Shown here one piece after another: positions 1 through 64,000 of a stretch of 64,000 bases of DNA. Source of the stretch: an uncultured Actinomycetes bacterium (lineage in GTDB: Bacteria > Actinomycetota > Coriobacteriia > Coriobacteriales > Atopobiaceae); contig ONMP01000003.1 of NCBI GenBank assembly GCA_900318935.1, positions 18,358-82,357 of the forward strand. Direction: 5' to 3'. The translations under genes were made by a program, and so were the position numbers. Under the pieces are notes generated by a model that did no database searches, was not told where the DNA came from, and saw nothing but the letters and a program-made list of their open reading frames with translations. Within the stretch, counting starts at the first letter, position 1; each line of letters opens with the position of its first letter.

Positions 1-1887
1 TACTGGGAAATGGGCGACGACATGACGTTCATTGCGGAGCAGCTTTCCAAAAGCGAAAAGAACCTGAATGAGATTGTGCAAAACGAAGAGATGCAGAACG
101 TCTCTGAAGATACCCTGGAGTCCATTATCAATATGTCGTATTTGCGATCGTTCATATCTGGCTACAGCCCGGAAAAGAATGGGACAGTCGTAATCTTTGT
201 TGATGATTCGGTGCTGCTCTCAAACAGCCCGGCGTATCCTGTGGGTAAGACGACGACAGAGCTCTTTGGCGAAGGAAGCGAGGACTACGCAAGCAGCCTT
301 GCGGAATCGGGGGAGCTACGTGAGGGTGTGTATGACACGAAGCCCTTTGATGCATCGTCTTACGGTTCGAATTATGCGACCGCCGAACTGGGCTATGTGC
401 GCGCGCTCAACCACGACGGCTACACTATCATGATGGCCAAGCCTTTCTCGAAGGTGTTTGCCGGGCGGCAGGCGACGATGACGTGGACCACGCTTCTGTC
501 ATCCGTGTTGCTGACCGTGGTGTACCTGCTCGCGGCGCGACTGCTAAACAAAGATGTGGTAACCCCCATCGATCGTACTAACGATTCGCTTGCTCAAATA
601 ACTGATGGCGAGCTGGATACGAGGGTGACGGAGTGCGATAGCGTGGAATTCGCTTCGCTCTCGACGGGAATCAACAACACGGTGGATGCGCTCAAGGGAT
701 ATATCGATGAGGCTGAGACGCGCATGGAGCGCGAGCTCAACACGGCGAAGGCTATCCAAAAGAGCGCCCTGCCGCGTGTGTTTCCGCCGTTCCCCGAGGT
801 GGACAAGTTCGACATCTTTGCTTCCATGAACGCGGCCAAGGAGGTCGGCGGGGACTTCTACGACTACTTCCTGATCGATGACCACACGCTGGGCTTCCTG
901 ATCGCCGACGTCAGTGGCAAGGGCATTCCGGGCGCCTTGTTCATGATGGCGGCAAAGACCGAGCTCGAGAACTACATGTCCACGGGCATGGAGCTCTCGC
1001 AGGCGATTGCGACGGCGAACTCAAGACTCTGCGCAAACAACGACGCGGGCATGTTCGTCACCGTGTGGGCCGCAACGCTTGATTACAACACGGGAGAGCT
1101 CACGTACGTGAATGCCGGGCACAACTTCCCGCTGCTGCGCCATGGCTTCAATGGTGAGTGGGAGTGGCTCAAAAAGAGGTGCGGACTCTTTTTGGGCACG
1201 TTCGAGACCGCGAAATACCGGCAAGAGAAGCTTATGCTCACTCCAGGCGACGAGCTGCTGCTCTACACCGATGGCGTTAACGAGGCGTTCAACGTCGACG
1301 AGGAGGAGTACGGAAACGACCGGCTGGAAAAGTTCCTCGCGGCGCACGCAAACATGCACTCGCGCGAGGTTGTTCGCTCGTTGCGTGCCGACGTGGCGCG
1401 TTGGGCGGAGGGCGCCGAGCAATCGGATGACGTGACTATATTGGCGTTGGAGTACGGCGTGGTGCCGGAGGTCACCGGAACTGCCACCATGCAGGCGAAG
1501 CTCGAGAACCTTGAGGTGGCGACTTCGCTGGTAAACAAGGAGTTGGAGGCGCGTCTGTGTCCGGTGGATGTGCAGCATAAGGTGGAGGTTGCGCTCGAGG
1601 AGCTGTTTGTCAACGTGTGCCGTTATGCCTACGCGGACAAGGCCGAGCCAGGCACGATACACGTGCGCTACGCCTACGGCGCGAACCCGTCAACCATCAC
1701 AGTTGAGCTGCGCGACCAGGGCGTGCCGTTTGACCCCATCAAATGCGAGGATCCCACGAAGCCCTCGTCTGCGCAGGAGGCGGCCATCGGCGGGCTGGGC
1801 ATCTTTATGGTGCGCAAGACCATGGACGACTTCACCTATATGCGCAGTGGTGACACCAACGTGGTGGTCTTCAAGAAGGGCTGGTAG
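1..1887 (+). CDS. Membrane sensor PP2C (SpoIIE-family) phosphatase fused to a C-terminal RsbW-like HATPase domain; 5' end probably lies outside the window
   Basis: The frame of ORF 10..1887 stays open back to nt 1. It has a TM segment (LLSSVLLTVVYLLAARLL) and a HAMP-like linker. PP2C/SpoIIE motifs are present (AKEVGGDFYDYF, LIADVSGKGIPGALFM, LLLYTDGVNEA, QSDDVTILALE). The tail resembles a HATPase (EELFVNVCRYAY...GGLGIFMVRK). Confidence 0.8.
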   Translation, partial: YWEMGDDMTFIAEQLSKSEKNLNEIVQNEEMQNVSEDTLESIINMSYLRSFISGYSPEKNGTVVIFVDDSVLLSNSPAYPVGKTTTELFGEGSEDYASSLAESGELREGVYDTKPFDASSYGSNYATAELGYVRALNHDGYTIMMAKPFSKVFAGRQATMTWTTLLSSVLLTVVYLLAARLLNKDVVTPIDRTNDSLAQITDGELDTRVTECDSVEFASLSTGINNTVDALKGYIDEAETRMERELNTAKAIQKSALPRVFPPFPEVDKFDIFASMNAAKEVGGDFYDYFLIDDHTLGFLIADVSGKGIPGALFMMAAKTELENYMSTGMELSQAIATANSRLCANNDAGMFVTVWAATLDYNTGELTYVNAGHNFPLLRHGFNGEWEWLKKRCGLFLGTFETAKYRQEKLMLTPGDELLLYTDGVNEAFNVDEEEYGNDRLEKFLAAHANMHSREVVRSLRADVARWAEGAEQSDDVTILALEYGVVPEVTGTATMQAKLENLEVATSLVNKELEARLCPVDVQHKVEVALEELFVNVCRYAYADKAEPGTIHVRYAYGANPSTITVELRDQGVPFDPIKCEDPTKPSSAQEAAIGGLGIFMVRKTMDDFTYMRSGDTNVVVFKKGW

Positions 1888-1911
1888 GAACGCAGCGGGA
1901 ATTCCGTGCGA

Positions 1912-2347
1912 CTACTTCTTTAGAATTGCGTCGCCGATGAGGCCGCCGAGGCCGGCCAAAATGTCGTCCATGTCGGATCCCTCGCCCCTGAGGACCTTGA
2001 GTGCCTTTTTCTTTGTGTCGGCGTTTGCGGCACGGTAGAGCTCGACGAGCCTCTTCTCGGTGGCGGTGAGGCGCATTGAAGTGCCCGCGGAGGTGCTTGA
2101 GCTGCTCGTTGAGGAAGACGGCCTGCTCGCTGAGGTCTTTGGCATGGCGTCGAGCAGGGATTTTTGGGTGACCCCGCACGCCTTGGCGATGTTTTTGACC
2201 ACCTGCGTAAGTGGGTACGGCCTCTCCGCGCTCGAAGCGGCCGATGTCAGATTGGCTTGCTCCGTCCACAAGCGCGGCAAGTTGCGCTTGCGTAAGACCC
2301 GCGTTCGCGCGTGCAGACTTGATGAGTCCACCGAGCTTCGTTGCCAT
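1912..2347 (-). pseudogene. XRE-family HTH regulator, frameshifted
   Basis: ATG at 2347 follows AAGGAGGA. The N-terminus MATKLGGLIKSARANAGLTQAQLAALVDGASQSDIGRFERGEAVP lies in the frame of ORF 1871..2380. The continuation (QVVKNIAKACGVTQKSLLDAM...TATEKRLVELYRAANADTKKKALKVLRGE) lies in the frame of ORF 1912..2388. The frames switch near 2205-2215 (minus-strand ACTTACG). Confidence 0.6.
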
Positions 2348-2464
2348 GACGTCCTCCTTGTGCGTGGGTATCGTCTCCATGGTAGCAAATGTGAGGTACG
2401 CGAGGGATGCCCTTTGTGCGCCTTCGTGCTTGACGAAAGGTGGGCGAGGGGATTACATTCAAAC
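2111..2464. repeat. Left copy of a long direct repeat (target-site duplication) flanking the IS
   Basis: 2111..2464 matches 4397..4677 almost base for base, apart from a 73-bp deletion and a few substitutions in the right copy. It abuts the IS terminal inverted repeat directly. Confidence 0.85.
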
Positions 2465-4234
2465 CTGACTTCCGCAGTAGTTTAGCGCCGTTTGCCCCAA
2501 TCTAGCTGGGCAAACGGCGCTATCGCGTTGAACGTTTTCGGACGGCACACCGCCGGGCGGCTCCTCGCCCACGAGCGCGAACACCTCGTCGGTCAGGTCG
2601 GTCCTGTGGTCGAAGAGCCACCAGCCGTCGTCGGCGTAGGAGCAGTCGAGGGCCCGCATGTCGGCGAGCAGCGCCTGCGCCGAGGGGTGCGACGGGAGGG
2701 CGCGCTGCGAGAGGCGCACTATGAGAAGGGCCAGGTAGCAGGTCAGGAAGTGGGCGCGTATGTGCCCGGGCGTCCACACCCACACCGGCCTCGAGCTGAG
2801 ACCGCCGGTCTTGGTGACCCTGAACGACTCCTCGATCCTCCACAGCTCGCGGTAGGCGTCCAGTATCCTGCCCTCGTCCCAGTCCGTCTCGCTGGTGATT
2901 ATCAGGTAGTACCCGTCGAGCCTGGCCGCGGCGTCGACCGCGGCCTGGTCGATCTGGGGCCTCACCCTCGGGTCCTCGAGCACCTCGCCGGTCTTGCGGT
3001 CGAAGGTTATGCCCCTGACGTACCGCGCGGCCCCGAAGTGCGTTGCCCTGGTGTAGGCGCCGGGCCTCTCCACGAGCTGGCGCGACTTCTCCAGGACCTT
3101 CTCCCGCTCGTGGCGGGCGCGCTCGGCGTACTTGCGGCTCCACATCGCGACCACCTTGACCTCGACGTCCACGTCCCTCTTGCGGCCGTCGAAGGTGTCC
3201 GCGCCCTTGAGGCGGACCGTCTTGTTCCGCTGCGACGACTTGATCTTGAACTCGCCGTCGGGGCTCGCCGCGTAGCCATCGTCCGACAGCGCCCACGCCT
3301 TGTACTCGGAGTTCGACCTCGTGCCCCTGAGCGACTGCGAGAACACGAACCCGTCGCCGCCGGCGACGATCCCCGCTATGTTGTCCGAGCAGTTCATCCC
3401 CTTGTCGGCCACGACGACCACCCTGCCGAGCCCCCTCTCCCTGCGCCTCTTGAGCACTGGCAGCAGCGTCTCGCAGTCGTTGGTGTTGCCCTCGAACAGG
3501 TCGTATGCGATGGGGATCCCCTCCGAGTCCTGCAGCAGCCCCATCTGCACGATCGGGTTGGGCCTGTGCTCCTTGCTGACGCCCTTCCTGCGCGGGCCGT
3601 CCTCGTCCGGGTCGCACTCGAAGAAGTAGTTGGTGACGTCGTAGTAGACGAGCGACTCGTCGCGCCCCGAGCCCTTGGCTATCGAGCGGTTGCAGGCGTC
3701 GACGATCCTCCCCGACAGGCGGTCGAGCTCGCCGAGCGCGCGGTAGACGTCGTCGTCCGTGAGCTCGGAGCGGAAGAAGTGGCGCTCCCTGCTCTCCCAG
3801 GCCGCGAGCTTGCTTCCCGGCTCGAGCAGCCGCTCGCAGACGAGCAGGCGAAGCGCGGCGTTCAGGTCGTAGCCGACCCTCCTGCCCCGCATGCCGTTGC
3901 GGACCGCGGTCTCGACCCCCAGCGCGTCCAGCCACCAGCAGGCGAGCGCGTCGCCGACATGCCTCCTGAGCTGGGACGACTCCCTCTTGTCGACCTTCTT
4001 CCCCGGGTGGATCGTGATCGTGGCGGGCGCCTCGGCCCTCAGCCTCTCCGCGTCCATCTCCGCCACGACCTCCCGGAAGTGCGCCACGGGGTCCTCGAAC
4101 TCGCGCTCCAGCTCGTCCACGAACCCGAAGGTGCGCACCGTCCTCTGCCGCTTCCTCCCCTCGTCGTCCCTGTATGCCTGCACGGCCGACAGGCTCACCC
4201 TGCCGCTCTTCGTCGGCGTCCTCTTCAGGTACAT
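2459..4234 (-). CDS. IS1634-family DDE transposase
   Basis: The N-terminus MYLKRTPTKSGRVSLSAVQAYRDDEGRKRQRTVRTFG is typical of this family. A DDE-type core follows (VVVADKGMNCSDNI, YYLIITSE...YRELWRIEESFRVTK). I chose the internal Met at 4234 rather than 4297. The stop codon lies 1 codon beyond the inverted repeat. Confidence 0.85.
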   Translation of the reverse strand: MYLKRTPTKSGRVSLSAVQAYRDDEGRKRQRTVRTFGFVDELEREFEDPVAHFREVVAEMDAERLRAEAPATITIHPGKKVDKRESSQLRRHVGDALACWWLDALGVETAVRNGMRGRRVGYDLNAALRLLVCERLLEPGSKLAAWESRERHFFRSELTDDDVYRALGELDRLSGRIVDACNRSIAKGSGRDESLVYYDVTNYFFECDPDEDGPRRKGVSKEHRPNPIVQMGLLQDSEGIPIAYDLFEGNTNDCETLLPVLKRRRERGLGRVVVVADKGMNCSDNIAGIVAGGDGFVFSQSLRGTRSNSEYKAWALSDDGYAASPDGEFKIKSSQRNKTVRLKGADTFDGRKRDVDVEVKVVAMWSRKYAERARHEREKVLEKSRQLVERPGAYTRATHFGAARYVRGITFDRKTGEVLEDPRVRPQIDQAAVDAAARLDGYYLIITSETDWDEGRILDAYRELWRIEESFRVTKTGGLSSRPVWVWTPGHIRAHFLTCYLALLIVRLSQRALPSHPSAQALLADMRALDCSYADDGWWLFDHRTDLTDEVFALVGEEPPGGVPSENVQRDSAVCPARLGQTALNYCGSQV

Positions 4235-4396
4235 GCCACACCCCGTCCCACCTGCGGATATGTTTCTCGCATTATACCACACACCACAACAAACCACAAT
4301 AAAAAATCACCAAACTTGACAAAGAAAAATGCCCGTCAGGGCAGGTCAGACCACAAAAAGACTTCTCTGGATCAGCTAATCAACTGCGGAAGTGTG
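2465..4396 (-). mobile_element. IS1634-family (IS4-related) insertion sequence, ~1.93 kb
   Basis: A single DDE transposase ORF. Imperfect terminal inverted repeats: ctgACTTCCGCAGTaGtTTAGC at 2465 versus the reverse complement of the 4396 end, cacACTTCCGCAGTtGaTTAGC. The element is flanked by long direct repeats. Confidence 0.8.
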
Positions 4397-4562
4397 GAGG
4401 AAGACGGCCTGCTCGCTGAGGTCTTTGGCATGGCGTCGAGCAGGGATTTTTGGGTGACCCCGCACGCCTTGGCGATGTTTTTGACCACCTGCGTAGTTGC
4501 GCTTGCGTAAGACCCGCGTTCGCGCGTGCCGACTTGATGAGTCCACCGAGCTTCGTTGCCAT
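4397..4562 (-). pseudogene. Duplicated, truncated 5' fragment of the XRE regulator gene
   Basis: The same SD and MATKLGGLIKSARANAGLTQAQL N-terminus as 2347. It then runs into the deletion and the IS end. Confidence 0.7.
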
Positions 4563-4677
4563 GACGTCCTCCTTGTGCGTGGGTATCGTCTCCATGGTAG
4601 CAAATGTGAGGTGCGAGGGTTGCCCTTTGTGTGCCTTCGTGCTTGACGAAAGGTGGGCGAGGGGATTACATTCAAAC
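4397..4677. repeat. Right copy of the direct repeat flanking the IS (carries a 73-bp internal deletion)
   Basis: Aligned by eye to 2111..2464. The block corresponding to 2210..2282 is missing after acctgcgta. Confidence 0.85.
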
Positions 4678-4709
4678 TGTATGGGTAGGTTTGACAGAGG
4701 GGGGATCGT

Positions 4710-7694
4710 ATGAAAAACAAGGCGATGACGTCGGTTGCCCGTATGATCGTACGTGTGGTAGCGGCATTCTTCGTCGTGGGCATAGCGGTAACGCTTGCGT
4801 GCCCCGTTTTTGCAGCGCAGACATATACTGTGCAAATCGCTGCAGATGGCGCGACCAATTCGCTCTACGAGGAGAAGTCCTACGGGTTGGGAAAGACGAA
4901 GGTCTCGGCTTCAGCGCTGCTCGTAAAGCAGGGCGTGAAAGACGTGGGCAAAGTGCAGAAGGTGGAAGGTTCCGCCAATATCAGCGCGACAGAGTCGGGC
5001 AACGATTGCCTGATAGTCATCAAGAAGGAGACGAAGAAAGACACGTTCACTATTGTGTATGGTGATGACGAGGGCATGAAGGCGAAGTTCCGTTTTTCGT
5101 GCGTGGCAAATTCGGAGCCAGAGAAGAAGGAAGCTGAGGCGTCTGCCATTCAAGAAGACACCAATAGGACTGATGCTCAGCAGTCCATTGAGAACGTGGG
5201 TGCGCAAGCAGACGGCGACCAGCAGCAGGGCAACGACCAGCAGGGCAACGACCAGCAGCAGGGCAACGACCAGCAGGGCAACGACCAGCAGGGCAACGAC
5301 CAGCAGGGCAACGACCAGCAGGGCAACGACCAGCAGGGCGGCGACCAGCAGCAGACGCAAAAGCAGACTCAGACCATCACGGCTGATGACGTGTATGGCA
5401 CCGTAGGTGAGACGGGCGTTGTGGAGGCGTCGACCGACGGCGACGGAACTCTGAGCTACACCATTGACGACACCAGCATCGCGGAGATCGACGAGACGAC
5501 CGGCGCCCTCACGTTCAAGGCTGCGGGTTCGGCGACGGTCACCATCACGGCATCCGAGACAGAGACCTACGCATTGGCTACCAAGCAGGTGAGCGTCACG
5601 GTGAGCGAGCCTGAGCCCACCACATACAATGTCACTGTTGATTACAACTGGCGCCTGGGAAGGGCCACGGCTGACCCGACATCAGGCGAGACGGGTACAG
5701 AGGTCAAGCTCACTGCCGAACCTCTTGATGGCTATCAATTCAAAGAGTGGGTCGTTCGCTCGGGTGATGTCACCATCGAGAACGACGCTTTTGAAATCGG
5801 TGACGCTGACGTGGAGATAGAAGCCGTCTTTGAAGAGATTCCTTCCACGATGATTACCATCACCTTTGACGGGAACGCCGACATCGTGGAGGGCGAGATG
5901 GATCCCGTCGAGACCGACAAGGGCAAGGCCATCGAGCTTCCTGCCTGCGGATTCACTCGCGACGGCTATGACTTTGTCGAATGGAATACCGAGGCTGACG
6001 GCAGTGGCACAACGGTCAAGGACCAGGCGAAGGTTACGTTCCGGGCGGATACCACGCTCTACGCGCAGTGGACAGAGGCTGTGCCCACCACGGTCACACT
6101 CACCTTCGACAAAAACGCCTCCGACGCGAAGGGTACGATGCGCTCGCTCACTCTCGATGCGGGCGAGAGCGTCACGCTTCCGGACTGCGCGTTTACCCGA
6201 GACGGATACTACTTCTCCGGGTGGAACACAAAGGCTGACGGCAGTGGCTCCTCTTTCAAGGACGGCGCGAAGGTAAAGGTCAAGGCCAATGTCACGCTCT
6301 ACGCCCAGTGGGAGGAGGGCTCTGAGCCAACCACGACCGTGACCGTCACCTTTGACAAGAACGCCTCCGACGCGAAGGGCACGATGGCTCCGTTCACCGC
6401 CGAGAAGGGCGAGAGCGTCAACCTCCCAGCGTGTGCGTTCACCCGCGATGGTTACCACTTCTCCAGCTGGAATACCGCGGCCGATGGCAGCGGCATTTCC
6501 ATCAGTGGCCAGAAGTCGGTGAAGGTCAACAAAGACGTCACGCTCTACGCCCAGTGGAAGGCAGGCACCGAAACATCTGCAACCGTCGAGTTCGACAAGA
6601 ACGCCTCCGACGCGAAGGGTACGATGACTCCGCTCACCGCCGAGAAGGGTGAGAGCGTCACCCTCCCGACGTGCTCGTTCACTCGCGCCGGATATTATTT
6701 CGCCGGATGGAACACAAAGGCGGACGGTAGCGGCACTGCGCTCAGGGATGGCGCGAAGGTCAAGATTAACAACGACGCCACGCTTTACGCCCAGTGGAGC
6801 AAGGGATCCGCTCCGGCCACGACCGTGACAATTACCTTTGACGGAAACGCCGATGACGCAGAGGGCACGATGGATCCCATGCAAGTCGAGAAGGGCGAGA
6901 GCGTTACCCTTCCGGCAAATGCGTTCACCCGCGATGGATACTTCTTTGCTGGGTGGAATACCAAGCCTGATGGCAGTGGTACTTCGCTCAGGGATAGTGC
7001 CAAGGTCAAGGCTAGCTCCGATGTCACCCTCTATGCTCAGTGGTCCGACCAGGGAGAGGTTCAGACTCCCAATCCCGGCGTGACTACGTCCGTCGGAGGC
7101 CAGTATGCTGCCAGAAACACCGATATCGGCTTCACCGTCACCCAGGAGGTGCCGTCGGATGCGACCCGCGTGGAGATATGGGTCGACCTAGAATCGGTTA
7201 TGCAATTCACCACGGCTGCTGATCAAGTCGGCGTGAGTGTGGACGACAATGCCATAGGCGCGGCTCAGGTTAGTATCGACGGTCAGCGCATGACCGTGTT
7301 AATTGACGATTCGAGCGTCGTGGCATCGCTCAGGGGCAAGAAGGTCAAGGTTGTCTTTAACGCGAAGGTTCTCGACGACGCAAATCTCGACTCGTACAAG
7401 TCTGGCAATGTTGCCGCGGTGCCCTACTACGTGCAGACTAGGTTTGATGGTGCAAAGTCGAGGCAGACGGCAAGGATGAAGGGCACGATCAGGGTCAGCC
7501 TCGGCTCCACGAACAGCTCGTCAAGCAGCAGGACTACCACAACACCCACAAGGAGCACGACCGCTAGCACATCGAGCAAGAAGTCAAGTTCCTTGGCGAA
7601 TACCGCTGACGCAACGTCTGTCGCATCCGTAGTCGCCATGGCTACGTCCGGCGCAGCTCTAGCCCTCGCTGGCTTCCGCCGCCGTCGCAAGTAG
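4710..7694 (+). CDS. Large cell-wall-anchored surface protein (adhesin-like) with Big_2, InlB-B/List-Bact repeats and an isopeptide-type domain
   Basis: SD gaggggggat. Signal peptide MKNKAMTSVARMIVRVVAAFFVVGIAVTLACPVFA. A (Q)QGND repeat tract and an Ig-like segment. Five tandem ~78-aa modules of the form TFDxNA..G.M......G....LP...FTR.GY.F.GWNT..DGSG......V.....TLYAQW. A SpaA/Cna-like domain. The C-terminus has an LPXTG-like LANTA motif, a hydrophobic helix and RRRRK. Confidence 0.85.
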   Translation: MKNKAMTSVARMIVRVVAAFFVVGIAVTLACPVFAAQTYTVQIAADGATNSLYEEKSYGLGKTKVSASALLVKQGVKDVGKVQKVEGSANISATESGNDCLIVIKKETKKDTFTIVYGDDEGMKAKFRFSCVANSEPEKKEAEASAIQEDTNRTDAQQSIENVGAQADGDQQQGNDQQGNDQQQGNDQQGNDQQGNDQQGNDQQGNDQQGGDQQQTQKQTQTITADDVYGTVGETGVVEASTDGDGTLSYTIDDTSIAEIDETTGALTFKAAGSATVTITASETETYALATKQVSVTVSEPEPTTYNVTVDYNWRLGRATADPTSGETGTEVKLTAEPLDGYQFKEWVVRSGDVTIENDAFEIGDADVEIEAVFEEIPSTMITITFDGNADIVEGEMDPVETDKGKAIELPACGFTRDGYDFVEWNTEADGSGTTVKDQAKVTFRADTTLYAQWTEAVPTTVTLTFDKNASDAKGTMRSLTLDAGESVTLPDCAFTRDGYYFSGWNTKADGSGSSFKDGAKVKVKANVTLYAQWEEGSEPTTTVTVTFDKNASDAKGTMAPFTAEKGESVNLPACAFTRDGYHFSSWNTAADGSGISISGQKSVKVNKDVTLYAQWKAGTETSATVEFDKNASDAKGTMTPLTAEKGESVTLPTCSFTRAGYYFAGWNTKADGSGTALRDGAKVKINNDATLYAQWSKGSAPATTVTITFDGNADDAEGTMDPMQVEKGESVTLPANAFTRDGYFFAGWNTKPDGSGTSLRDSAKVKASSDVTLYAQWSDQGEVQTPNPGVTTSVGGQYAARNTDIGFTVTQEVPSDATRVEIWVDLESVMQFTTAADQVGVSVDDNAIGAAQVSIDGQRMTVLIDDSSVVASLRGKKVKVVFNAKVLDDANLDSYKSGNVAAVPYYVQTRFDGAKSRQTARMKGTIRVSLGSTNSSSSSRTTTTPTRSTTASTSSKKSSSLANTADATSVASVVAMATSGAALALAGFRRRRK
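5214..5352 (+). repeat. In-frame 15-bp tandem repeat (cagcagggcaacgac, encoding QQGND), ~9 units
   Basis: Read directly from the sequence. Occasional 18-bp units encode QQQGND. Confidence 0.9.
5853..7043 (+). repeat. Five tandem ~234-243-bp coding modules (List-Bact/InlB B-repeat type) in the adhesin gene
   Basis: The blocks gacaagaacgcctccgacgcgaagggcacgatg and acgctctacgcccagtgg recur. A more divergent module precedes them (GYQFKEW). Confidence 0.85.
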
Positions 7695-7718
7695 TTTATC
7701 TCTACGTAAGGGTTAGTC

Positions 7719-7764
7719 AGGGGCGGTTCCCTTTTCTCGAACTCGTGGAAAGGGAACCGCCCCT
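7719..7764 (+). terminator. 16-bp perfect hairpin downstream of the adhesin gene (candidate terminator, no U-tract)
   Basis: aggggcggttcccttt-N14-aaagggaaccgcccct. Confidence 0.4.
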
Positions 7765-7922
7765 ACATTAGGGCGTACGCAAACCGGCGCGTGAATGACC
7801 CCGTGGTGGCTATCCCGAGGTTTAATATTGCGGTCCCGTCTGTCCTTGTCGCAAATCGTGCTACTATGGTTTGGCTGTATACGGAAATCGGTTGGAAACA
7901 ATCAAAGACAGAGAGAGGTCGT

Positions 7923-9269
7923 ATGGGGCGCTTTCTAGGGGGCGTACTCAAGCGTCGACGCGGCGTGGAGTTGCGGGGCGTCAGCATCCCGCACAACAAG
8001 GCGACGGCCGAGCAGGCCACGACGTACATGCCGCTGCCGAGCCAGGTGATTCTTCCCATGCATCAGCACGTAGGTGCGGCCTGCACGCCACAGGTCAAGC
8101 GCCGCGCGCATGTGGACGTAGGCACGCTCGTGGGACATGCGGACGCTCGCATGTCGGCCGACATCTTTTCGCCGGTCTCGGGCACCGTGAAGGAGATTCG
8201 ATCGATTCATTACTCCAACGGGCGCTCCGACGAGGCTCTCGTCATCGTGCCCGATGGCGAGCAGACCGTGGATCCAGCAATCGCTCCACCCGAGGTCACC
8301 GACTATGCGAGCCTTGTCGAGGCGGTGCGTCACAGTGGCATCGTTGGTCTGGGAGGTGCCGGCTTTCCGACTTGGCTCAAGATGGACTCCGATCTGACGG
8401 GCATCGACTGCTGGCTTGTCAACGGCGCGGAGTGTGAGCCATATCTCTCGGGCGACTACCGCGAGATGGTGGAGCGTCCAGAGACGATTCTGCATGGCAT
8501 CCGCACCTGCCTCGACCTTTCGGGTGTGCCGCGCTCGCTCATCTGCATCGAGGACAACAAGCCCAAGGCTATCGAGCTTCTGCGGGCCATGGCTGCTGAT
8601 GACGAGCGGATTGACGTATTCGAGCTCCCCGCGCGCTACCCGCAGGGAGCGAGCCGCGTGATTCTGCGCAACGTGACCGGTCGCTCGGTTCCGCGCGGAG
8701 GCCACCTCACCGACGTCGGCGCGCTCCTCTTTAACGTCACCACCATGAGCGAGATGGGTCGTTTCATCCAGGACGGCATGCCGCTCACCAAGCGTCGCAT
8801 CACGGTGATGGGAGATGCCGTGGAGCATCCGCAAAACCTCGAGGTCTACATTGGTACACCGATTGCCGAAATCTTGCAGTACTGCGGGCTCAAAGAGGAA
8901 CCGCGCAAGGTGGTCATCGGCGGTCCGATGATGGGCGTCACTCAGTCCGAGCTCGACGCACCCATTGTTCGGCAAAACAGCGGACTGCTTGCGTTTGCTC
9001 ATGAGGTAGTCGAGCGTCCGCAGACAACGGCCTGCATACGCTGTAGCGCATGCATCGACAACTGTCCGATGCGTCTGGCACCCATCGACATCCAAAAGGC
9101 CTACATGCGTCGTGACGTGGACGACCTCGACGAGCTGATGGCCGACCTCTGTGTGGAGTGCGGTACCTGCTCATATGTGTGCCCGGCCAAGCAACCGCTC
9201 GCGCAGTCCACCAAATTCGCCCGCAGCTTCCTGCGTGCAAAGAAGCGCGAAGCGCAGGGAAGGAGGTAA
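7923..9269 (+). CDS. rnfC: Rnf electron-transport complex subunit C
   Basis: ATG at 7923 follows gagagagg. It has the GLGGAGFPTWLK motif and two 4Fe-4S motifs (CIRCSACIDNCP, CVECGTCSYVCP). It is the first gene of the CDGEAB order. Confidence 0.9.
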   Translation: MGRFLGGVLKRRRGVELRGVSIPHNKATAEQATTYMPLPSQVILPMHQHVGAACTPQVKRRAHVDVGTLVGHADARMSADIFSPVSGTVKEIRSIHYSNGRSDEALVIVPDGEQTVDPAIAPPEVTDYASLVEAVRHSGIVGLGGAGFPTWLKMDSDLTGIDCWLVNGAECEPYLSGDYREMVERPETILHGIRTCLDLSGVPRSLICIEDNKPKAIELLRAMAADDERIDVFELPARYPQGASRVILRNVTGRSVPRGGHLTDVGALLFNVTTMSEMGRFIQDGMPLTKRRITVMGDAVEHPQNLEVYIGTPIAEILQYCGLKEEPRKVVIGGPMMGVTQSELDAPIVRQNSGLLAFAHEVVERPQTTACIRCSACIDNCPMRLAPIDIQKAYMRRDVDDLDELMADLCVECGTCSYVCPAKQPLAQSTKFARSFLRAKKREAQGRR

Positions 9270-9272
9270 CAC

Positions 9273-10247
9273 ATGGAACAACAACTGCCCCTGCATCCAG
9301 CGGAGGAGACGGGCCGTCCACTCGTTCTGCTCACGGCGCCTCAGCTCACGGCCCCGGTGAGTACGCATACCATCATGCGCGATGTGCTCATCGCGCTGAC
9401 GCCCGCGCTCGTGGCGTCGATTGTGACTTTCGGGCTGGGTGCGGCACTGGTGACGGCGGTCTCGGTCCTTTCTTGCGTGGGCTTCGAGTACCTGTGGTGC
9501 CGCCTGCGCAAGCTGCCAAACACCTGCGGTGATCTCTCGGCGGCTGTCACGGGTGTGCTGCTTGCGTTCAACCTGCCCTCGACCCTGCCGATTTACATGG
9601 TGGTGATTGGCGCGTTCGTCGCCATCGTCATGACCAAGGAGCTCTTTGGTGGCATCGGCTGCAACTTCGCCAATCCCGCCGTCGTGGGGCGCATCTTTCT
9701 GGCGGTTGCGTTCCCCTCGGCCATGGCGACCTTCATGGAGCCGACGGGTTTGACGCTGGGTGGGGTGGACCTCGTGAGTTCGGCGACGCCACTGGCACCC
9801 GCTGCCGAGGCGCACTCCTACTTGCAGCTCCTGCTTGGCACCCATGCGGGTGTTCTGGGTGAGACGAGCGCCTTGGCGATACTCATAGGCTTCGTCTACC
9901 TGCTCGTTCGCCGGGTCATCACCTGGCACGTGCCGGTCGTGTACGTGGGGTTGGTCGCGCTGCTCAGCTTGGGTGTGGGTGCCGATCCACTGGCGCAGGT
10001 GCTTTCGGGCGGACTTCTACTCGGCGCGGTATTCATGGCCACCGACTATGTGACGACGCCTGCAACTCTGCGCGGCAGAATCGTCTTTGCCGTGGGCTGT
10101 GCGCTGATTACCTGCCTCATCCGCTTCTGGGGCAACCTCAACGAAGGTGTCGCCTACTCGATACTCTTCATGAACTTGCTCGTGCCGCATATCGATGCCC
10201 TCACGCGCAACGTGCCGGTGGGAGGTGAGCATCGTGAGCAGCAGTAA
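9273..10247 (+). CDS. rnfD: Rnf complex subunit D
   Basis: A polytopic membrane protein with an NqrB/RnfD-type FMN-attachment-like motif (VSSATPLA). Confidence 0.9.
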   Translation: MEQQLPLHPAEETGRPLVLLTAPQLTAPVSTHTIMRDVLIALTPALVASIVTFGLGAALVTAVSVLSCVGFEYLWCRLRKLPNTCGDLSAAVTGVLLAFNLPSTLPIYMVVIGAFVAIVMTKELFGGIGCNFANPAVVGRIFLAVAFPSAMATFMEPTGLTLGGVDLVSSATPLAPAAEAHSYLQLLLGTHAGVLGETSALAILIGFVYLLVRRVITWHVPVVYVGLVALLSLGVGADPLAQVLSGGLLLGAVFMATDYVTTPATLRGRIVFAVGCALITCLIRFWGNLNEGVAYSILFMNLLVPHIDALTRNVPVGGEHREQQ

Positions 10248-10776
10248 TTCAGCGTTTGAGACAATTCGCCCCGTCATAGTACTCGTAAGCGTCTGCGCGG
10301 TCGCCGGGGCATTGCTGGGAGGCGTCCATCACGTCACGGCGCCGGTCATTGCCTCCGCAGAGCAGCGGCGTGCCGAGCAGACCTACGCCGAGCTCATGCC
10401 TGAAGCCGCGTCCTTCGAAGAGGTAGCCTGCGAGGCGGAGGGTTGCACGGCCGCGCTCAAGGCGCTCGACGCTACGGGCGGGCCTGTTGGCCACGTAATC
10501 GTTGCCGAGGCCAAAGGTTACGGCGGCATGGTCCCCTTGGTCGTTGCGTTCGACAAGGACGGCGCCGTGCAGCGCGTCACGGTGATGCCCAATGAAGAAA
10601 CGCCTGGCTTGGGGTCGCGGGCTGAGGACGATTCCTACCTGTCGCAGTACGTGGGAATCACCGCCGATGCGGTCGATGGCGCATCCATCGACCTCATCAG
10701 CGGCGCCACGATTTCGTCCACAGCCGTGCGCACCGCGTTCTATCGCGCCGTCGCGGCATATGAGGAGGTGCGCTGA
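10234..10776 (+). CDS. rnfG: Rnf complex subunit G (FMN-binding)
   Basis: GTG at 10234 follows ggaggtgag. It has an N-terminal TM segment and the FMN_bind motif DLISGATISSTAV. It overlaps the end of rnfD. Confidence 0.85.
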   Translation: MSSSNSAFETIRPVIVLVSVCAVAGALLGGVHHVTAPVIASAEQRRAEQTYAELMPEAASFEEVACEAEGCTAALKALDATGGPVGHVIVAEAKGYGGMVPLVVAFDKDGAVQRVTVMPNEETPGLGSRAEDDSYLSQYVGITADAVDGASIDLISGATISSTAVRTAFYRAVAAYEEVR

Positions 10777-11576
10777 TGCAGAAGGAGACGTCCGCGCGCA
10801 AGGAGTTCACCAAGGGGCTCCTGGCCGAGAATCCCGCCCTGCGACAAATGCTAGGCCTCTGTCCTACGCTTGCCGTTACCACAGCCGTCACAAACGGCAT
10901 CGGTATGGGCTTGGCCACCACTTTCGTGCTCGTATGCTCCGAGGTAGTGGTATCGCTGCTGCGCAAGGTCATTCCCGGATCGGTGCGCATCCCGGCGTTC
11001 ATCACCATCATCGCGAGCTTCGTGACGCTCACGATGATGCTTGTCAAGGCCTATCTGCCTGCGCTCGATGAGGCGCTGGGCATTTACTTGCCGCTCATCG
11101 TGGTCAACTGCATCGTGCTGGGGCGTGCCGAGATGTTTGCCTCGAAGCATGGTCCCGCGCTTTCCGCGCTCGATGGCTTGGGGATGGGACTTGGCTTCAC
11201 GGGCTCGCTCGTGCTCATGTCGGCCATTCGCGAGCTCTTGGGTGCGGGAACGCTGTTGGGCGTGCAGGTGCTCCCGTCGTTCGTGGAGCCCATGCTTATC
11301 ATGATCACGCCGGCGGGTGGCTTCGCGGTGCTCGGCGTGCTCATCGCAATCTCGGTGTGGTTCGAGCAGCGCAACGAGGAGCCGGAGGGCAGGCCCAAGG
11401 GTGTGCCGTCCGATACCCTCTGCGCAGCGTGCCCAATCGTCTGTCGCGTTAATGACCCGCACCGCGTGAACTGCGCGGACGGCACCTTGGTCGAGCAGTT
11501 GCGCCGCTTCGAGGAGACCGTGGAGCAAAGGCTCGCTGAGGCGGAGGCCGCCAACGAGAAAGGAGACGAGCGCTGA
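10776..11576 (+). CDS. rnfE: Rnf complex subunit E with a ~65-aa Cys-containing C-terminal extension
   Basis: TGATG coupling to rnfG. LAENPALRQMLGLCPTLAVTT is typical of RnfE/NqrD. The tail contains LCAACPIVCRVNDPHRVNC. Confidence 0.9.
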   Translation: MQKETSARKEFTKGLLAENPALRQMLGLCPTLAVTTAVTNGIGMGLATTFVLVCSEVVVSLLRKVIPGSVRIPAFITIIASFVTLTMMLVKAYLPALDEALGIYLPLIVVNCIVLGRAEMFASKHGPALSALDGLGMGLGFTGSLVLMSAIRELLGAGTLLGVQVLPSFVEPMLIMITPAGGFAVLGVLIAISVWFEQRNEEPEGRPKGVPSDTLCAACPIVCRVNDPHRVNCADGTLVEQLRRFEETVEQRLAEAEAANEKGDER

Positions 11577-12166
11577 TGGCCCAGTACGCATCGATTCTCT
11601 TTAGCATGATCTTGGTCAACAATTTCGTGCTCGTCAAGTTCTTGGGCATCTGCCCATTCCTGGGAGTGTCCAAACGCTTCAGTTCGGCGGTGGGCATGGG
11701 CGGTGCCGTCACGCTGGTCATGGTGCTTGCCATCGCCGTGACTTGGCCCATTCAGCAGCTGCTCGTCGCGTGGGACCTCGAATACCTGCAGACGATTGCC
11801 TTTATCCTGGTCATCGCCACGCTTGTGCAGCTTCTCGAGATGGCGCTCAAGAAGTTCATGCCGCCTCTGCACCGCGCGCTCGGCGTCTTCCTCCCGCTTA
11901 TCACGACCAACTGTGCCGTGCTCGGCGTGGCGACGCTCAGCGTGAACGAGGGCTACACCTATCCCGAGGCGCTTGTCGCTGGCCTCGGTGCGGGTCTGGG
12001 CTTCCTCATGGCGATGGTCATCTTTAATGGCGTGCGCCGTCGGGTGGATGAGGCGAACCCACCCGAGGCATTTCGCGGTATGCCCATCACGCTGGTTTCG
12101 GCAGCAATTACGGCCATGAGCCTCATGGGCTTCTCTGGCGTGGTCGATCATCTCTTTGGCGCGTAG
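11576..12166 (+). CDS. rnfA: Rnf complex subunit A
   Basis: TGATG coupling. ILVNNFVLVKFLGICPFLGVS is typical of RnfA/NqrE. Confidence 0.9.
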   Translation: MAQYASILFSMILVNNFVLVKFLGICPFLGVSKRFSSAVGMGGAVTLVMVLAIAVTWPIQQLLVAWDLEYLQTIAFILVIATLVQLLEMALKKFMPPLHRALGVFLPLITTNCAVLGVATLSVNEGYTYPEALVAGLGAGLGFLMAMVIFNGVRRRVDEANPPEAFRGMPITLVSAAITAMSLMGFSGVVDHLFGA

Positions 12167-12176
12167 GGGAGGGTCC

Positions 12177-12998
12177 ATGAGTTCGGTATTGCTCACCGTT
12201 GCGCTCGTCGCGGGCATGGGTCTGGTGGGATCCATGGTTTTGGTAGTCGCTTCAAAGAAGCTCGCCGTCAAGGAGGACTCGCGTGTGGCCGAGATCGTGG
12301 CCATGCTACCGGGGGCTAACTGCGGCTCCTGCGGGCAGGCTGGTTGCGAGGCGTATGCCAAGGCGGTGCTCAATGGTGCCGCGTGCAACTCCTGCGGTCC
12401 TGGCGGGCGCGAGACTGCACAAAAGCTTGCAGAGTATCTGGGCGTGGATGCCGGCGATGTAGTCATAAAGCGTGCGGTCGTGGCCTGCCGAGGCACGGCT
12501 GACCGTGTGGTGCTCAAGGAGCGTGCAGGATACCAGGGTGCTCCGAGCTGCAGGTCCTATTCCACGATGGGGCACCTCTCCGACGGATGCACCGATGGAT
12601 GCATCGGTTTCGGCGACTGCATGGCAGCCTGTCCGTATGGGGCCATCTCGCTCAACAAGAACGACGTGGCAGTCGTTGACCCTGCCATCTGCATCGGTTG
12701 CGGCCTCTGCACCACCATCTGCCCGCGTCACCTCATCAGCCTGCAGGAAAAAAGCGATGTCGCCGAGGTCTCCTTCGTCCTCTGTCACAACACGCTCATG
12801 GGCAAGCGAGCACGCGACGCCTGCGCAAACACCTGCATCGGCTGCCGTCGATGCGAGAAGGTCTGCCCAAAGAAGTGCATCACGGTGGAAAACAACGTCG
12901 CTCGCATTGACATCTCTGAGTGCGTCGGCTGCAAGAACTGCATGTACATCTGTCCTGAGGGCGCGATCTATCCCCTCGTCTGGGTGCCGCACACCTGA
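12177..12998 (+). CDS. rnfB: Rnf complex subunit B (polyferredoxin)
   Basis: ATG at 12177 follows ggggaggg. It has an N-terminal TM segment and the motif LPGANCGSCGQAGCEAYA. Several CxxCxxCxxxCP ferredoxin motifs follow. Confidence 0.9.
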   Translation: MSSVLLTVALVAGMGLVGSMVLVVASKKLAVKEDSRVAEIVAMLPGANCGSCGQAGCEAYAKAVLNGAACNSCGPGGRETAQKLAEYLGVDAGDVVIKRAVVACRGTADRVVLKERAGYQGAPSCRSYSTMGHLSDGCTDGCIGFGDCMAACPYGAISLNKNDVAVVDPAICIGCGLCTTICPRHLISLQEKSDVAEVSFVLCHNTLMGKRARDACANTCIGCRRCEKVCPKKCITVENNVARIDISECVGCKNCMYICPEGAIYPLVWVPHT

Positions 12999-13290
12999 TG
13001 AGTCGAGCCTCAAGTTAAGCGATTGCGAACTGAAATTCAGAATGTAAAAGTTCCCAGTTTTGATGCAAAAAGCATCGGCAAGATGTACGCTATCACAGTC
13101 AGTAGTGAGGACGAGACGGCAAGCGCATACCACGGCTCGTTTGGTTACGTGCAGTGGGCAGTCACCTCCTCGGCGAACGAGAATCTCCGCTATCTGATGA
13201 CGTCCGTGTACGACTATGACCAATCCGCAAAGGCGAACTTCCCCGATGAGCCCGCAAACGATTAAGCCCAGAAACATGAAGGAGGCCCTG

Positions 13291-13413
13291 ATGAAGGAAG
13301 CGTACGAGATCCTGGACATGGATGTGGTCGCGTTCGACACCGATGACGTCATCACGACCAGCTGCCCGGAGCAATTCAAACCGGACAAGAACGAGACCGA
13401 GATGGGCGGCTAG
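13291..13413 (+). CDS. Candidate 40-aa acidic small protein (MKEAYEILDMDVVAFDTDDVITTSCPEQFKPDKNETEMGG)
   Basis: AAGGAGG lies 5 nt upstream of the ATG and a hairpin follows the stop. It is too short for the ORF track as an independent start. No function can be assigned. Confidence 0.3.
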   Translation: MKEAYEILDMDVVAFDTDDVITTSCPEQFKPDKNETEMGG

Positions 13414-13443
13414 GCGCGTCTCAAGACACAAGGTGAGTGGGAA

Positions 13444-13476
13444 GGGGCCTGCCCGAGCAATCGGGTAGGCCCTTTC
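13444..13476 (+). terminator. Hairpin after the small ORF (end of the rnf transcription unit?)
   Basis: ggggcctgcccga-gcaa-tcgggtaggccct followed by ttcc. The U-tract is weak. Confidence 0.4.
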
Positions 13477-13587
13477 CGGAGCTGTAGCCGCCATGTCAAG
13501 GCGCGCCATGTACCGAGTTGGGAGATTCGCCGTGCTCGCATGGGTGTATAATCTAAGAGGTATATCTCCAACCGAAAGGAGTCCGTC

Positions 13588-14631
13588 ATGGCGGATCGCA
13601 TCCTCAACATCGGTTTCATCGGCAACGGCAAGGGCACCAATCGTTATCACGCACCCTTTAGTCTGGCTCTGCCCGAGAAATTCCGCGTCAAGACCGTCTA
13701 TGCTCGCCATCTTGGCGGTCCATGGGCAAAGATTCCTGGTACCGAGTACACGACCGACCTCGAGGCAATGCTCGCCGACCCCGAGATTGACATCGTGGAG
13801 ATTTCGACGCCGCACACCACACACTATGAGCTGACCAAGCAGGCACTTTTGGCTGGCAAGCACACTGTATGCGACAAGCCCTTCGTGGAGACCGTCGAAG
13901 AGGCGGAGGAACTCTATGCCCTCGCCGCGCAAAAGGGTGTCACGGTGCAGTGCTACCAGAACCGCCGCTTTGATTCCGACTACCTCACTGCACGCAAGGT
14001 TGCCGAATCCGGCAAGCTGGGCCGTGTGTATGAGGTTGTTACCCACTATGATTACTGGCGCGAAGCCTTCTATCAGATGGCGCACGAGGGCACCTACGAC
14101 CGGATGAACGGTGTCGTGTACGGCCATGCCTGTCACTGCGTGGACCAGCTCATCGACTGGCTCGGCGTACCCGAGCGCTGGCATGCGGAGGCGCGACAGC
14201 TCGGCGGAGAGGGTCGCCCCGACATGGTCTTTGACTTCGACTTCTACTACGACGAGGCTGGCATCAAGGCGACGGCTGCCACGAGCTATCTGGCCGCCAT
14301 CCAGCGTCCGAGCTTTGAGGTATATGGTGAGCGCGGCACGTTCGTCAAGGTCGAGAAGGACCAGCAGGAGCGTGACCTCAAGAAGTTCTACCTGCCAGTC
14401 GGACATGACGACTTCGGCCTTGACACGCCTGAGCAGTACGGCGTCCTGCGCTACTACGATGCGGACGGAGCATTCCACGAAGAGCGCGTCGAGACTGTAC
14501 GCAGCACCTATTCCGCATTCTACGAGGCGCTCTACGAGACGGTTGCCCATGGCGCTCCGCAGCTCGTCAAACCCGAGGAGACCATCGCCCAGCTGCGCAT
14601 TCTGGAGGATGCTACCCGCGACCTCAGGTAG
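13588..14631 (+). CDS. Gfo/Idh/MocA-family NAD(P)-dependent oxidoreductase
   Basis: SD aaaggag. Rossmann N-terminus ILNIGFIGNGKGTNRYH and the EKP-like motif (VCDKPF). Confidence 0.8.
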   Translation: MADRILNIGFIGNGKGTNRYHAPFSLALPEKFRVKTVYARHLGGPWAKIPGTEYTTDLEAMLADPEIDIVEISTPHTTHYELTKQALLAGKHTVCDKPFVETVEEAEELYALAAQKGVTVQCYQNRRFDSDYLTARKVAESGKLGRVYEVVTHYDYWREAFYQMAHEGTYDRMNGVVYGHACHCVDQLIDWLGVPERWHAEARQLGGEGRPDMVFDFDFYYDEAGIKATAATSYLAAIQRPSFEVYGERGTFVKVEKDQQERDLKKFYLPVGHDDFGLDTPEQYGVLRYYDADGAFHEERVETVRSTYSAFYEALYETVAHGAPQLVKPEETIAQLRILEDATRDLR

Positions 14632-14689
14632 CGTGCAAAGAGTGGCTCCATGTACTACATGGAGCCGCTATTCGCGGTTGGTACTTCGG

Positions 14690-15451
14690 CTAGCCGCGCT
14701 TCTTTTTTACTATGACGAATGCCCCGCATGCTACGACGACGGCACCCGCCACGCAGGCCAGGATTACAGGAGAGGAGTTCTCATCCGCGGCGTCAGTGGT
14801 GCTCGCGGCGGTTTCTTTGCCCGACGCTGATGCGTTCGCTGTATCGGCATCCTTCTGGGACGTCTTGTCCTTCTCCCCCTTGTCTTTGCTGGACTTGTTC
14901 GTGGACTTGCCGTCAGCTTTGGTGCTGCTTGTGGCTTTATCTCCGGACTTCTCATTGGTTTTACTTTGCGATGACTGCGAGTCAGAGGTGGAAGAACTTG
15001 TCGAGGACGAGGACTTGCCGCCTGTGTTGGCTTTGTCCTGCGATGCCGATGAGCTCGCCGGGGACGAGGACTTGCCGCCTGTCTGCTTCGTGTCGCCATC
15101 GGTGCTCAGCTCTAGCTCGCCTGCTCCCGGATCTTCTGTCGGCTTGCTGCCCGAACCGCTGCTTGCAGTTCCTCCGGCAGACGTACCGCTCGGTTTCGAT
15201 GAGGAGCTGCCCTCCGTTTGGCTCGTGCCCCCGTCATTGCTCGTCTCTGTTTCGTTGTTTGTACCCTGCGTAGGTGTGTCCGATTCGGAGGAACCCCCTG
15301 AGCTTTCGCTCTGGGCATCAGCCTCGTTCATTTCTTCTATCCCGATGGGTACGTAGCCACCTGTCATCTCGGTCTCGTTTTCGCCTGCAAGCGCAATGCC
15401 GGGAATCGCTATGCAGATGGCAAGTGCGCAAGCGCAGATTAACCTCTTCAT
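14690..15451 (-). CDS. Secreted, C-terminally membrane-anchored Ser/Thr/Gly-rich low-complexity protein
   Basis: ATG at 15451 follows aaggagg. Signal peptide MKRLICACALAICIAIPGIALAG. The C-terminus has a TM segment (VILACVAGAVVVACGAFVIV) followed by KKKRG. No clear LPXTG motif. Confidence 0.65.
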   Translation of the reverse strand: MKRLICACALAICIAIPGIALAGENETEMTGGYVPIGIEEMNEADAQSESSGGSSESDTPTQGTNNETETSNDGGTSQTEGSSSSKPSGTSAGGTASSGSGSKPTEDPGAGELELSTDGDTKQTGGKSSSPASSSASQDKANTGGKSSSSTSSSTSDSQSSQSKTNEKSGDKATSSTKADGKSTNKSSKDKGEKDKTSQKDADTANASASGKETAASTTDAADENSSPVILACVAGAVVVACGAFVIVKKKRG

Positions 15452-15662
15452 GTTTCCTTGACCTCCTTGCCTAAGGAATTGCACGCACTTTAGGGTATCA
15501 AAGCGCATGGTCGTGACCGCTAAGTGCACGAAAGGCATGGTCTTTTGCGCACATCAAGGCGGGCTTACTTCTCTTCATATTGGGTTGTAGGGACGACTCC
15601 ACGAGGCGCGTTGCGCGGTATACTCTTGGGCAGCAAACTCCATCTGAGAGGAGCGTGTTTCC

Positions 15663-16724
15663 GTGAGAGCCATCGCAGCATGTGCACTTGTCACTGCTCT
15701 AATCGCGCCGTTGTGCGGGGTGGCGCCGAGGCTTGCGTCAACGTCGGACGCGCGAGAGTCTGCCCCACAGATGGTTGAGCATGCGGTCAACTTCAATCAC
15801 GAGCTTGACGTCTACGAGCCAAAGAAGGACCACTACAACTTTTACTTCACATACAAGATTGTCCATCCTTGGTGGGATGCTGTGGCCCTTGGCATGGAAG
15901 ACGCTCAGCGGCAGTATTTGGCTAGGGGAGTGACGGTTACCTACGAGTACCTTGCGCCTAAGGCGGTGTCGGCGACAGACCAACGGCAGCGACTTTTGGC
16001 TGCGGCAGAGGGTCCCTACGACGTGATCGGTGTGGACGTGGCTGACGAGGCGGTCATCTCTCCGGTGCTTGACGAGCTGGCGGGGTCGGGCCACAAGGTC
16101 ATGACCTTCTCCAGCTCGGATGCCGCCAAGGGCTGCAAGCGCATCGCCTATGTGGGAAACACCCATAATTACGAGGATGGTGCCCTGCTCACCGAGGCGC
16201 TCTGCAAGAAGCTCGACTACAAGGGTAAGGTTGCCATTCTCGTGGGAAGCGAAGGGGCACCCTGTCACGAAGACCGCGCGCGAGGAGCGAAGGACACGAT
16301 TTCCAAATACGACGGCATGGAGATCGCGGAGATGGCCTACGACCAGGATTCGGTCGAGCTTGCGCAGAAGCTGACGAAGCAAATGCTCGAGGATCACAAG
16401 GACCTTGCGGGCATCGTCTGCTGCAACATGAGCAATCCAGTGGGTGCCGCGCGCGCTGTTGAGGAGTCGGGGAGACAGGTCACCATCGTCGGGATGGACC
16501 ACGATCGGGAGGCCCTGCATTACCTCAGGGACGGAGTCATCTACTGCCTTGGCGTGCAGGACTGCTACTCCATTGGCTTCGATACGCTCCTCACAGCCGT
16601 AAAGATCGCCGACGGAGTCGAGCCCGGAAAGCTGTATCCCGAGCTGCCGGATGAGAGCACGACCATTGTCTACCAAGACGACGCTGGTGCCATACTGGGC
16701 ATGCTCTATGGCGAGATTCAATAG
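15663..16724 (+). CDS. Periplasmic-binding-protein (PBP1, sugar-binding-like) domain protein
   Basis: GTG start with a signal peptide. The body resembles ABC sugar-binding/LacI-type PBP1 proteins (VIGVDVADEA, VGNTHNYEDGAL, VAILVGSEGAPCHEDR). Confidence 0.7.
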   Translation: MRAIAACALVTALIAPLCGVAPRLASTSDARESAPQMVEHAVNFNHELDVYEPKKDHYNFYFTYKIVHPWWDAVALGMEDAQRQYLARGVTVTYEYLAPKAVSATDQRQRLLAAAEGPYDVIGVDVADEAVISPVLDELAGSGHKVMTFSSSDAAKGCKRIAYVGNTHNYEDGALLTEALCKKLDYKGKVAILVGSEGAPCHEDRARGAKDTISKYDGMEIAEMAYDQDSVELAQKLTKQMLEDHKDLAGIVCCNMSNPVGAARAVEESGRQVTIVGMDHDREALHYLRDGVIYCLGVQDCYSIGFDTLLTAVKIADGVEPGKLYPELPDESTTIVYQDDAGAILGMLYGEIQ

Positions 16725-16737
16725 GTGGCGAGGCGGC

Positions 16738-18273
16738 ATGTTCAAGAAGTACTCATTCCTGACACAGGTCGTAGTCGGTGCGCTGGTCGTGGCGGCTATC
16801 ATTGCGAGCACGACCATCTGGGTGTCTAGAGGTGCACGCGACGCCGCAAACAAAGCTGTGGGCAAGGTGAGCGAATTCTACCTGCAAGAGCTTGCGGGCA
16901 GAAGGTCGCAGGTTGTCTCGGGTGTCATCGACTCGCAGTTCGAGCAGATGGGTCGTGCGATTGAGCTCATGAAGCCGGAGGACCTTGTCTCACAGGAAGC
17001 GCTCCGCGAATTCATCGGAGAGATCGAGGACCTCTATGACCTGGAGTTGTTTGCGGTTGTCGACGATGAGGACGTCGTTTATTCCCGTTATGCCACCTAC
17101 ATGGGTGGAAGCAGGTACGATTTCCTGACAGATGGGCAGCTCGACGACGGCAAGGTGGTGAGCTCCACGAGTCTCTATGGTGCGGTCAAGCAGGTTTGTC
17201 TCGCGATACCCGTATCCGGTCTCTCGCTTATGGGACGGCCCCTCAAAGCATGCTTCGTGCAGGTCGATATCGCCAGCATCGTCGACACGCTCGCATTCGG
17301 CGAAGAGGAGGGCGACACGTCCTTCTGTCTGTACTATCGCAACGGCGAGAACCTGACACAGCTGGATTTCGGACCGATCGCTGCGGGCGAGAATCTCTTG
17401 GACGTGATGCAGAGCAAAATCGACGAGGATGCTTGGGACGAGCTAAGGCAGAGCTTCTATGATGGTGAGAAAGGCTCGATGGAGTTCGACTGGGACGGAA
17501 TCAAGGAGACTCTGTATTACGCGTCAATCAAGGATACGAACTGGGTGTTGACGGTATTCGTTGCCGATGATTTGATTCAGGAACAGATTCGTGGCGTCGG
17601 TAGTGAGATGATTGCGCGTAGCGCGATTCAGATTGCGGTAACCGGGGTTGCGCTGACGGCCTACCTTCTCTCCATCATTGTTCGGATGCGCAGGATCTCG
17701 GACAGCCTGCTTGAGAAGGAGCGGCAAAACACCCGCAATGCGAGCGAGCAAGCTCAGCGGAGCGAGGAAGAGCTTGGCGTCATAAAGACGATCGCCTACA
17801 AGGATGCGCTGACGGGAGTGCGCAGCAAGTACGCCTACACCGAAGAAGAGGTCATGATTGACGAGGCGATTCGGCGCGGTGAGGCGAGTGACTTGGCCGT
17901 GGTCGTGTGCGACGTGAATGGCCTGAAGCATATCAATGACACGCTGGGTCACGCATCGGGGGACGAATACATACGGGCGGCGTGCAAGCTTATCTGCGAC
18001 CTCTACGACCATAGCCCGGTCTTCAGGATTGGCGGTGACGAGTTCGTGGTGATTGTGCGTGGCACAGACTACGAACATCGAGACGAGATCTTTGCCGAGC
18101 TCAATCGCCGCGCCGAGGAAAACATCCCGACAGGCGGTGTTGTCGTTGCGGCAGGCATGGCCGAGCTCGAGCCCGATGACGTGGAGATTCATTCGACCTT
18201 CCATCGCGCGGACCAGCTCATGTACCAGCGAAAGTCCCGGCTCAAGGAGCTCGGTGCCCATTCGCGGGACTAG
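16738..18273 (+). CDS. Sensor diguanylate cyclase (extracytoplasmic Cache-like domain, TM segment, GGDEF)
   Basis: Two TM segments flank a ~300-aa sensor domain. The GGDEF domain has RIGGDEFVVI and DALTGVRSKYAY. Confidence 0.85.
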   Translation: MFKKYSFLTQVVVGALVVAAIIASTTIWVSRGARDAANKAVGKVSEFYLQELAGRRSQVVSGVIDSQFEQMGRAIELMKPEDLVSQEALREFIGEIEDLYDLELFAVVDDEDVVYSRYATYMGGSRYDFLTDGQLDDGKVVSSTSLYGAVKQVCLAIPVSGLSLMGRPLKACFVQVDIASIVDTLAFGEEEGDTSFCLYYRNGENLTQLDFGPIAAGENLLDVMQSKIDEDAWDELRQSFYDGEKGSMEFDWDGIKETLYYASIKDTNWVLTVFVADDLIQEQIRGVGSEMIARSAIQIAVTGVALTAYLLSIIVRMRRISDSLLEKERQNTRNASEQAQRSEEELGVIKTIAYKDALTGVRSKYAYTEEEVMIDEAIRRGEASDLAVVVCDVNGLKHINDTLGHASGDEYIRAACKLICDLYDHSPVFRIGGDEFVVIVRGTDYEHRDEIFAELNRRAEENIPTGGVVVAAGMAELEPDDVEIHSTFHRADQLMYQRKSRLKELGAHSRD

Positions 18274-18286
18274 TGAAGGAGATACC

Positions 18287-19246
18287 ATGATTCGTTTTGC
18301 GATTCTTGGCGCGGGAAACATTGCGCACCGCTTTGCGGCAAGCCTGTCCCATGAACGTGACGCGCAGCTCGTCGCCGTCAGTTGCCGCACGCGACAAAAG
18401 GCGGAGGCATTCCTTGCCGAGGTGCCTCACGCGGACGGTGTCCGCGCCTATGGTAGCCATGAAGAGCTGCTGTCGGATGCCGAGGTCGATGCCATATATC
18501 TGGCCCTTCCGCACGCCTTGCACCGAGAGTGGGCCATCCGCGCGATGCGAGCCGGCAAGGCGGTTCTGTGCGAGAAGCCTGCCATGCTGAGCGCGCAGGA
18601 GATGCGAGAGGTCGCCCTGGTGTCGCGCGAGACGGGCGTGCTCTTCATGGAAGCGATGAAGCCGCGCTTCGTGGCGATATACGAGCAAATAATGATGGCA
18701 ATCGAGGATATCTGTCCCGTGACGCGCATCGAGGCTACGCTCTGCAACGACATGCTGGGACTCGTGGAAGGTACTGGCAGCTATCACATGACGCCGGGAC
18801 CTGGCGCAGGCGTGCTGCTTGACTGTGGTACCTATTGCGCGAGCTGGGTCGTTACGTTCTGCCCCGGTGAGCTCGAGCTCATCTCCGTTGCCGGCGAGCG
18901 GAAGAACGGCATTGATGTGTATGCGGACGCCAAGCTCACCAACGGTAGCGTGACCGCACGGCTCGAGTGCGCCTTCGATCGCGCCAAGTCCCGCACGGCA
19001 ACCATCGTGGGCGAGCGCGGGCGCATCGTGGTCGAGGAGCTGCATCGACCCCAGCGCGCCACCGTCTATGTGGACGGGGTAGCACCGCGGGTGTTGGACG
19101 TGCCGTACGAGGTCGACGACTTCTACGGCGAGATTCATCACTTTGCGAGTCTGCTCAGGTCGGGAGAGGCCGAGTCTCCCGTGATGTCCCTCGCGGACTC
19201 AGTTGCCTGCGCTTCGGTGCTCGACGTCGTCCGTGCGGCGCTCTAG
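18287..19246 (+). CDS. Gfo/Idh/MocA-family oxidoreductase
   Basis: ATG at 18287 follows aaggaga. It has MIRFAILGAGNIAHRF and CEKPAM. Confidence 0.8.
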   Translation: MIRFAILGAGNIAHRFAASLSHERDAQLVAVSCRTRQKAEAFLAEVPHADGVRAYGSHEELLSDAEVDAIYLALPHALHREWAIRAMRAGKAVLCEKPAMLSAQEMREVALVSRETGVLFMEAMKPRFVAIYEQIMMAIEDICPVTRIEATLCNDMLGLVEGTGSYHMTPGPGAGVLLDCGTYCASWVVTFCPGELELISVAGERKNGIDVYADAKLTNGSVTARLECAFDRAKSRTATIVGERGRIVVEELHRPQRATVYVDGVAPRVLDVPYEVDDFYGEIHHFASLLRSGEAESPVMSLADSVACASVLDVVRAAL

Positions 19247-19758
19247 CATGAGTGAGTCACGCGAGCAACGTCTGCCAGTGCTTGCCGTACCTCTTCCTCG
19301 TGCAGGAAGAGCGTGCAGCCGCCGGTGTGCTCGGACGCATGTGCCCCCTCGATGGCCTGCACGCGATCAAAGAAGCTCGAGCGTAGGGCTCCCTTAAGGC
19401 CCACGTCGCGCACATTCGCTACGCTGAAGGGACTGAATGGGCACGGTTCGGCCGCGCCGTCCTGCGCGATGTGAAAGAAGCCTCGTCCCGCGGCCAGGCA
19501 TCCGCCCATGAACTCCTCGCTGCCGGGGAAGGCGACCATCATCGTGCCGCGATAGGCATCATCAGCATGCATGGTGGCGATGCGAACGCCACCGTCCAGA
19601 TACGCTGCGAGATCCATGCCTGCTCCTGATAGCCGATTGAGAACGACAGAGTTTGCCCTTCGCGCCGCTATCTTTCCTGCGGTGCGGATGGAACTACCCT
19701 TATCGGATATTCTACAGGCTAATAAGCCGCCAATTCTTGTGAACGGAATGCACCACAA
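19243..19758 (-). pseudogene. C-terminal remnant of a radical-SAM/SPASM-like protein
   Basis: GGCLAAGRGFFHIAQDGAAEPCPFSPFS...HTGGCTLF resembles the auxiliary-cluster C-terminus of radical SAM enzymes. No CxxxCxxC core is present, and there is no room for one before degV at 19846. Confidence 0.35.
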
Positions 19759-19845
19759 ACAAGGGGTGGTGGGGCAAATCCATATTTACAGCAGCCAGAG
19801 CGCTAGAATGGATGTAAGAGCACTTGTCATAAGAGGAGACGCACC

Positions 19846-20730
19846 ATGTCAGATTACCTTATCGCTACCGCATCGACATCCGACCTGCCGCGCACATGGC
19901 TCGACGAGCACCACGTTCCGTTCATCTCATACAGCTACACGGTCGGTGACAAATCCTTCGAAGATGACTGCAGGGAGGAGAGTCGTGAAGCCGTGTACGC
20001 CGGTATGCGGAAGGGCGACCTTCTGAAGACGTCCATGATTGGCGAGTTTGCCTATGTCGAGTTCTTCCGTGGTTTGATGGAGTCCGGCAAGGACGTCGTC
20101 TTCCTCGACATGTCGCAAAAGATGTCCTCCTCATACGGGAACTCCCTCTTGGCGGCGGAGCAGGTTCGCGGAGAGTTTCCTTCGCAGGAACTCTACGTTA
20201 TGGATACCCGCTGCATATCGGGTGGACTTGGCACGCTGGTCTTGGAGATGGTGCGACGCAAAGAGGCGGGGATGGGTTTCCGGGAGGTCATCGATTGGGG
20301 CGAGGAAAACAAGCTGAAGGTTGCGCACCGCTTTACCGTAGATGACCTGAACTACCTGAAGGCGGGAGGCCGCGTGTCGAATGCGGCGGCGCTCATGGGG
20401 ACCATGCTCAACATCAAGCCCGTGCTCTATGTGCCTGATATTGGCACGCTCGAGGTCGTGAGGAAGGTTCGTGGGCGCAAGGCATCACTCAGGGCGATAC
20501 GGGACGGCATCCTCAGCGACCTGTCGAAGATTGATGCCACGGGCGTGGAGATACACATTCTGCACGTCGACTGCCGTGCGGATGCTGAATTCGTGCGTGA
20601 CGAGCTGTTGCGGGCCTATCCGCAGCTGGGAAGAGTCACCGTCAGCAACCTCGGGGTGGTTATCGGGGCCCACTGTGGGCCTGGCCTGATCGCGGTGTTC
20701 TACCTCTGTGGTGGCCGTAACCCGGAATAG
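19846..20730 (+). CDS. DegV-family fatty-acid-binding protein
   Basis: SD gaggag. It starts with a typical DegV N-terminus (IATASTSDLP) and is 294 aa long. Confidence 0.85.
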   Translation: MSDYLIATASTSDLPRTWLDEHHVPFISYSYTVGDKSFEDDCREESREAVYAGMRKGDLLKTSMIGEFAYVEFFRGLMESGKDVVFLDMSQKMSSSYGNSLLAAEQVRGEFPSQELYVMDTRCISGGLGTLVLEMVRRKEAGMGFREVIDWGEENKLKVAHRFTVDDLNYLKAGGRVSNAAALMGTMLNIKPVLYVPDIGTLEVVRKVRGRKASLRAIRDGILSDLSKIDATGVEIHILHVDCRADAEFVRDELLRAYPQLGRVTVSNLGVVIGAHCGPGLIAVFYLCGGRNPE

Positions 20731-20778
20731 CTGCCTGAGCTGCGAGTTTGTTTGCCGCGGCCATGTCGCAAGCAGCGC

Positions 20779-21867
20779 TTAGTCGTGGAACTTCTGACGG
20801 ATGGCGTTGATGTCCTCGTAGCGCCTCTGGAACGCCTCGACGACGGCGGGGTCGAACTGGGTTCCCGAACAGCGTACGATCTCGTCGTAGGCCTCTCGGT
20901 CGTCCCAGGCGTCCTTGTAGGAGCGCCTGCTGGTGAGGGCGTCGTATACGTCTGCCACAGCGACGATGCGTCCCTCGAGACTGATTTTTTCGCCCGCCTT
21001 GCCCTCGTTGTAGCCTTTCCCGTCCCAGCGTTCGTGATGGTCGACTGCGATTTTGCGCGAGAGGACCATGACCTCGCCCTCTACGTTGTCGAGCAGCTGC
21101 CCACCGTAGGCGGAGTGCATCTTGATGGTGGCGAACTCCTCGTCGGTGAGGCGACCGGGCTTGTCAAGAATCTCTGATGGAATCAGGAGCTTGCCCACGT
21201 CGTGCATCGTGGAAGCGAGTCGAATCTCCTCAACGCGGTCGGGCTCGATACCCATCTCCTCGGCGATGACGCGCGAGTATTCCGAGACGCGCTTGATGTG
21301 CTGTCCGGTCTGGCCGCTTTTGTTTTCGGTGATTTCTGCGAATTGGACGACGAGCTCTTCTTGGATGCGGTTGGTCTCGTCTGCCTTTTCTTGCAGGTAC
21401 GCGCCGTATTCGATGATGTAGGAGATGAGATTCGTGACCAAAAAGAGGCTAACCGCGACGATGACGTTCCACAGGATGAGGGGGATGGTCAGCCAACGCA
21501 GATGATGCAGGCTTTTCGCGATGTCCGATCGGAAAAGCAATCCCCCCTTCGAAATGTCTACGAGGTAGTGCTTGGCAATGCTCACGATGGCAAAGAGAAA
21601 CACGTGCGTGATACCGAAAGTCAACGCTTTGACAGCGAGTCTGTTGCCTGCGAGGAGGGACATGAGCAAATCGTCGCGCACAAGAATCTCAAAGATGCCG
21701 TTGTTGGTCGCCTCGGACAAGAATCGTGTGGGCACGGGTGCCCCAAGGACACACAGCGCCGAAGATACCAGCCCAAAAACGGCGCCAAACCCGACGACAA
21801 CCTGTGCCACCGTGCACGCTATTACGAGCCATCGACCCGTTCTCTGTATGTTAACTAGCACGTCCAT
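20779..21867 (-). CDS. Membrane-bound HD-GYP domain c-di-GMP phosphodiesterase
   Basis: It has an N-terminal TM region. The HD-GYP motifs are HIKRVSEY, MHDVGKLLIP and HHERWDGKGYNEG. Confidence 0.85.
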   Translation of the reverse strand: MDVLVNIQRTGRWLVIACTVAQVVVGFGAVFGLVSSALCVLGAPVPTRFLSEATNNGIFEILVRDDLLMSLLAGNRLAVKALTFGITHVFLFAIVSIAKHYLVDISKGGLLFRSDIAKSLHHLRWLTIPLILWNVIVAVSLFLVTNLISYIIEYGAYLQEKADETNRIQEELVVQFAEITENKSGQTGQHIKRVSEYSRVIAEEMGIEPDRVEEIRLASTMHDVGKLLIPSEILDKPGRLTDEEFATIKMHSAYGGQLLDNVEGEVMVLSRKIAVDHHERWDGKGYNEGKAGEKISLEGRIVAVADVYDALTSRRSYKDAWDDREAYDEIVRCSGTQFDPAVVEAFQRRYEDINAIRQKFHD

Positions 21868-21925
21868 GATGCTCTCCCTTTCGTGTGAGTTGGTGGCACA
21901 GGAGGGGTGTGGCGCCGGGCTCGCG

Positions 21926-23050
21926 TCAGTTCGTTGCCTTGCGTTCGGATGCGATCAGCAGCTTCACGATCGTCTTTGTAAGCGCGTAGGTGCCGGGTGT
22001 CTTGCTCTCGCGTGGGCCAGCGACGTTAAGGGTGATGCCGCGCCCAAGCGTGGAAACCCATGTGCGCACGGCACCTAGCTCCCCGATGCTGCGGATCACG
22101 AGGCAAGGGCGATCGTATTCCTCGGCGAAGCGCGCGGTCATCTCCGTGCCGCTGCACGGTTCGAGGCCGGCGGGCGCGACGATGAGCGTGGCGTGGGAGT
22201 CGCGCACGTTCCAGGCCGTGCGCTCGACATAGCCTTTGCTGACGCCCTCCTTGAGTTCGGGATACTGGGCAAGAAGCCCCGGCGCCTGCGGCATGTCCTC
22301 GGCCAGTCCTCCCGGTGGGCACCAACCGCAGATGGGGACGCCCATCTCGCGTGCCGCATCCAGCGCACCGCGGTCGGCACCGGTCTGGCCGCCAGAGCGT
22401 ATGTAGGAGATGCGCGGTACCGATGACGCGATGGCATCTGCCTCTCCTTGCTGCGCCTGCACGTAGATCGCGTCCACGGGGTCGGCGTGCGTGAGGATCT
22501 CCCACTCGTCGCGCGTGATCCAGTTCACGTCCTCGGTCTTGTAGTCGCCCACCAGCTTGCGCGGGCGATCCTTGATGGACCGCTGCCGGCTGAAGCCCGT
22601 CTTTTCCTGTACCCGTCTGCTCTGGTCGTTGTCATCCGCATGCCCTGCCCAGATAGCCTCCAGCCCGAGGTCGCAAAAGCCATGGCGCATGACCTCGCGA
22701 ACGGCCTCGGGCATGTATCCCTTGCCCCACAGGGGCTTGCCGATCCAAAATCCCAGCTCCGCTTGGTTGCTGCCGATGGCGAGGTCGGAAGCCTCGCCGA
22801 CCTTGAGTCCGATGGCACCCACCGGTGCGTCGGGGTCATCGGCGTCGCGCAGGGTGATGGCGAAGGTCTCGGGCACGGCGAGCACGTCGCGGATGGCCTG
22901 CACGCTCTCCTTGAGGCTCTGATGAGCGGGCCATCCCGCACGTGGGCCAATGTCGGGGTCTGCGGCATACGTATAGAGCGCTTCGGCATCGGACTCGCGC
23001 CAAGGGCGCAGGACAAGGCGCTCGGTTTGGAGGGTGATGGGCCAGGTCAT
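21926..23050 (-). CDS. Fusion of a RimJ/RimL-type GNAT acetyltransferase and a YpsA/'molybdenum-carrier'-like SLOG domain
   Basis: ATG at 23050 follows gaggag. The N-half has LQTERLVLRPWRESDAEALY...GFWIGKPLWGKGY. The C-half has IRSGGQTGADRGALDAAREMGVPICGWCPPGGLAED...RTAWNVRDSHATLIV. Confidence 0.7.
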   Translation of the reverse strand: MTWPITLQTERLVLRPWRESDAEALYTYAADPDIGPRAGWPAHQSLKESVQAIRDVLAVPETFAITLRDADDPDAPVGAIGLKVGEASDLAIGSNQAELGFWIGKPLWGKGYMPEAVREVMRHGFCDLGLEAIWAGHADDNDQSRRVQEKTGFSRQRSIKDRPRKLVGDYKTEDVNWITRDEWEILTHADPVDAIYVQAQQGEADAIASSVPRISYIRSGGQTGADRGALDAAREMGVPICGWCPPGGLAEDMPQAPGLLAQYPELKEGVSKGYVERTAWNVRDSHATLIVAPAGLEPCSGTEMTARFAEEYDRPCLVIRSIGELGAVRTWVSTLGRGITLNVAGPRESKTPGTYALTKTIVKLLIASERKATN

Positions 23051-23117
23051 GGAATCTCCTCGCACGGTTTTTTAGCATCGATACTAGTATACTCATATAC
23101 TCTTGAGACGCACCTCA

Positions 23118-23161
23118 GCCTAGGTCTTCGCCGTTCGTGGCGATGACGCGCTGGTACCAGT
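23118..23161 (-). repeat. Orphan copy of the last ~14 codons of the GH1 gene ([14 protein letters not shown])
   Basis: 41/44 nt are identical to 24843..24886, including 38/40 over the core 23122..23161. It is not attached to any GH1 body. Confidence 0.8.
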
Positions 23162-23166
23162 CCCAC

Positions 23167-24636
23167 TCAAAGCTCCAGCCAGTCTCCAACGGTCACTTCT
23201 CCGACAATGACAGAGTTGGAGTGTGCATTGTGGCCGGCTCCGTCGAGCGTGATCAGTGTAGGGTGAATCGCCTTCCTCGTTCCACTCTCCGCCCTGAACG
23301 CGGCCATCTTGTTGCGGATGGAGCGCTCGTCGGTGGCCGTGAGCGCATACGGGCCGTCCGAGTACTTCATCTCGCAGAGGTTGACAACGTCATCGCGGCG
23401 GTCGATGAGCAGGTCTATTTGGGCTGCGGGTTTGGTCTCCTTGCTCCTCCACGCCGACACGCTCGTTTGCACGCCGGATACTCCAAGCGCCTGCTTTATT
23501 TCGTCGATGTGCAGCAGGCACACCAGCTCGAAGGAGAGGCCGGCCCACGCGTAGTAGCCCGGTGTCCCCACAAAGCCCATCCATCCGTCTATCTGCCCAC
23601 GGTCAACGTGGGTGAGCCAGAAGAGCGTGAAGGGATCGATGAGCTGGAATATCGTGCCTTTTTTCCGCTTGGTGAAGTCTCTAAAGCCACGGATGAACCC
23701 GCATTGCTCGAGCTTCCTGAGGGTCTTCGTGAGCGAGTTGCCCCCGAGTCTCGTCGAAGAGGACAGCTCGCTTCTGGTCATGCCACCCCTCCTCGCCGCA
23801 AGGCGCCTCACAACCCTCTCGTATGGCTCCGGATTTCGGAACAGCGTGGCGAACAGCCTGTCGAACTCCATGACCAGTTGTCCGCCCCTCCGGAAGAGCA
23901 GAGCCTCAACGTTCTGGGCGAGACTCAGCCCTTGCTCTTGGAGCGAGAGGTAGTAGGGTATGCCGCCGAACACCATGTGGCTCTCGACGACCTGGCGGCA
24001 TGAGTACTCGACCCCGCTCCAAACGTAGTACTCCTGGCATTCCGCCAGCGTGAAAGGCTGCAGGTCGATGACGCGCGTGACGCGGTCGTAGAGTCCTTCC
24101 GTGCTTTCCAACAAGTTGTCGACGAGCCACGAAGTGGCAGATCCGCAGACAATGAAAACGAGGTCCTCTTGCGTGCAGCCCCACCCATTCCAGAAGTATT
24201 CAATGGCTGTCTTGAATCCAGAGCGGGGTGTGTCGAGCCAGGGCATCTCGTCGATGAAGACGATGCGTCTGCCCGTCTCCTCGAAACGCACTACGTCATC
24301 GCCTTCCAGGAGCTCCCTGAGACGAGCGAACGCCTCAAGCCAAGTCTTGGGCCTCCCAGTATGTACGGAGCCGTACTCACTCAGCCTGTCGCCGAAGGCG
24401 GTGAGTTGCTCCGCCATCGAGCCCTTGGCGAGTCCTGACGCACGGAACGAGAATCGATTGCCGAAGTGTTCGCCGATTAGATAAGTCTTTCCGACGCGAC
24501 GTCTGCCGTAGACTACCACGAACTCCGGCCTACCGCTCTGCACGATTGCGTCGAGCCTCTTCCGCTCCTCGCGGCGTCCGATAATCCTCACGCTGCCTCC
24601 TAGCGCATACTTGACTAAATCATCTGAATTGAACAT
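23167..24636 (-). CDS. P-loop ATPase (Arch_ATPase/AAA type) with a DUF234-like PD-(D/E)xK C-terminal domain
   Basis: Met at 24636. Walker A is YGRRRVGKTY and Walker B is IVFIDEMPW. The C-terminus reads QIDLLIDRRDDVVNLCEMKYS. Confidence 0.8.
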   Translation of the reverse strand: MFNSDDLVKYALGGSVRIIGRREERKRLDAIVQSGRPEFVVVYGRRRVGKTYLIGEHFGNRFSFRASGLAKGSMAEQLTAFGDRLSEYGSVHTGRPKTWLEAFARLRELLEGDDVVRFEETGRRIVFIDEMPWLDTPRSGFKTAIEYFWNGWGCTQEDLVFIVCGSATSWLVDNLLESTEGLYDRVTRVIDLQPFTLAECQEYYVWSGVEYSCRQVVESHMVFGGIPYYLSLQEQGLSLAQNVEALLFRRGGQLVMEFDRLFATLFRNPEPYERVVRRLAARRGGMTRSELSSSTRLGGNSLTKTLRKLEQCGFIRGFRDFTKRKKGTIFQLIDPFTLFWLTHVDRGQIDGWMGFVGTPGYYAWAGLSFELVCLLHIDEIKQALGVSGVQTSVSAWRSKETKPAAQIDLLIDRRDDVVNLCEMKYSDGPYALTATDERSIRNKMAAFRAESGTRKAIHPTLITLDGAGHNAHSNSVIVGEVTVGDWLEL

Positions 24637-24833
24637 GTTTTGGTCAAGTATAGTGTCTCTCAACACGTGCAGCAAGGTGTTTGGAAGGTCGCAGGGTGAG
24701 GAGGCGTACGCAGACGCAAGTGCAACCCAAACGCCGCACGAGGGCGTGAGACCCCACAACCCCACCAAGACGAGCACGGGGCTCGGAGGCATTTGCGCGC
24801 CTCTGGGCCCAAGAGAAGGACTGTCTCGTAATC

Positions 24834-26743
<1,910 letters not shown>

Positions 26744-26894
26744 CATGTAGCCAAGCTTGTTCCTTGATGTCGTTGCACGAATGATGTGCGCCATTGGGAG
26801 AAAGACCCCTGTACATGCGATGTAACCAATTGGTAACCTAATCGTTATGGATGGTGCGCGGACGAGGATTCCGCGTCAAGCGAAAGGGGGAGCT

Positions 26895-28391
26895 ATGATT
26901 ATCTCTAGGAGGCATTTCATGGAGGGTGGCGCCGTCGCCATGGCGGCACTGCTTGCGGGCTGCGGTGGCAGCGAGCAGGCCAGCGAGCCAGAGGCCACGA
27001 CCGACGCCACGACTGAAGAGGCAACCACCGAAGAGACCACGACCGAGTCAGCTGCTGGCGATGCCGTGCCCGCTGTCTTTGGTGCGACCATCACCGACGC
27101 TGGCCAGTACGTGGACAAGATGATGCTCGCCTTTAGCGGCGAGCCCTCGGGCATCGACAACGACACCTTCACCGTGCACATGACATCGACCGTGGACTAC
27201 GGCGAGGCCAAGGGCGAGCCCTACGCCTACTATGACGCTACCGCGCCGCTCGAGGTCGTGAAGACCGAGGTTAACGGCGGAGCCGCCACGATTTACTTCA
27301 AGCAGGATCAAGCCCCTACGCTCACATGGCTTGCCGAGGGCCGCAACTACCCCGCTGTCTTGGGCTTCACCGTGGAGCAGACCAAGGAGATTACCCTCAA
27401 GACACCTGACGGACGCGAGCTGCCCTTCACTGGCACCTATGACGCCTCCGGCATCACTTCATGGGAGCAGATTGGCGACCTCGAGGCCGAGAAGTTCGAG
27501 GACGTGCAGGACGAGATCAACTACCGCTTCTACAAGGGCTCCAACGACAAGCTCATCGTGTGGTTCCATGGCAATGGTGAGGGCGACTTCCCGACCAAGG
27601 ACACAAACAACAACATCGCGCAACTCCTCGCGAACCGCGGCGGCGTTGCGTGGGTCACCCCAGAGGCGCAGGCGGTCTTTGGTGACGCCTCCGTCATGGC
27701 GTTCCAGGCGCCGAACATGTGGTACTTCGCCGTTAAGGACAACCTGCTCGAACCCTGCTACAACGAGATCCAGAAGGTCATCAAGGACAACGGCATCAAT
27801 GCGGACGAGGTCTACGTCTCCGGGTGCTCGGCGGGTGGCTTCATGACCACGCGCATGATTATTGCTTATCCGGACCTCTTCAAGGCCGCGATGATCAACT
27901 GCCCGGCGCTCGATGCGGCCAACGCGCGCAGCGAAACCGACGACGCCTGCCCCACCGACGAAGAGCTCAAGTCGATCCTCGACTCAAAGACGGCCATCTG
28001 GCTGGTTCAGGGCGAGACCGACAGCTCGGTCGATCCTGAGCTGTGTGCCAAGCGCATCTGGGCCATCCTCACCGAAGGCAAGGATGATGTCACTGAGACC
28101 GCCATCGACGGCAGCGAGGGCATTGCGTCGAACTTCACGACCTACGAGACGGCTGACGGCAAGTACAAGATGAGCCTGTACGAGACGGTCGATCTTGCCG
28201 AGGTCGAGGGTATTTCAGGCGAGAAGCGCCAAGGTGGCAAGATCAAGTGTGCCGAGGACTACAACCAGGACAGCGAGCTCGAGGAAGTCAAGTACAACGA
28301 CCACTGGACGTGGGTCTATACGCTGAGGGACAACCCCGAGGACGCAAGTGGTACCCATATCTGGGAGTGGGCTGCCGCTGTGGCTGTGTAA
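26895..28391 (+). CDS. Tat-signal lipoprotein, alpha/beta-hydrolase (esterase-like)
   Basis: SD aaggggga. It has a twin-arginine motif (SRRHFM) and a lipobox (LLAGC). Hydrolase motifs are VWFHGNGEG and the nucleophile elbow GCSAGG. Confidence 0.7.
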   Translation: MIISRRHFMEGGAVAMAALLAGCGGSEQASEPEATTDATTEEATTEETTTESAAGDAVPAVFGATITDAGQYVDKMMLAFSGEPSGIDNDTFTVHMTSTVDYGEAKGEPYAYYDATAPLEVVKTEVNGGAATIYFKQDQAPTLTWLAEGRNYPAVLGFTVEQTKEITLKTPDGRELPFTGTYDASGITSWEQIGDLEAEKFEDVQDEINYRFYKGSNDKLIVWFHGNGEGDFPTKDTNNNIAQLLANRGGVAWVTPEAQAVFGDASVMAFQAPNMWYFAVKDNLLEPCYNEIQKVIKDNGINADEVYVSGCSAGGFMTTRMIIAYPDLFKAAMINCPALDAANARSETDDACPTDEELKSILDSKTAIWLVQGETDSSVDPELCAKRIWAILTEGKDDVTETAIDGSEGIASNFTTYETADGKYKMSLYETVDLAEVEGISGEKRQGGKIKCAEDYNQDSELEEVKYNDHWTWVYTLRDNPEDASGTHIWEWAAAVAV

Positions 28392-28559
28392 CGCTCGCTC
28401 TGGGCGGCGAGGGCCCCCCGAAGCTGCCTTCTAGCCGACAAGCGAAAGCTTGACAAGAGATCAAAGTGATATCACAATGGTCTCAACCGACTGACGCGTC
28501 GGCTTGAGGGCAGCGCCTCCATGGGGGAGGGCAGCCCCTCAGACAGGAAAGGAAGCACG

Positions 28560-29552
28560 ATGAGCGTCGAGAAGAAGGCCCATGCCGCAAGCGGTTGGGC
28601 AATGGTGTTCGTAGTTGTTGGCGGGTACCTGCTGAGCATCGGGGCGATGCTAGGCAGCATCATCATGCTGGCGGCGACGGATGGTGCCGCCGGGCTTCTC
28701 CTGCTTCTGGTCTCGTGCCTCTTGCTGACGGCGACCATCATCTGCAACTGCGGGTTCTTTACCCTGCAGCCGGGGCAGGCTCGCGTCTGCGTGCTCTTTG
28801 GCAAGTACGTGGGCACGGTCCGCGACGAGGGCCTGCGTTGGGCGAACCCTTTTTACACGCGCAACCTGGGCATGACGAGTGAGGAAGGCTCCTCCGTCAC
28901 AGCGGGAGACAAGGGCGTCGAACTCAAGCTTGGTGGCCACAAGCACGGGTCAAAGATTTCGACCCGAGCGCGCACCTACAACGGCGAGCGCATCAAGGTC
29001 AACGACAAGATGGGCAATCCCATCGAGATTGCGACCGTCGTGGTCTGGCGCGTTGTCGACACCGCAAAGGCCGTCTTTGACGTGGACGACTACGAGAGCT
29101 TCGTCTACACCGTCACCGAGACCGCGTTGCGCCACGTGGCGAGCATCTATGCGTACGACCATATGGAGGACGATGACGCCAACTCCAGCGCCATCACCCT
29201 CAGGACAAACATCGAGGAGGTCTCCGACGCGCTTCGCGAGGAGCTCGACCGGCGCCTGGAGGTTGCGGGCGTGGACGTCATCGATGCCCGCCTGACGCAT
29301 CTGGCCTATGCGCCGGAGATCGCCCAGGCCATGCTGCGCCGTCAGCAAGCAGAGGCCATCATTGCTGCGCGGAAAAAGATCGTGGAAGGCGCGGTCTCCA
29401 TGGTCGACATGGCCGTCGAACAGTTGGCGGCAGGTGGCAACATCGAGCTCGACGATGAGCGCAAAGCCGCCATGGCCACGAACCTCATGGTGGTACTCTG
29501 CGGCGAGAGCGAGGCGCAGCCCGTGCTCAACACCGGAACGCTCTACAACTAG
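28560..29552 (+). CDS. SPFH/Band-7 (stomatin/prohibitin-like) membrane protein
   Basis: N-terminal TM hairpin. The SPFH body reads [32 protein letters not shown]...[25 protein letters not shown]. Confidence 0.8.
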
Positions 29553-29573
29553 CGTAAGGGCGAGGTGCCTGAC

Positions 29574-29738
29574 ATGGCGAGGCGCAAGCAATATCCGTTG
29601 CGCATAGACCCTGAGGTATGGGATGCCATCCAGAGATGGGCTGCCGACGAGATGCGCAGTGCAAACGGGCAGGTAGAGTGGATACTACGGGAGGCGCTCC
29701 GCCGTGCGGGGCGCCTGCCCCAGAAGCCCGAGAAATAG
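29574..29738 (+). CDS. Arc/MetJ-type ribbon-helix-helix small protein (54 aa)
   Basis: Not in the ORF track because it is under 60 aa. The sequence is MARRKQYPLRIDPEVWDAIQRWAADEMRSANGQVEWILREALRRAGRLPQKPEK. The gene starts 21 nt after the SPFH stop. Confidence 0.65.
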   Translation: MARRKQYPLRIDPEVWDAIQRWAADEMRSANGQVEWILREALRRAGRLPQKPEK

Positions 29739-29897
29739 CCGGCGCGCGAGCCGGTGCACGCGTGGGGCTTCCGCAAAGAGAGTGTCCGTGCTTCTACCGC
29801 GCTTCTATGTCGCCATCCCGTCGGTGGACTAAGCATTCTTGCCATAACCACGTTTAACCCCTAACATTGAAACATGTCGTGGTTAATGGAGGTTACT

Positions 29898-31733
29898 ATG
29901 TCGTATCTCGATGGGCGCGAGGAATACTATGAGCTCGAGGAGGAGCTAAAGAGTCTTCCCAAGGGAACTATCGTGCGCAAGACCATCTCGGGCAGGAGTT
30001 ACCCGTATCTGCAATGGCATGAGGGCGTCAAGACCAAAAGCCGTTACCTCAAGGCGGGCGAGGTCGAGGGCGTGAAAGCCAAGTTGGCACGGAGGGCGGA
30101 TGTGGAGGCGAGGCTTGAGCAGCTTAAGGGCGTCTTGCCGCCGGCCGCAACCGAGTCAGACGACTATCGCATGATGATTCTCACGGGCGATGAGCTTTCG
30201 CAATTCGCCCGTGCTGCAGAGGGCTTCGGGCATCGCCGATGCTTCCGAGACCTTCAGGAGTTTCTTGGCAGGTGGGAGAGGAGTCGTGTCCTAATCCTCT
30301 ACGGTCTTCGTCGAACTGGCAAGACGACTCTCATGCAGCAGGCGCTTCTTTCCATGGGCGAAGAGGAACGCTTGCGGGCTGCCTACATCCAGTCGCTTCC
30401 GCACGACACAATGACCGACCTCGCGCGTGATCTCCGTCTGCTGCGCCGTCGGGGGTATCGGACAGTATTTATCGATGAGGTGACGCTTCTTTCCGATTTT
30501 ATCGACTCCGCCGCGATGCTCTCGGATGTGTTCGCAGCCATGAGAATGACTATCGTGCTCTCGGGTACGGACTCCTTGGGGTTCTGGTTGGCCTCGGGCG
30601 ATGCCCTGTACGACAGGAGCTTGAGCATACATACCACCTTCATTCCCTTTGCCGAATGGTCACGTCTTCTCGGGATCAATGATGTGGATGACTACATCGC
30701 CTTTGGGGGTACATTCGTGAGGGGCGTGGAGCGCTTCGACGAGCGAGGTGTGTCGCAACTTGAGTCGCCCTTTGTCGATGAGAACTCCGTGCGTCGCTAT
30801 ATCGATACCGCTATCGTGGGCAATATCCAGCACTCGCTCGAGCACTATCGTGACGGGGGGCGATTTGGTTCACTGTACGTCCTCTATGAACGCAATGAAC
30901 TCACAAGCGCCATAAACCGGGTCATCGAGGACATGAATCACCGCTTCGTGCGGCGCACCATAGAGCGCACGTTCGTGTCGCATGACCTGCGGTCGACGGC
31001 GCAGATGTTGCGTGACGCTCCGAATCCTCGTGAACGAATTCTACTGGGCGACTATCTGGATGAGGAGGCGGTCACGGAGCGTCTGCGACATGTGCTCGAC
31101 ATACTGGAAGCCGACGAACGAACGTTGGAAGTGGGTGACGAGGAGCTTGCAGACATACAGGACTACCTCCGTGACCTTGAGTTGATAGACAGCGCGCGAG
31201 TGGTAACCCTTCTTGCAACGGGTCGCAGACGCGAGGGACGCCATACGATCTTCTTGCAGCCTGGCATGCGATACTGCCAGGCAAAAACTCTCGTGCAGTC
31301 CGTGGAGCTGGACGATGCATTCCAGGGACTCTCGATTGCTGCGCGCGAGCACGTGGTCGGGAAGATTCTGGACGACGTACGCGGTCGCATGCTGGAAGAC
31401 ATCGTGCTCTTTGAGACAAGCCAAGCTCTCGCAGGTAGCCATGAAGTGTTCAAGCTGGTCGTGGAAGGCGACCCGCAGCTAGGCATCCGTGCCGGTGAGT
31501 ACGACATGGTGATTCGATCGGTCAGCGACGGCACTGTATCGCTCTACGAGGTGAAGCATAGCGACAAGCAAGCAGTAGGACAGACACGCCATCTTGTGGA
31601 CGAGGCCAAGCTCGCCTTGGTGGAGGCAACGTTTGGCCCAATCGTCGAAAGGTGCGTGCTGTATCGGGGACCCGCGATTGTCTGTGACGATGTGAGCTAC
31701 GCAAACGTGGAGGAGTACTTAGTTGGATTGTAG
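29898..31733 (+). CDS. AAA_14-type P-loop ATPase with a DUF4143-like PD-(D/E)xK C-terminal domain
   Basis: ATG follows ggagg. Walker A is YGLRRTGKTTL and Walker B is VFIDEVT. The C-terminus reads EYDMVIRS...LYEVKHS. Confidence 0.75.
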   Translation: MSYLDGREEYYELEEELKSLPKGTIVRKTISGRSYPYLQWHEGVKTKSRYLKAGEVEGVKAKLARRADVEARLEQLKGVLPPAATESDDYRMMILTGDELSQFARAAEGFGHRRCFRDLQEFLGRWERSRVLILYGLRRTGKTTLMQQALLSMGEEERLRAAYIQSLPHDTMTDLARDLRLLRRRGYRTVFIDEVTLLSDFIDSAAMLSDVFAAMRMTIVLSGTDSLGFWLASGDALYDRSLSIHTTFIPFAEWSRLLGINDVDDYIAFGGTFVRGVERFDERGVSQLESPFVDENSVRRYIDTAIVGNIQHSLEHYRDGGRFGSLYVLYERNELTSAINRVIEDMNHRFVRRTIERTFVSHDLRSTAQMLRDAPNPRERILLGDYLDEEAVTERLRHVLDILEADERTLEVGDEELADIQDYLRDLELIDSARVVTLLATGRRREGRHTIFLQPGMRYCQAKTLVQSVELDDAFQGLSIAAREHVVGKILDDVRGRMLEDIVLFETSQALAGSHEVFKLVVEGDPQLGIRAGEYDMVIRSVSDGTVSLYEVKHSDKQAVGQTRHLVDEAKLALVEATFGPIVERCVLYRGPAIVCDDVSYANVEEYLVGL

Positions 31734-31758
31734 ATGTCCTAACAGACGACTGCGATCT

Positions 31759-32214
31759 CTATGAAAGCTCGGCTAACATCTGCGCGGGGTTGTCGGCGGC
31801 GCGCACGCGACCGAACCGCTTTGCGATAATGCCGTCCTCGTCGATGAGGTAGGTTGTGCGCACGACGCCCATTGATACCTTGCCGAAGTTCTTCTTTTCC
31901 TTCCAGACGTCGTAGGCCTGGATGGCCGTGAGTTCGGTGTCGGAGAGGAGCGTGAAGGGGAGGCCGTGCTTCTCTTCGAAGCGCTTGTGGGAGGCGACGG
32001 TGTCTTTGCTCACGCCGATGACCACAGCGCCCTTCTCGCGGAACTGCGGATAGAGCTCACCGAATGCGCAGGCCTGCTTGGTGCAGCCCGCGGTCATGTC
32101 GCGGGGATAGAAGTAGAGGACAACCTTCTGGCCACGGTAGTCGGAAAGCGAGTGCATCTCACCGTTCTGGTCAGGGAGGGTGAAGTCGGGTGCTTGGGTA
32201 CCGATTTCGAGCAT
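31759..32214 (-). CDS. bcp: Thioredoxin-dependent peroxiredoxin Bcp
   Basis: APDFTLPDQNG...VVLYFYPRDMTAGCTKQACAF. Confidence 0.9.
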   Translation of the reverse strand: MLEIGTQAPDFTLPDQNGEMHSLSDYRGQKVVLYFYPRDMTAGCTKQACAFGELYPQFREKGAVVIGVSKDTVASHKRFEEKHGLPFTLLSDTELTAIQAYDVWKEKKNFGKVSMGVVRTTYLIDEDGIIAKRFGRVRAADNPAQMLAELS

Positions 32215-32459
32215 CGTAAGGCCTTTCTGTCAGGTCGGATAGTGCGGAGCCACTTTCCGAGTATACTCCCGGACAGAATTAGGGAGACAATGAATGGGCG
32301 CACGACGCCTCGTGCGGATTTGACTGGGCTGTGCGCAGACCTCTCGCCGCTCACATGCACCTCTTGTCGCTTGTCATATCACTACAGACGTTGAGATTTG
32401 ATATCTCTGGTACTCTTTCGTTATGCAAATTAAATACGGTGGGGGAATGGGGGTCCACG

Positions 32460-34325
32460 ATGCGCAACGCGACGCGAAAGCAACGTTTCCGGTACTGGTT
32501 CGACAACCTCATGTCGAGGGGGACAACCTCGCTCCTGCTCCTCTTGGGAATCATCACCGCCGTCGTCGCCGTGACGGGCGGCCTGCTCAGCGTGCTGCTC
32601 GGCGGTCCCGACGGCGAAGGCGCGGAGTCGGTGGGCTCGTCCATCTGGTTTACCCTGATGCACGCGCTCAACACAGGCGTACTGGCCAAGGAAGAAGGAA
32701 CCGTCATATACCTCTTTGTGATGACGCTGGTTACCTTGGTGGGCATCTTCATCACGAGCTTCCTCATCGGCACCATCTCCAACGCCATCAAGGACAAGAT
32801 CGCCAACCTGCAGGAGGGCCGCTCCGCCGTCCTGGAGAAGAATCACGTGGTCATCATCGGCTTTGACGAGAACGTCACGAGCATCATCGAGGAGCTGGCG
32901 CTCGCCAACCAGAACCAGAAGGACGCCGTGGTGGTCGTTCTGGCCGAACACGACAAGACCGACATGGAGGACGCCATCCGCGACCGAATCGACGACCTGT
33001 ACGGTACGCGCGTAATCTGCCGCAGGGGCAGGCCGGATAGCCTCAAGAGCCTCGACGTGTGCTCGCTGGACACCTGCAAATCGGTCATCGTCAACCTCGA
33101 GGATGACTTCATGACGGTCAAGACGATTCTCGCCTGCAAGAGCCTGCTGGAGAAGCAGGGCAATACCGATGCGTACGTGACCGCCGTCATTCGCGACCGT
33201 GACGTGCTGCATCCCGCGACCATCGCAGGTGGCGACTCGGCGGAGATCCTGAACTTCCAAAAGACCGTCGCCCGCCTCATGGTGCAGAGCGGACGTCATC
33301 CGGGCATGTCCGACATCCTCTCCGAGCTGCTGAGCTTCCGGGGCAACGAGGTCTACGTCGAGAAGCTCGAGGGCTCTGCGGGGCTGACCTTGGATGAGCT
33401 CAACCTACGGATGCCCAAGTCCACGGCTATCGGCGTGGTCCGCGGTGGGCAGCCCATGCTCAACCCACCGCACGATTCGGTCGTGCAGCCGGGCGACGAG
33501 ATCATTGTGATTGCCTACGACGACGAGGTGACTTCCCTGCAGGCGCCTGCCACGCCGCAGACGGAGCAGTTCGAGCTCGAGCCAAACGTGGCTGAGCCGC
33601 CGCATTCACTGCTCGTCTTGGGCTTCAGCGACATGCTCAAGCAGATCCTGCTCGAGGAAGACGGGCACGCCGCGTCCGGCTCGCGGGTACTGATAGCGGC
33701 TGAGCCGGGCAAGGTCGATGCGTCGAGGCTGCCTGATTCGGACGAGCTGTGCAATGTGGCGGTGGAGCTGCGTGAATGCAGGATTCACTCTCGCAAGGTG
33801 CTCGAAGGGCTGGTTGCGGAGAATCCCTCCAGCATCCTGCTGCTCTCGGATCCGGAGCTTGATGACGAGGAGGCGGACGCCCGCACGCTCATGCTCCAGC
33901 TGCAGCTCAATGACATAGCGGACGAAATCGGCACGGACATCCCGCTCATCGTGGAGATGCGTAGCACGCGCAACCAGCAGCTCGCGCAGATGATGCGCGC
34001 GACCGACTTCGTGGTGAGCAGTCGCATCACCGCAAAGCTCATGGTGCAGGTCGCGGAGGAGCGTCACAAGAAGGCCATTCTGAGCGACCTGCTCTCGGAA
34101 GGCGGCTCGGCAATCTACATGAAGCCCGTCACTCGTTACGTGCATGTGGACCGTCCCGTCGACTACTACACGCTCGGTGCCTCCGCGGCGCGCTACGGCG
34201 AGATTGCCATCGGCTACAAGCGCTTCAACGACGACGGCAGCTTCGAGATCCAGGTCAACCCAAAGAGCAAGTCGGCGGTCACATTCCGCGAGGGCGACGA
34301 CGTCATCGTCGTGGCCCCGGAATAG
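32460..34325 (+). CDS. CASTOR/POLLUX-related putative ion channel with RCK/TrkA-like domains
   Basis: The N-terminus QRFRYWFDNLMSRGTTSLLLLLG is followed by TM helices. Two RCK-like modules follow (HVVIIGFDEN, LLVLGFSDM). Confidence 0.7.
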   Translation: MRNATRKQRFRYWFDNLMSRGTTSLLLLLGIITAVVAVTGGLLSVLLGGPDGEGAESVGSSIWFTLMHALNTGVLAKEEGTVIYLFVMTLVTLVGIFITSFLIGTISNAIKDKIANLQEGRSAVLEKNHVVIIGFDENVTSIIEELALANQNQKDAVVVVLAEHDKTDMEDAIRDRIDDLYGTRVICRRGRPDSLKSLDVCSLDTCKSVIVNLEDDFMTVKTILACKSLLEKQGNTDAYVTAVIRDRDVLHPATIAGGDSAEILNFQKTVARLMVQSGRHPGMSDILSELLSFRGNEVYVEKLEGSAGLTLDELNLRMPKSTAIGVVRGGQPMLNPPHDSVVQPGDEIIVIAYDDEVTSLQAPATPQTEQFELEPNVAEPPHSLLVLGFSDMLKQILLEEDGHAASGSRVLIAAEPGKVDASRLPDSDELCNVAVELRECRIHSRKVLEGLVAENPSSILLLSDPELDDEEADARTLMLQLQLNDIADEIGTDIPLIVEMRSTRNQQLAQMMRATDFVVSSRITAKLMVQVAEERHKKAILSDLLSEGGSAIYMKPVTRYVHVDRPVDYYTLGASAARYGEIAIGYKRFNDDGSFEIQVNPKSKSAVTFREGDDVIVVAPE

Positions 34326-34408
34326 TCGGCCGAAAAGGGCTGTCGTGTCATCCCGCGGGCATGACAGCCACCTCCTTGTTGCGCGTGCGCATCGGGCGGT
34401 CGTGCAGC

Positions 34409-35494
34409 TCACCGGCCGTAGCCAAGGTCGAGCCAGCCCTCGCGGATGCAGATGCGCAGGTCCCACTCGGGTCGCATGGGGTCGTCCACGCGGTAGCTCC
34501 AAAAGCAGCCGCCGATGCCCTTGTCCCATGCGTCGAGCTGGGCGTCCGCAAGCGTACGGTAGAGCGCGCGCTTGCCCTTCGCGTCGAGCTGCTTCTTGAG
34601 CGGTGAGTGGTTGCCGAGGCTCCACTCACCGACAAGGATGCGGTGGTGCTTGGCCGCCGCTTCGATCTGCGCCGAGAAGTCGGCGACCTTGGCGAGGTAC
34701 TCCTTTGTGTCGAAGTGCCTGAACCCGTGCTCGTTGAAGTTCAGGTACATATGCGTGTCGATGACGACGTTGATGTAGCGGGACGCGGGCAAGAGGTGCT
34801 GCCAGCGCCGCAACTCGAACTGGTCATGAAAGACGAGCGCCACGTCGGGGCCCACGATGGGACGAAGCCGCTGGTAGACGCGGTCGTAGAAGGTGAGGAG
34901 CGTCCGTCGCGGAACGGCCCTCGAGTGGACCACACGCTCGGGATAGCGCGTGCGCAGGCGCACGAGGTTTGACCAGAGCACGGCTCTCGTTGCTGGCTCG
35001 TTGAGTGCCTCGATACCCCAGAGCGCGGGATGTCCCGCGTAGCGTCGAGCGATGCGTTCTAGCAGGTTCACCGTGAAGTCGATGCGCTTCGGGTCGCGTG
35101 CCCAGGCGCAGAGGCCCAGGTAGCCACCGTTGTCGAAGCCGTTTTGCGAGAGGGGGACGGTGTGCAGGTCCACGAGCACGCCCATGTGGTGGTGCTCGGC
35201 CCACGCGAAGGCCCGGTCCAGATGCTCGACGCATGCGCTGTGGTGCGGCGAGCCAAAGAGGTGATACGGAACGGGGATGCGCACGAGGTTGATGCCCGCC
35301 GCCTCCATCCACGCGAAGTCCCGCTCCGTGATGTAGGTCGCGCGATGTCGCTCAAGGGCTGCGGCCAGCTCCTCGGGGTCCATCTCGTCAATGAGTCCGC
35401 GATCGTCTTCGCTTCTTGCCGACGAGAGGGGAGATGTGCCCATCCATTTCTCCAAGACCAGCCAATTGCCCAGATTCACGCCACGAACGTTCAT
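34409..35494 (-). CDS. GH5 glycoside hydrolase (exo-beta-1,3-glucanase-like)
   Basis: It has GVNLGNWLVLEKWM, INLVRIPVPY and the catalytic motif IEALNEP. Confidence 0.8.
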   Translation of the reverse strand: MNVRGVNLGNWLVLEKWMGTSPLSSARSEDDRGLIDEMDPEELAAALERHRATYITERDFAWMEAAGINLVRIPVPYHLFGSPHHSACVEHLDRAFAWAEHHHMGVLVDLHTVPLSQNGFDNGGYLGLCAWARDPKRIDFTVNLLERIARRYAGHPALWGIEALNEPATRAVLWSNLVRLRTRYPERVVHSRAVPRRTLLTFYDRVYQRLRPIVGPDVALVFHDQFELRRWQHLLPASRYINVVIDTHMYLNFNEHGFRHFDTKEYLAKVADFSAQIEAAAKHHRILVGEWSLGNHSPLKKQLDAKGKRALYRTLADAQLDAWDKGIGGCFWSYRVDDPMRPEWDLRICIREGWLDLGYGR

Positions 35495-35627
35495 GCGCTC
35501 CTCTTTCTGGCCGCGACGCGTGAGCGACTGGCCTTGCGTTGGAATTTCGATGCCTGGCGGCTTCATGGCCCATTCTAGCCCAGCCGCCCATTGTTGTCCC
35601 ACCCCCGCGCTACTCTCCTATCGAACG

Positions 35628-35645
35628 AACAAACACACGTTTGTT
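35628..35645. promoter_or_regulatory. 7-N4-7 perfect palindrome AACAAAC-acac-GTTTGTT upstream of dinB (candidate LexA/SOS operator)
   Basis: It lies 13 nt upstream of the dinB ATG. Its geometry resembles the GAAC-N4-GTTC Gram-positive SOS box, but with AAAC/GTTT cores. A GAAC-GAAC sequence sits just 5' of it. Confidence 0.35.
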
Positions 35646-35658
35646 GCAAGGAGGGGCC

Positions 35659-36942
35659 ATGGCAAGCAAGGATCGCGCCATACTGCACGTGGACATGAAC
35701 TGCTTCTATGCGAGTGTCGAGATGGCCGAGAGGCCAGAGCTCAGGGGAAAGCCTGTCATCGTGGGTGGTGACGAGGAGAGCCGTCATGGTATCGTGCTCA
35801 CAGCGAGCTATCCGGCCAAGCGCAGGGGTGTAAAGACGGGCTCGGCTCTCTGGGAGGCGAGGCTTGCCTGTCCCGATGCGATTGTCGTGCCGCCGCGCTA
35901 CGGCCTGTACATGAGGTATTCGCGTCTGGCTCGGGAGATGTACAACCAGTACACCGACCTTGTGGAGCCGTTCGGGCTCGACGAGTGCTGGCTGGACGTT
36001 ACGGACGTTGTTGGGCACGCCTGTGCTCGGCAGGCGGAGTCGCTTGCGAGGGAGATTTCCGATCGGGTGAAGAGCGAGCTTGGCTGTACGGTGTCGATAG
36101 GTGTCTCTTGGAACAAGATTTTCGCGAAGTTTGGCAGCGACTACCGCAAGCCCGACGCCATGACCTCCGTTACGCGTGAGAACTATCGTGAGCTCGTGTG
36201 GCCTGCCAAGGCGGGCGACCTTCTCTACGTAGGTCCCGCCACCTCGCGAAAGCTCGCCCTCATGGGCATCCGTACCATCGGTGAACTTGCCTGCGCTGAC
36301 GAGTATGCCGTGCGGCGGCTTCTTGGCAAGCCTGGGCAGGTGGTGCAGACGTTTGCGCGTGGGCTCGATGACTCGCCCGTGCGAACCTACGAGCCGGGTC
36401 TCGGTGACATAGCGCATGTGGTGAAGGGTGTGGGGAACGGCATTACCTGCCCCTTTGACGTGGAGGACGTGACTACGGCCAAGCAGGTCGTGTGGCTCAT
36501 GGGGGAGTCGGTGGCGCAGCGTCTCCGGGCTCTGGGACTCGCCGCTCGAACCGTCGCCGCGTGGGGGCGTGACTTTGAGACCTTGGTGTCGCGCTCCCGT
36601 CAGGCGACGTTCGACAGGCCCACCCAGCTTACGGGGGAGATCTGCTCGGTGGCGGCGAACTTGCTCGTGGCCGACTGGGACTTTGCGTACGGGGAGAAGC
36701 TGAGGGGTGTCGGCGTGCGGGCCTCGAACCTGGTTCCCGCCGAGCAGTGGGTTCAACTCGACATCTTTGGGGAAGAGGGGAGGCGTCAGAGCCTGCTCGA
36801 CCTCGACCGTTGCGTGGATGAGCTGCGCAGGCGCTTCGGCAACCACGCCGTGCGGCGTCTCTCCGAGCTCAGCGACTCGAGGTTGGTCACGATCGATCCC
36901 GAGAGGGACAACGTGGTACACCCGGTGAGCTTCTTTGCGTGA
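35659..36942 (+). CDS. dinB: Y-family DNA polymerase IV
   Basis: SD aaggagg. The sequence reads [31 protein letters not shown]...[16 protein letters not shown]. Confidence 0.9.
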
Positions 36943-37058
36943 TGGAGGTGTCCTTCTTGCATGGCGGTCGGTCGGTTGTGTGTCGGCGTGTGTTAGGATG
37001 GATGCGCTATCTGACGGCGAGGTTCAGTCCGAGCACAAAGAGCGCACAGGGGAGAGGT

Positions 37059-37814
37059 ATGTTAAAAATTGCCATTTATGGTAAGGGTGGCATTGGCAAG
37101 TCCACCATTACCAGCAACCTTGCGGCGGCGTTTGCCGTGCAGGGGAAGCGCGTTATCCAGATCGGCTGCGATCCCAAGGCCGACTCCACCATCAACCTGC
37201 TGGGCGGCGAGCCGCTCATGCCCGTTATGAACTACCTGCGTGAAAACGACGACGATCCGCAGACGATCGACGAGATCGCGCGCGAGGGCTTCGGTGGCGT
37301 GCTCTGCATCGAGACGGGTGGACCCACGCCTGGCCTCGGTTGTGCGGGGCGCGGCATCATCGCTACGTTCAACCTGCTTGAGGATTTGCGTCTCTTTGAG
37401 ACATGGCAGCCTGACGTGGTGCTCTACGACGTGTTGGGCGACGTGGTGTGCGGTGGCTTTGCCGCGCCCATTCGCGAGGGTTACGCCGAGAAGGTCCTCA
37501 TCGTGACCTCCGGCGAAAAGATGGCCCTCTACGCGGCGAACAACATTCATACCGCCGTGCAGAACTTTGAGGATCGCGGCTACGCGCGTGTGGCGGGCAT
37601 CATTCTCAACCATCGCAACGTACCCGATGAGACGGCCAAGGTGCAGGCGTTCGCTCGCGAGCATGAGCTTGCGATCGTGGCCGAGATTCCGCGTTCGGAT
37701 GAGATCAACCACTTCGAGGACAGGGGCCAGACGGTGATAGAGGGCGACCCCACGCTTCCCGTGAGCCAACGATTCCTCGACCTTGCGACGCGCCTGCTCG
37801 CCGGCGAGGTGTAG
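37059..37814 (+). CDS. NifH/BchL/CfbC-family ATPase ([4Fe-4S] 'iron protein'-like reductase component), 251 aa
   Basis: SD gggagagg. The P-loop is [10 protein letters not shown] and the switch I motif is GCDPKADST. Both cluster cysteines are present ([16 protein letters not shown]). Confidence 0.85.
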
Positions 37815-37815
37815 C

Positions 37816-40269
37816 ATGGCTTGCCCGCATATGGTGTCGCGGCAACGCGGCGCAGAGGAAATGGCCTCCTCCGTGACTCGCTCGGCGGTGGGGTTCACCG
37901 CCGCAGAGCTCGCGCGGCGCGGTATCGACGACCTGCCTGACGAACTCGTGTCGAATCGTCATCTCATCTACAGTTCGCCCGCCACGCTCGCATTCAACTC
38001 GCCTGGCGCGGAGGGTTTTGGCGTCAAGCGCGCTGGCCTTGCGATTCCCGGTTCGGTGATGTTGCTCGTGGCGCCGGGCTGCTGTGGACGCAACACCTCG
38101 CTCGTGAGCGACATGCCCGCCTATCGCGACCGCTTCTTTTACCTCAACATGGACGAGACCGACATCGTGACGGGCCGTCACCTGCGCAAGATTCCGGCAG
38201 CGGTGGAAGAGGTCGTGCGCAGCCTACAGACGCCGCCGTCGGTCGTGATGATCTGCATCACCTGTGTGGACGCGCTGCTCGGCACCGACATGGAGCGCGT
38301 GTGTCGCAAGGCGGAGGAGCGCGTGGGCCTGCCCGTGCGCCCGTGCTACATGTATGCCCTCACGCGTGAGGGACGACGGCCTCCGATGGTGCACGTGCGG
38401 CAGAGTATGTATTCGCTGCTTGAGAAGCGCCCGAAGCGGGCGACCTCGGTCAACGTGCTGGGCTTCTTTGCACCGCTCACGGACGAATGCGAGCTGTATC
38501 GATATCTGCGCGATCTGGGGGTAAAGAAGGTCCGCGAGGTGTCGCGCTGTGCCGACATCGACGAGTTCCAGCACATGGCCGAGGCGAACTTCAATCTCGT
38601 GCTGCATCCCGAGGCGCGCTTTGCGGCGGCGGACCTAGAGGAGCGGCTGGGCATCCCGAGTATCGAGCTGACACGCTTGTACCAGCTTGATCGCATTCGC
38701 ACGCAGTACCGGGCGCTGGGACAGGTGCTCGGTGCGACCTTTGATGACGAGGCTGACTATGCTGCGGCCGAGGCTTCCGTCGAGCGGTTCCGCGCCATGG
38801 CGCCGGATGTGACGTTCGCGGTGGGGGAGTGCCTCAACGCCGACCCCTTCGAGCTGGCGGTCGCGCTCGTGCGCTATGGGTTTGCGGTGCGCGAGGTATT
38901 CGGTACCATCCAGGCCGAGAACTTCGTCTTTGTCCGGCGGCTGGCCGAGCTGAGCCCTGAGACGCGCGTCTACTCAAACATGGAGCCCACGATGATTCAC
39001 TACGACGCGGCGACGTGTCCGGTGGACGTTGCGCTGGGCAAGGATGCGGCATGGTATCACCCCGAGGCGGCGGGCCTGGCATGGAATTCCGACGTGCAGC
39101 CGTATGGCTATGCTGGCGTGCGGCAACTCTTTGAGGAGCTGCTAGGTCTCGTTGTTCCTGGTGAGCCGCACGTCGCGAAGACGCCATCCACTGCTCAGTC
39201 GATGAACCCCAACGGACTCTCTTCTCAGGCGCGTCCCGCCGCTGCGCGGGGTCTGCGCAAGTTCCTCACGCCCTTCGCGCCCGATCAGTCTGGCGCGGTG
39301 AGCGTTCTGTACGAGCTTGGTGGCATCGTGGTTGTCTGTGACGCGGGTGGTTGCACGGGCAACATCTGCGGCTTCGACGAGCCGCGCTGGCATTCTGCGC
39401 GCAGTGCGGTCTTTAGTGCCGGCCTGCGCGACATGGATGCCATTCTTGGCCGCGACGACAAGCTCGTGGACGAGTTGGCCGATGCCGCGGAAAAGATCAA
39501 AGCGAACTTCGCGGCCATCGTCGGCACGCCCGTTCCCTCGGTCATCGGGACGGATTACCGTGCCCTGCGACGTATGAGTGAGCGCCGGGCGGGACTGCCC
39601 ACCATCACCGTCGACACGACGGGCATGGAACTCTACGACGTCGGAGCGAGCAAGGCGTATGTGGCCTTGTTTGACCGCTTTGCCACCGAAGAGCTACCAG
39701 CCGAGCCAGGGCGCGTACTCGTGCTGGGAGCAAACCCCCTCGACCTCGGATGCATCCCTCCCGACGAACGGCGCCTCGCATTCGAAGACGTACGCACCGC
39801 TTCGTCTGCGGAGAAAGCCTTCGTCGTGGCACCCTCGGGCCTTGCGGCTGCGAAACTCCTCAACGAGCGCTTTGGCACACCTTACAAGGTGGGCTTTACT
39901 GCGGGAATGCTAGAAACCATGCTTGGCGACGCGCTCCTCGAATCCTTGCGGTGCGTTCGCGACAAGCGGGTGCTGGTGGTGCAGCAGCAGGTGATGGCTA
40001 ACGCCCTGCGCGACGAGGCGTTGGCAGCAGGTGCCGCCGAAGTGGTGTGCGCCACGTGGTTCATGCTGTCGCCCGAACTGGCGCGGCCTGGCGACCTGCG
40101 CCTGCGCGAGGAGGCTGACTTCGCGCGCCTGGTAGCCGAAGGCGGCTACGACGTGCTGATTGGTGACCCCACGCTCTGGCGACTCGTGCCGGAGTTTGCG
40201 GGTGAGACCATTGACCTGCCGCAGTTCCCTGTCTCCGGCAAGCTCGCGGCAAAGAAGGACCCGCGATGA
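37816..40269 (+). CDS. Fused two-domain nitrogenase component-1-type (NifD/K/E/N-like) protein, 817 aa
   Basis: The ATG lies 1 nt after the stop of the nifH-like gene. The N-half has APGCCGRNTS and ICITCVDALLGTD. The C-half has VVVCDAGGCTGNICGFDEPRW and AIVGTPVPSVIGTDY. Both halves have the Oxidored_nitro-like layout. Confidence 0.75.
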   Translation: MACPHMVSRQRGAEEMASSVTRSAVGFTAAELARRGIDDLPDELVSNRHLIYSSPATLAFNSPGAEGFGVKRAGLAIPGSVMLLVAPGCCGRNTSLVSDMPAYRDRFFYLNMDETDIVTGRHLRKIPAAVEEVVRSLQTPPSVVMICITCVDALLGTDMERVCRKAEERVGLPVRPCYMYALTREGRRPPMVHVRQSMYSLLEKRPKRATSVNVLGFFAPLTDECELYRYLRDLGVKKVREVSRCADIDEFQHMAEANFNLVLHPEARFAAADLEERLGIPSIELTRLYQLDRIRTQYRALGQVLGATFDDEADYAAAEASVERFRAMAPDVTFAVGECLNADPFELAVALVRYGFAVREVFGTIQAENFVFVRRLAELSPETRVYSNMEPTMIHYDAATCPVDVALGKDAAWYHPEAAGLAWNSDVQPYGYAGVRQLFEELLGLVVPGEPHVAKTPSTAQSMNPNGLSSQARPAAARGLRKFLTPFAPDQSGAVSVLYELGGIVVVCDAGGCTGNICGFDEPRWHSARSAVFSAGLRDMDAILGRDDKLVDELADAAEKIKANFAAIVGTPVPSVIGTDYRALRRMSERRAGLPTITVDTTGMELYDVGASKAYVALFDRFATEELPAEPGRVLVLGANPLDLGCIPPDERRLAFEDVRTASSAEKAFVVAPSGLAAAKLLNERFGTPYKVGFTAGMLETMLGDALLESLRCVRDKRVLVVQQQVMANALRDEALAAGAAEVVCATWFMLSPELARPGDLRLREEADFARLVAEGGYDVLIGDPTLWRLVPEFAGETIDLPQFPVSGKLAAKKDPR

Positions 40270-42674
40270 GCGCGACGACGCGGCGATACCGCGTCTACGG
40301 CATCGTGCAGGGTGTGGGCTTTCGCCCCACGGTGGCTCGCCACGCCATGACGGCGCGGGTCACGGGCACGGTCGCAAACAAGGGCCCGTACGTGGAGGTG
40401 TACGCCCAAGGCACGCCCGCCGAGCTTGACAGCTTCGAGGGCTTGCTGCGCACTCAGCCACCCCGTCGTGCGGCCATCCTCAAGCTCGACGTGCGACCCG
40501 CTCCGGACGCACCGACGTTTGCGGACTTCTCCATCGTCGAAAGCGAAAAGACTGCAGGCGAGATATTCATATCCCCCGATATCGCCATCTGCGAAGACTG
40601 CAAGCGCGAGCTGTACGACCCTGCGGACCGTCGCTACCTGCACCCCTTCATCAACTGCACGTGTTGCGGTCCTCGACTGACCATCCTTGACTCGTTGCCC
40701 TACGATCGCGTGCGTACGAGCATGGCCGAGTTTCCGATGTGTCCTACCTGTGCGCATGAATACCACGATCCCGCGAGCCGGCGCTACGACGCGCAGCCCG
40801 TGTGCTGTAATGAGTGCGGGCCCGAGGCGTATCTGCTCGATCGCCCCGAACGCGGGCGTGACGCCATCACTGAGGCGCGGCGCATTATCGCGGCTGGTGG
40901 TGTTGTCGCTGTCAAGGGCATAGGTGGCTTCCATCTGTGCTGCGACGCCACGAACCCGGCGGCTGTCGGGCTGCTTCGCGAGCGCAAGCATCGCTCGGTG
41001 AAGCCCTTTGCCGTCATGGCTGCTGACCTCGATGTTGCTCGTCGCGAGTGCCATGTCAGTCCACTTGCGGAGGAGATTCTTGACGGCCATCAGAAGCCGA
41101 TCCTGCTCCTCCCGCGTCGCACCGCTTCAGGCCAAGCCCGGGAGGCCGACCCGTCAAAGGGACAGGTCAGCCTCCTCTCGACTTCGAATGGTCCCGTCCC
41201 AATGTCCCTCGTGTGTGACGCCGTTGCGCCTGGCAATCCCAAGCTCGGGATCATGCTGCCCTATGCGCCTCTGCAGCTGCTGCTCTTCTCGTATCCCGAC
41301 GGTATCGAGATGCCTGATTGCCTGGTGATGACGAGCGCTAACGAGTCCGGCGCTCCCATCTGCCGCGATGACGAAGACGCGCGGCGTGAGCTGGCTCCGC
41401 TAGCCGATGCGATTCTCTCGCACGACCGCTTGATTCGCGTGCGTGCCGACGACACCGTCATGGATCTCTTTGAAGAGAAGCCCTACATGGTGCGTCGTTC
41501 GCGGGGCTGGGCGCCTCTGCCCTTCGTGCTGGGCAAACGACTCGATGCGCGCGTGCTGGCCGTGGGCGGCGAACTCAAGAACGCGTTTTGCGTGGGTGTG
41601 GGCGACCTGCTCTATCCGTCCCCTTATGTCGGCGACTTGGCTGATGTGCGGACGGTGGACGCCCTGCGCGAGACGATTGCCCGCTTCCTCGCGCTGCTCG
41701 AGACGACGCCCGAGGTCGTGGCCTGTGACCTGCATCCGGGCTACAACTCCACTGTGGTTGCGCGCGTACTGGCCGACGAGCTGGACGTGCCGCTCGTGCA
41801 GGTCCAGCACCACTATGCACACGTCGCTGCGTGCATGGCTGAGAACGATGTCGAGGGTCCGGTGATTGGCGTGTCCTTCGATGGAACGGGCTACGGCGAA
41901 GACGGCACCGTGTGGGGTGGCGAGATTATGCTGGCCGACGCGCGAGGTTATGAGCGGCTGGACCACATCGCGCCTTTCCCGCAGGCGGGTGGCGACCTTG
42001 CCGCGCGGGAGGGCTGGCGTGTGGCGGTAGGCATGCTCGGCGCGTTTGTTGGCGACGGTGCGCAAGGGAACACCCAGTGCTGCCACGACCCCGCCGCTTT
42101 GGCTGAACAACTCGGCCTTTGCGCCGCAGCCGAGGCGCGCGTGGTTCTTGCGATGATCGATCGGGGCATCAACACGGTGACTTCCACGAGCGCGGGGCGT
42201 CTCTTTGATGCCGTGAGCGCTGTGCTGGGCATCCGACGGGTCTCGACCTTCGAGGGAGAGGCCGCCATCCAGCTGCAGTTTGCCGCCGAGTGCGGACGCA
42301 CGCCCGAGTTGACGCTTCCCGATTTCTCGCAGACCGACGAGCTGTTCCGCTGGATCGTCGAGCGCCGCCTCGCGGGCGACGATCCTGACCTGCTGGCCTA
42401 TGCCTTTCACGTGGGTTTGGCGTCGTTCGTCGAGGCGCGGTGCATAGCGGCTCGCGAACAAACCGGCGTCAACGTGGTGGCGCTCACAGGCGGCTGCTAT
42501 CAGAACTTGCTGCTGCTCGAACTCTCAGTTGAGCGGCTCAGGCGGCGTGGCTTCAATGTCCTCACCCACAGCCTGTTACCTCCCAATGATGGAGGCATAG
42601 CGGTGGGTCAGGCCCTCGTTGCCGCAAGAAGACGAGGCATCCAAAGAACGTCATTGTTCGAATCGACTGAATAG
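40266..42674 (+). CDS. hypF: Carbamoyltransferase HypF
   Basis: ATGA overlap with the upstream gene. It has an acylphosphatase-like N-terminus (YGIVQGVGFRP) and two CxxC-x18-CxxC zinc fingers. YrdC-like (VKGIGGFHLCCDA) and Kae1-like domains follow. Confidence 0.92.
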   Translation: MSATTRRYRVYGIVQGVGFRPTVARHAMTARVTGTVANKGPYVEVYAQGTPAELDSFEGLLRTQPPRRAAILKLDVRPAPDAPTFADFSIVESEKTAGEIFISPDIAICEDCKRELYDPADRRYLHPFINCTCCGPRLTILDSLPYDRVRTSMAEFPMCPTCAHEYHDPASRRYDAQPVCCNECGPEAYLLDRPERGRDAITEARRIIAAGGVVAVKGIGGFHLCCDATNPAAVGLLRERKHRSVKPFAVMAADLDVARRECHVSPLAEEILDGHQKPILLLPRRTASGQAREADPSKGQVSLLSTSNGPVPMSLVCDAVAPGNPKLGIMLPYAPLQLLLFSYPDGIEMPDCLVMTSANESGAPICRDDEDARRELAPLADAILSHDRLIRVRADDTVMDLFEEKPYMVRRSRGWAPLPFVLGKRLDARVLAVGGELKNAFCVGVGDLLYPSPYVGDLADVRTVDALRETIARFLALLETTPEVVACDLHPGYNSTVVARVLADELDVPLVQVQHHYAHVAACMAENDVEGPVIGVSFDGTGYGEDGTVWGGEIMLADARGYERLDHIAPFPQAGGDLAAREGWRVAVGMLGAFVGDGAQGNTQCCHDPAALAEQLGLCAAAEARVVLAMIDRGINTVTSTSAGRLFDAVSAVLGIRRVSTFEGEAAIQLQFAAECGRTPELTLPDFSQTDELFRWIVERRLAGDDPDLLAYAFHVGLASFVEARCIAAREQTGVNVVALTGGCYQNLLLLELSVERLRRRGFNVLTHSLLPPNDGGIAVGQALVAARRRGIQRTSLFESTE

Positions 42675-42684
42675 GAGATACATC

Positions 42685-42897
42685 ATGTGTGTGGGACTTT
42701 CGGCAAAGGTGGTGCGCATCCAAGACGGTACGGCCATCGTAGACGCTTCTGGTGCGCGACGCGACGTGTCGGTGGCGCTGCTCGACGAGGTTGAGCCCGG
42801 TGATTACGTCATGGTTCATGCGGGCATCGCCATCGCAAAGATTACCGACGAAGACGAGCACGAGACGGACGAGCTACTGGAGGCGTTGTACGCATGA
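42685..42897 (+). CDS. hypC: HypC/HybG/HupF-family chaperone
   Basis: SD aggaga. It has the canonical N-terminal MC(V)G and is 70 aa long. Confidence 0.85.
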   Translation: MCVGLSAKVVRIQDGTAIVDASGARRDVSVALLDEVEPGDYVMVHAGIAIAKITDEDEHETDELLEALYA

Positions 42898-43946
42898 GCG
42901 GACAAGAACGGCAGACGGCTGCGCAGATTCTTGCGGCCTACGATGGGCCGCCGCTGCGCATTATGGAAGTCTGCGGCACCCATACTCATGAGATATTCCG
43001 TCTCGGCATTCGCAAGCTGCTGCCGTCCCAGGTGGAACTCATCAGTGGGCCGGGATGTCCGGTGTGCGTGACACCAGTCGGTTTTATCGACGAGGCAATC
43101 TGGCTGGCCGAACACGGGGTGACCATTACGACCTTCGGTGACCTTGTGCGCGTGCCGGGGACGAGCGGGAGCTTGGCCTCTGCGCGTGCGGCTGGCGCCC
43201 GCGTGCAGGTGGTCTACTCGCCGCTTGATGCCGTGGCTTATGCGCGCGAGCACGAGGGCGAACAGGTGGCGTTTCTTTCTGTGGGCTTCGAGACTACCGT
43301 CCCGGCCGCATGCCTGGCTGCAGAGCAGGCCGTTGCCGAAGGGCTGTCCAACTTCTCGCTACTCACCGCAAACAAAACCATGCCCAACGCATACGCGGCG
43401 CTGCGCGACTCGGCTGATGTCTTCCTGTATCCCGGCCACGTCCACGCCATTATCGGCACACAGCTCTGTGAGGATCTCGCACAGCAGGGCGTGAGCGGCG
43501 TGTTGGCGGGATTCACGGCAAAAGAGCTGGTCACGGCACTCGCGGTGGCGGTGCGCAAAGCTGGCGAGGGTGAGCCGTTCTTCGTGAATGCCTATCCTCG
43601 CGTGGTCCGTCCCGAAGGAACGCCCGTCGCTGTTGCGCTCATAAACAAGCTCATGGAGCCCTGCGACACCGAATGGCGTGGCTTGGGCGTTATCCCCCAG
43701 TCTGGCCTGCGTCTGCGTGATGAGTATGCGGCTGTGGACGCGCGCCGGGTCCATGGCATGCCGCACATCGAGGGGCGTGCGAATCCGGCGTGTCGTTGCG
43801 GCGAGGTGTTGCGAGGCGCGTGCAAGCCGAGTGATTGCCCGCTCTTTGGGCGTGGTTGTACGCCCCAGCATCCTGTCGGTGCGTGCATGGTCTCGGGCGA
43901 GGGGTCTTGTTCGGCCTATTATCAATACGGAGGTGACCTGCTGTGA
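42894..43946 (+). CDS. hypD: Hydrogenase maturation factor HypD
   Basis: ATGA overlap with hypC. It has MEVCGTHTHEI and GPGCPVCVTP. The C-terminal Cys cluster is CPLFGRGCTPQHPVGACMVSGEGSC. Confidence 0.92.
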   Translation: MSGQERQTAAQILAAYDGPPLRIMEVCGTHTHEIFRLGIRKLLPSQVELISGPGCPVCVTPVGFIDEAIWLAEHGVTITTFGDLVRVPGTSGSLASARAAGARVQVVYSPLDAVAYAREHEGEQVAFLSVGFETTVPAACLAAEQAVAEGLSNFSLLTANKTMPNAYAALRDSADVFLYPGHVHAIIGTQLCEDLAQQGVSGVLAGFTAKELVTALAVAVRKAGEGEPFFVNAYPRVVRPEGTPVAVALINKLMEPCDTEWRGLGVIPQSGLRLRDEYAAVDARRVHGMPHIEGRANPACRCGEVLRGACKPSDCPLFGRGCTPQHPVGACMVSGEGSCSAYYQYGGDLL

Positions 43947-44959
43947 GTGCGATGGAAGCAGGAAAGGTGACGCTGGCGATGGGTGCTGGCGGCAAACAAA
44001 CGTCGGAGCTTATCGAGCGCGTGTTTGCGCGGCGGTTTGCGAGTCCGCTGCTCACTGCCGACGATGCGGCAGTACTCGAGCCCCCGCGTGGCAAGATGGC
44101 CATGTCTACGGACGGCTTCATCGTCTCGCCGTCGTTCTTTGCGGGCGGCAACATCGGCAAGCTTTCGATTTGTGGCACGGTCAACGATCTCGCTTGCATG
44201 GGTGCCCGTCCGCTCTATCTGACCTGCGGCTTCGTGATCGAAGAGGGCTATCCACTTGACAAACTCGAGCAGATTGCCGATGCGATGGCCGCGACAGCTG
44301 CCGAGGTGGGTGTGACGCTCGTGGCGGGCGATACCAAGGTCGCAGGCCGCGGGCAGGTGGACGGCGTGTTCATAACCACGACAGGCGTGGGCGAGGTCAT
44401 GGAAGGCGCATCTCCCGAAGGAAGCAAGGCGGCTCCTGGTGACACGATTATCGTAACGGGCGATGTGGGGCGGCATGGTTGCACGATATTGCTCGAGCGT
44501 GACGACTTCGGCATCGAGGCGGACGTGACCTCAGACTGTGCACCGTTGTGGGCAAGCGTGGAGGCCATGCTTGAAGTGACGCGTGACGTGCACGTGATTC
44601 GTGATGCGACGCGTGGCGGTGTGGGGACGGTGCTCTACGAGATTGCTGGTCAGAGCGATGTGGGCGTGGAGCTCGATGCGGCATCGATTCCGGTGGACCC
44701 TGCAGTCGGTGGCGTGTGTCGGATGCTTGGGCTGGAGCCGCTCTACCTTGCGTGCGAGGGTCGGCTTGTGGTCATCGCGCCACAAGAACATGCATCGGAG
44801 CTGGTTGAGGCGCTGCGGTCATGTCCGTATTCGGGTGGTGCTGCCATCATCGGGCGCGTGACGGCCGATCGTCCTGGTTGGGTGGTGCTCAATACCGAGG
44901 TTGGCACGCAGACGCTTCTGCCCCAGCCGACCGGCGAGCTGCTTCCGCGCATCTGCTAA
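43943..44959 (+). CDS. hypE: Hydrogenase maturation factor HypE
   Basis: GTGA overlap with hypD; an alternative ATG exists at 43952. It has an AIR-synthase-like fold motif (GTVNDLACMGARP) and the C-terminal PRIC motif. Confidence 0.9.
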   Translation: MSAMEAGKVTLAMGAGGKQTSELIERVFARRFASPLLTADDAAVLEPPRGKMAMSTDGFIVSPSFFAGGNIGKLSICGTVNDLACMGARPLYLTCGFVIEEGYPLDKLEQIADAMAATAAEVGVTLVAGDTKVAGRGQVDGVFITTTGVGEVMEGASPEGSKAAPGDTIIVTGDVGRHGCTILLERDDFGIEADVTSDCAPLWASVEAMLEVTRDVHVIRDATRGGVGTVLYEIAGQSDVGVELDAASIPVDPAVGGVCRMLGLEPLYLACEGRLVVIAPQEHASELVEALRSCPYSGGAAIIGRVTADRPGWVVLNTEVGTQTLLPQPTGELLPRIC

Positions 44960-45167
44960 GAGCCTTGGGGACGAGGTGCTGAGGCCGTAGTATAGGTTGC
45001 TGGGAGATGCCAAGGGTGCCACCTCTAGTGCTGCCCTTGGCTCCGTAACGTTAGGTTAGCACCCTTCCAGGCTTGGGACCCAAACCTGCGTCCGTCTAGC
45101 TGTGATACGGCGGGTTGCGATTCCTCAGCCAGCCATTGCTCTACTCACGTCCAAGAGGGGAGGACTT

Positions 45168-46670
45168 ATGCTCAAGCGACTTGGTCCATCGGTGACAACG
45201 ACGGGTGAGGCTACTTCGGTGGCTCTCTTTCCTTCCAAGTTGGAGTTTAACCCACCCGCCCACGGTGTATGGAATATCGTCCATGTGGGCATGCTTGTGC
45301 CGGAAGCGCACCAAATATACGTGTGTGCCGTCAACTGCATGCGTGGTGTGGTGCTCACGGCGTCCGAAATGGGTGCGTCTGAGCGATTCTCGTGCGTGGT
45401 CCTCAAGGAGTCAGACATCGTACGCGGCACCGTTGAGCAGGTGACGCTTGAGGGTATTGCCGACGTACTGCACAAGCTCGAGGCTCGTGAGGCGTTGCCG
45501 CCTTGTGTTATCGTGTTTCCGGTATGTACGCATCACTTCCTTGGCGTGAGCATGGCACGCGTGTATCGCGAGCTGCGGCATGAGTTCCCCGGTGTGGACT
45601 TCGTCGAGGCTTACATGGATCCCATCATGAAGCGGCGCCTGAGCCCCGACGCTCGTCTGCGCAAAGCGATGTTTGACCCGTTGGAGCCATGCGAGGCCGA
45701 CAATCGCCTTGTTGCTTTGCTGGGGGGCGACTTTGCGATTGATGCAGATTGTGAGTTGCGCGGCGTGCTCAGGGAGTGCGGCTATAGCGTTGCTGAGGTC
45801 CAGGACTGCAAAACCTACGCCGAGTTCAAGGGTCTTGCCCGAGCTGTAACGCTGATCTGCACGTATCCAGGTGCGCAATACGGGGTTGAGAAGCTTGCGC
45901 GGCGTTTGGGGCGTCGTTACCTCTACTTGCCATCAAGCTTCGACTACGAAGAGATAGCTCGCCAGTACGTCATGCTGCGCGATATGCTTGGTGGTGACGA
46001 TTTGCCCATCGACGTGCCGTTTTCCAATGTAGCCAGCCCAACCACAAGCGTCACCAGCCCAAACGTGAGCGCGGACGCATCAGGGTCCCCCATGCCGTGT
46101 ACCGTGCGTCAGGGTTCCTGCGGGGAAGTCTCATGTTCTTGCATGTCGGTTCACCGCATCAGTGCTGCTGATTCGCAAACCGACGTTTTTGATAAGTCTG
46201 CAGAGGTGGCTCGCTGTGAGGAGGAGCTTGCCAAAACCTTTGACGCTGTCGGGGATGCTCCCATAGCCATTGATGCCTCGGCGCACCCTCGTCCTCTTGG
46301 TCTGGCCCGACTGTTGGTGGAGCACGGATTCAACGTGCGGGAGGTCTACCTTGACGCTGTGACCGATGAGGATGCACCTGCCTTGACTTGGTTGCAGACT
46401 CATGCGCCTGAAGTGCAGCTCTCGTCCATCGTGTTGCCCGAGCTGCGCATTGCCTCGCGTGAGCGCCCTGAGCGGACGCTCGCTATTGGCCAAAAAGCAG
46501 CATGGTTTTGCGGCACGCAGCATTTTGTAAACATAGTCGAAGGTGCGGGACTATGGGGTTATGCGGGCATACGTGCCATGGCGAGGTTGATGCGTGAGGC
46601 ATGGGCAACTCCGAAGGATGCGCGCGACCTTGTGCCGCGCAAAGGACTCGGTTGTGCGAGCTGTTTCTAG
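45168..46670 (+). CDS. Third nitrogenase component-1-type (Oxidored_nitro-like) protein with a Cys/Ser-rich insertion
   Basis: SD gaggggagga. It has IYVCAVNCMRGVVL and VFPVCTHHFLGV. The insertion reads SPTTSVTSPNVSADASGSPMPCTVRQGSCGEVSCSCMS. Same strand as hypE, 208 nt downstream of it. Confidence 0.6.
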   Translation: MLKRLGPSVTTTGEATSVALFPSKLEFNPPAHGVWNIVHVGMLVPEAHQIYVCAVNCMRGVVLTASEMGASERFSCVVLKESDIVRGTVEQVTLEGIADVLHKLEAREALPPCVIVFPVCTHHFLGVSMARVYRELRHEFPGVDFVEAYMDPIMKRRLSPDARLRKAMFDPLEPCEADNRLVALLGGDFAIDADCELRGVLRECGYSVAEVQDCKTYAEFKGLARAVTLICTYPGAQYGVEKLARRLGRRYLYLPSSFDYEEIARQYVMLRDMLGGDDLPIDVPFSNVASPTTSVTSPNVSADASGSPMPCTVRQGSCGEVSCSCMSVHRISAADSQTDVFDKSAEVARCEEELAKTFDAVGDAPIAIDASAHPRPLGLARLLVEHGFNVREVYLDAVTDEDAPALTWLQTHAPEVQLSSIVLPELRIASRERPERTLAIGQKAAWFCGTQHFVNIVEGAGLWGYAGIRAMARLMREAWATPKDARDLVPRKGLGCASCF

Positions 46671-46902
46671 CCGGGCGGCCGACTCAATAGTCCTTTGTGG
46701 GTCCTTGAGGCCGATTTCTCTCAAGGTAATACAGTAAAGATATGGGCATTCTGAAAGATGGTTCCCTAAACAGCCTGGGGACGCGTCTAGTAGCGGCTCT
46801 GGGATGCTCCATGCGGGGTACGCATTTTGCTCGTGACAAGTCACATCAAAATTAGTGTACCTTTGCGACTGAAAGTTTTACAAAACCCCAGTTGATGGAA
46901 AC

Positions 46903-46959
46903 TTTTCAGGTTCAAATGCGCACTGTGTATTTTACACAGTGCGCATTTGAACCTGAAAA
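46903..46959. repeat. 27-bp perfect inverted repeat with a 3-nt loop between convergent genes
   Basis: ttttcaggttcaaatgcgcactgtgta-ttt-tacacagtgcgcatttgaacctgaaaa. It is AT-rich relative to the surroundings. Confidence 0.9.
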
Positions 46960-47078
46960 ATAACTTTTATCTGGGCTTTTGCCGTCTCCACAAAACCAAA
47001 GTGTCACTAATGCATTGCATGGCTTCTCAGGGAACGTGACCATGGCATACATGGAGGCCAAACTGGTGCGCGCGGTGG

Positions 47079-48146
47079 TCACAAAACGCCGTGAGAAGCA
47101 CCTCGCGGCATGCCGCCGGGCGACAGCTCCCGTAGCAACGCATTGCGATCACGTTTTTCCTCGGTGTTGTCGAGCCGTTGTATCCATTCGGTGGTATCGA
47201 CGCCAAAAACCGTGCTGGCGCAGCCAAGCAGAAGCCGCGTAAACCGATCGAGGCTCTCGCCATCGCTCAGGTCCTCCTTGGTTGCTGGAAATATGATTTT
47301 GCCGCTTGAGGCGAGCTGGGCATTGCGCAGCTTGTCGTCCACGACCTTGCCTCTGACCTGCTCATACTTCGCGGCCAAATCTCTACGAGCTTCCTCAACA
47401 TCCTTGGCGTCAGCCGAACAGACGTGTTGCGCAGCTTTTATGAGTCCATCGAGGTCCAGGTGGTCCTCTTCACCGTCATAGTTGATGCCGAGCGGCGCAA
47501 AGGAGAATTGCAGATCTGGATAGCGAAATCTGGGAGCGCTGCCGTCCGGCAGCGAGTACATGGTCGCAAGCAGGGCCTCTGGCGGAGACACCGCGTGGTC
47601 ACATACGTATCTCAGCGCCTCCCGGGCGAGCATGACACCTCGTAATCCGGGCACCAAGGCAAGGTATCCTCGGATGTCGTCAACGCTTGTCACGGGGCTC
47701 AACTCCATGGTGACATTGCCATTCAGGGGGTCGAGCGCGTTGCGTGAAAAATGTCCGCACAGCTCATATCCCAACATCACTAGCGTGGGTAACGAGAACA
47801 CTTCGGCGAGTTGCGCGAACAGCAATTCAGGGCACACGATGCAGGTGTTGGCGTCAACACGCAGTATCGAACCATTAGGGAGTTTTCGCGTGATGATATG
47901 CGAATCGACGGTCGACAGCCGAACGCGGTCGTTGCGATTCCCGATCAGAATGTGCAGGTGTTGGGCCTGGCTGGGCTGTGGCCACCTCCATACGTTCTTT
48001 GCGAACTCACGCGCGCACCAGCGCTTGCTTGTCCATGTGGACGGCTTTGCCAATTGAGCTGTATCCAGCTCTGAAAGCTCGACACTCTCAGCGCGGAGAA
48101 TGCGTACCACATCGAGTGCCGAAAGATGGCAAAGCGTAACACCCAT
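47079..48146 (-). CDS. Hypothetical protein with a DUF559/Vsr-like endonuclease-core motif
   Basis: A 355-aa ORF with ordinary amino-acid composition. The motif FAPLGINYDGEEDHLD resembles the (I/V)E.DG..H core of DUF559 proteins. The N-terminus resembles AbiEi-type actinobacterial proteins, but weakly. Confidence 0.45.
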   Translation of the reverse strand: MGVTLCHLSALDVVRILRAESVELSELDTAQLAKPSTWTSKRWCAREFAKNVWRWPQPSQAQHLHILIGNRNDRVRLSTVDSHIITRKLPNGSILRVDANTCIVCPELLFAQLAEVFSLPTLVMLGYELCGHFSRNALDPLNGNVTMELSPVTSVDDIRGYLALVPGLRGVMLAREALRYVCDHAVSPPEALLATMYSLPDGSAPRFRYPDLQFSFAPLGINYDGEEDHLDLDGLIKAAQHVCSADAKDVEEARRDLAAKYEQVRGKVVDDKLRNAQLASSGKIIFPATKEDLSDGESLDRFTRLLLGCASTVFGVDTTEWIQRLDNTEEKRDRNALLRELSPGGMPRGASHGVL

Positions 48147-48348
48147 ATTGGCTACCTCTTTTCAGCGTGGTCCAGAGGTTGAAAAAAGGATTATACCCAT
48201 GTGAGGCGCGGGGCTTGCAGTGGGTGGAGGCTTAATTCAAGTGTCATGCTTGTATGTGCTCGCTCGTGGACAATGCTGGCTGGGCGTCGAATCGCGTCGG
48301 CAAGGGTAGGCCGAACGGATGGACCCATCGTCGTTGGATGCCTAAAGC

Positions 48349-48381
48349 GAAGCCCCTCGAATCTCGCATTCGAGGGGCTTC
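48349..48381 (-). terminator. 14-bp hairpin downstream of the 48475..48933 gene
   Basis: gaagcccctcgaat-ctcgc-attcgaggggcttc. Confidence 0.45.
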
Positions 48382-48474
48382 GAGATGATCGGTGTCACGA
48401 AGTAGTATCGAGGCCACCGATTCCCATTGCGGTACGGTGACGGGGCGAAAGGGATGCGCGGCCTAGGCTCGGGT

Positions 48475-48933
48475 TTATCTGCCAGCTTCCATCTTGATGT
48501 TGTTCGCAATCCACATCATGAGGCCTGCGAAGACCAGGGTGGCAATCACCGAGACGCTTTGGGTGGTGAACGATCCGTTGACAATGGTGGTGATAAGGCT
48601 GATTGCGGACAGAACGAGCTCGATTATGGAAATCACCCACACTGGCATAATCTTTCGGTTGTCATTGGCCGCACGGATGCCCAAAATGCCCATGATCAGT
48701 TCGACTATGCCCTCGCAGATGATTACGAGACCAGCCCCGCTTGCAAGGAGTCCTGCTTCGCCTTGGGTGATGCCACTCCCTTCGAGTACGGATGCGGCTT
48801 CTGCAGAGTCAGCTGCCCCAAAGGCCGCGCCGCCAACCATGAGTATGAGACCGCCTGCCAAGACGATCACGGCAGAGATGATGCTAAGGATGGAAAGCAC
48901 CAAGAGTACTTTTTGGCTTCTGCTGCGTTGCAT
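48475..48933 (-). CDS. Small four-TM membrane protein, unknown function
   Basis: Four hydrophobic helices with coding-like composition. Confidence 0.6.
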   Translation of the reverse strand: MQRSRSQKVLLVLSILSIISAVIVLAGGLILMVGGAAFGAADSAEAASVLEGSGITQGEAGLLASGAGLVIICEGIVELIMGILGIRAANDNRKIMPVWVISIIELVLSAISLITTIVNGSFTTQSVSVIATLVFAGLMMWIANNIKMEAGR

Positions 48934-49204
48934 TTCTGGTTTCCTTTCTGACGATACTTACTATATATACTATACATAGAATCTTCTTTCATTATACCCA
49001 CGTATGGCAAAGTTAGCCCTTTTTCCTCGAATAAAAATGACGCGCCTGCAAAGCAAATTGCGTGCCCAAATTTGAGTGCGTGTCCGACGTTTTAAGTTTA
49101 CTGATAGTGTTGTTTCACTCCCGTGCAGTCGTTTCCGGCACTGAGAATCTGGCCTCCCGAGGGGTAAATCAAGGGATGTACGCCAACAAGAGAAAGGCAA
49201 AAAC

Positions 49205-50485
49205 ATGAAGAAGACTCGTCAGCAAGTACATCAACCGCAGGTCCCCTACACCACCCGTCAGCAGGCCAATAACACCTGGAAGGCCGTCTTGGGAGGGTCT
49301 GTGGCAGGAGCCGCTGTCTCGGCAGCGCTTGCGGTTGCACTCTTGGGCACCGGTGTCGTAGGCCCCACGTCCGCCCAGCAGCAGGCCGAGCCGCAAACCA
49401 TCTCGAACTCGACCCTCAATATCACCCCCGCATCCGAGAGCACCACCGTATCGGAAGCCGTGGCAAAGAAGTGTCTGCCTTCCGTCGTGTCGGTCAACGT
49501 TGAGACGCCCAGCGGAGCAGGCATCGGGTCGGGCGTGATTCTCGACACCGATGGCAACATCATCACCAACTGGCACGTGGCGGGCGATGCCACAGAGATC
49601 TCGGTAACCATCGACAACAACACCTATGACGCCGTGCTCGTGGGCGGCGACGCATCCAGTGACATTGCCGTGATACGCGCAGAGCTTGGCGGTGCGCTCG
49701 TCACGCCCATCGAGGTCGGTGACTCTTCCGAGCTCGTGGTGGGAGACTGGGTCATGACGCTGGGTAGCCCCCTGGGACTCGACCAGTCCGTCTCTACCGG
49801 TATCGTGAGCGCCCTGTATCGCAATCAGCTCATGGCCGACGCAAGCGGCAACACGCTCTATACCAACCTCATCCAGGTCGATGCGGCAATCAACGGCGGC
49901 AACTCGGGTGGGGCGCTGGTCAATGACCAGGGGCAGCTCGTAGGCATCAACTCGCTTCTTGCGGACGCCTCGGGCACTGGGTCCTTCTCCGGCATCGGAT
50001 TCGCGATTCCAGGCAACTATGCCGTCGAGATCGCAAACAAGGTCATTGCCGGAGAGCAGGTGACGCACGCCTACATCGGCCTCTCTTGCGCGACCGTCAA
50101 CGAGCAAAACGCGCAGGGCAACAACCTGCCTACTGACCAAGGCGCCTATGTCGCTGAACTTGCGGAAGACGGTCCGGCGGAGGCGGCAGGCATTCAGGTC
50201 GGTGACATTATCACTAAAGTTGGCGACCTTGATGTGACTTCGGCCGACAGCCTTCTGCTCGCTGTGCGCACCCATTCCGTGGGCGACAACGTTGAGGTGA
50301 AGTTCTTACGCGACGGTGAGGAGCACACCGCTGTGGTGACGCTTGGCTCTGACGAATTGCTTCAGGCGCAGCAGGCTGAGGCCAAGCAGGAGCAAGAGGC
50401 GTTCGAACAGCAGCAGATGGACCAGTACCAGCGCTACCTCGAGCAATTCATGGGACAGCGAAACCTGCAGGGATTGCCTTACTAA
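49205..50485 (+). CDS. htrA: S1C (HtrA/DegP-type) serine protease with a PDZ domain
   Basis: It has a TM anchor. The catalytic triad motifs are TNWHV, DIAVIR and GNSGGALVN. A PDZ segment follows (GAYVAELAEDGPAEAAGIQVGDIITKV). Confidence 0.88.
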   Translation: MKKTRQQVHQPQVPYTTRQQANNTWKAVLGGSVAGAAVSAALAVALLGTGVVGPTSAQQQAEPQTISNSTLNITPASESTTVSEAVAKKCLPSVVSVNVETPSGAGIGSGVILDTDGNIITNWHVAGDATEISVTIDNNTYDAVLVGGDASSDIAVIRAELGGALVTPIEVGDSSELVVGDWVMTLGSPLGLDQSVSTGIVSALYRNQLMADASGNTLYTNLIQVDAAINGGNSGGALVNDQGQLVGINSLLADASGTGSFSGIGFAIPGNYAVEIANKVIAGEQVTHAYIGLSCATVNEQNAQGNNLPTDQGAYVAELAEDGPAEAAGIQVGDIITKVGDLDVTSADSLLLAVRTHSVGDNVEVKFLRDGEEHTAVVTLGSDELLQAQQAEAKQEQEAFEQQQMDQYQRYLEQFMGQRNLQGLPY

Positions 50486-50530
50486 AGAGATTCCTCTAGC
50501 CCGCGCCGGAACTCGCGCCATCGGTGTATT

Positions 50531-51724
50531 TCAGGCCAGCGACTTCCGAAGCGGGCGCACGCTGCGCTCGAGGGTACCTGTCATGCGCGCGATGACGATT
50601 CCGTAGTTGGTGAAGGGCACGCCTTGGTCCTGCGCGCACTTCATGCGGTAGCGCACCTCGCGCTCGCTTGTCATGCAGCCGCCGCAATGAATGACGAGGG
50701 CGTAGCGGGATAGGTCTTCCGGAAACTCCCGCCCGGAGCAGGTCTCAATCTCGAGGTTTGCTCCGGTGTGCGCTCGCAGCCAGCGAGGTATCTTCACCGT
50801 GCCGATGTCGTTGCACTGCCGATGGTGCGTACAACCCTCGGCCATGAGCACCCGATCACCGTCACGCAGCCCGTCCACGGCGGCGACCCCAGCCTCGGCT
50901 GTCGCCAAGAAGCCCTTATAGCGAGCCATGAGTATCGAGAACGACGTCAGAGGCACGTCTTCGGGCACGATGGATGCCACAACTGCGAAGGCCTGACTGT
51001 CGGTGACGACGAGGGCGGGCGGTGCCGAGAGGTGCTCGAGCGTAGAAGCTAGCTCGGTCTCGCGACAAACCAACGCCGTCGCCCCGGCGTCAAGGACATC
51101 TCGGATGGCCATTTGCTGGGGCAGGATGAGACGGGCCTTTGGCGCGGACTCGTCGATGGGGCACACGAGCACCACGGCCGCGCCGGGTGAGATGAGGTCG
51201 CCCAAGAGGCGGTGGCCGGGGTCTTCCTTTGGTGCGAGCGATCCGAGGCGTTCCTTCAACTCGTGGATGCCCTCACCAGTAAGGGCGCTCACGTGGAGAG
51301 CATTCGGCGTGGGTTGTACGCCGTTGGATAGCAGGTCGCTCTTGTTGAGCACAATCACGTAGGGCAGGAGCTTCTCCTCAAACATGCCAACGAGCTGTCG
51401 GTCAACCTCCCCGAGGCCGCGCGTGGCGTCCACCACGAGCACGGCGATGTCGCAGCGGTTGAGCGTCTGCTTGGTGCGCAACACGCGCTTCTTGCCGAGC
51501 ATCCCTTCGTCGTCGAATCCGGGTGTATCTATGATGACGACCGGACCGAGCGGCAGCAGCTCCATGGCTTTCTGCACGGGATCAGTGGTCGTGCCAGCCA
51601 CGTCAGACACGACAGCGAGGTCCTGCCCGGTAACGGCGTTCACAACGCTCGACTTGCCCGCGTTACGACAACCAAAGAACCCGATGTGGACGCGTTCGGC
51701 CGAGGGCGTGGCGTTGAGGCTCAT
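50531..51724 (-). CDS. hydF: [FeFe]-hydrogenase H-cluster maturation GTPase HydF
   Basis: ATG at 51724 follows aaaaggag. The GTPase motifs are GCRNAGKSS, DTPG and NKSD. The C-terminal cluster motif is EGCTHH...IHCGGCM. Confidence 0.85.
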   Translation of the reverse strand: MSLNATPSAERVHIGFFGCRNAGKSSVVNAVTGQDLAVVSDVAGTTTDPVQKAMELLPLGPVVIIDTPGFDDEGMLGKKRVLRTKQTLNRCDIAVLVVDATRGLGEVDRQLVGMFEEKLLPYVIVLNKSDLLSNGVQPTPNALHVSALTGEGIHELKERLGSLAPKEDPGHRLLGDLISPGAAVVLVCPIDESAPKARLILPQQMAIRDVLDAGATALVCRETELASTLEHLSAPPALVVTDSQAFAVVASIVPEDVPLTSFSILMARYKGFLATAEAGVAAVDGLRDGDRVLMAEGCTHHRQCNDIGTVKIPRWLRAHTGANLEIETCSGREFPEDLSRYALVIHCGGCMTSEREVRYRMKCAQDQGVPFTNYGIVIARMTGTLERSVRPLRKSLA

Positions 51725-52018
51725 GGTGGCTCCTTTTCCGTATGCAATGCGCATGATTGTATCCCAGGTTTGAGGCGGGTCGCTCCTCACGTCCCATGTT
51801 TCGCACGTGTGACAGGCTCGGGTGCGGCGCGTTGAGGGTGGTATAACTACCTCCATGGATACTGGTACGCACATAACGTCGACAGCACGCTCCCAAGGGT
51901 TCAGCCTGCTGCTTCTTTAGGCGCTTCCGCATGCAAGCGGTTGCGCCCATAACCCCTTTTTGCAGACGTGTTTTGTGTTTGAATGTATCCCCTTAGCCCC
52001 GAAACGGAGAAGAATCCC

Positions 52019-54652
52019 ATGAAGCTCGCATTCTCTACCATTGGCTGTCCCGCCTACGTATGGACCGACATCTATCCCATGGCCAAGGACCTTGGCTTCG
52101 ACGGCGTCGAGATTCGCGGCGTGGCAGGCAACGACTTCGCGCCAACCGCGCAGCCTTTCCTTCCGCGTCGGCGCGCCCGCACCAAGGCCCAGCTCTCGCA
52201 GCTTGGCCTCGAAATTCCCTGCTTCTCGACGAGCTGCGAGTTGGCTAGCGCAGAGGGCCGTGCGCAGGCGATGTCGGACGTGGCGGACTACCTCGAGCTG
52301 GCAAGTGACATGGGCACGCCTTTTGTTCGCGTGCTGCTTGCGCGCGACATTCGTCCCACTGGTATCACGGATGACGCATCGGTAATCGACGCGCTGCGCG
52401 AGCTGGGCGACCTCGCCTCCGTATACGACGTCTGCGTGCTCATCGAGACCGAGTCCGATTACGCCGACACAGCCCGTCTGGCCCGCGTCCTCGATGCAGT
52501 GGACTCACCCTTCGTCGCCGCGCTTTGGGACCTGCAACACCCGTATCGCCTCTTTGGCGAGTCGCCCGAGACGACGATTGCGAATCTCGGCAAGTACCTG
52601 CGCTACTGTCAGGTCAAAGACTCCGTGATGCTGGACGAGAATATCGTGTATCGCATGATGGGCGAGGGCGACATGCCGCTCGTGCAAATGTTTGACGCGC
52701 TGCGCGACGCGGACTACGACGGATATCTCTCGTTCGAGTGGCCCCGGCGCTGGGCGCGTGAGGTGGCAAAGGGCGAGCCGGGCATCGTCTTTCCGCAGTT
52801 CATCAACTACATGCATTCATACTTCCAGGGCGAGGCCGCGCCTGTGGTCACCCGCCTTGCAGAGCCCCGGCGCACAATCGCTACTCCCGCAGCGGGGGAG
52901 GGCGAGCTGCAGCACTCCCTCACCAACGACGGCACCTATCCCTGGCCCAAGGAGCACCTCATCGACCACACCTTCCCGCAGGTGCTCGACCACATCTGCG
53001 AGCTGTATCCCGAGCAGTACGCCTTCCGCTATACCGAGCCGGACAGCCACTACAATCCCGAGCCGGATGCGAACGGCGAGTACTATGTGCGCACCTATCC
53101 GCAGTTCCGCGACGATGTGGACGAGTTCGCGCGTTCGCTCATCGCCTTGGGCGTGCGCCCCGGCGACAAGGTCGCCATCTGGGCATCGAACGTCCCGCAG
53201 TGGTATCTCACCTTCTGGGCGGCGGTAAAGATTGGCGCCGTGCTCGTCACCGTCAACACCGGCTACAAGATTCATGAGCTGGAGTACTTGCTCAAGCAGT
53301 CCGACACAAACACGCTGGTCATGATTGACTCCTACAAGGGTACGAGCTACCTGGACATCGTGGACGAGCTCATTCCCCAGCTCGTGGGGTCGCGACCCGG
53401 CGAGTGGGCGAGCGAGAAGCTGCCCTTCCTGCGCAATGTCATCACCATCGACGGGCCGCACGACGGCTGCTACTCTTGGGGCGAGGCCCTGGCGATGGGT
53501 TCCCCGCAGCTGCAACCCGAGGTCGATCGCCGCTGCGCAAACATCGACAAGCACGACGTGTGCAACATGCAGTACACCTCCGGCACGACCGGCTTCCCGA
53601 AGGGCGTCATGCTCACGCACTACAACGTGGTCAACAACGGCAAGGCCATCGGCGACTGCATGGACCTCTCCACGGGCGAGCGGATGATGATTCAGGTGCC
53701 GATGTTCCACTGCTTCGGCATGGTGCTGGCCATGACGGCGTCGATGACGCACGGCACCACGATGAGCCCGATTCCCATCTTCTCCCCGCGCAAGTCGCTG
53801 GCCTGCATCAGCAAGGAGAAAATCACCTGCTTCCATGGCGTGCCGACGATGTTCATCGCCATGATGAACACCCACCCCGCCTTCGAGGAGACGGACTTCA
53901 GCCACATGCGCACGGGCATCATGGCTGGCAGCCCCTGTCCCATCGAAAAGATGCGCGAGGTCGTGGAAAAGATGAACATGCGCGACATCTGCATCACCTA
54001 CGGCCAGACCGAGGCCAGCCCCGCTACCACGATGAGCAAGACCACCGACACGCTCGAACAGCGCGTCGCCACCGTCGGCCTGCCCATCTTTGGTGTGGAG
54101 TGCAAGATCATCGATCCCGAGACGGGCGAAGAGCTTGGCGACGACGAGCCGGGCGAGTTCTGCAGCCGCGGCTACAACACGATGAAGGGCTACTACAAGA
54201 TGCCCGAGGCCACGGCCGCGACCGTCGACAAGGACGGCTGGCTGCATTCCGGCGACATCCTCTTGCGCCAACCCGACGGCTACTACCGCGTCACCGGCCG
54301 CGTCAAGGACATGATCATCCGTGGCGGCGAGAACGTCTACCCCAAGGAGATCGAGGACTTCCTCTACACCTTCCCAAAGACCAAGGACGTGCAGGTCATC
54401 GGCGTTCCCGACAAGGTCTACGGCGAGGTCGTCTGCGCCGAGATCATCTTGCACGAGGGCGAGACGGCGACGGCCGAGGAGGTCAAGGAGTTCTGCCGCG
54501 CTCGCATTGCCAAGGAAAAGGTGCCGGAGTACGTCGTCTTTGTGGACGGCTATCCCATGAACGAGGCCGGCAAGATCCAGAAGTACAAGATGCGCGAGGA
54601 GGCAGTCGACCTGCTCAACCTTCACGAGGCGGCAAACATCGAGACCGCGTAG
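52019..54652 (+). CDS. Fusion of a xylose-isomerase-like TIM barrel (sugar phosphate isomerase/epimerase family) and an AMP-forming acyl-CoA synthetase
   Basis: The N-terminal ~290 aa read MKLAFSTIGCP...GFDGVEIRG...YLSFEW. The rest has AMP-binding motifs (YTSGTTGFPKGVMLTH, GYGQTE-like ITYGQTE, GWLHSGD, KIQKYKMRE). Confidence 0.8.
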   Translation: MKLAFSTIGCPAYVWTDIYPMAKDLGFDGVEIRGVAGNDFAPTAQPFLPRRRARTKAQLSQLGLEIPCFSTSCELASAEGRAQAMSDVADYLELASDMGTPFVRVLLARDIRPTGITDDASVIDALRELGDLASVYDVCVLIETESDYADTARLARVLDAVDSPFVAALWDLQHPYRLFGESPETTIANLGKYLRYCQVKDSVMLDENIVYRMMGEGDMPLVQMFDALRDADYDGYLSFEWPRRWAREVAKGEPGIVFPQFINYMHSYFQGEAAPVVTRLAEPRRTIATPAAGEGELQHSLTNDGTYPWPKEHLIDHTFPQVLDHICELYPEQYAFRYTEPDSHYNPEPDANGEYYVRTYPQFRDDVDEFARSLIALGVRPGDKVAIWASNVPQWYLTFWAAVKIGAVLVTVNTGYKIHELEYLLKQSDTNTLVMIDSYKGTSYLDIVDELIPQLVGSRPGEWASEKLPFLRNVITIDGPHDGCYSWGEALAMGSPQLQPEVDRRCANIDKHDVCNMQYTSGTTGFPKGVMLTHYNVVNNGKAIGDCMDLSTGERMMIQVPMFHCFGMVLAMTASMTHGTTMSPIPIFSPRKSLACISKEKITCFHGVPTMFIAMMNTHPAFEETDFSHMRTGIMAGSPCPIEKMREVVEKMNMRDICITYGQTEASPATTMSKTTDTLEQRVATVGLPIFGVECKIIDPETGEELGDDEPGEFCSRGYNTMKGYYKMPEATAATVDKDGWLHSGDILLRQPDGYYRVTGRVKDMIIRGGENVYPKEIEDFLYTFPKTKDVQVIGVPDKVYGEVVCAEIILHEGETATAEEVKEFCRARIAKEKVPEYVVFVDGYPMNEAGKIQKYKMREEAVDLLNLHEAANIETA

Positions 54653-54671
54653 TGGGCTAGACGGAGTGCCT

Positions 54672-56009
54672 ATGGCTACCTCATCCGAAGAGCTCTTTTC
54701 CCAGACGCCGCCGTTGCGCCTCTTTCTGACGGCGGCGTTGCCTGGGGGCTTGGGGATGCTGGTGTCATCCTTGTACGACCTTGTTGACGGCGTGTTTGTG
54801 GGGCAGTTTGTGGGCGAGACGGCGTTTGCCGCCATCAACCTTGCCATGCCGTTTGTCATCATCAACTTCGCATTTGGCGGGTCGTCCGTCCCCATCTCCA
54901 TCGCGCATGGCAAAGGAGAGCGCGACAAGGCAAACAATATCTTTACCTGCGCCTGCCTGCTCAACGTCGGTACGGGTCTCGCGACGGGGCTCTTCTTCCT
55001 TGTCGCCGCACCGTACATAATGGCGGCCATGGGTGCGACGGGTGAGCTTGCGCGCCAGGCCACGCTGTACCTGCGCGTGTACTCCGCCTTTCTTCCGCTC
55101 ACGTCCATTGGCTTCTCAGCCGATAACTATCTGCGCATATGCGGTCGCATTCGCCGCAGTTTTTGGACGAACGTCTTTATGGCAGCGTCGGGCGCCGCCA
55201 TCGAATTCGTGCTGCTGGGCGTGATGGACATGGGTGTAGGTGCGTCGGCACTCTCGTACTGCATCGCTATGGTCTTGGCGGTGATGGTCGCGCTGTATCC
55301 GTTCCTTCGTGGAGGCATGGACCTTTCGTTCGTGCGCCCTCACTGGAGCTGGTCGCTCATGCGCGAGATCGTGCGCAATGGATTGCCGGAGTTCCTGGAA
55401 AACGTTGCCGGTCGCGTGACCTCCGTCGTGTTTGACGTGGTCCTGCTCGCATTGGGCGGTGAGGACGCCATCTCTATATATGGTGTGCTGATGTTCGTCG
55501 ATGGCTTGATCGTCATGCTCATGTACGGGACGGTGGACGCGATGCAGCCGGCGGTGGGGTTCAACTGGGGCGCAAAGAATCTCGCTCGCGTCAAGGCCCT
55601 GGAGAGGTGCTGCTTTGTGGCGACGGCGCTCATGTCGGGCGTGTTCATGGTGGGTGTGCTGTGTGTGCCAGAGCTTGTGGTGCATGTCTTTGTGCCTCGG
55701 GCAACGGCGGAATTCATGGGCGAGGCGGTGTTTGCCTTGCGCGCCTTCGGCACTTCGCTTGTGGTGAGATGGCTTCCCTTCTCGACTCAGGCATATATGG
55801 TGGCGGTGGGGCAATCGCGCCTCGCCACGCTGGTGAGCATCGGGCAGGCGCTTGTGTGTCCGCTATTCGTGCTGATGCTCCTGTCGCCGTGGGGGCTCAC
55901 GGGCATCTGGTTCAACTTGCCGGTGACATCGGCGATGGCAGCGATGCTCTCGTTGGGAGTCCTGTGGGTCTTTCGCGGGTCCGTCCACGAAAGAATAGCG
56001 CAAGCGTAG
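54672..56009 (+). CDS. MATE-family efflux transporter
   Basis: About 12 TM helices. The N-terminus PLRLFLTAALPGGLGMLVSSLYDLVDGVFVGQ is typical of MATE proteins. Confidence 0.8.
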   Translation: MATSSEELFSQTPPLRLFLTAALPGGLGMLVSSLYDLVDGVFVGQFVGETAFAAINLAMPFVIINFAFGGSSVPISIAHGKGERDKANNIFTCACLLNVGTGLATGLFFLVAAPYIMAAMGATGELARQATLYLRVYSAFLPLTSIGFSADNYLRICGRIRRSFWTNVFMAASGAAIEFVLLGVMDMGVGASALSYCIAMVLAVMVALYPFLRGGMDLSFVRPHWSWSLMREIVRNGLPEFLENVAGRVTSVVFDVVLLALGGEDAISIYGVLMFVDGLIVMLMYGTVDAMQPAVGFNWGAKNLARVKALERCCFVATALMSGVFMVGVLCVPELVVHVFVPRATAEFMGEAVFALRAFGTSLVVRWLPFSTQAYMVAVGQSRLATLVSIGQALVCPLFVLMLLSPWGLTGIWFNLPVTSAMAAMLSLGVLWVFRGSVHERIAQA

Positions 56010-56056
56010 AGGGGCACCGAAAGGGCGATCCTTTTCGCGTGTCTCGTTGATTCAGC

Positions 56057-56078
56057 CCAGCTACGAGGCCCTGAAGTT
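56057..56078 (-). repeat. Orphan copy of the last codons of rtcB (NFRAS*)
   Basis: 21/22 nt are identical to 57040..57061, which is the genuine rtcB 3' end (NFKAS*). Confidence 0.7.
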
Positions 56079-56231
56079 GGAAACGGGGGGCGGTGCACGG
56101 GTGGGTGTGTGTCCCTAGGGGTGAGTGGCTAGTTCGGCCTGTGACACCTTCCTTGCGCGGCGGCGGCCGGATTGCTACGCTCGCATTGGCGTATCTCCGA
56201 GGTAGGCTCATCCTTGATGGGAGGAAAGAAC

Positions 56232-56924
56232 ATGGCAAAGCTCGAACTTGCTCCAATAACGGTGCTCATGGGTCACGCTGGGGTGGGGAAGACGAACGTT
56301 GCGCTGGGCTTCGCGCTCGCTGAGGCCGCGGCTGGCCGTGAGGTGACGCTCGCAGACCTCGACGTCGTGAATCCGTACTTTCGCTCGAGCGACTATCCCG
56401 AGCTGCTTGCCGACGCAGGTGTGCGCCTCATCGCGCCTGTGCTCGCACGCACCACGCTCGACACGCCGAGCCTTACCGGCGAGTTGGATGCGGTCATCGA
56501 ACTCGCGCTGGCGGATCCGGAGCATCGGAGGCTGATCCTTGACGTGGGAGGAGACGATGACGGGGCCACGACCATCGGGCGCTGGTCGGCTCAGCTACGC
56601 GAGGCGGACGCGCGGGTGCTGTACGTGGTTTCGGCCTTCCGCGCGCTCACGCAGACACCCGAAGAGGCAGCGGCGATGTTGCCAAGCATCGAGGAGCATG
56701 CGCACCTACGGGCGGATGCCATCCTGAACACCTCGAATCTTGGGGACGAGACAACGATTGAGCATGTCGAGCGGGGGCGTGTCTTCGCGCGCGAGGTTGC
56801 CCGTTTGTGCGGTCTGCCGCTCGAGGCTACCGTCATTCCCGATGTGGTGGGGGAGATGCCCGAAGCCTCTGAGAAAGACGAGCCGATGCTCCTCATGCCT
56901 CGCCACGTGCGTCTTCCTTGGTAG
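56232..56924 (+). CDS. MinD/ParA/CooC-class (SIMIBI) P-loop NTPase with a deviant Walker A
   Basis: SD gggagga. The Walker A is LMGHAGVGKTNVALG, followed by LILDVGGDD. Confidence 0.65.
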   Translation: MAKLELAPITVLMGHAGVGKTNVALGFALAEAAAGREVTLADLDVVNPYFRSSDYPELLADAGVRLIAPVLARTTLDTPSLTGELDAVIELALADPEHRRLILDVGGDDDGATTIGRWSAQLREADARVLYVVSAFRALTQTPEEAAAMLPSIEEHAHLRADAILNTSNLGDETTIEHVERGRVFAREVARLCGLPLEATVIPDVVGEMPEASEKDEPMLLMPRHVRLPW

Positions 56925-57042
56925 CGGGGCGACCGCGAGGGGAGGCGGCCATGGCGAGGACGATAAGCATAGGGGTACAGGGGTTCGAGGAGATCCGTAA
57001 GGGCGGGAACTTAGGCGCACGTTGGCACCCTTTGGTACGCAG

Positions 57043-58242
57043 CTACGAGGCCTTGAAGTTGTAGATCGGGCGCAGCCGCTCCACGATGTCGACCGCCTCG
57101 GCGATGGGGCCGAGGATGTCGTCGGCCGACTTGTACGCACCGGGCGCCTCGTCGAGCGTCGCCGCCGAGACGGAGGTCGTGTAGACGCCCGCCATCTGCG
57201 CGCGGTACTCGTCTAGGCTCAGCTGCTCCTTCGCCGCCGTGCGCGAGAGGACGCGCCCCGCCCCGTGCGGCGCCGAGAAGTTCCACTCCGCGTTGCCGCG
57301 GCCGCGCGCGAGCACTGAGCCGTCGCGCATGTTGAGCGGGATGAGCACCAACTCTCCCTCGTGCGCGGCTATAGCCCCCTTGCGCAGAATCATCTCGTCG
57401 GTGTCGATGTAGTTGTGGATGGTGTGGAAGGCGTCGCGGTCGCCAAGACCCGTCATGCTGACGATGACCTCCGCCATGACTTCGCGGTTGCGTCGCGCGA
57501 ACCGCTGGCACACGGCGATGTCGTGCAGGTAGTCCTCGAGGTAGCTGCCATAGAGCCAGCACAGGTCCGCCGGTGCGTCGGGCTCGTGCCCCTCCCAGCG
57601 CAGCCGCTTGAGCGCGTCTTGGATCTCGCGACGACGACCTGCCGCCTTGTACTCGGCGATAATCGCGTCGCGCTTGGCGAAGTACTCCTCCTTGCCCCGA
57701 TGCAGCTCCACCGCAAGCTTCTGGTAGTGCGACGCCACCTGGGTGCCGAGGTTGCGGCTACCTGAGTGAATCACGAGATACTTGTTGCCGTCGTCTGCCT
57801 CGTCGATCTCGATGAAGTGGTTGCCGCCACCGAGCGTGCCCAGGCTGCGCTCGAGCCGCCGCGTGTCGCGCAGCGCGCGGTGGCAGCGCAGCTCCGCGAG
57901 GTCGAAGCGCTCGCGCCGCCCCTCCCACACGCTGAACCCCGAGGGCACGGCGTGGCATGCGTCGTCGAACGCGGGCAGGTCGATGTCGCGCCGCCCCAAG
58001 TCCACGGTGTACATGCCACAGCCTATGTCCACGCCCACGATGTTGGGCACGGCCTTGTCCGTCACGTGCATCGTGGTCCCGATGGTGCAGCCCGCGCCGG
58101 CGTGCGCGTCGGGCATGATGCGCACGTGCGCGCCCTCGGCGAAGGGCTGGTCGCACATCGCGCGGATCTGCTCGATGGCACCCTCCTCGATGCAGGTCGC
58201 GTAGCAGGTTGCGGTCTCGTAGCTTCCTTCAATGGTAAACAA
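57043..58242 (-). CDS. rtcB: RNA 3'-phosphate/2',3'-cyclic-phosphate ligase RtcB
   Basis: It has RIMPDAHAGAGCTIG, GVDIGCGM, GGGNHFIE, HSGSRNLG and APHGAGR. The only plausible start is TTG at 58242, preceded by GGAAGGAG. Confidence 0.88.
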   Translation of the reverse strand: MFTIEGSYETATCYATCIEEGAIEQIRAMCDQPFAEGAHVRIMPDAHAGAGCTIGTTMHVTDKAVPNIVGVDIGCGMYTVDLGRRDIDLPAFDDACHAVPSGFSVWEGRRERFDLAELRCHRALRDTRRLERSLGTLGGGNHFIEIDEADDGNKYLVIHSGSRNLGTQVASHYQKLAVELHRGKEEYFAKRDAIIAEYKAAGRRREIQDALKRLRWEGHEPDAPADLCWLYGSYLEDYLHDIAVCQRFARRNREVMAEVIVSMTGLGDRDAFHTIHNYIDTDEMILRKGAIAAHEGELVLIPLNMRDGSVLARGRGNAEWNFSAPHGAGRVLSRTAAKEQLSLDEYRAQMAGVYTTSVSAATLDEAPGAYKSADDILGPIAEAVDIVERLRPIYNFKAS

Positions 58243-58261
58243 GTTCTGCTCCTTCCTCGTA

Positions 58262-58349
58262 TGGTGCCCCCGCCGAGATTCGAACTCGGACGTCCGCTTG
58301 GGACAACGGCTTCTGAGACCGTTGCGTCTGCCATTTCCGCCACGGGGGC
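58262..58349 (-). tRNA. tRNA-Leu (anticodon CAG), 88 nt, CCA encoded
   Basis: Folded by hand. Acceptor stem GCCCCCG/CGGGGGC, D-arm GCG-N11-CGC, anticodon stem ACGGT/GCCGT with loop CTCAGAA. It has a long variable arm (GTCC..GGAC) and a T-arm CCGAG-TTCGAAT-CTCGG, ending in ACCA. Confidence 0.9.
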
Positions 58350-58365
58350 GCTTGTTCGCGCGACG

Positions 58366-58401
58366 AAAAAAGGCGCGGGCTGGATAGCTTCCAGTCCGCG
58401 C
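58366..58401 (-). terminator. Strong intrinsic terminator on the minus strand, 16 nt upstream of tRNA-Leu
   Basis: On the minus strand: GCGCGGACTGGA-agcta-TCCAGCCCGCGC followed by CTTTTTT. Confidence 0.7.
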
Positions 58402-58794
58402 ATCTCGCACTCGCGTGATTGTTGGGCTACGACGATCCTCCCCAGGCGTCGTGGACTGGTAGCATGAAGGGTGCCAGCGTTAGGCTGGCTTCAAGCAGCA
58501 GATAATAATGTTTGAGCGCTTGACGGTTCACAATCAGTCCTTCCCAATCGTCGCTAAGGACGCTAGCACAAGGTCGGCACCCCGTCAACCCTTCTTGCCG
58601 TCAGTTTTTCGGGAGGCTGGCCATACGAACGAGCGGAGTGTACCCATTCCAGTGCTGCATATGAGGGTGGCTCCAGATTCGCTCGTCCATTAGTCCGCTG
58701 TGAGTTTCGTGTCGTGCGTCATTGCTAGATGCTTGGTGGGTAATAGCTGCTACAGTACGTAACGCGTATCTTCCTTCAAACGAAAGGAGCGAAA

Positions 58795-59493
58795 ATGGAG
58801 AACGTGGTAACCGCAATATTCGAGGTCGAGAGCGAGGCCTACAAGGCGTTTTCCGAGATTCGTAGCATGCCCTTCGGTGATGGTTATGCAGTGGCCGAGG
58901 CGTCGTTGCTCAAGCGTGAGGGTGACGCAATCACAATCGTCGATGCGTTCGACGCTGCCGCCGTCACTGCTGATGACACGGCGACGGGTATGATGATGGG
59001 GTCGATTGTGGGCATCCTGGGAGGCCCCCTTGGCGTCATTCTTGGTGCGGGCACTGGAGCCCTTGTTGGTAGCACGTTCGACTCGATGGACGCCGTCGAC
59101 AGCGTCTCGATGCTCGAGGTCACCGCAGCCAAGCTGTATGACGGCGAGACTGCCATCATAGCGCTGGTCCAAGAGGACGAGCCCGCATTCGACGCTGCCT
59201 TTGCTGCTTATGAGACCACCATCATTCGTCATTTTGCCGTGGATGTAGCCAACGAGGTCGATCTCGCCCGCGAGGCCACAGCCGAGTTCGAGAACCAACT
59301 TCGTCAGCAGCTCCGCGCCGAGCGCAAGGCAGAGAGGGCCGAGAAACGCGAAGAGCGTAAGTCAAAGATCAAGGCCCACTTCGATGAGCTCAAGGCCAAG
59401 CGCGCCGAGCGCAAGGCTGCCTTTGATGAGGGCAAGGAAATCGCGAACGCACAGTTCACCTCCTCCACCAAGGAGATGCTGGGCACTGAGTAG
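58795..59493 (+). CDS. DUF1269-like glycine-zipper membrane protein with a charged coiled-coil tail
   Basis: SD aaaggag. The glycine zipper is GMMMGSIVGILGGPLGVILGAGTGALVG. The C-terminus is a Lys/Glu/Arg-rich helix. Confidence 0.6.
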   Translation: MENVVTAIFEVESEAYKAFSEIRSMPFGDGYAVAEASLLKREGDAITIVDAFDAAAVTADDTATGMMMGSIVGILGGPLGVILGAGTGALVGSTFDSMDAVDSVSMLEVTAAKLYDGETAIIALVQEDEPAFDAAFAAYETTIIRHFAVDVANEVDLAREATAEFENQLRQQLRAERKAERAEKREERKSKIKAHFDELKAKRAERKAAFDEGKEIANAQFTSSTKEMLGTE

Positions 59494-59530
59494 CGGCTGA
59501 GTGGGCTGATGCTTACTGAATAGCACTGAT

Positions 59531-59566
59531 GCGGGGCAACGGAGAAAGGACCTCCCGTTGCCCCGC
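59531..59566 (+). terminator. Intrinsic terminator after the 58795 gene
   Basis: gcggggcaacgg-N12-ccgttgccccgc followed by atttgcatt. Confidence 0.6.
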
Positions 59567-59726
59567 ATTTGCATTCACATGCCTTGGCTACGTTGGTCGG
59601 TCATCCGCGCCGGCGAGAACTCCTGCTCGTATGAGGGATCCTTGTTGGACTTTTGTTGGACAAGGCGGTTTATAGTCCGAAATGCTTTTAAGCAAATCAT
59701 TCGGCAAAACGAGCAAGGAGACTGAC

Positions 59727-60239
59727 ATGGGTCTGCTAGAGACATTTGAGCAAAACTGCCAAAACGCTGCAAAAACTGCGGAGGGAAGGCTCTTGTCGCT
59801 CGTGCATGACAACGAGGACACCGAGTATGGGCAGAAGTACGGCTTTTCTAGCATCAAGTCTCTCCAGGATTACAAGAGCGTCGTGCCCCTTACCGACTTT
59901 GACGACTATGCGACAGACGTTGACAGGATGCTTCATGGGGAGAAGAACGTCCTGACGGCCTACCCCCATCGCGTTCTACGCCCGTACGACCGGCACCGCT
60001 GGCTCGTCAAAGCTCATTCCCGTCAGGAGCTCTGCGATGTCCATGAGTTCTACGCTCACTTCATCGACGCGGGTGTTTTGGCGCCCATGAAGCTGATTCT
60101 GCTGCAGCCGCAGACCTACGCGCTGTATCGAGACATTCGGATCTGGAACGGGGCGAATCCAAACCAGCTGAAGCCGGTTCACGTGATCAACAACCTACGA
60201 AAGGAAGCGTTCTTCCAGGCTTTAAAGATGTATAGCTAG
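59727..60239 (+). pseudogene. GH3 (auxin-responsive-promoter/acyl-adenylate) family gene, frameshifted and truncated
   Basis: The N-terminus matches the GH3 family (DTEYGQKYGFSSIKSLQDYKSVVPLTDFDDY...GEKNVLTAYP). The adenylation motif FYARTTGTAGSSKLIPV is readable only in the +1 frame after the C5 run at 59963-59967. The ORF stops at ~170 aa, against my recollection of ~500 aa for the family. Confidence 0.6.
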
Positions 60240-60345
60240 ACTATATGCCGCGAAATTCCAAACGTCCCCCTGCCACCACCAGGGGGACGTTCTCTTATGC
60301 GTTAAAGAGCGGTTTCGTGTCTCTTTTCAATTGCTGATGGGTTGG

Positions 60346-60354
60346 TGTTATAAT
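60346..60354 (+). promoter_or_regulatory. Extended -10 element (TGtTATAAT) upstream of brnT
   Basis: gtgTTATAAT lies 33 nt upstream of the brnT ATG. Confidence 0.4.
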
Positions 60355-60386
60355 ATAGGTATATAGTAGCCATATTGGAGGTATAT

Positions 60387-60659
60387 ATGCGCTTCATATA
60401 CGACGAGGAGAAGAATAAGGCCAACCAAGAAAAGCATCACGTTAGCTTTGAGGAGGTCATTGAGATATGGCGCGACCCCAATCTCCTCGTCCTTCATGCG
60501 AGAAGGCGTGGAGAGAAGCGCCTGATGGCCATCGGACAAGCGTATTGCATGCTATATACAGTTATCCATACAAAGAGGGGCGACGCGATACGCATCATAT
60601 CGGCGCGACGGTCGACAGAAAGGGAGAGGAGAGCGTATGTGCGTAACAAGAACAACTGA
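60387..60659 (+). CDS. brnT: BrnT-family (DUF497) type II toxin
   Basis: MRFIYDEEKNKANQEKHHVSFEEV...RIISARRSTERERRAY. Confidence 0.8.
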   Translation: MRFIYDEEKNKANQEKHHVSFEEVIEIWRDPNLLVLHARRRGEKRLMAIGQAYCMLYTVIHTKRGDAIRIISARRSTERERRAYVRNKNN

Positions 60660-60894
60660 AGAAAATCTGCTTGAGCGTTTCGACGCTGGAGAAGACGTGC
60701 TCGACTATTTTGACATGGAGCGCGGGGAGCGACCCAATCTGGAGCTTAAGCGCGTGAACGTGGACTTTCCGACATGGATGGTTGAAGCCCTTGACGATGA
60801 AGCCAGAAGACTGGGCATCAACCGTCAGGCGGTAATAAAGACGTGGATTGCCGAGCGTCTCGATCGCGTGCGCGGTGTAGCTGCCATGCTCTGA
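60637..60894 (+). CDS. brnA: BrnA-family (CopG/RHH) antitoxin
   Basis: It overlaps brnT by 23 nt. The sequence reads RVNVDFPTWMVEALDDEARRLGINRQAVIKTWIAERL. Confidence 0.8.
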   Translation: MCVTRTTEENLLERFDAGEDVLDYFDMERGERPNLELKRVNVDFPTWMVEALDDEARRLGINRQAVIKTWIAERLDRVRGVAAML

Positions 60895-60976
60895 GAAGGG
60901 CGTGCCCGTGCTCGAAACTATCGGAAAAGGTCGCTGTGGCCATAGGCGATCCCCTGGATGCTGCGTGCGCTCGCGT

Positions 60977-61166
60977 TTAGTCACCTGCGGTGTCGCGCAG
61001 CTCCAGGGCAAGGATTGTAATGTCGTCTGACTGTTCGGCACCATCTGCCCATGTTGAGACGTCAGTGCGCAGTTCCTCGATGAATGCCTGCGGTCCGAGG
61101 GAGCGCATTCCCTCGGCAAAGGCGAGCAGGCGCTCATCACCGTATTGGCTTTCGCTTTTGTTTTCC
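60977..61166 (-). pseudogene. C-terminal remnant (~60 aa) of a SpoIIE/PP2C phosphatase
   Basis: The minus-strand translation is YGDERLLAFAEGMRSLGPQAFIEELRTDVSTWADGAEQSDDITILALELRD*. It parallels residues ~435-480 of the gene at 1..1887. An in-frame stop lies just upstream. Confidence 0.6.
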
Positions 61167-61294
61167 GGCTCGGTTACTCACAGGAGAGATATCGAAGGGG
61201 GATGGTCCCATACGCACATCTCCTCGGACAGTGGGATTCAAAGGCGTTATAGTTATGACATATGCAGCTACGCCAATCCAAGGAGGAACAACCC

Positions 61295-63414
61295 ATGTCA
61301 CATAGCATTGCCAGACGTATCCTGTCGTTTGCGCTGTCGCTCTCGACGGGGTCGCGGCGCCCGAGATCGGTGCGGCGCTGGACGGCACGGCGGAGGTCTC
61401 CGCAGACCCGAGCGTCTCGTGGGAGATTCCCGTCCTGTGGGTCCGCGACGACCTCTCGCTCGCCACTAAGGCTGAGGAGGGCAGGTCGTACCTGCCCGCG
61501 CTCGCGTTCTATGTTCCCGAGGGCTATGCGATTGAGGGCGATGCCTACCAGGTTTCCCTCTCCGACTCACTTACCGAGCTCTTCGGGGGCAATGAGATCG
61601 TCTCCGTCTACAACGCCGCCACGGCCGTCACCTACATCCTGCCCGCCTCGATCAGGGACTTCTTCGATGCGGTGCGGGGAGACGAGGCTGAGAGGCGAGC
61701 TGGCGAGGCGGCCGAAAGCTCTGCGGCGGCCGAAAGCTCTGCGGCGGCCGAAGGCCCTTCGGCAGACGTGAGTCCTGCGACGGCAGGCGCCTCAGACGAG
61801 TCCACACCGGAGGAGTGGCAGGGGCTCGGTGGCGACGATAGTGAGGACCAGCGGTCCACCGTCGGCGTTTATTGTGCCCAGACGGCAAAGGACAACTTCT
61901 CGGTCGAGGATCTGGAGTGGCTCATCGACCTCATTTTTGACAGGCTGGAGCCCCAGGCGGTCGAGCTGCTGCTCAACAGCTTTCCCGCGTTCCGCACCGC
62001 GTCCGAGAACGGCGAGATAGGCACGCAAATCGGGCTGTACATCTATTACTTAGAGGGCGACAAGGACGGCCTGTCAGAGCACGAGACCGCCTCACCCAGG
62101 TCACTCGCGTATGTTACGGACAAAGCTGTCAAGGAAGAGGACGTCTACAAGTACTGCTATTTGATGGCCGTGAACATAGACGATTTGGTGGTCACAGAGA
62201 ACGAAAAGCCCGTTCATGATGCGAACACGGGCAAGCTCGTTCTCTCGCGCGATGGGGAGAGCGTACGAAACCTGGAGAACACCTTAGTGCATGAGCTGTT
62301 CCACGCTTTCATGGATGACTACAACCGTACGGGCATGACTGGAGTACTAAAGACCAGTGACTACATTTTCGACAAAAATGGCGGGCTGATAGATAAGGAT
62401 GCGAATGACCGGTTTGCCAAGCTCGCATTTCCCAGCTGGTTCTTTGAGGGGTCGGCCTCTGCGGTGCAAAACGTCTATCAGTATCGCAAAGATGTCTTCG
62501 ACGGTTTGAGGACAAACACACAAGGCAAGTTGGATGACAACTATTCGAGGGGAACTCTTCTCGATAACTACCTCAACGGCAAGCTGAACGGCAAATCTGC
62601 CTATTACGACCTAGGCTTTTGCAGCGGTTACGATGGGGACAAAGAGATCGACAACACGCCGTCCGCTTATGTTTGCGGTTATCTGGCGACGCTATACCTG
62701 TCAGATTTGGTAAACATTAGAAACACTGGGTCTTCTGCCATCATCATAGAGAATGAAAAGATCGAAGGCGTATCCATGGAGAAGCTCTGCAAGGGACTAA
62801 ACGATGCCCTAGAGCGCATGCACAAGGGCGAAACACTTGACCAGGTTATAGCCGACGTCTCTCCCGTCGACGAGAATGGTGTCAAGTTGTACAAAGATAC
62901 GAGCGACTTCGAAGCCAAGTTCATAAAGGGGCCCGAAATCAGTCAGGCCAATGGCTTTACTCAATACTCAGGAGATGGCGACGAGAAGTCTGTCTCCTTC
63001 GTCGTGGACTATCTTAACTATGTGCTGTACGTGAACGAGCAAGAGGGCCGCTCCAACGAGACTAACGGATCGATTCTCTTCCCGATTGACGAGGACTTTG
63101 TTACTCCGCTCGACGCCACGAAGGAGTCGTCGTCGGAGTTCTACAAGATCGTGGGATCAAACAAGGCCGTCGAGTCGACGGTTCCCGACTCCGTGGCGTT
63201 TGCTGGCGGTGGCAAGTCAAATCCTGACGCGCCAGCGCAGTCCGCTGCGGAGGACACGACGGCCGGGCAGGACGTCGAGTCCTCGCAGCAGGCTGAGGCT
63301 GAGGAGAACGCATCGGTCGCGGCCGATAGCAATGTCAGCGCCGACGAGAGTCAGGGCTTTGAGCAGCCGTCATGCGTCAGCGCTGATGAGGTGGCTTCTC
63401 AGGACGTTTCCTAG
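61295..63414 (+). pseudogene. Secreted HEXXH (gluzincin-like) metallopeptidase-like protein, frameshifted just after the signal peptide
   Basis: SD AAGGAGGA, ATG at 61295 and signal peptide MSHSIARRILSFALSLSTG lie in one frame. From 61351 onward (VAAPEIGAALDG...) through LVHELFHAFMDDY...FFEGSASA to 63414 lies in another frame, with no start codon before GTG 61672. The switch is at the G4 run 61347-61350. Confidence 0.6.
61708..61753 (+). repeat. In-frame 18-bp tandem repeat, 2.5 units (AAESSA)
   Basis: gcggccgaaagctctgcg repeated. Confidence 0.85.
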
Positions 63415-63443
63415 ACGCTCGAAGAGATTGGCATCCGGCCTCA

Positions 63444-64000
63444 CTAGTCTGTGAGGCCGTCTACGTAGAACTCCTCCATGTCATCAAGCCTGAGTGCCGC
63501 GAGTCTGCCACCGTAGGCGCATCCGCAGTCGATGTCGATGCGCGCGTTGCCATAGGATTCGTTGCGCCAGATGCGACCGCTCTCGGTGGGGACGGTGCTC
63601 AACCACGTACCGTCGAGAGCGGTGTCAGCCTCGCGGGGACTACTGTACCAGCGGCGTTCCATCTCCATTTGTCGCGTGAGATAGACCGTGGGCGTGTGCC
63701 CAAATATCGTCACCATAGGAATGTCGCCGGTGTAGTCGTACCAGCCCTCGCGCGCCCAGATCATGTCTTGCTCCAGCTGCTTGCCGAAGCCGTGGCCCAC
63801 ATCCACCTGTTGTCTGTGCGCGAGCTTATCGGTCATCTGGTCGCACCAGAAGCGAGCCTTATCGTCCCATTCGCTCGGGTCGAATCCCGCGTGTACGAGC
63901 ATGAGCTCACGCTCGCCGACGGTTACCACGCTGTAAGGGGAGAGCTGCCTCAGCCAAGGGACGAGTACGTCGCGTCGCCAGTCGGGATCGGTGCGATTCA
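63444..64000 (-). CDS. Metallophosphoesterase (PrpE/ApaH-like Ser/Thr phosphatase family), 5' end outside the window
   Basis: It has LVHAGF and TIFGHTP. The C-terminus is IDCGCAYGGRLAALRLDD. The frame stays open to nt 64000. Confidence 0.7.
   Translation of the reverse strand, partial: NRTDPDWRRDVLVPWLRQLSPYSVVTVGERELMLVHAGFDPSEWDDKARFWCDQMTDKLAHRQQVDVGHGFGKQLEQDMIWAREGWYDYTGDIPMVTIFGHTPTVYLTRQMEMERRWYSSPREADTALDGTWLSTVPTESGRIWRNESYGNARIDIDCGCAYGGRLAALRLDDMEEFYVDGLTD

Follow-up and report, generated by a model that had tools for sequence, protein, structure and literature searches.

A nitrogenase-like gene pair coupled to hypFCDE in a gut Coriobacteriia genome and its possible link to nickel-free Fe-CN/CO chemistry

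Organization of the locus

The window, which is the whole 64 kb stretch of DNA that was analyzed, comes from a gut Coriobacteriia genome. NflH, NflDK, HypF, HypC, HypD, HypE, and a further component-1-like protein are encoded at positions 37059-46670. The features of this region and its downstream flank are as follows:

37059..37814, plus strand: nflH1, NifH-type Fe protein, an ATP-dependent [4Fe-4S] reductase (Fer4_NifH)
37816..40269, plus strand: nflD1K1, fused double component-1 protein, NifEN-like, 817 aa (Oxidored_nitro, two stretches)
40266..42674, plus strand: hypF, carbamoyltransferase with acylphosphatase, two Zn fingers, YrdC, and Kae1-like domains (TIGR00143)
42685..42897, plus strand: hypC, Fe(CN)2CO chaperone (PF01455, TIGR00074)
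42894..43946, plus strand: hypD, [4Fe-4S] scaffold for Fe(CN)2CO assembly (TIGR00075)
43943..44959, plus strand: hypE, carbamoyl dehydratase with a C-terminal PRIC (TIGR02124)
45168..46670, plus strand: nflD2, D-like subunit of a second NFL module (Oxidored_nitro)
46881..46981, no strand: long inverted repeat with a core of 27 perfect bp, between convergent genes (z = -8.2)
50531..51874, minus strand: hydF, [FeFe]-hydrogenase H-cluster maturation GTPase (TIGR03918, HydF_dimer, HydF_tetramer)

The ATG of nflH1 is preceded by a Shine-Dalgarno sequence, AGGGGAGAGG. Its TAG stop codon (37812-37814) is followed by the ATG of nflD1K1 at 37816, with GAGGTG upstream, and the TGA of nflD1K1 overlaps the ATG of hypF in cgATGAgc (40266-40269). 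Ten nucleotides separate the hypF stop codon from the hypC ATG at 42685, which has GGAG upstream, and the next two pairs overlap as ATGA at 42894 (hypC/hypD) and as GTGA at 43943 (hypD/hypE). The start of nflD2 at 45168 lies 208 nt beyond the hypE stop codon. The open reading frame coordinates and start/stop overlaps claimed by the original prediction match the sequence at every junction. The long inverted repeat is likely a bidirectional terminator that closes the operon. An Rfam scan of the whole window at gathering thresholds for riboswitches and regulatory RNAs returned a tRNA-Leu alone, and in a permissive Rfam scan of 36400-47200 the terminator hairpin drew miRNA-like noise and nothing else was matched. 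Consensus scans for promoters and terminators produced counts no higher than those in shuffled sequence.

The nitrogenase-like proteins

NflH1 matched Fer4_NifH (PF00142) with 298 bits and aligned over its full length with the C. pasteurianum NifH structure 1cp2 (E 1.4e-74). It fell below the cut-offs for true nitrogenase NifH (TIGR01287, 303 vs 394 bits) and for CfbC (NF033200, 295 vs 402 bits). The P-loop GKGGIGKS, switch I DPKADST, both [4Fe-4S] cysteines (Cys97 and Cys132 in the Av numbering), and VCGGF are all kept. The alignment thus bears out the intact P-loop, switch I, and cluster cysteines that had been claimed for this gene, and the same motifs are present in 82 of 82 related loci.

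NflD1K1 scored 163 bits against Oxidored_nitro (PF00148) in two stretches, above the gathering score. In Clostridium, Dorea, and Anaerobutyricum, it is represented by two genes, D1 and K1. Its AF2 model (pLDDT 86.5, pTM 0.88) had as best PDB fold match the naturally fused NifEN of Geobacter metallireducens (9i0g, E 4.5e-27), and NifEN was its best match by sequence as well. As with NifEN and NifH, a NifH-type ATPase is encoded directly upstream. Three of the four cysteine ligands of the inter-subunit [4Fe-4S] cluster can be aligned: the invariant C90, C150, and C513 correspond to NifE C62, NifE C124, and NifN C44. The position of NifE C37 is unaligned, and C89 or C147, both near-invariant, could take the place of this ligand. 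NflD1K1 differs from NifEN in its low identity (~16%) and in the complex-cluster cysteine (NifE C250, NifD C275), whose position is occupied by N, H, or S across the NflDK family. It also stayed far below the nifE and nifEN equivalog cut-offs (TIGR01283, 103 vs 505; NF011047, 73 vs 1229). In the NFL protein, we identified no obvious motif for Fe(CN)2CO binding. Neither nifB nor any other nif gene was found near nflD1K1, whose partner genes are instead hypFCDE, and no Radical_SAM match, the mark of a NifB-type synthase, was obtained among the window open reading frames scanned. Among the related loci, hydE alone is a conserved gene of the radical SAM type.

The Hyp proteins

All four Hyp proteins exceeded their equivalog cut-offs and carried their catalytic motifs, the latter in agreement with the original prediction. 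HypF scored 667 bits vs a cut-off of 466 (TIGR00143), and its acylphosphatase, two zf-HYPF, YrdC, and Kae1-like domains were all found. HypC (PF01455, 84 bits; TIGR00074, 71.5 vs 48) has the N-terminal MC, within MCVG, and the conserved His. HypD (TIGR00075, 364 vs 193 bits) has GPGCPVC and the C-terminal Cys cluster, and HypE (TIGR02124, 411 vs 252 bits) ends in PRIC directly before the stop codon. Identity to the E. coli proteins ranges from 29% to 45% for the four (HypF 37%, HypD 45%, HypE 42%). These motifs are kept across the related loci: P[RK][IVL]C at the HypE C-terminus in 69/69, GPGCP[VI]C of HypD in 73/73, MC of HypC in 68/68, and the HypF Zn fingers in 72/73. To our knowledge, HypCDEF has so far been encountered only as the Fe(CN)2CO assembly line of [NiFe]-hydrogenases.

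A second NFL module and the hydrogenase maturases HydE and HydF

The last gene of the cluster, nflD2, reached 30.3 bits against Oxidored_nitro (cut-off 28.6). Its product shares 74-75% identity with NflD2 of two related loci (L005 and L081) and 43-45% with NflD2 of Clostridium and Anaerobutyricum. The family-invariant W35, N36, H39, C53, C57, C120, H122, and C-terminal GLGCxSC are kept, and there is a lineage-specific insertion of ~62 aa. A PDB sequence search with NflD2 matched no solved structure. Most relatives carry a complete second module, TM1266-NifH2-NflD2-NflK2, frequently with HydF and HydE, and the duplicated D/K-like pair recalls that of NifDK and NifEN. In the window, NifH2 and NflK2 are absent and nflD2 is the remnant of this NifH2-NflD2-NflK2 module. 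The gene had been described as component-1-like, and its status as a remnant had been missed.

The window also contains a true HydF (TIGR03918, 536 bits vs a cut-off of 326), encoded 3.9 kb downstream of the cluster at 50531-51874 on the minus strand. This gene was overlooked in the earlier analysis of the sequence. A link to the cluster is possible; here the gene lies outside the operon. A HydF homolog is found in or beside the cluster at ~20 related loci, and module 2 is linked to TM1266, HydE, and HydF at about 20-30. In Ruthenibacterium, HydE and HydF flank module 2, and Hyp is absent. Two other loci (L030 and L084) are 13-gene superclusters on one strand, with the order TM1266-HydF-HydE-NifH2-D2-K2-NflH1-D1-K1-HypFCDE. 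Elsewhere, module 2 adjoins a FecCD / Peripla_BP_2 ABC importer of the heme, siderophore, or corrinoid type. HydG was not found to be conserved in the cluster neighborhood, and a motif scan of the window for the catalytic subunit of [FeFe]-hydrogenases gave no match. The idea that Hyp and NFL together stand in for HydG was considered and rejected as unsupported: for each of the eight acetogens with hyp genes, HydG or a HydG-like gene is reported.

Distribution of the cluster

In a gene-neighborhood survey of the kind that the original prediction had proposed, at least 583 species genomes gave a match. Of the loci taken from them, 69 could be evaluated, and 66 of these, from several phyla, have NflH, NflDK, HypF, HypC, HypD, and HypE in colinear order. 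The genes form one tightly coupled unit, as the original prediction had argued. The cluster occurs in Actinomycetota (Atopobiaceae), Bacillota (Lachnospiraceae and Clostridium; Clostridia and Negativicutes), and Lentisphaeria. At 27 loci, the stop codon of NflDK and the start codon of HypF can overlap by 4 nt, and in most of the others the genes are ≤25 nt apart. Minimal clusters in Schwartzia and Mogibacterium consist of just NflH, NflDK, and HypFCDE. The flanking genes differ and are unrelated between loci, and in the related loci module 1 has no conserved neighbors for tetrapyrrole synthesis or other biosynthesis. The adjacency of nif-like and hyp genes is not due to chance. A lack of conservation in relatives had been named as grounds for giving up the idea; since the adjacency is strongly conserved across phyla, the idea is not refuted on these grounds.

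[NiFe]-hydrogenase genes in the window and in cluster-bearing taxa

The window was searched for [NiFe]-hydrogenase subunits, the maturation protease, HypA, and HypB with Pfam over essentially all long open reading frames and with a motif scan, and none was found. A tblastn search of the window with E. coli HycE, HycG, HycI, HypA, and HypB gave nothing better than E = 0.1. The absence of [NiFe] genes, endopeptidase, hypA, and hypB from the window, as originally described, was thus confirmed by three kinds of scan. Homologs of HycE, HycG, HycI, HypA, and HypB were likewise not found within ±10 kb of the cluster in 84 loci.

The [NiFe] status of cluster-bearing taxa was taken from published hydrogenase censuses based on similarity searches, and the strains and isolates in these censuses are other than those whose loci we examined. 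Anaerobutyricum hallii DSM 3353 carries the cluster (L051). For an Anaerobutyricum isolate, the accessible part of a published census gives two NifH matches and [FeFe] groups only, with no [NiFe]-hydrogenase listed. A Dorea longicatena isolate is credited with [FeFe]-hydrogenases only; its two NifH genes are eight loci apart, which agrees with the Dorea loci L014 and L021. The eight clostridial acetogens censused have a group 1a [NiFe]-hydrogenase, and a single hypCDEF set is listed in 7/8. In C. ljungdahlii (L015) and C. drakei (L019), the hypCDEF set sits inside the NFL cluster. With a group 1a enzyme present and the NFL-linked hypCDEF as the only such set listed, Hyp in acetogens may just serve ordinary hydrogenases, and the NFL-linked Hyp proteins there probably do also serve the normal hydrogenase. 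C. carboxidivorans has a second hypCDE set adjoining its hydrogenase and hypAB, and this extra set suggests that the HypF-linked set has a job of its own.

Comparison with known systems

The association of NFL and Hyp genes is not new. Dos Santos et al. (2012) noted NifHEN-like genes beside hydrogenase maturation genes in Coprococcus catus and other Firmicutes and proposed an accessory role in hydrogenase maturation (PMC3464626). Their clade has two cysteines in the D/E-like part, one in the K/N-like part, and two linked NifHEN-like copies (PMC3464626). The window matches this clade in its Cys pattern and hyp adjacency; the second copy is partial here (NflD2 alone) and complete in most relatives. 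The statement in the original prediction that no characterized system has this architecture therefore needs amendment, as the association itself has been published (PMC3464626), and it stands insofar as our literature search for a characterization of a nif-like/Hyp system found nothing past Dos Santos et al. (2012). A 2026 review of NFL proteins describes the superfamily as still largely of unknown function and does not mention Hyp.

The window proteins resemble those of the HypABCDEF-plus-endopeptidase system in every catalytic motif of HypF, HypC, HypD, and HypE. The locus differs from that system in having no HypA, HypB, large or small subunit, or protease, in the coupling of hyp to nitrogenase-like genes, and in occurring in taxa for which the accessible census data list no [NiFe]-hydrogenase. 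CfbCD (F430 synthesis), DPOR (BchLNB), and COR (BchXYZ) likewise pair a NifH-like ATPase with a component-1-like partner that has a reduced Cys ligand set and no complex-cluster ligand. However, NflD1K1 scored far below the cut-offs for CfbD (TIGR03282, 38.8 vs 268), BchB (TIGR01278, 41 vs 490), BchN (TIGR01279, 20.6 vs 420), and BchY (TIGR02015, 26.9 vs 425), and there are no tetrapyrrole genes near the cluster.

The methylthio-alkane reductase MarBHDK and isethionate reductase (Groups IV-C and IV-F) are also non-nitrogenase NFL systems of anaerobes with a NifH-like reductase. Mar contains P-cluster-like and L-cluster-like cofactors built by a NifB homolog (PMC13474568), whereas NflDK has three conserved cysteines and its cluster lacks a NifB-like radical SAM gene. 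The genes around the present cluster are hydrogenase maturases and not genes of sulfur metabolism. With the [FeFe]-hydrogenase maturation machinery (HydE, HydF, HydG, and the TM1266 regulator), the cluster shares true HydF, HydE, and TM1266 genes, which many of its versions contain or adjoin; the differences are that HydG was not found to be conserved and that the window gave no [FeFe] catalytic-subunit motif. NFL proteins are not known to take part in H-cluster synthesis, and the cofactors of NFL systems known to us are only iron-sulfur or nitrogenase-type clusters.

Discussion

We tentatively favor, at somewhat less than an even chance, a model in which an ATP-driven NifEN-like scaffold and HypFCDE act on a nickel-free Fe-CN/CO center. 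The operon would then be a self-contained, horizontally mobile unit that combines a nitrogenase-type electron-delivery couple with a complete cyanide/carbonyl-iron assembly line. HypF would carbamoylate the C-terminal Cys of HypE, HypE would dehydrate the carbamoyl group to thiocyanate, and HypC and HypD would put together the Fe-CN/CO unit. This unit would be passed to, or processed on, the NifEN-like protein with no completion by nickel; the absence of HypA, HypB, the large subunit, and the protease nearby suggests that it is not finished with nickel in a hydrogenase. NflH, as an ATP-hydrolyzing [4Fe-4S] Fe protein, would feed low-potential electrons to NflD1K1 in an ATP-dependent manner, and NflD1K1, with a predicted inter-domain [4Fe-4S] cluster, would be the scaffold or holder of the nickel-free center. 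The scheme would parallel the action of NifEN and NifH on the FeMo-co precursor, with HypFCDE in place of NifB. The second module of most relatives (NifH2-NflD2-NflK2, TM1266, HydE, and HydF) may be a downstream user or a parallel maturation branch.

The NifEN-like fold, the three of four cluster ligands, the intact Hyp motifs, the colinearity, and the minimal clusters count in favor of the scaffold model, as do the lack of HycE, HycG, HycI, HypA, and HypB homologs around the 84 loci, the cluster-bearing taxa with no [NiFe]-hydrogenase in the accessible censuses, and the second hypCDE set of C. carboxidivorans. The missing NifE/NifD complex-cluster Cys, the want of an obvious Fe(CN)2CO-binding motif, and the [NiFe]-hydrogenases of the acetogens count against it. 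A bolder version is doubtful. It holds that the cluster encodes a third kind of CO/CN-iron enzyme, a NifEN-type protein with a Hyp-built nickel-free Fe(CN)x(CO) center beside its [4Fe-4S] cluster, driven by an ATP-hydrolyzing NifH-type reductase, with NifH2-NflD2K2 likewise tied to HydE/HydF.

A somewhat unlikely alternative gives the NFL proteins an accessory part in the maturation of conventional hydrogenases, as ATP-driven reductases or scaffolds for CO/CN-ligated iron cofactors; such a role was put forward by Dos Santos et al. (PMC3464626). They might act, for example, in the anaerobic origin of the CO ligand or in a reductive step on HypCD or on HydF. The Hyp line ([NiFe] type) would be assisted by module 1 and the HydE/HydF line ([FeFe] type) by module 2, with ordinary [NiFe]- and/or [FeFe]-hydrogenases as recipients. 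The two paralogous modules are each tied to a different maturation machinery, module 1 always to HypFCDE. The HydF, HydE, and TM1266 genes often present in the cluster and the Hyp-free module 2 between HydE and HydF in Ruthenibacterium point to such an accessory rather than to a new end-user enzyme, and the two single-strand superclusters and the acetogens with both a [NiFe]-hydrogenase and NFL-linked hypCDEF as their listed set are in keeping with it. In the accessible census data, the cluster-bearing taxa covered (acetogens, Dorea, and Anaerobutyricum) also encode [FeFe]-hydrogenases. However, the CO and CN of the H-cluster come from HydG and not from Hyp (PMC9431212), and in genomes without a [NiFe]-hydrogenase according to the same accessible data, Hyp would have no known client. 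Olsenella umbonata, moreover, has group A2 and B [FeFe]-hydrogenases and no NifH match. Nor are NFL proteins used by E. coli and many other organisms in maturing both classes of hydrogenase.

It is improbable, in our view, that HypF/HypE chemistry (carbamoylation and dehydration to a thiocyanate or nitrile) acts on a non-protein substrate or builds a small-molecule or tetrapyrrole-type cofactor that the NFL pair would then reduce, much as DPOR, COR, and CfbCD do with tetrapyrroles. The characterized NFL enzymes with just the inter-subunit [4Fe-4S] cluster reduce tetrapyrroles (PMC13474568), the NflDK ligand set is similarly reduced, and module 2 elsewhere accompanies the FecCD / Peripla_BP_2 importer. 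Yet HypC and HypD, whose dedicated function is the assembly of CN/CO on iron, are never missing and keep their motifs intact, module 1 conserves no biosynthetic genes, and the CfbD, BchN, BchB, and BchY scores are far below cut-off. Finally, it is very unlikely that HypFCDE serve a [NiFe]-hydrogenase elsewhere with the nif-like genes as co-inherited neighbors of no mechanistic meaning: although [NiFe] absence in the source genome is seen over 64 kb alone and acetogens show that unlinked [NiFe] genes can rely on an NFL-linked hyp set, the colinearity across phyla, the recurring nif-like/hypF overlaps, the unrelated flanking genes, and the occurrence of the cluster in taxa without [NiFe]-hydrogenase in the accessible censuses all oppose this.

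In hundreds of anaerobes, whether of gut or rumen or acetogenic, the operon unites the HypCDEF line with an NFL system, often by translational coupling. Genetically tractable hosts include C. ljungdahlii and C. autoethanogenum. The operon may give rise to an organometallic cofactor or enzyme not known before, or it may contribute an ATP-dependent step that is still missing from the picture of hydrogenase maturation in anaerobes; a candidate here is the origin of the CO ligand. Either outcome, if true, would give the NFL superfamily a further functional class. Should the cluster encode a third kind of CO/CN-iron enzyme, nitrogenase and hydrogenase chemistry would be combined in one natural hybrid that is widespread in gut and rumen Firmicutes and Coriobacteriia.

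Gene content of the operon

The original prediction described seven genes, a nitrogenase-like (NFL) pair coupled to hypFCDE and a third component-1-like gene behind them, and these genes and their junctions were exact on re-check.

37059-37814, nflH, with its TAG stop at 37812-37814 and the following ATG at 37816
40266-40269, junction of the 817-aa fused double component-1 protein (NflD1K1) and hypF, where the TGA of the former overlaps the ATG of the latter
hypC, beginning 10 nt past the end of hypF
hypC/hypD and hypD/hypE, overlapping as ATGA and GTGA, respectively
45168-46670, nflD2, the last gene, beginning 208 nt past hypE
46881-46981, inverted repeat ending the operon, with 49-nt arms that are 84% complementary and a core of 27 perfect base pairs

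Pfam and NCBIfam searches identified the nflH product as a NifH-type Fe protein (Fer4_NifH, 298 bits) that scores below the NCBIfam equivalog cut-offs for both nifH and CfbC. It aligns over its full length with Clostridium pasteurianum NifH and keeps the P-loop, switch I, and both cluster cysteines. Two Oxidored_nitro regions were found in the second gene product by Pfam, and HypF, HypC, HypD, and HypE each far exceed their NCBIfam equivalog cut-offs. The inverted repeat is a probable bidirectional terminator. It sits between convergent genes and gives spurious matches to miRNA families in Rfam. No riboswitch was found for the operon.

The window was also said to lack hydrogenase genes, and this held: Pfam scans of long ORFs, a motif scan, and tblastn were all empty, with no match in the window to Escherichia coli HycE, HycG, HycI, HypA, or HypB as tblastn queries. 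Each Hyp protein belongs fully to its family, but the local gene set does not make up a [NiFe]-hydrogenase maturation operon. A true HydF, the GTPase of [FeFe]-hydrogenase H-cluster maturation, had been overlooked at 50531-51874 on the minus strand (TIGR03918, 536 bits), 3.9 kb downstream of the cluster. Homologous clusters elsewhere have HydF in or beside about 20 loci and HydE in or beside 12.

NflD1K1 resembles NifEN

About half of the loci share the fused NflD1K1 of the window, and D1 and K1 are separate in Clostridium, Dorea, and Anaerobutyricum. Its AlphaFold2 model is confident (pLDDT 86.5, pTM 0.88), and among PDB structures it matches the naturally fused Geobacter NifEN best (9i0g, E 4.5e-27), followed by NifDK, VnfDK, and NifEN chains. 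Sequence similarity is very low, with NifE matched only at about E 1e-9 to 1e-15. Three cysteines are invariant in the family alignments, C90, C150, and C513, and they align with NifE C62, NifE C124, and NifN C44, respectively, all of them among the residues that bind the [4Fe-4S] cluster between the NifEN subunits. The site of the complex-cluster ligand (NifE C250/NifD C275) is Asn, His, or Ser in the NflD1K1 family. The same cysteine pattern was given for a Coprococcus/Dorea clade by Dos Santos et al. (2012; PMC3464626). The closest working resemblance of the NflH/NflD1K1 system is to NifEN/NifH, but it falls outside NifEN, NifDK, CfbCD, DPOR/COR, and Mar.

The cluster is conserved across phyla

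Homologues of NflD1K1 number in the thousands, and with each species represented by one genome, at least 583 species proved to encode a relative. The best 80 loci were compared. They are from Atopobiaceae, Coriobacteriaceae, Olsenella, Lachnospiraceae (including Dorea, Anaerobutyricum hallii, and Faecalicatena), Clostridium (C. ljungdahlii, C. drakei, C. thailandense, and C. luticellarii), Schwartzia (Negativicutes), Mogibacterium, and one Lentisphaeria MAG. By tblastn with the window proteins, NflH-NflDK-HypF-HypC-HypD-HypE is on one strand and colinear in 66 of the 69 loci with sufficient flank. The nif-like/hyp adjacency on which the original prediction was built is therefore kept, and it is more than chance. 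In 27 loci the stop of the nif-like gene can overlap the hypF start by 4 nt, and in most of the remaining loci no more than 25 nt separate the two genes. The signature motifs of the Hyp proteins and NflH are intact in essentially all loci, the genes flanking the cluster vary, and minimal clusters hold NflH, NflD1K1, HypFCDE, and nothing more. NflH, HypD, and HypE of the window share 65-83% identity with their counterparts in Lachnospiraceae, which belong to another phylum, and this is consistent with transfer of the cluster as one unit.

The sole real departures from colinearity were two Oscillospiraceae/Ruminococcus loci (L058 and L059). There, hypE lies between nflD2 and nflK2, hypC and hypD come after nflD1K1, and hypF is absent within 10 kb.

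A second NFL module

Most relatives carry a second module after, or sometimes before, the hyp genes. It consists of a TM1266-family protein (TIGR03959), a second NifH with about 50% identity to the first one, NflD2, and NflK2, often accompanied by true HydF (TIGR03918) and HydE (TIGR03956). Two loci (L030 and L084) have a 13-gene supercluster on one strand, TM1266-HydF-HydE-NifH2-D2-K2-NflH1-D1-K1-HypF-C-D-E. The third component-1-like gene of the original prediction does have an Oxidored_nitro match, weak but significant, and it proved to be NflD2, part of this second module, which had not been recognized. NifH2, NflK2, and TM1266 have been lost from the window and from its closest relatives, L005 and L081. 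The whole Atopobiaceae group is without NifH2 and TM1266, and the slightly more distant Atopobiaceae L004 and L007 retain NflD2 and NflK2.

The window NflD2 has a Ser/Pro/Cys-rich insertion of about 62 aa (approximately 46071-46263) that is absent in all relatives, including L005 and L081 (74-75% identical). All family-invariant residues are retained despite it. The NflD2 family ends in an invariant GLGCxSC tail at the extreme C-terminus, a placement reminiscent of the C-terminal Cys of HypE.

The second module also occurs without Hyp. A Ruthenibacterium MAG has TM1266-FecCD-ABC-HydE-NifH-D2-K2-substrate-binding protein-HydF, and on another contig the ABC importer is its sole companion. The loci without hyp genes are as follows.

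L087, 5744-14979, second module between HydE and HydF, with a FecCD/Peripla_BP_2 ABC importer and TM1266
L088, 7401-13609, second module with the ABC importer alone

The first module pairs with Hyp and the second with HydE and HydF. Each of the two paralogous modules is thus tied to a different CO/CN-iron maturation machinery.

[NiFe]-hydrogenase in taxa with the cluster

Published censuses give a mixed picture. A Dorea longicatena isolate has only [FeFe]-hydrogenases of groups B and A2 and two NifH genes exactly eight loci apart (Welsh et al. 2025), the spacing found in our Dorea loci L014 and L021. For an Anaerobutyricum isolate, the portion of the census available gives two NifH matches and [FeFe] groups A1, A2, A3, and B, with no [NiFe]; the full cluster is present in A. 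hallii DSM 3353 (L051). In the survey of Di Leonardo et al. (2022), each of the eight clostridial acetogens encodes one group 1a [NiFe]-hydrogenase; HypA and HypB are absent in five of them, and seven have a single hypCDEF set. In C. ljungdahlii (L015) and C. drakei (L019), hypCDEF lies in the NFL cluster, and from gene order we infer that it is the single set under the locus tags of that study. An additional hypCDE accompanies the hydrogenase and hypAB of C. carboxidivorans, whose sole hypF is in the other set (Di Leonardo et al. 2022). From these censuses, the NFL-linked Hyp set probably works for an ordinary hydrogenase in taxa that have one. It is kept, with catalytic residues intact, in taxa without any reported [NiFe]-hydrogenase.

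Other features of the window

A complete Rnf operon and several other features were observed.

7791-12998 (+), rnfC, D, G, E, A, B (ferredoxin:NAD+ oxidoreductase)
51983-54652 (+), 889-aa fusion of a xylose-isomerase-like TIM barrel (AP_endonuc_2) and an AMP-binding (acyl-adenylate-forming) enzyme, followed by a MatE transporter gene
58262-58349 (-), tRNA-Leu(CAG), within the longest ORF called as an RtcB-like gene (57043-58410)
2459-4297 (-) and 2492-4510 (+), long ORFs overlapping on opposite strands, with a GC peak of 0.66

The Rnf complex may either supply or take up the low-potential electrons needed by NifH-type proteins. Because of the tRNA, the true RtcB start must be further downstream. 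The minus-strand ORF at 2459-4297 has a weak DDE transposase match.

Interpretation

The original prediction knew of no characterized system with this architecture, but one passage of Dos Santos et al. (2012) had already noticed this gene-cluster family, as NifHEN-like genes next to hydrogenase maturation genes in Coprococcus catus and other Firmicutes. No later characterization was found in the literature, and Hyp does not appear in a July 2026 review of NFL systems, where several NFL groups are given as of unknown function. The window cluster is a somewhat reduced additional member of the family noticed in 2012. Against characterized systems it is of the NFL kind, but its partner set is unprecedented.

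In the established chemistry of these families, HypF places a carbamoyl group on the C-terminal Cys of HypE, which dehydrates it to a thiocyanate, and HypC and HypD assemble Fe(CN)2CO. NifH-type dimers use ATP hydrolysis to drive electrons into the cluster between the subunits of a component-1-type partner. By analogy with NifEN/NifH, HypFCDE would take the place of NifB: the NifEN-like protein would receive the Hyp product or be the site of its processing, and NflH would provide the reducing power. We favor this tentatively, at somewhat below an even chance. It is the simplest reading because nickel-insertion proteins, a large subunit, and a protease are not linked and because minimal clusters exist. 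The prediction that Hyp supplies a nitrogenase-like scaffold is thus supported in part, by the tight, conserved coupling of the genes; the hand-over itself is conjectural.

The main alternative, that both NFL modules are accessory maturation factors for ordinary hydrogenases, is favored by the linkage to HydE, HydF, and TM1266 and by the acetogen data. It is somewhat less likely than the first reading. Against it, NFL proteins are dispensable for maturing either hydrogenase class in the best-studied organisms, and Hyp is left with no known client in genomes without [NiFe]-hydrogenase. A small-molecule or tetrapyrrole pathway seems improbable, and a meaningless adjacency is hardly credible given the conserved gene order.

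The function of the association between nif-like and hyp genes is directly testable. It is unlikely, on our estimate, that the nitrogenase-like protein carries a CO/CN-ligated iron center; if it truly does, the system could be categorically new.
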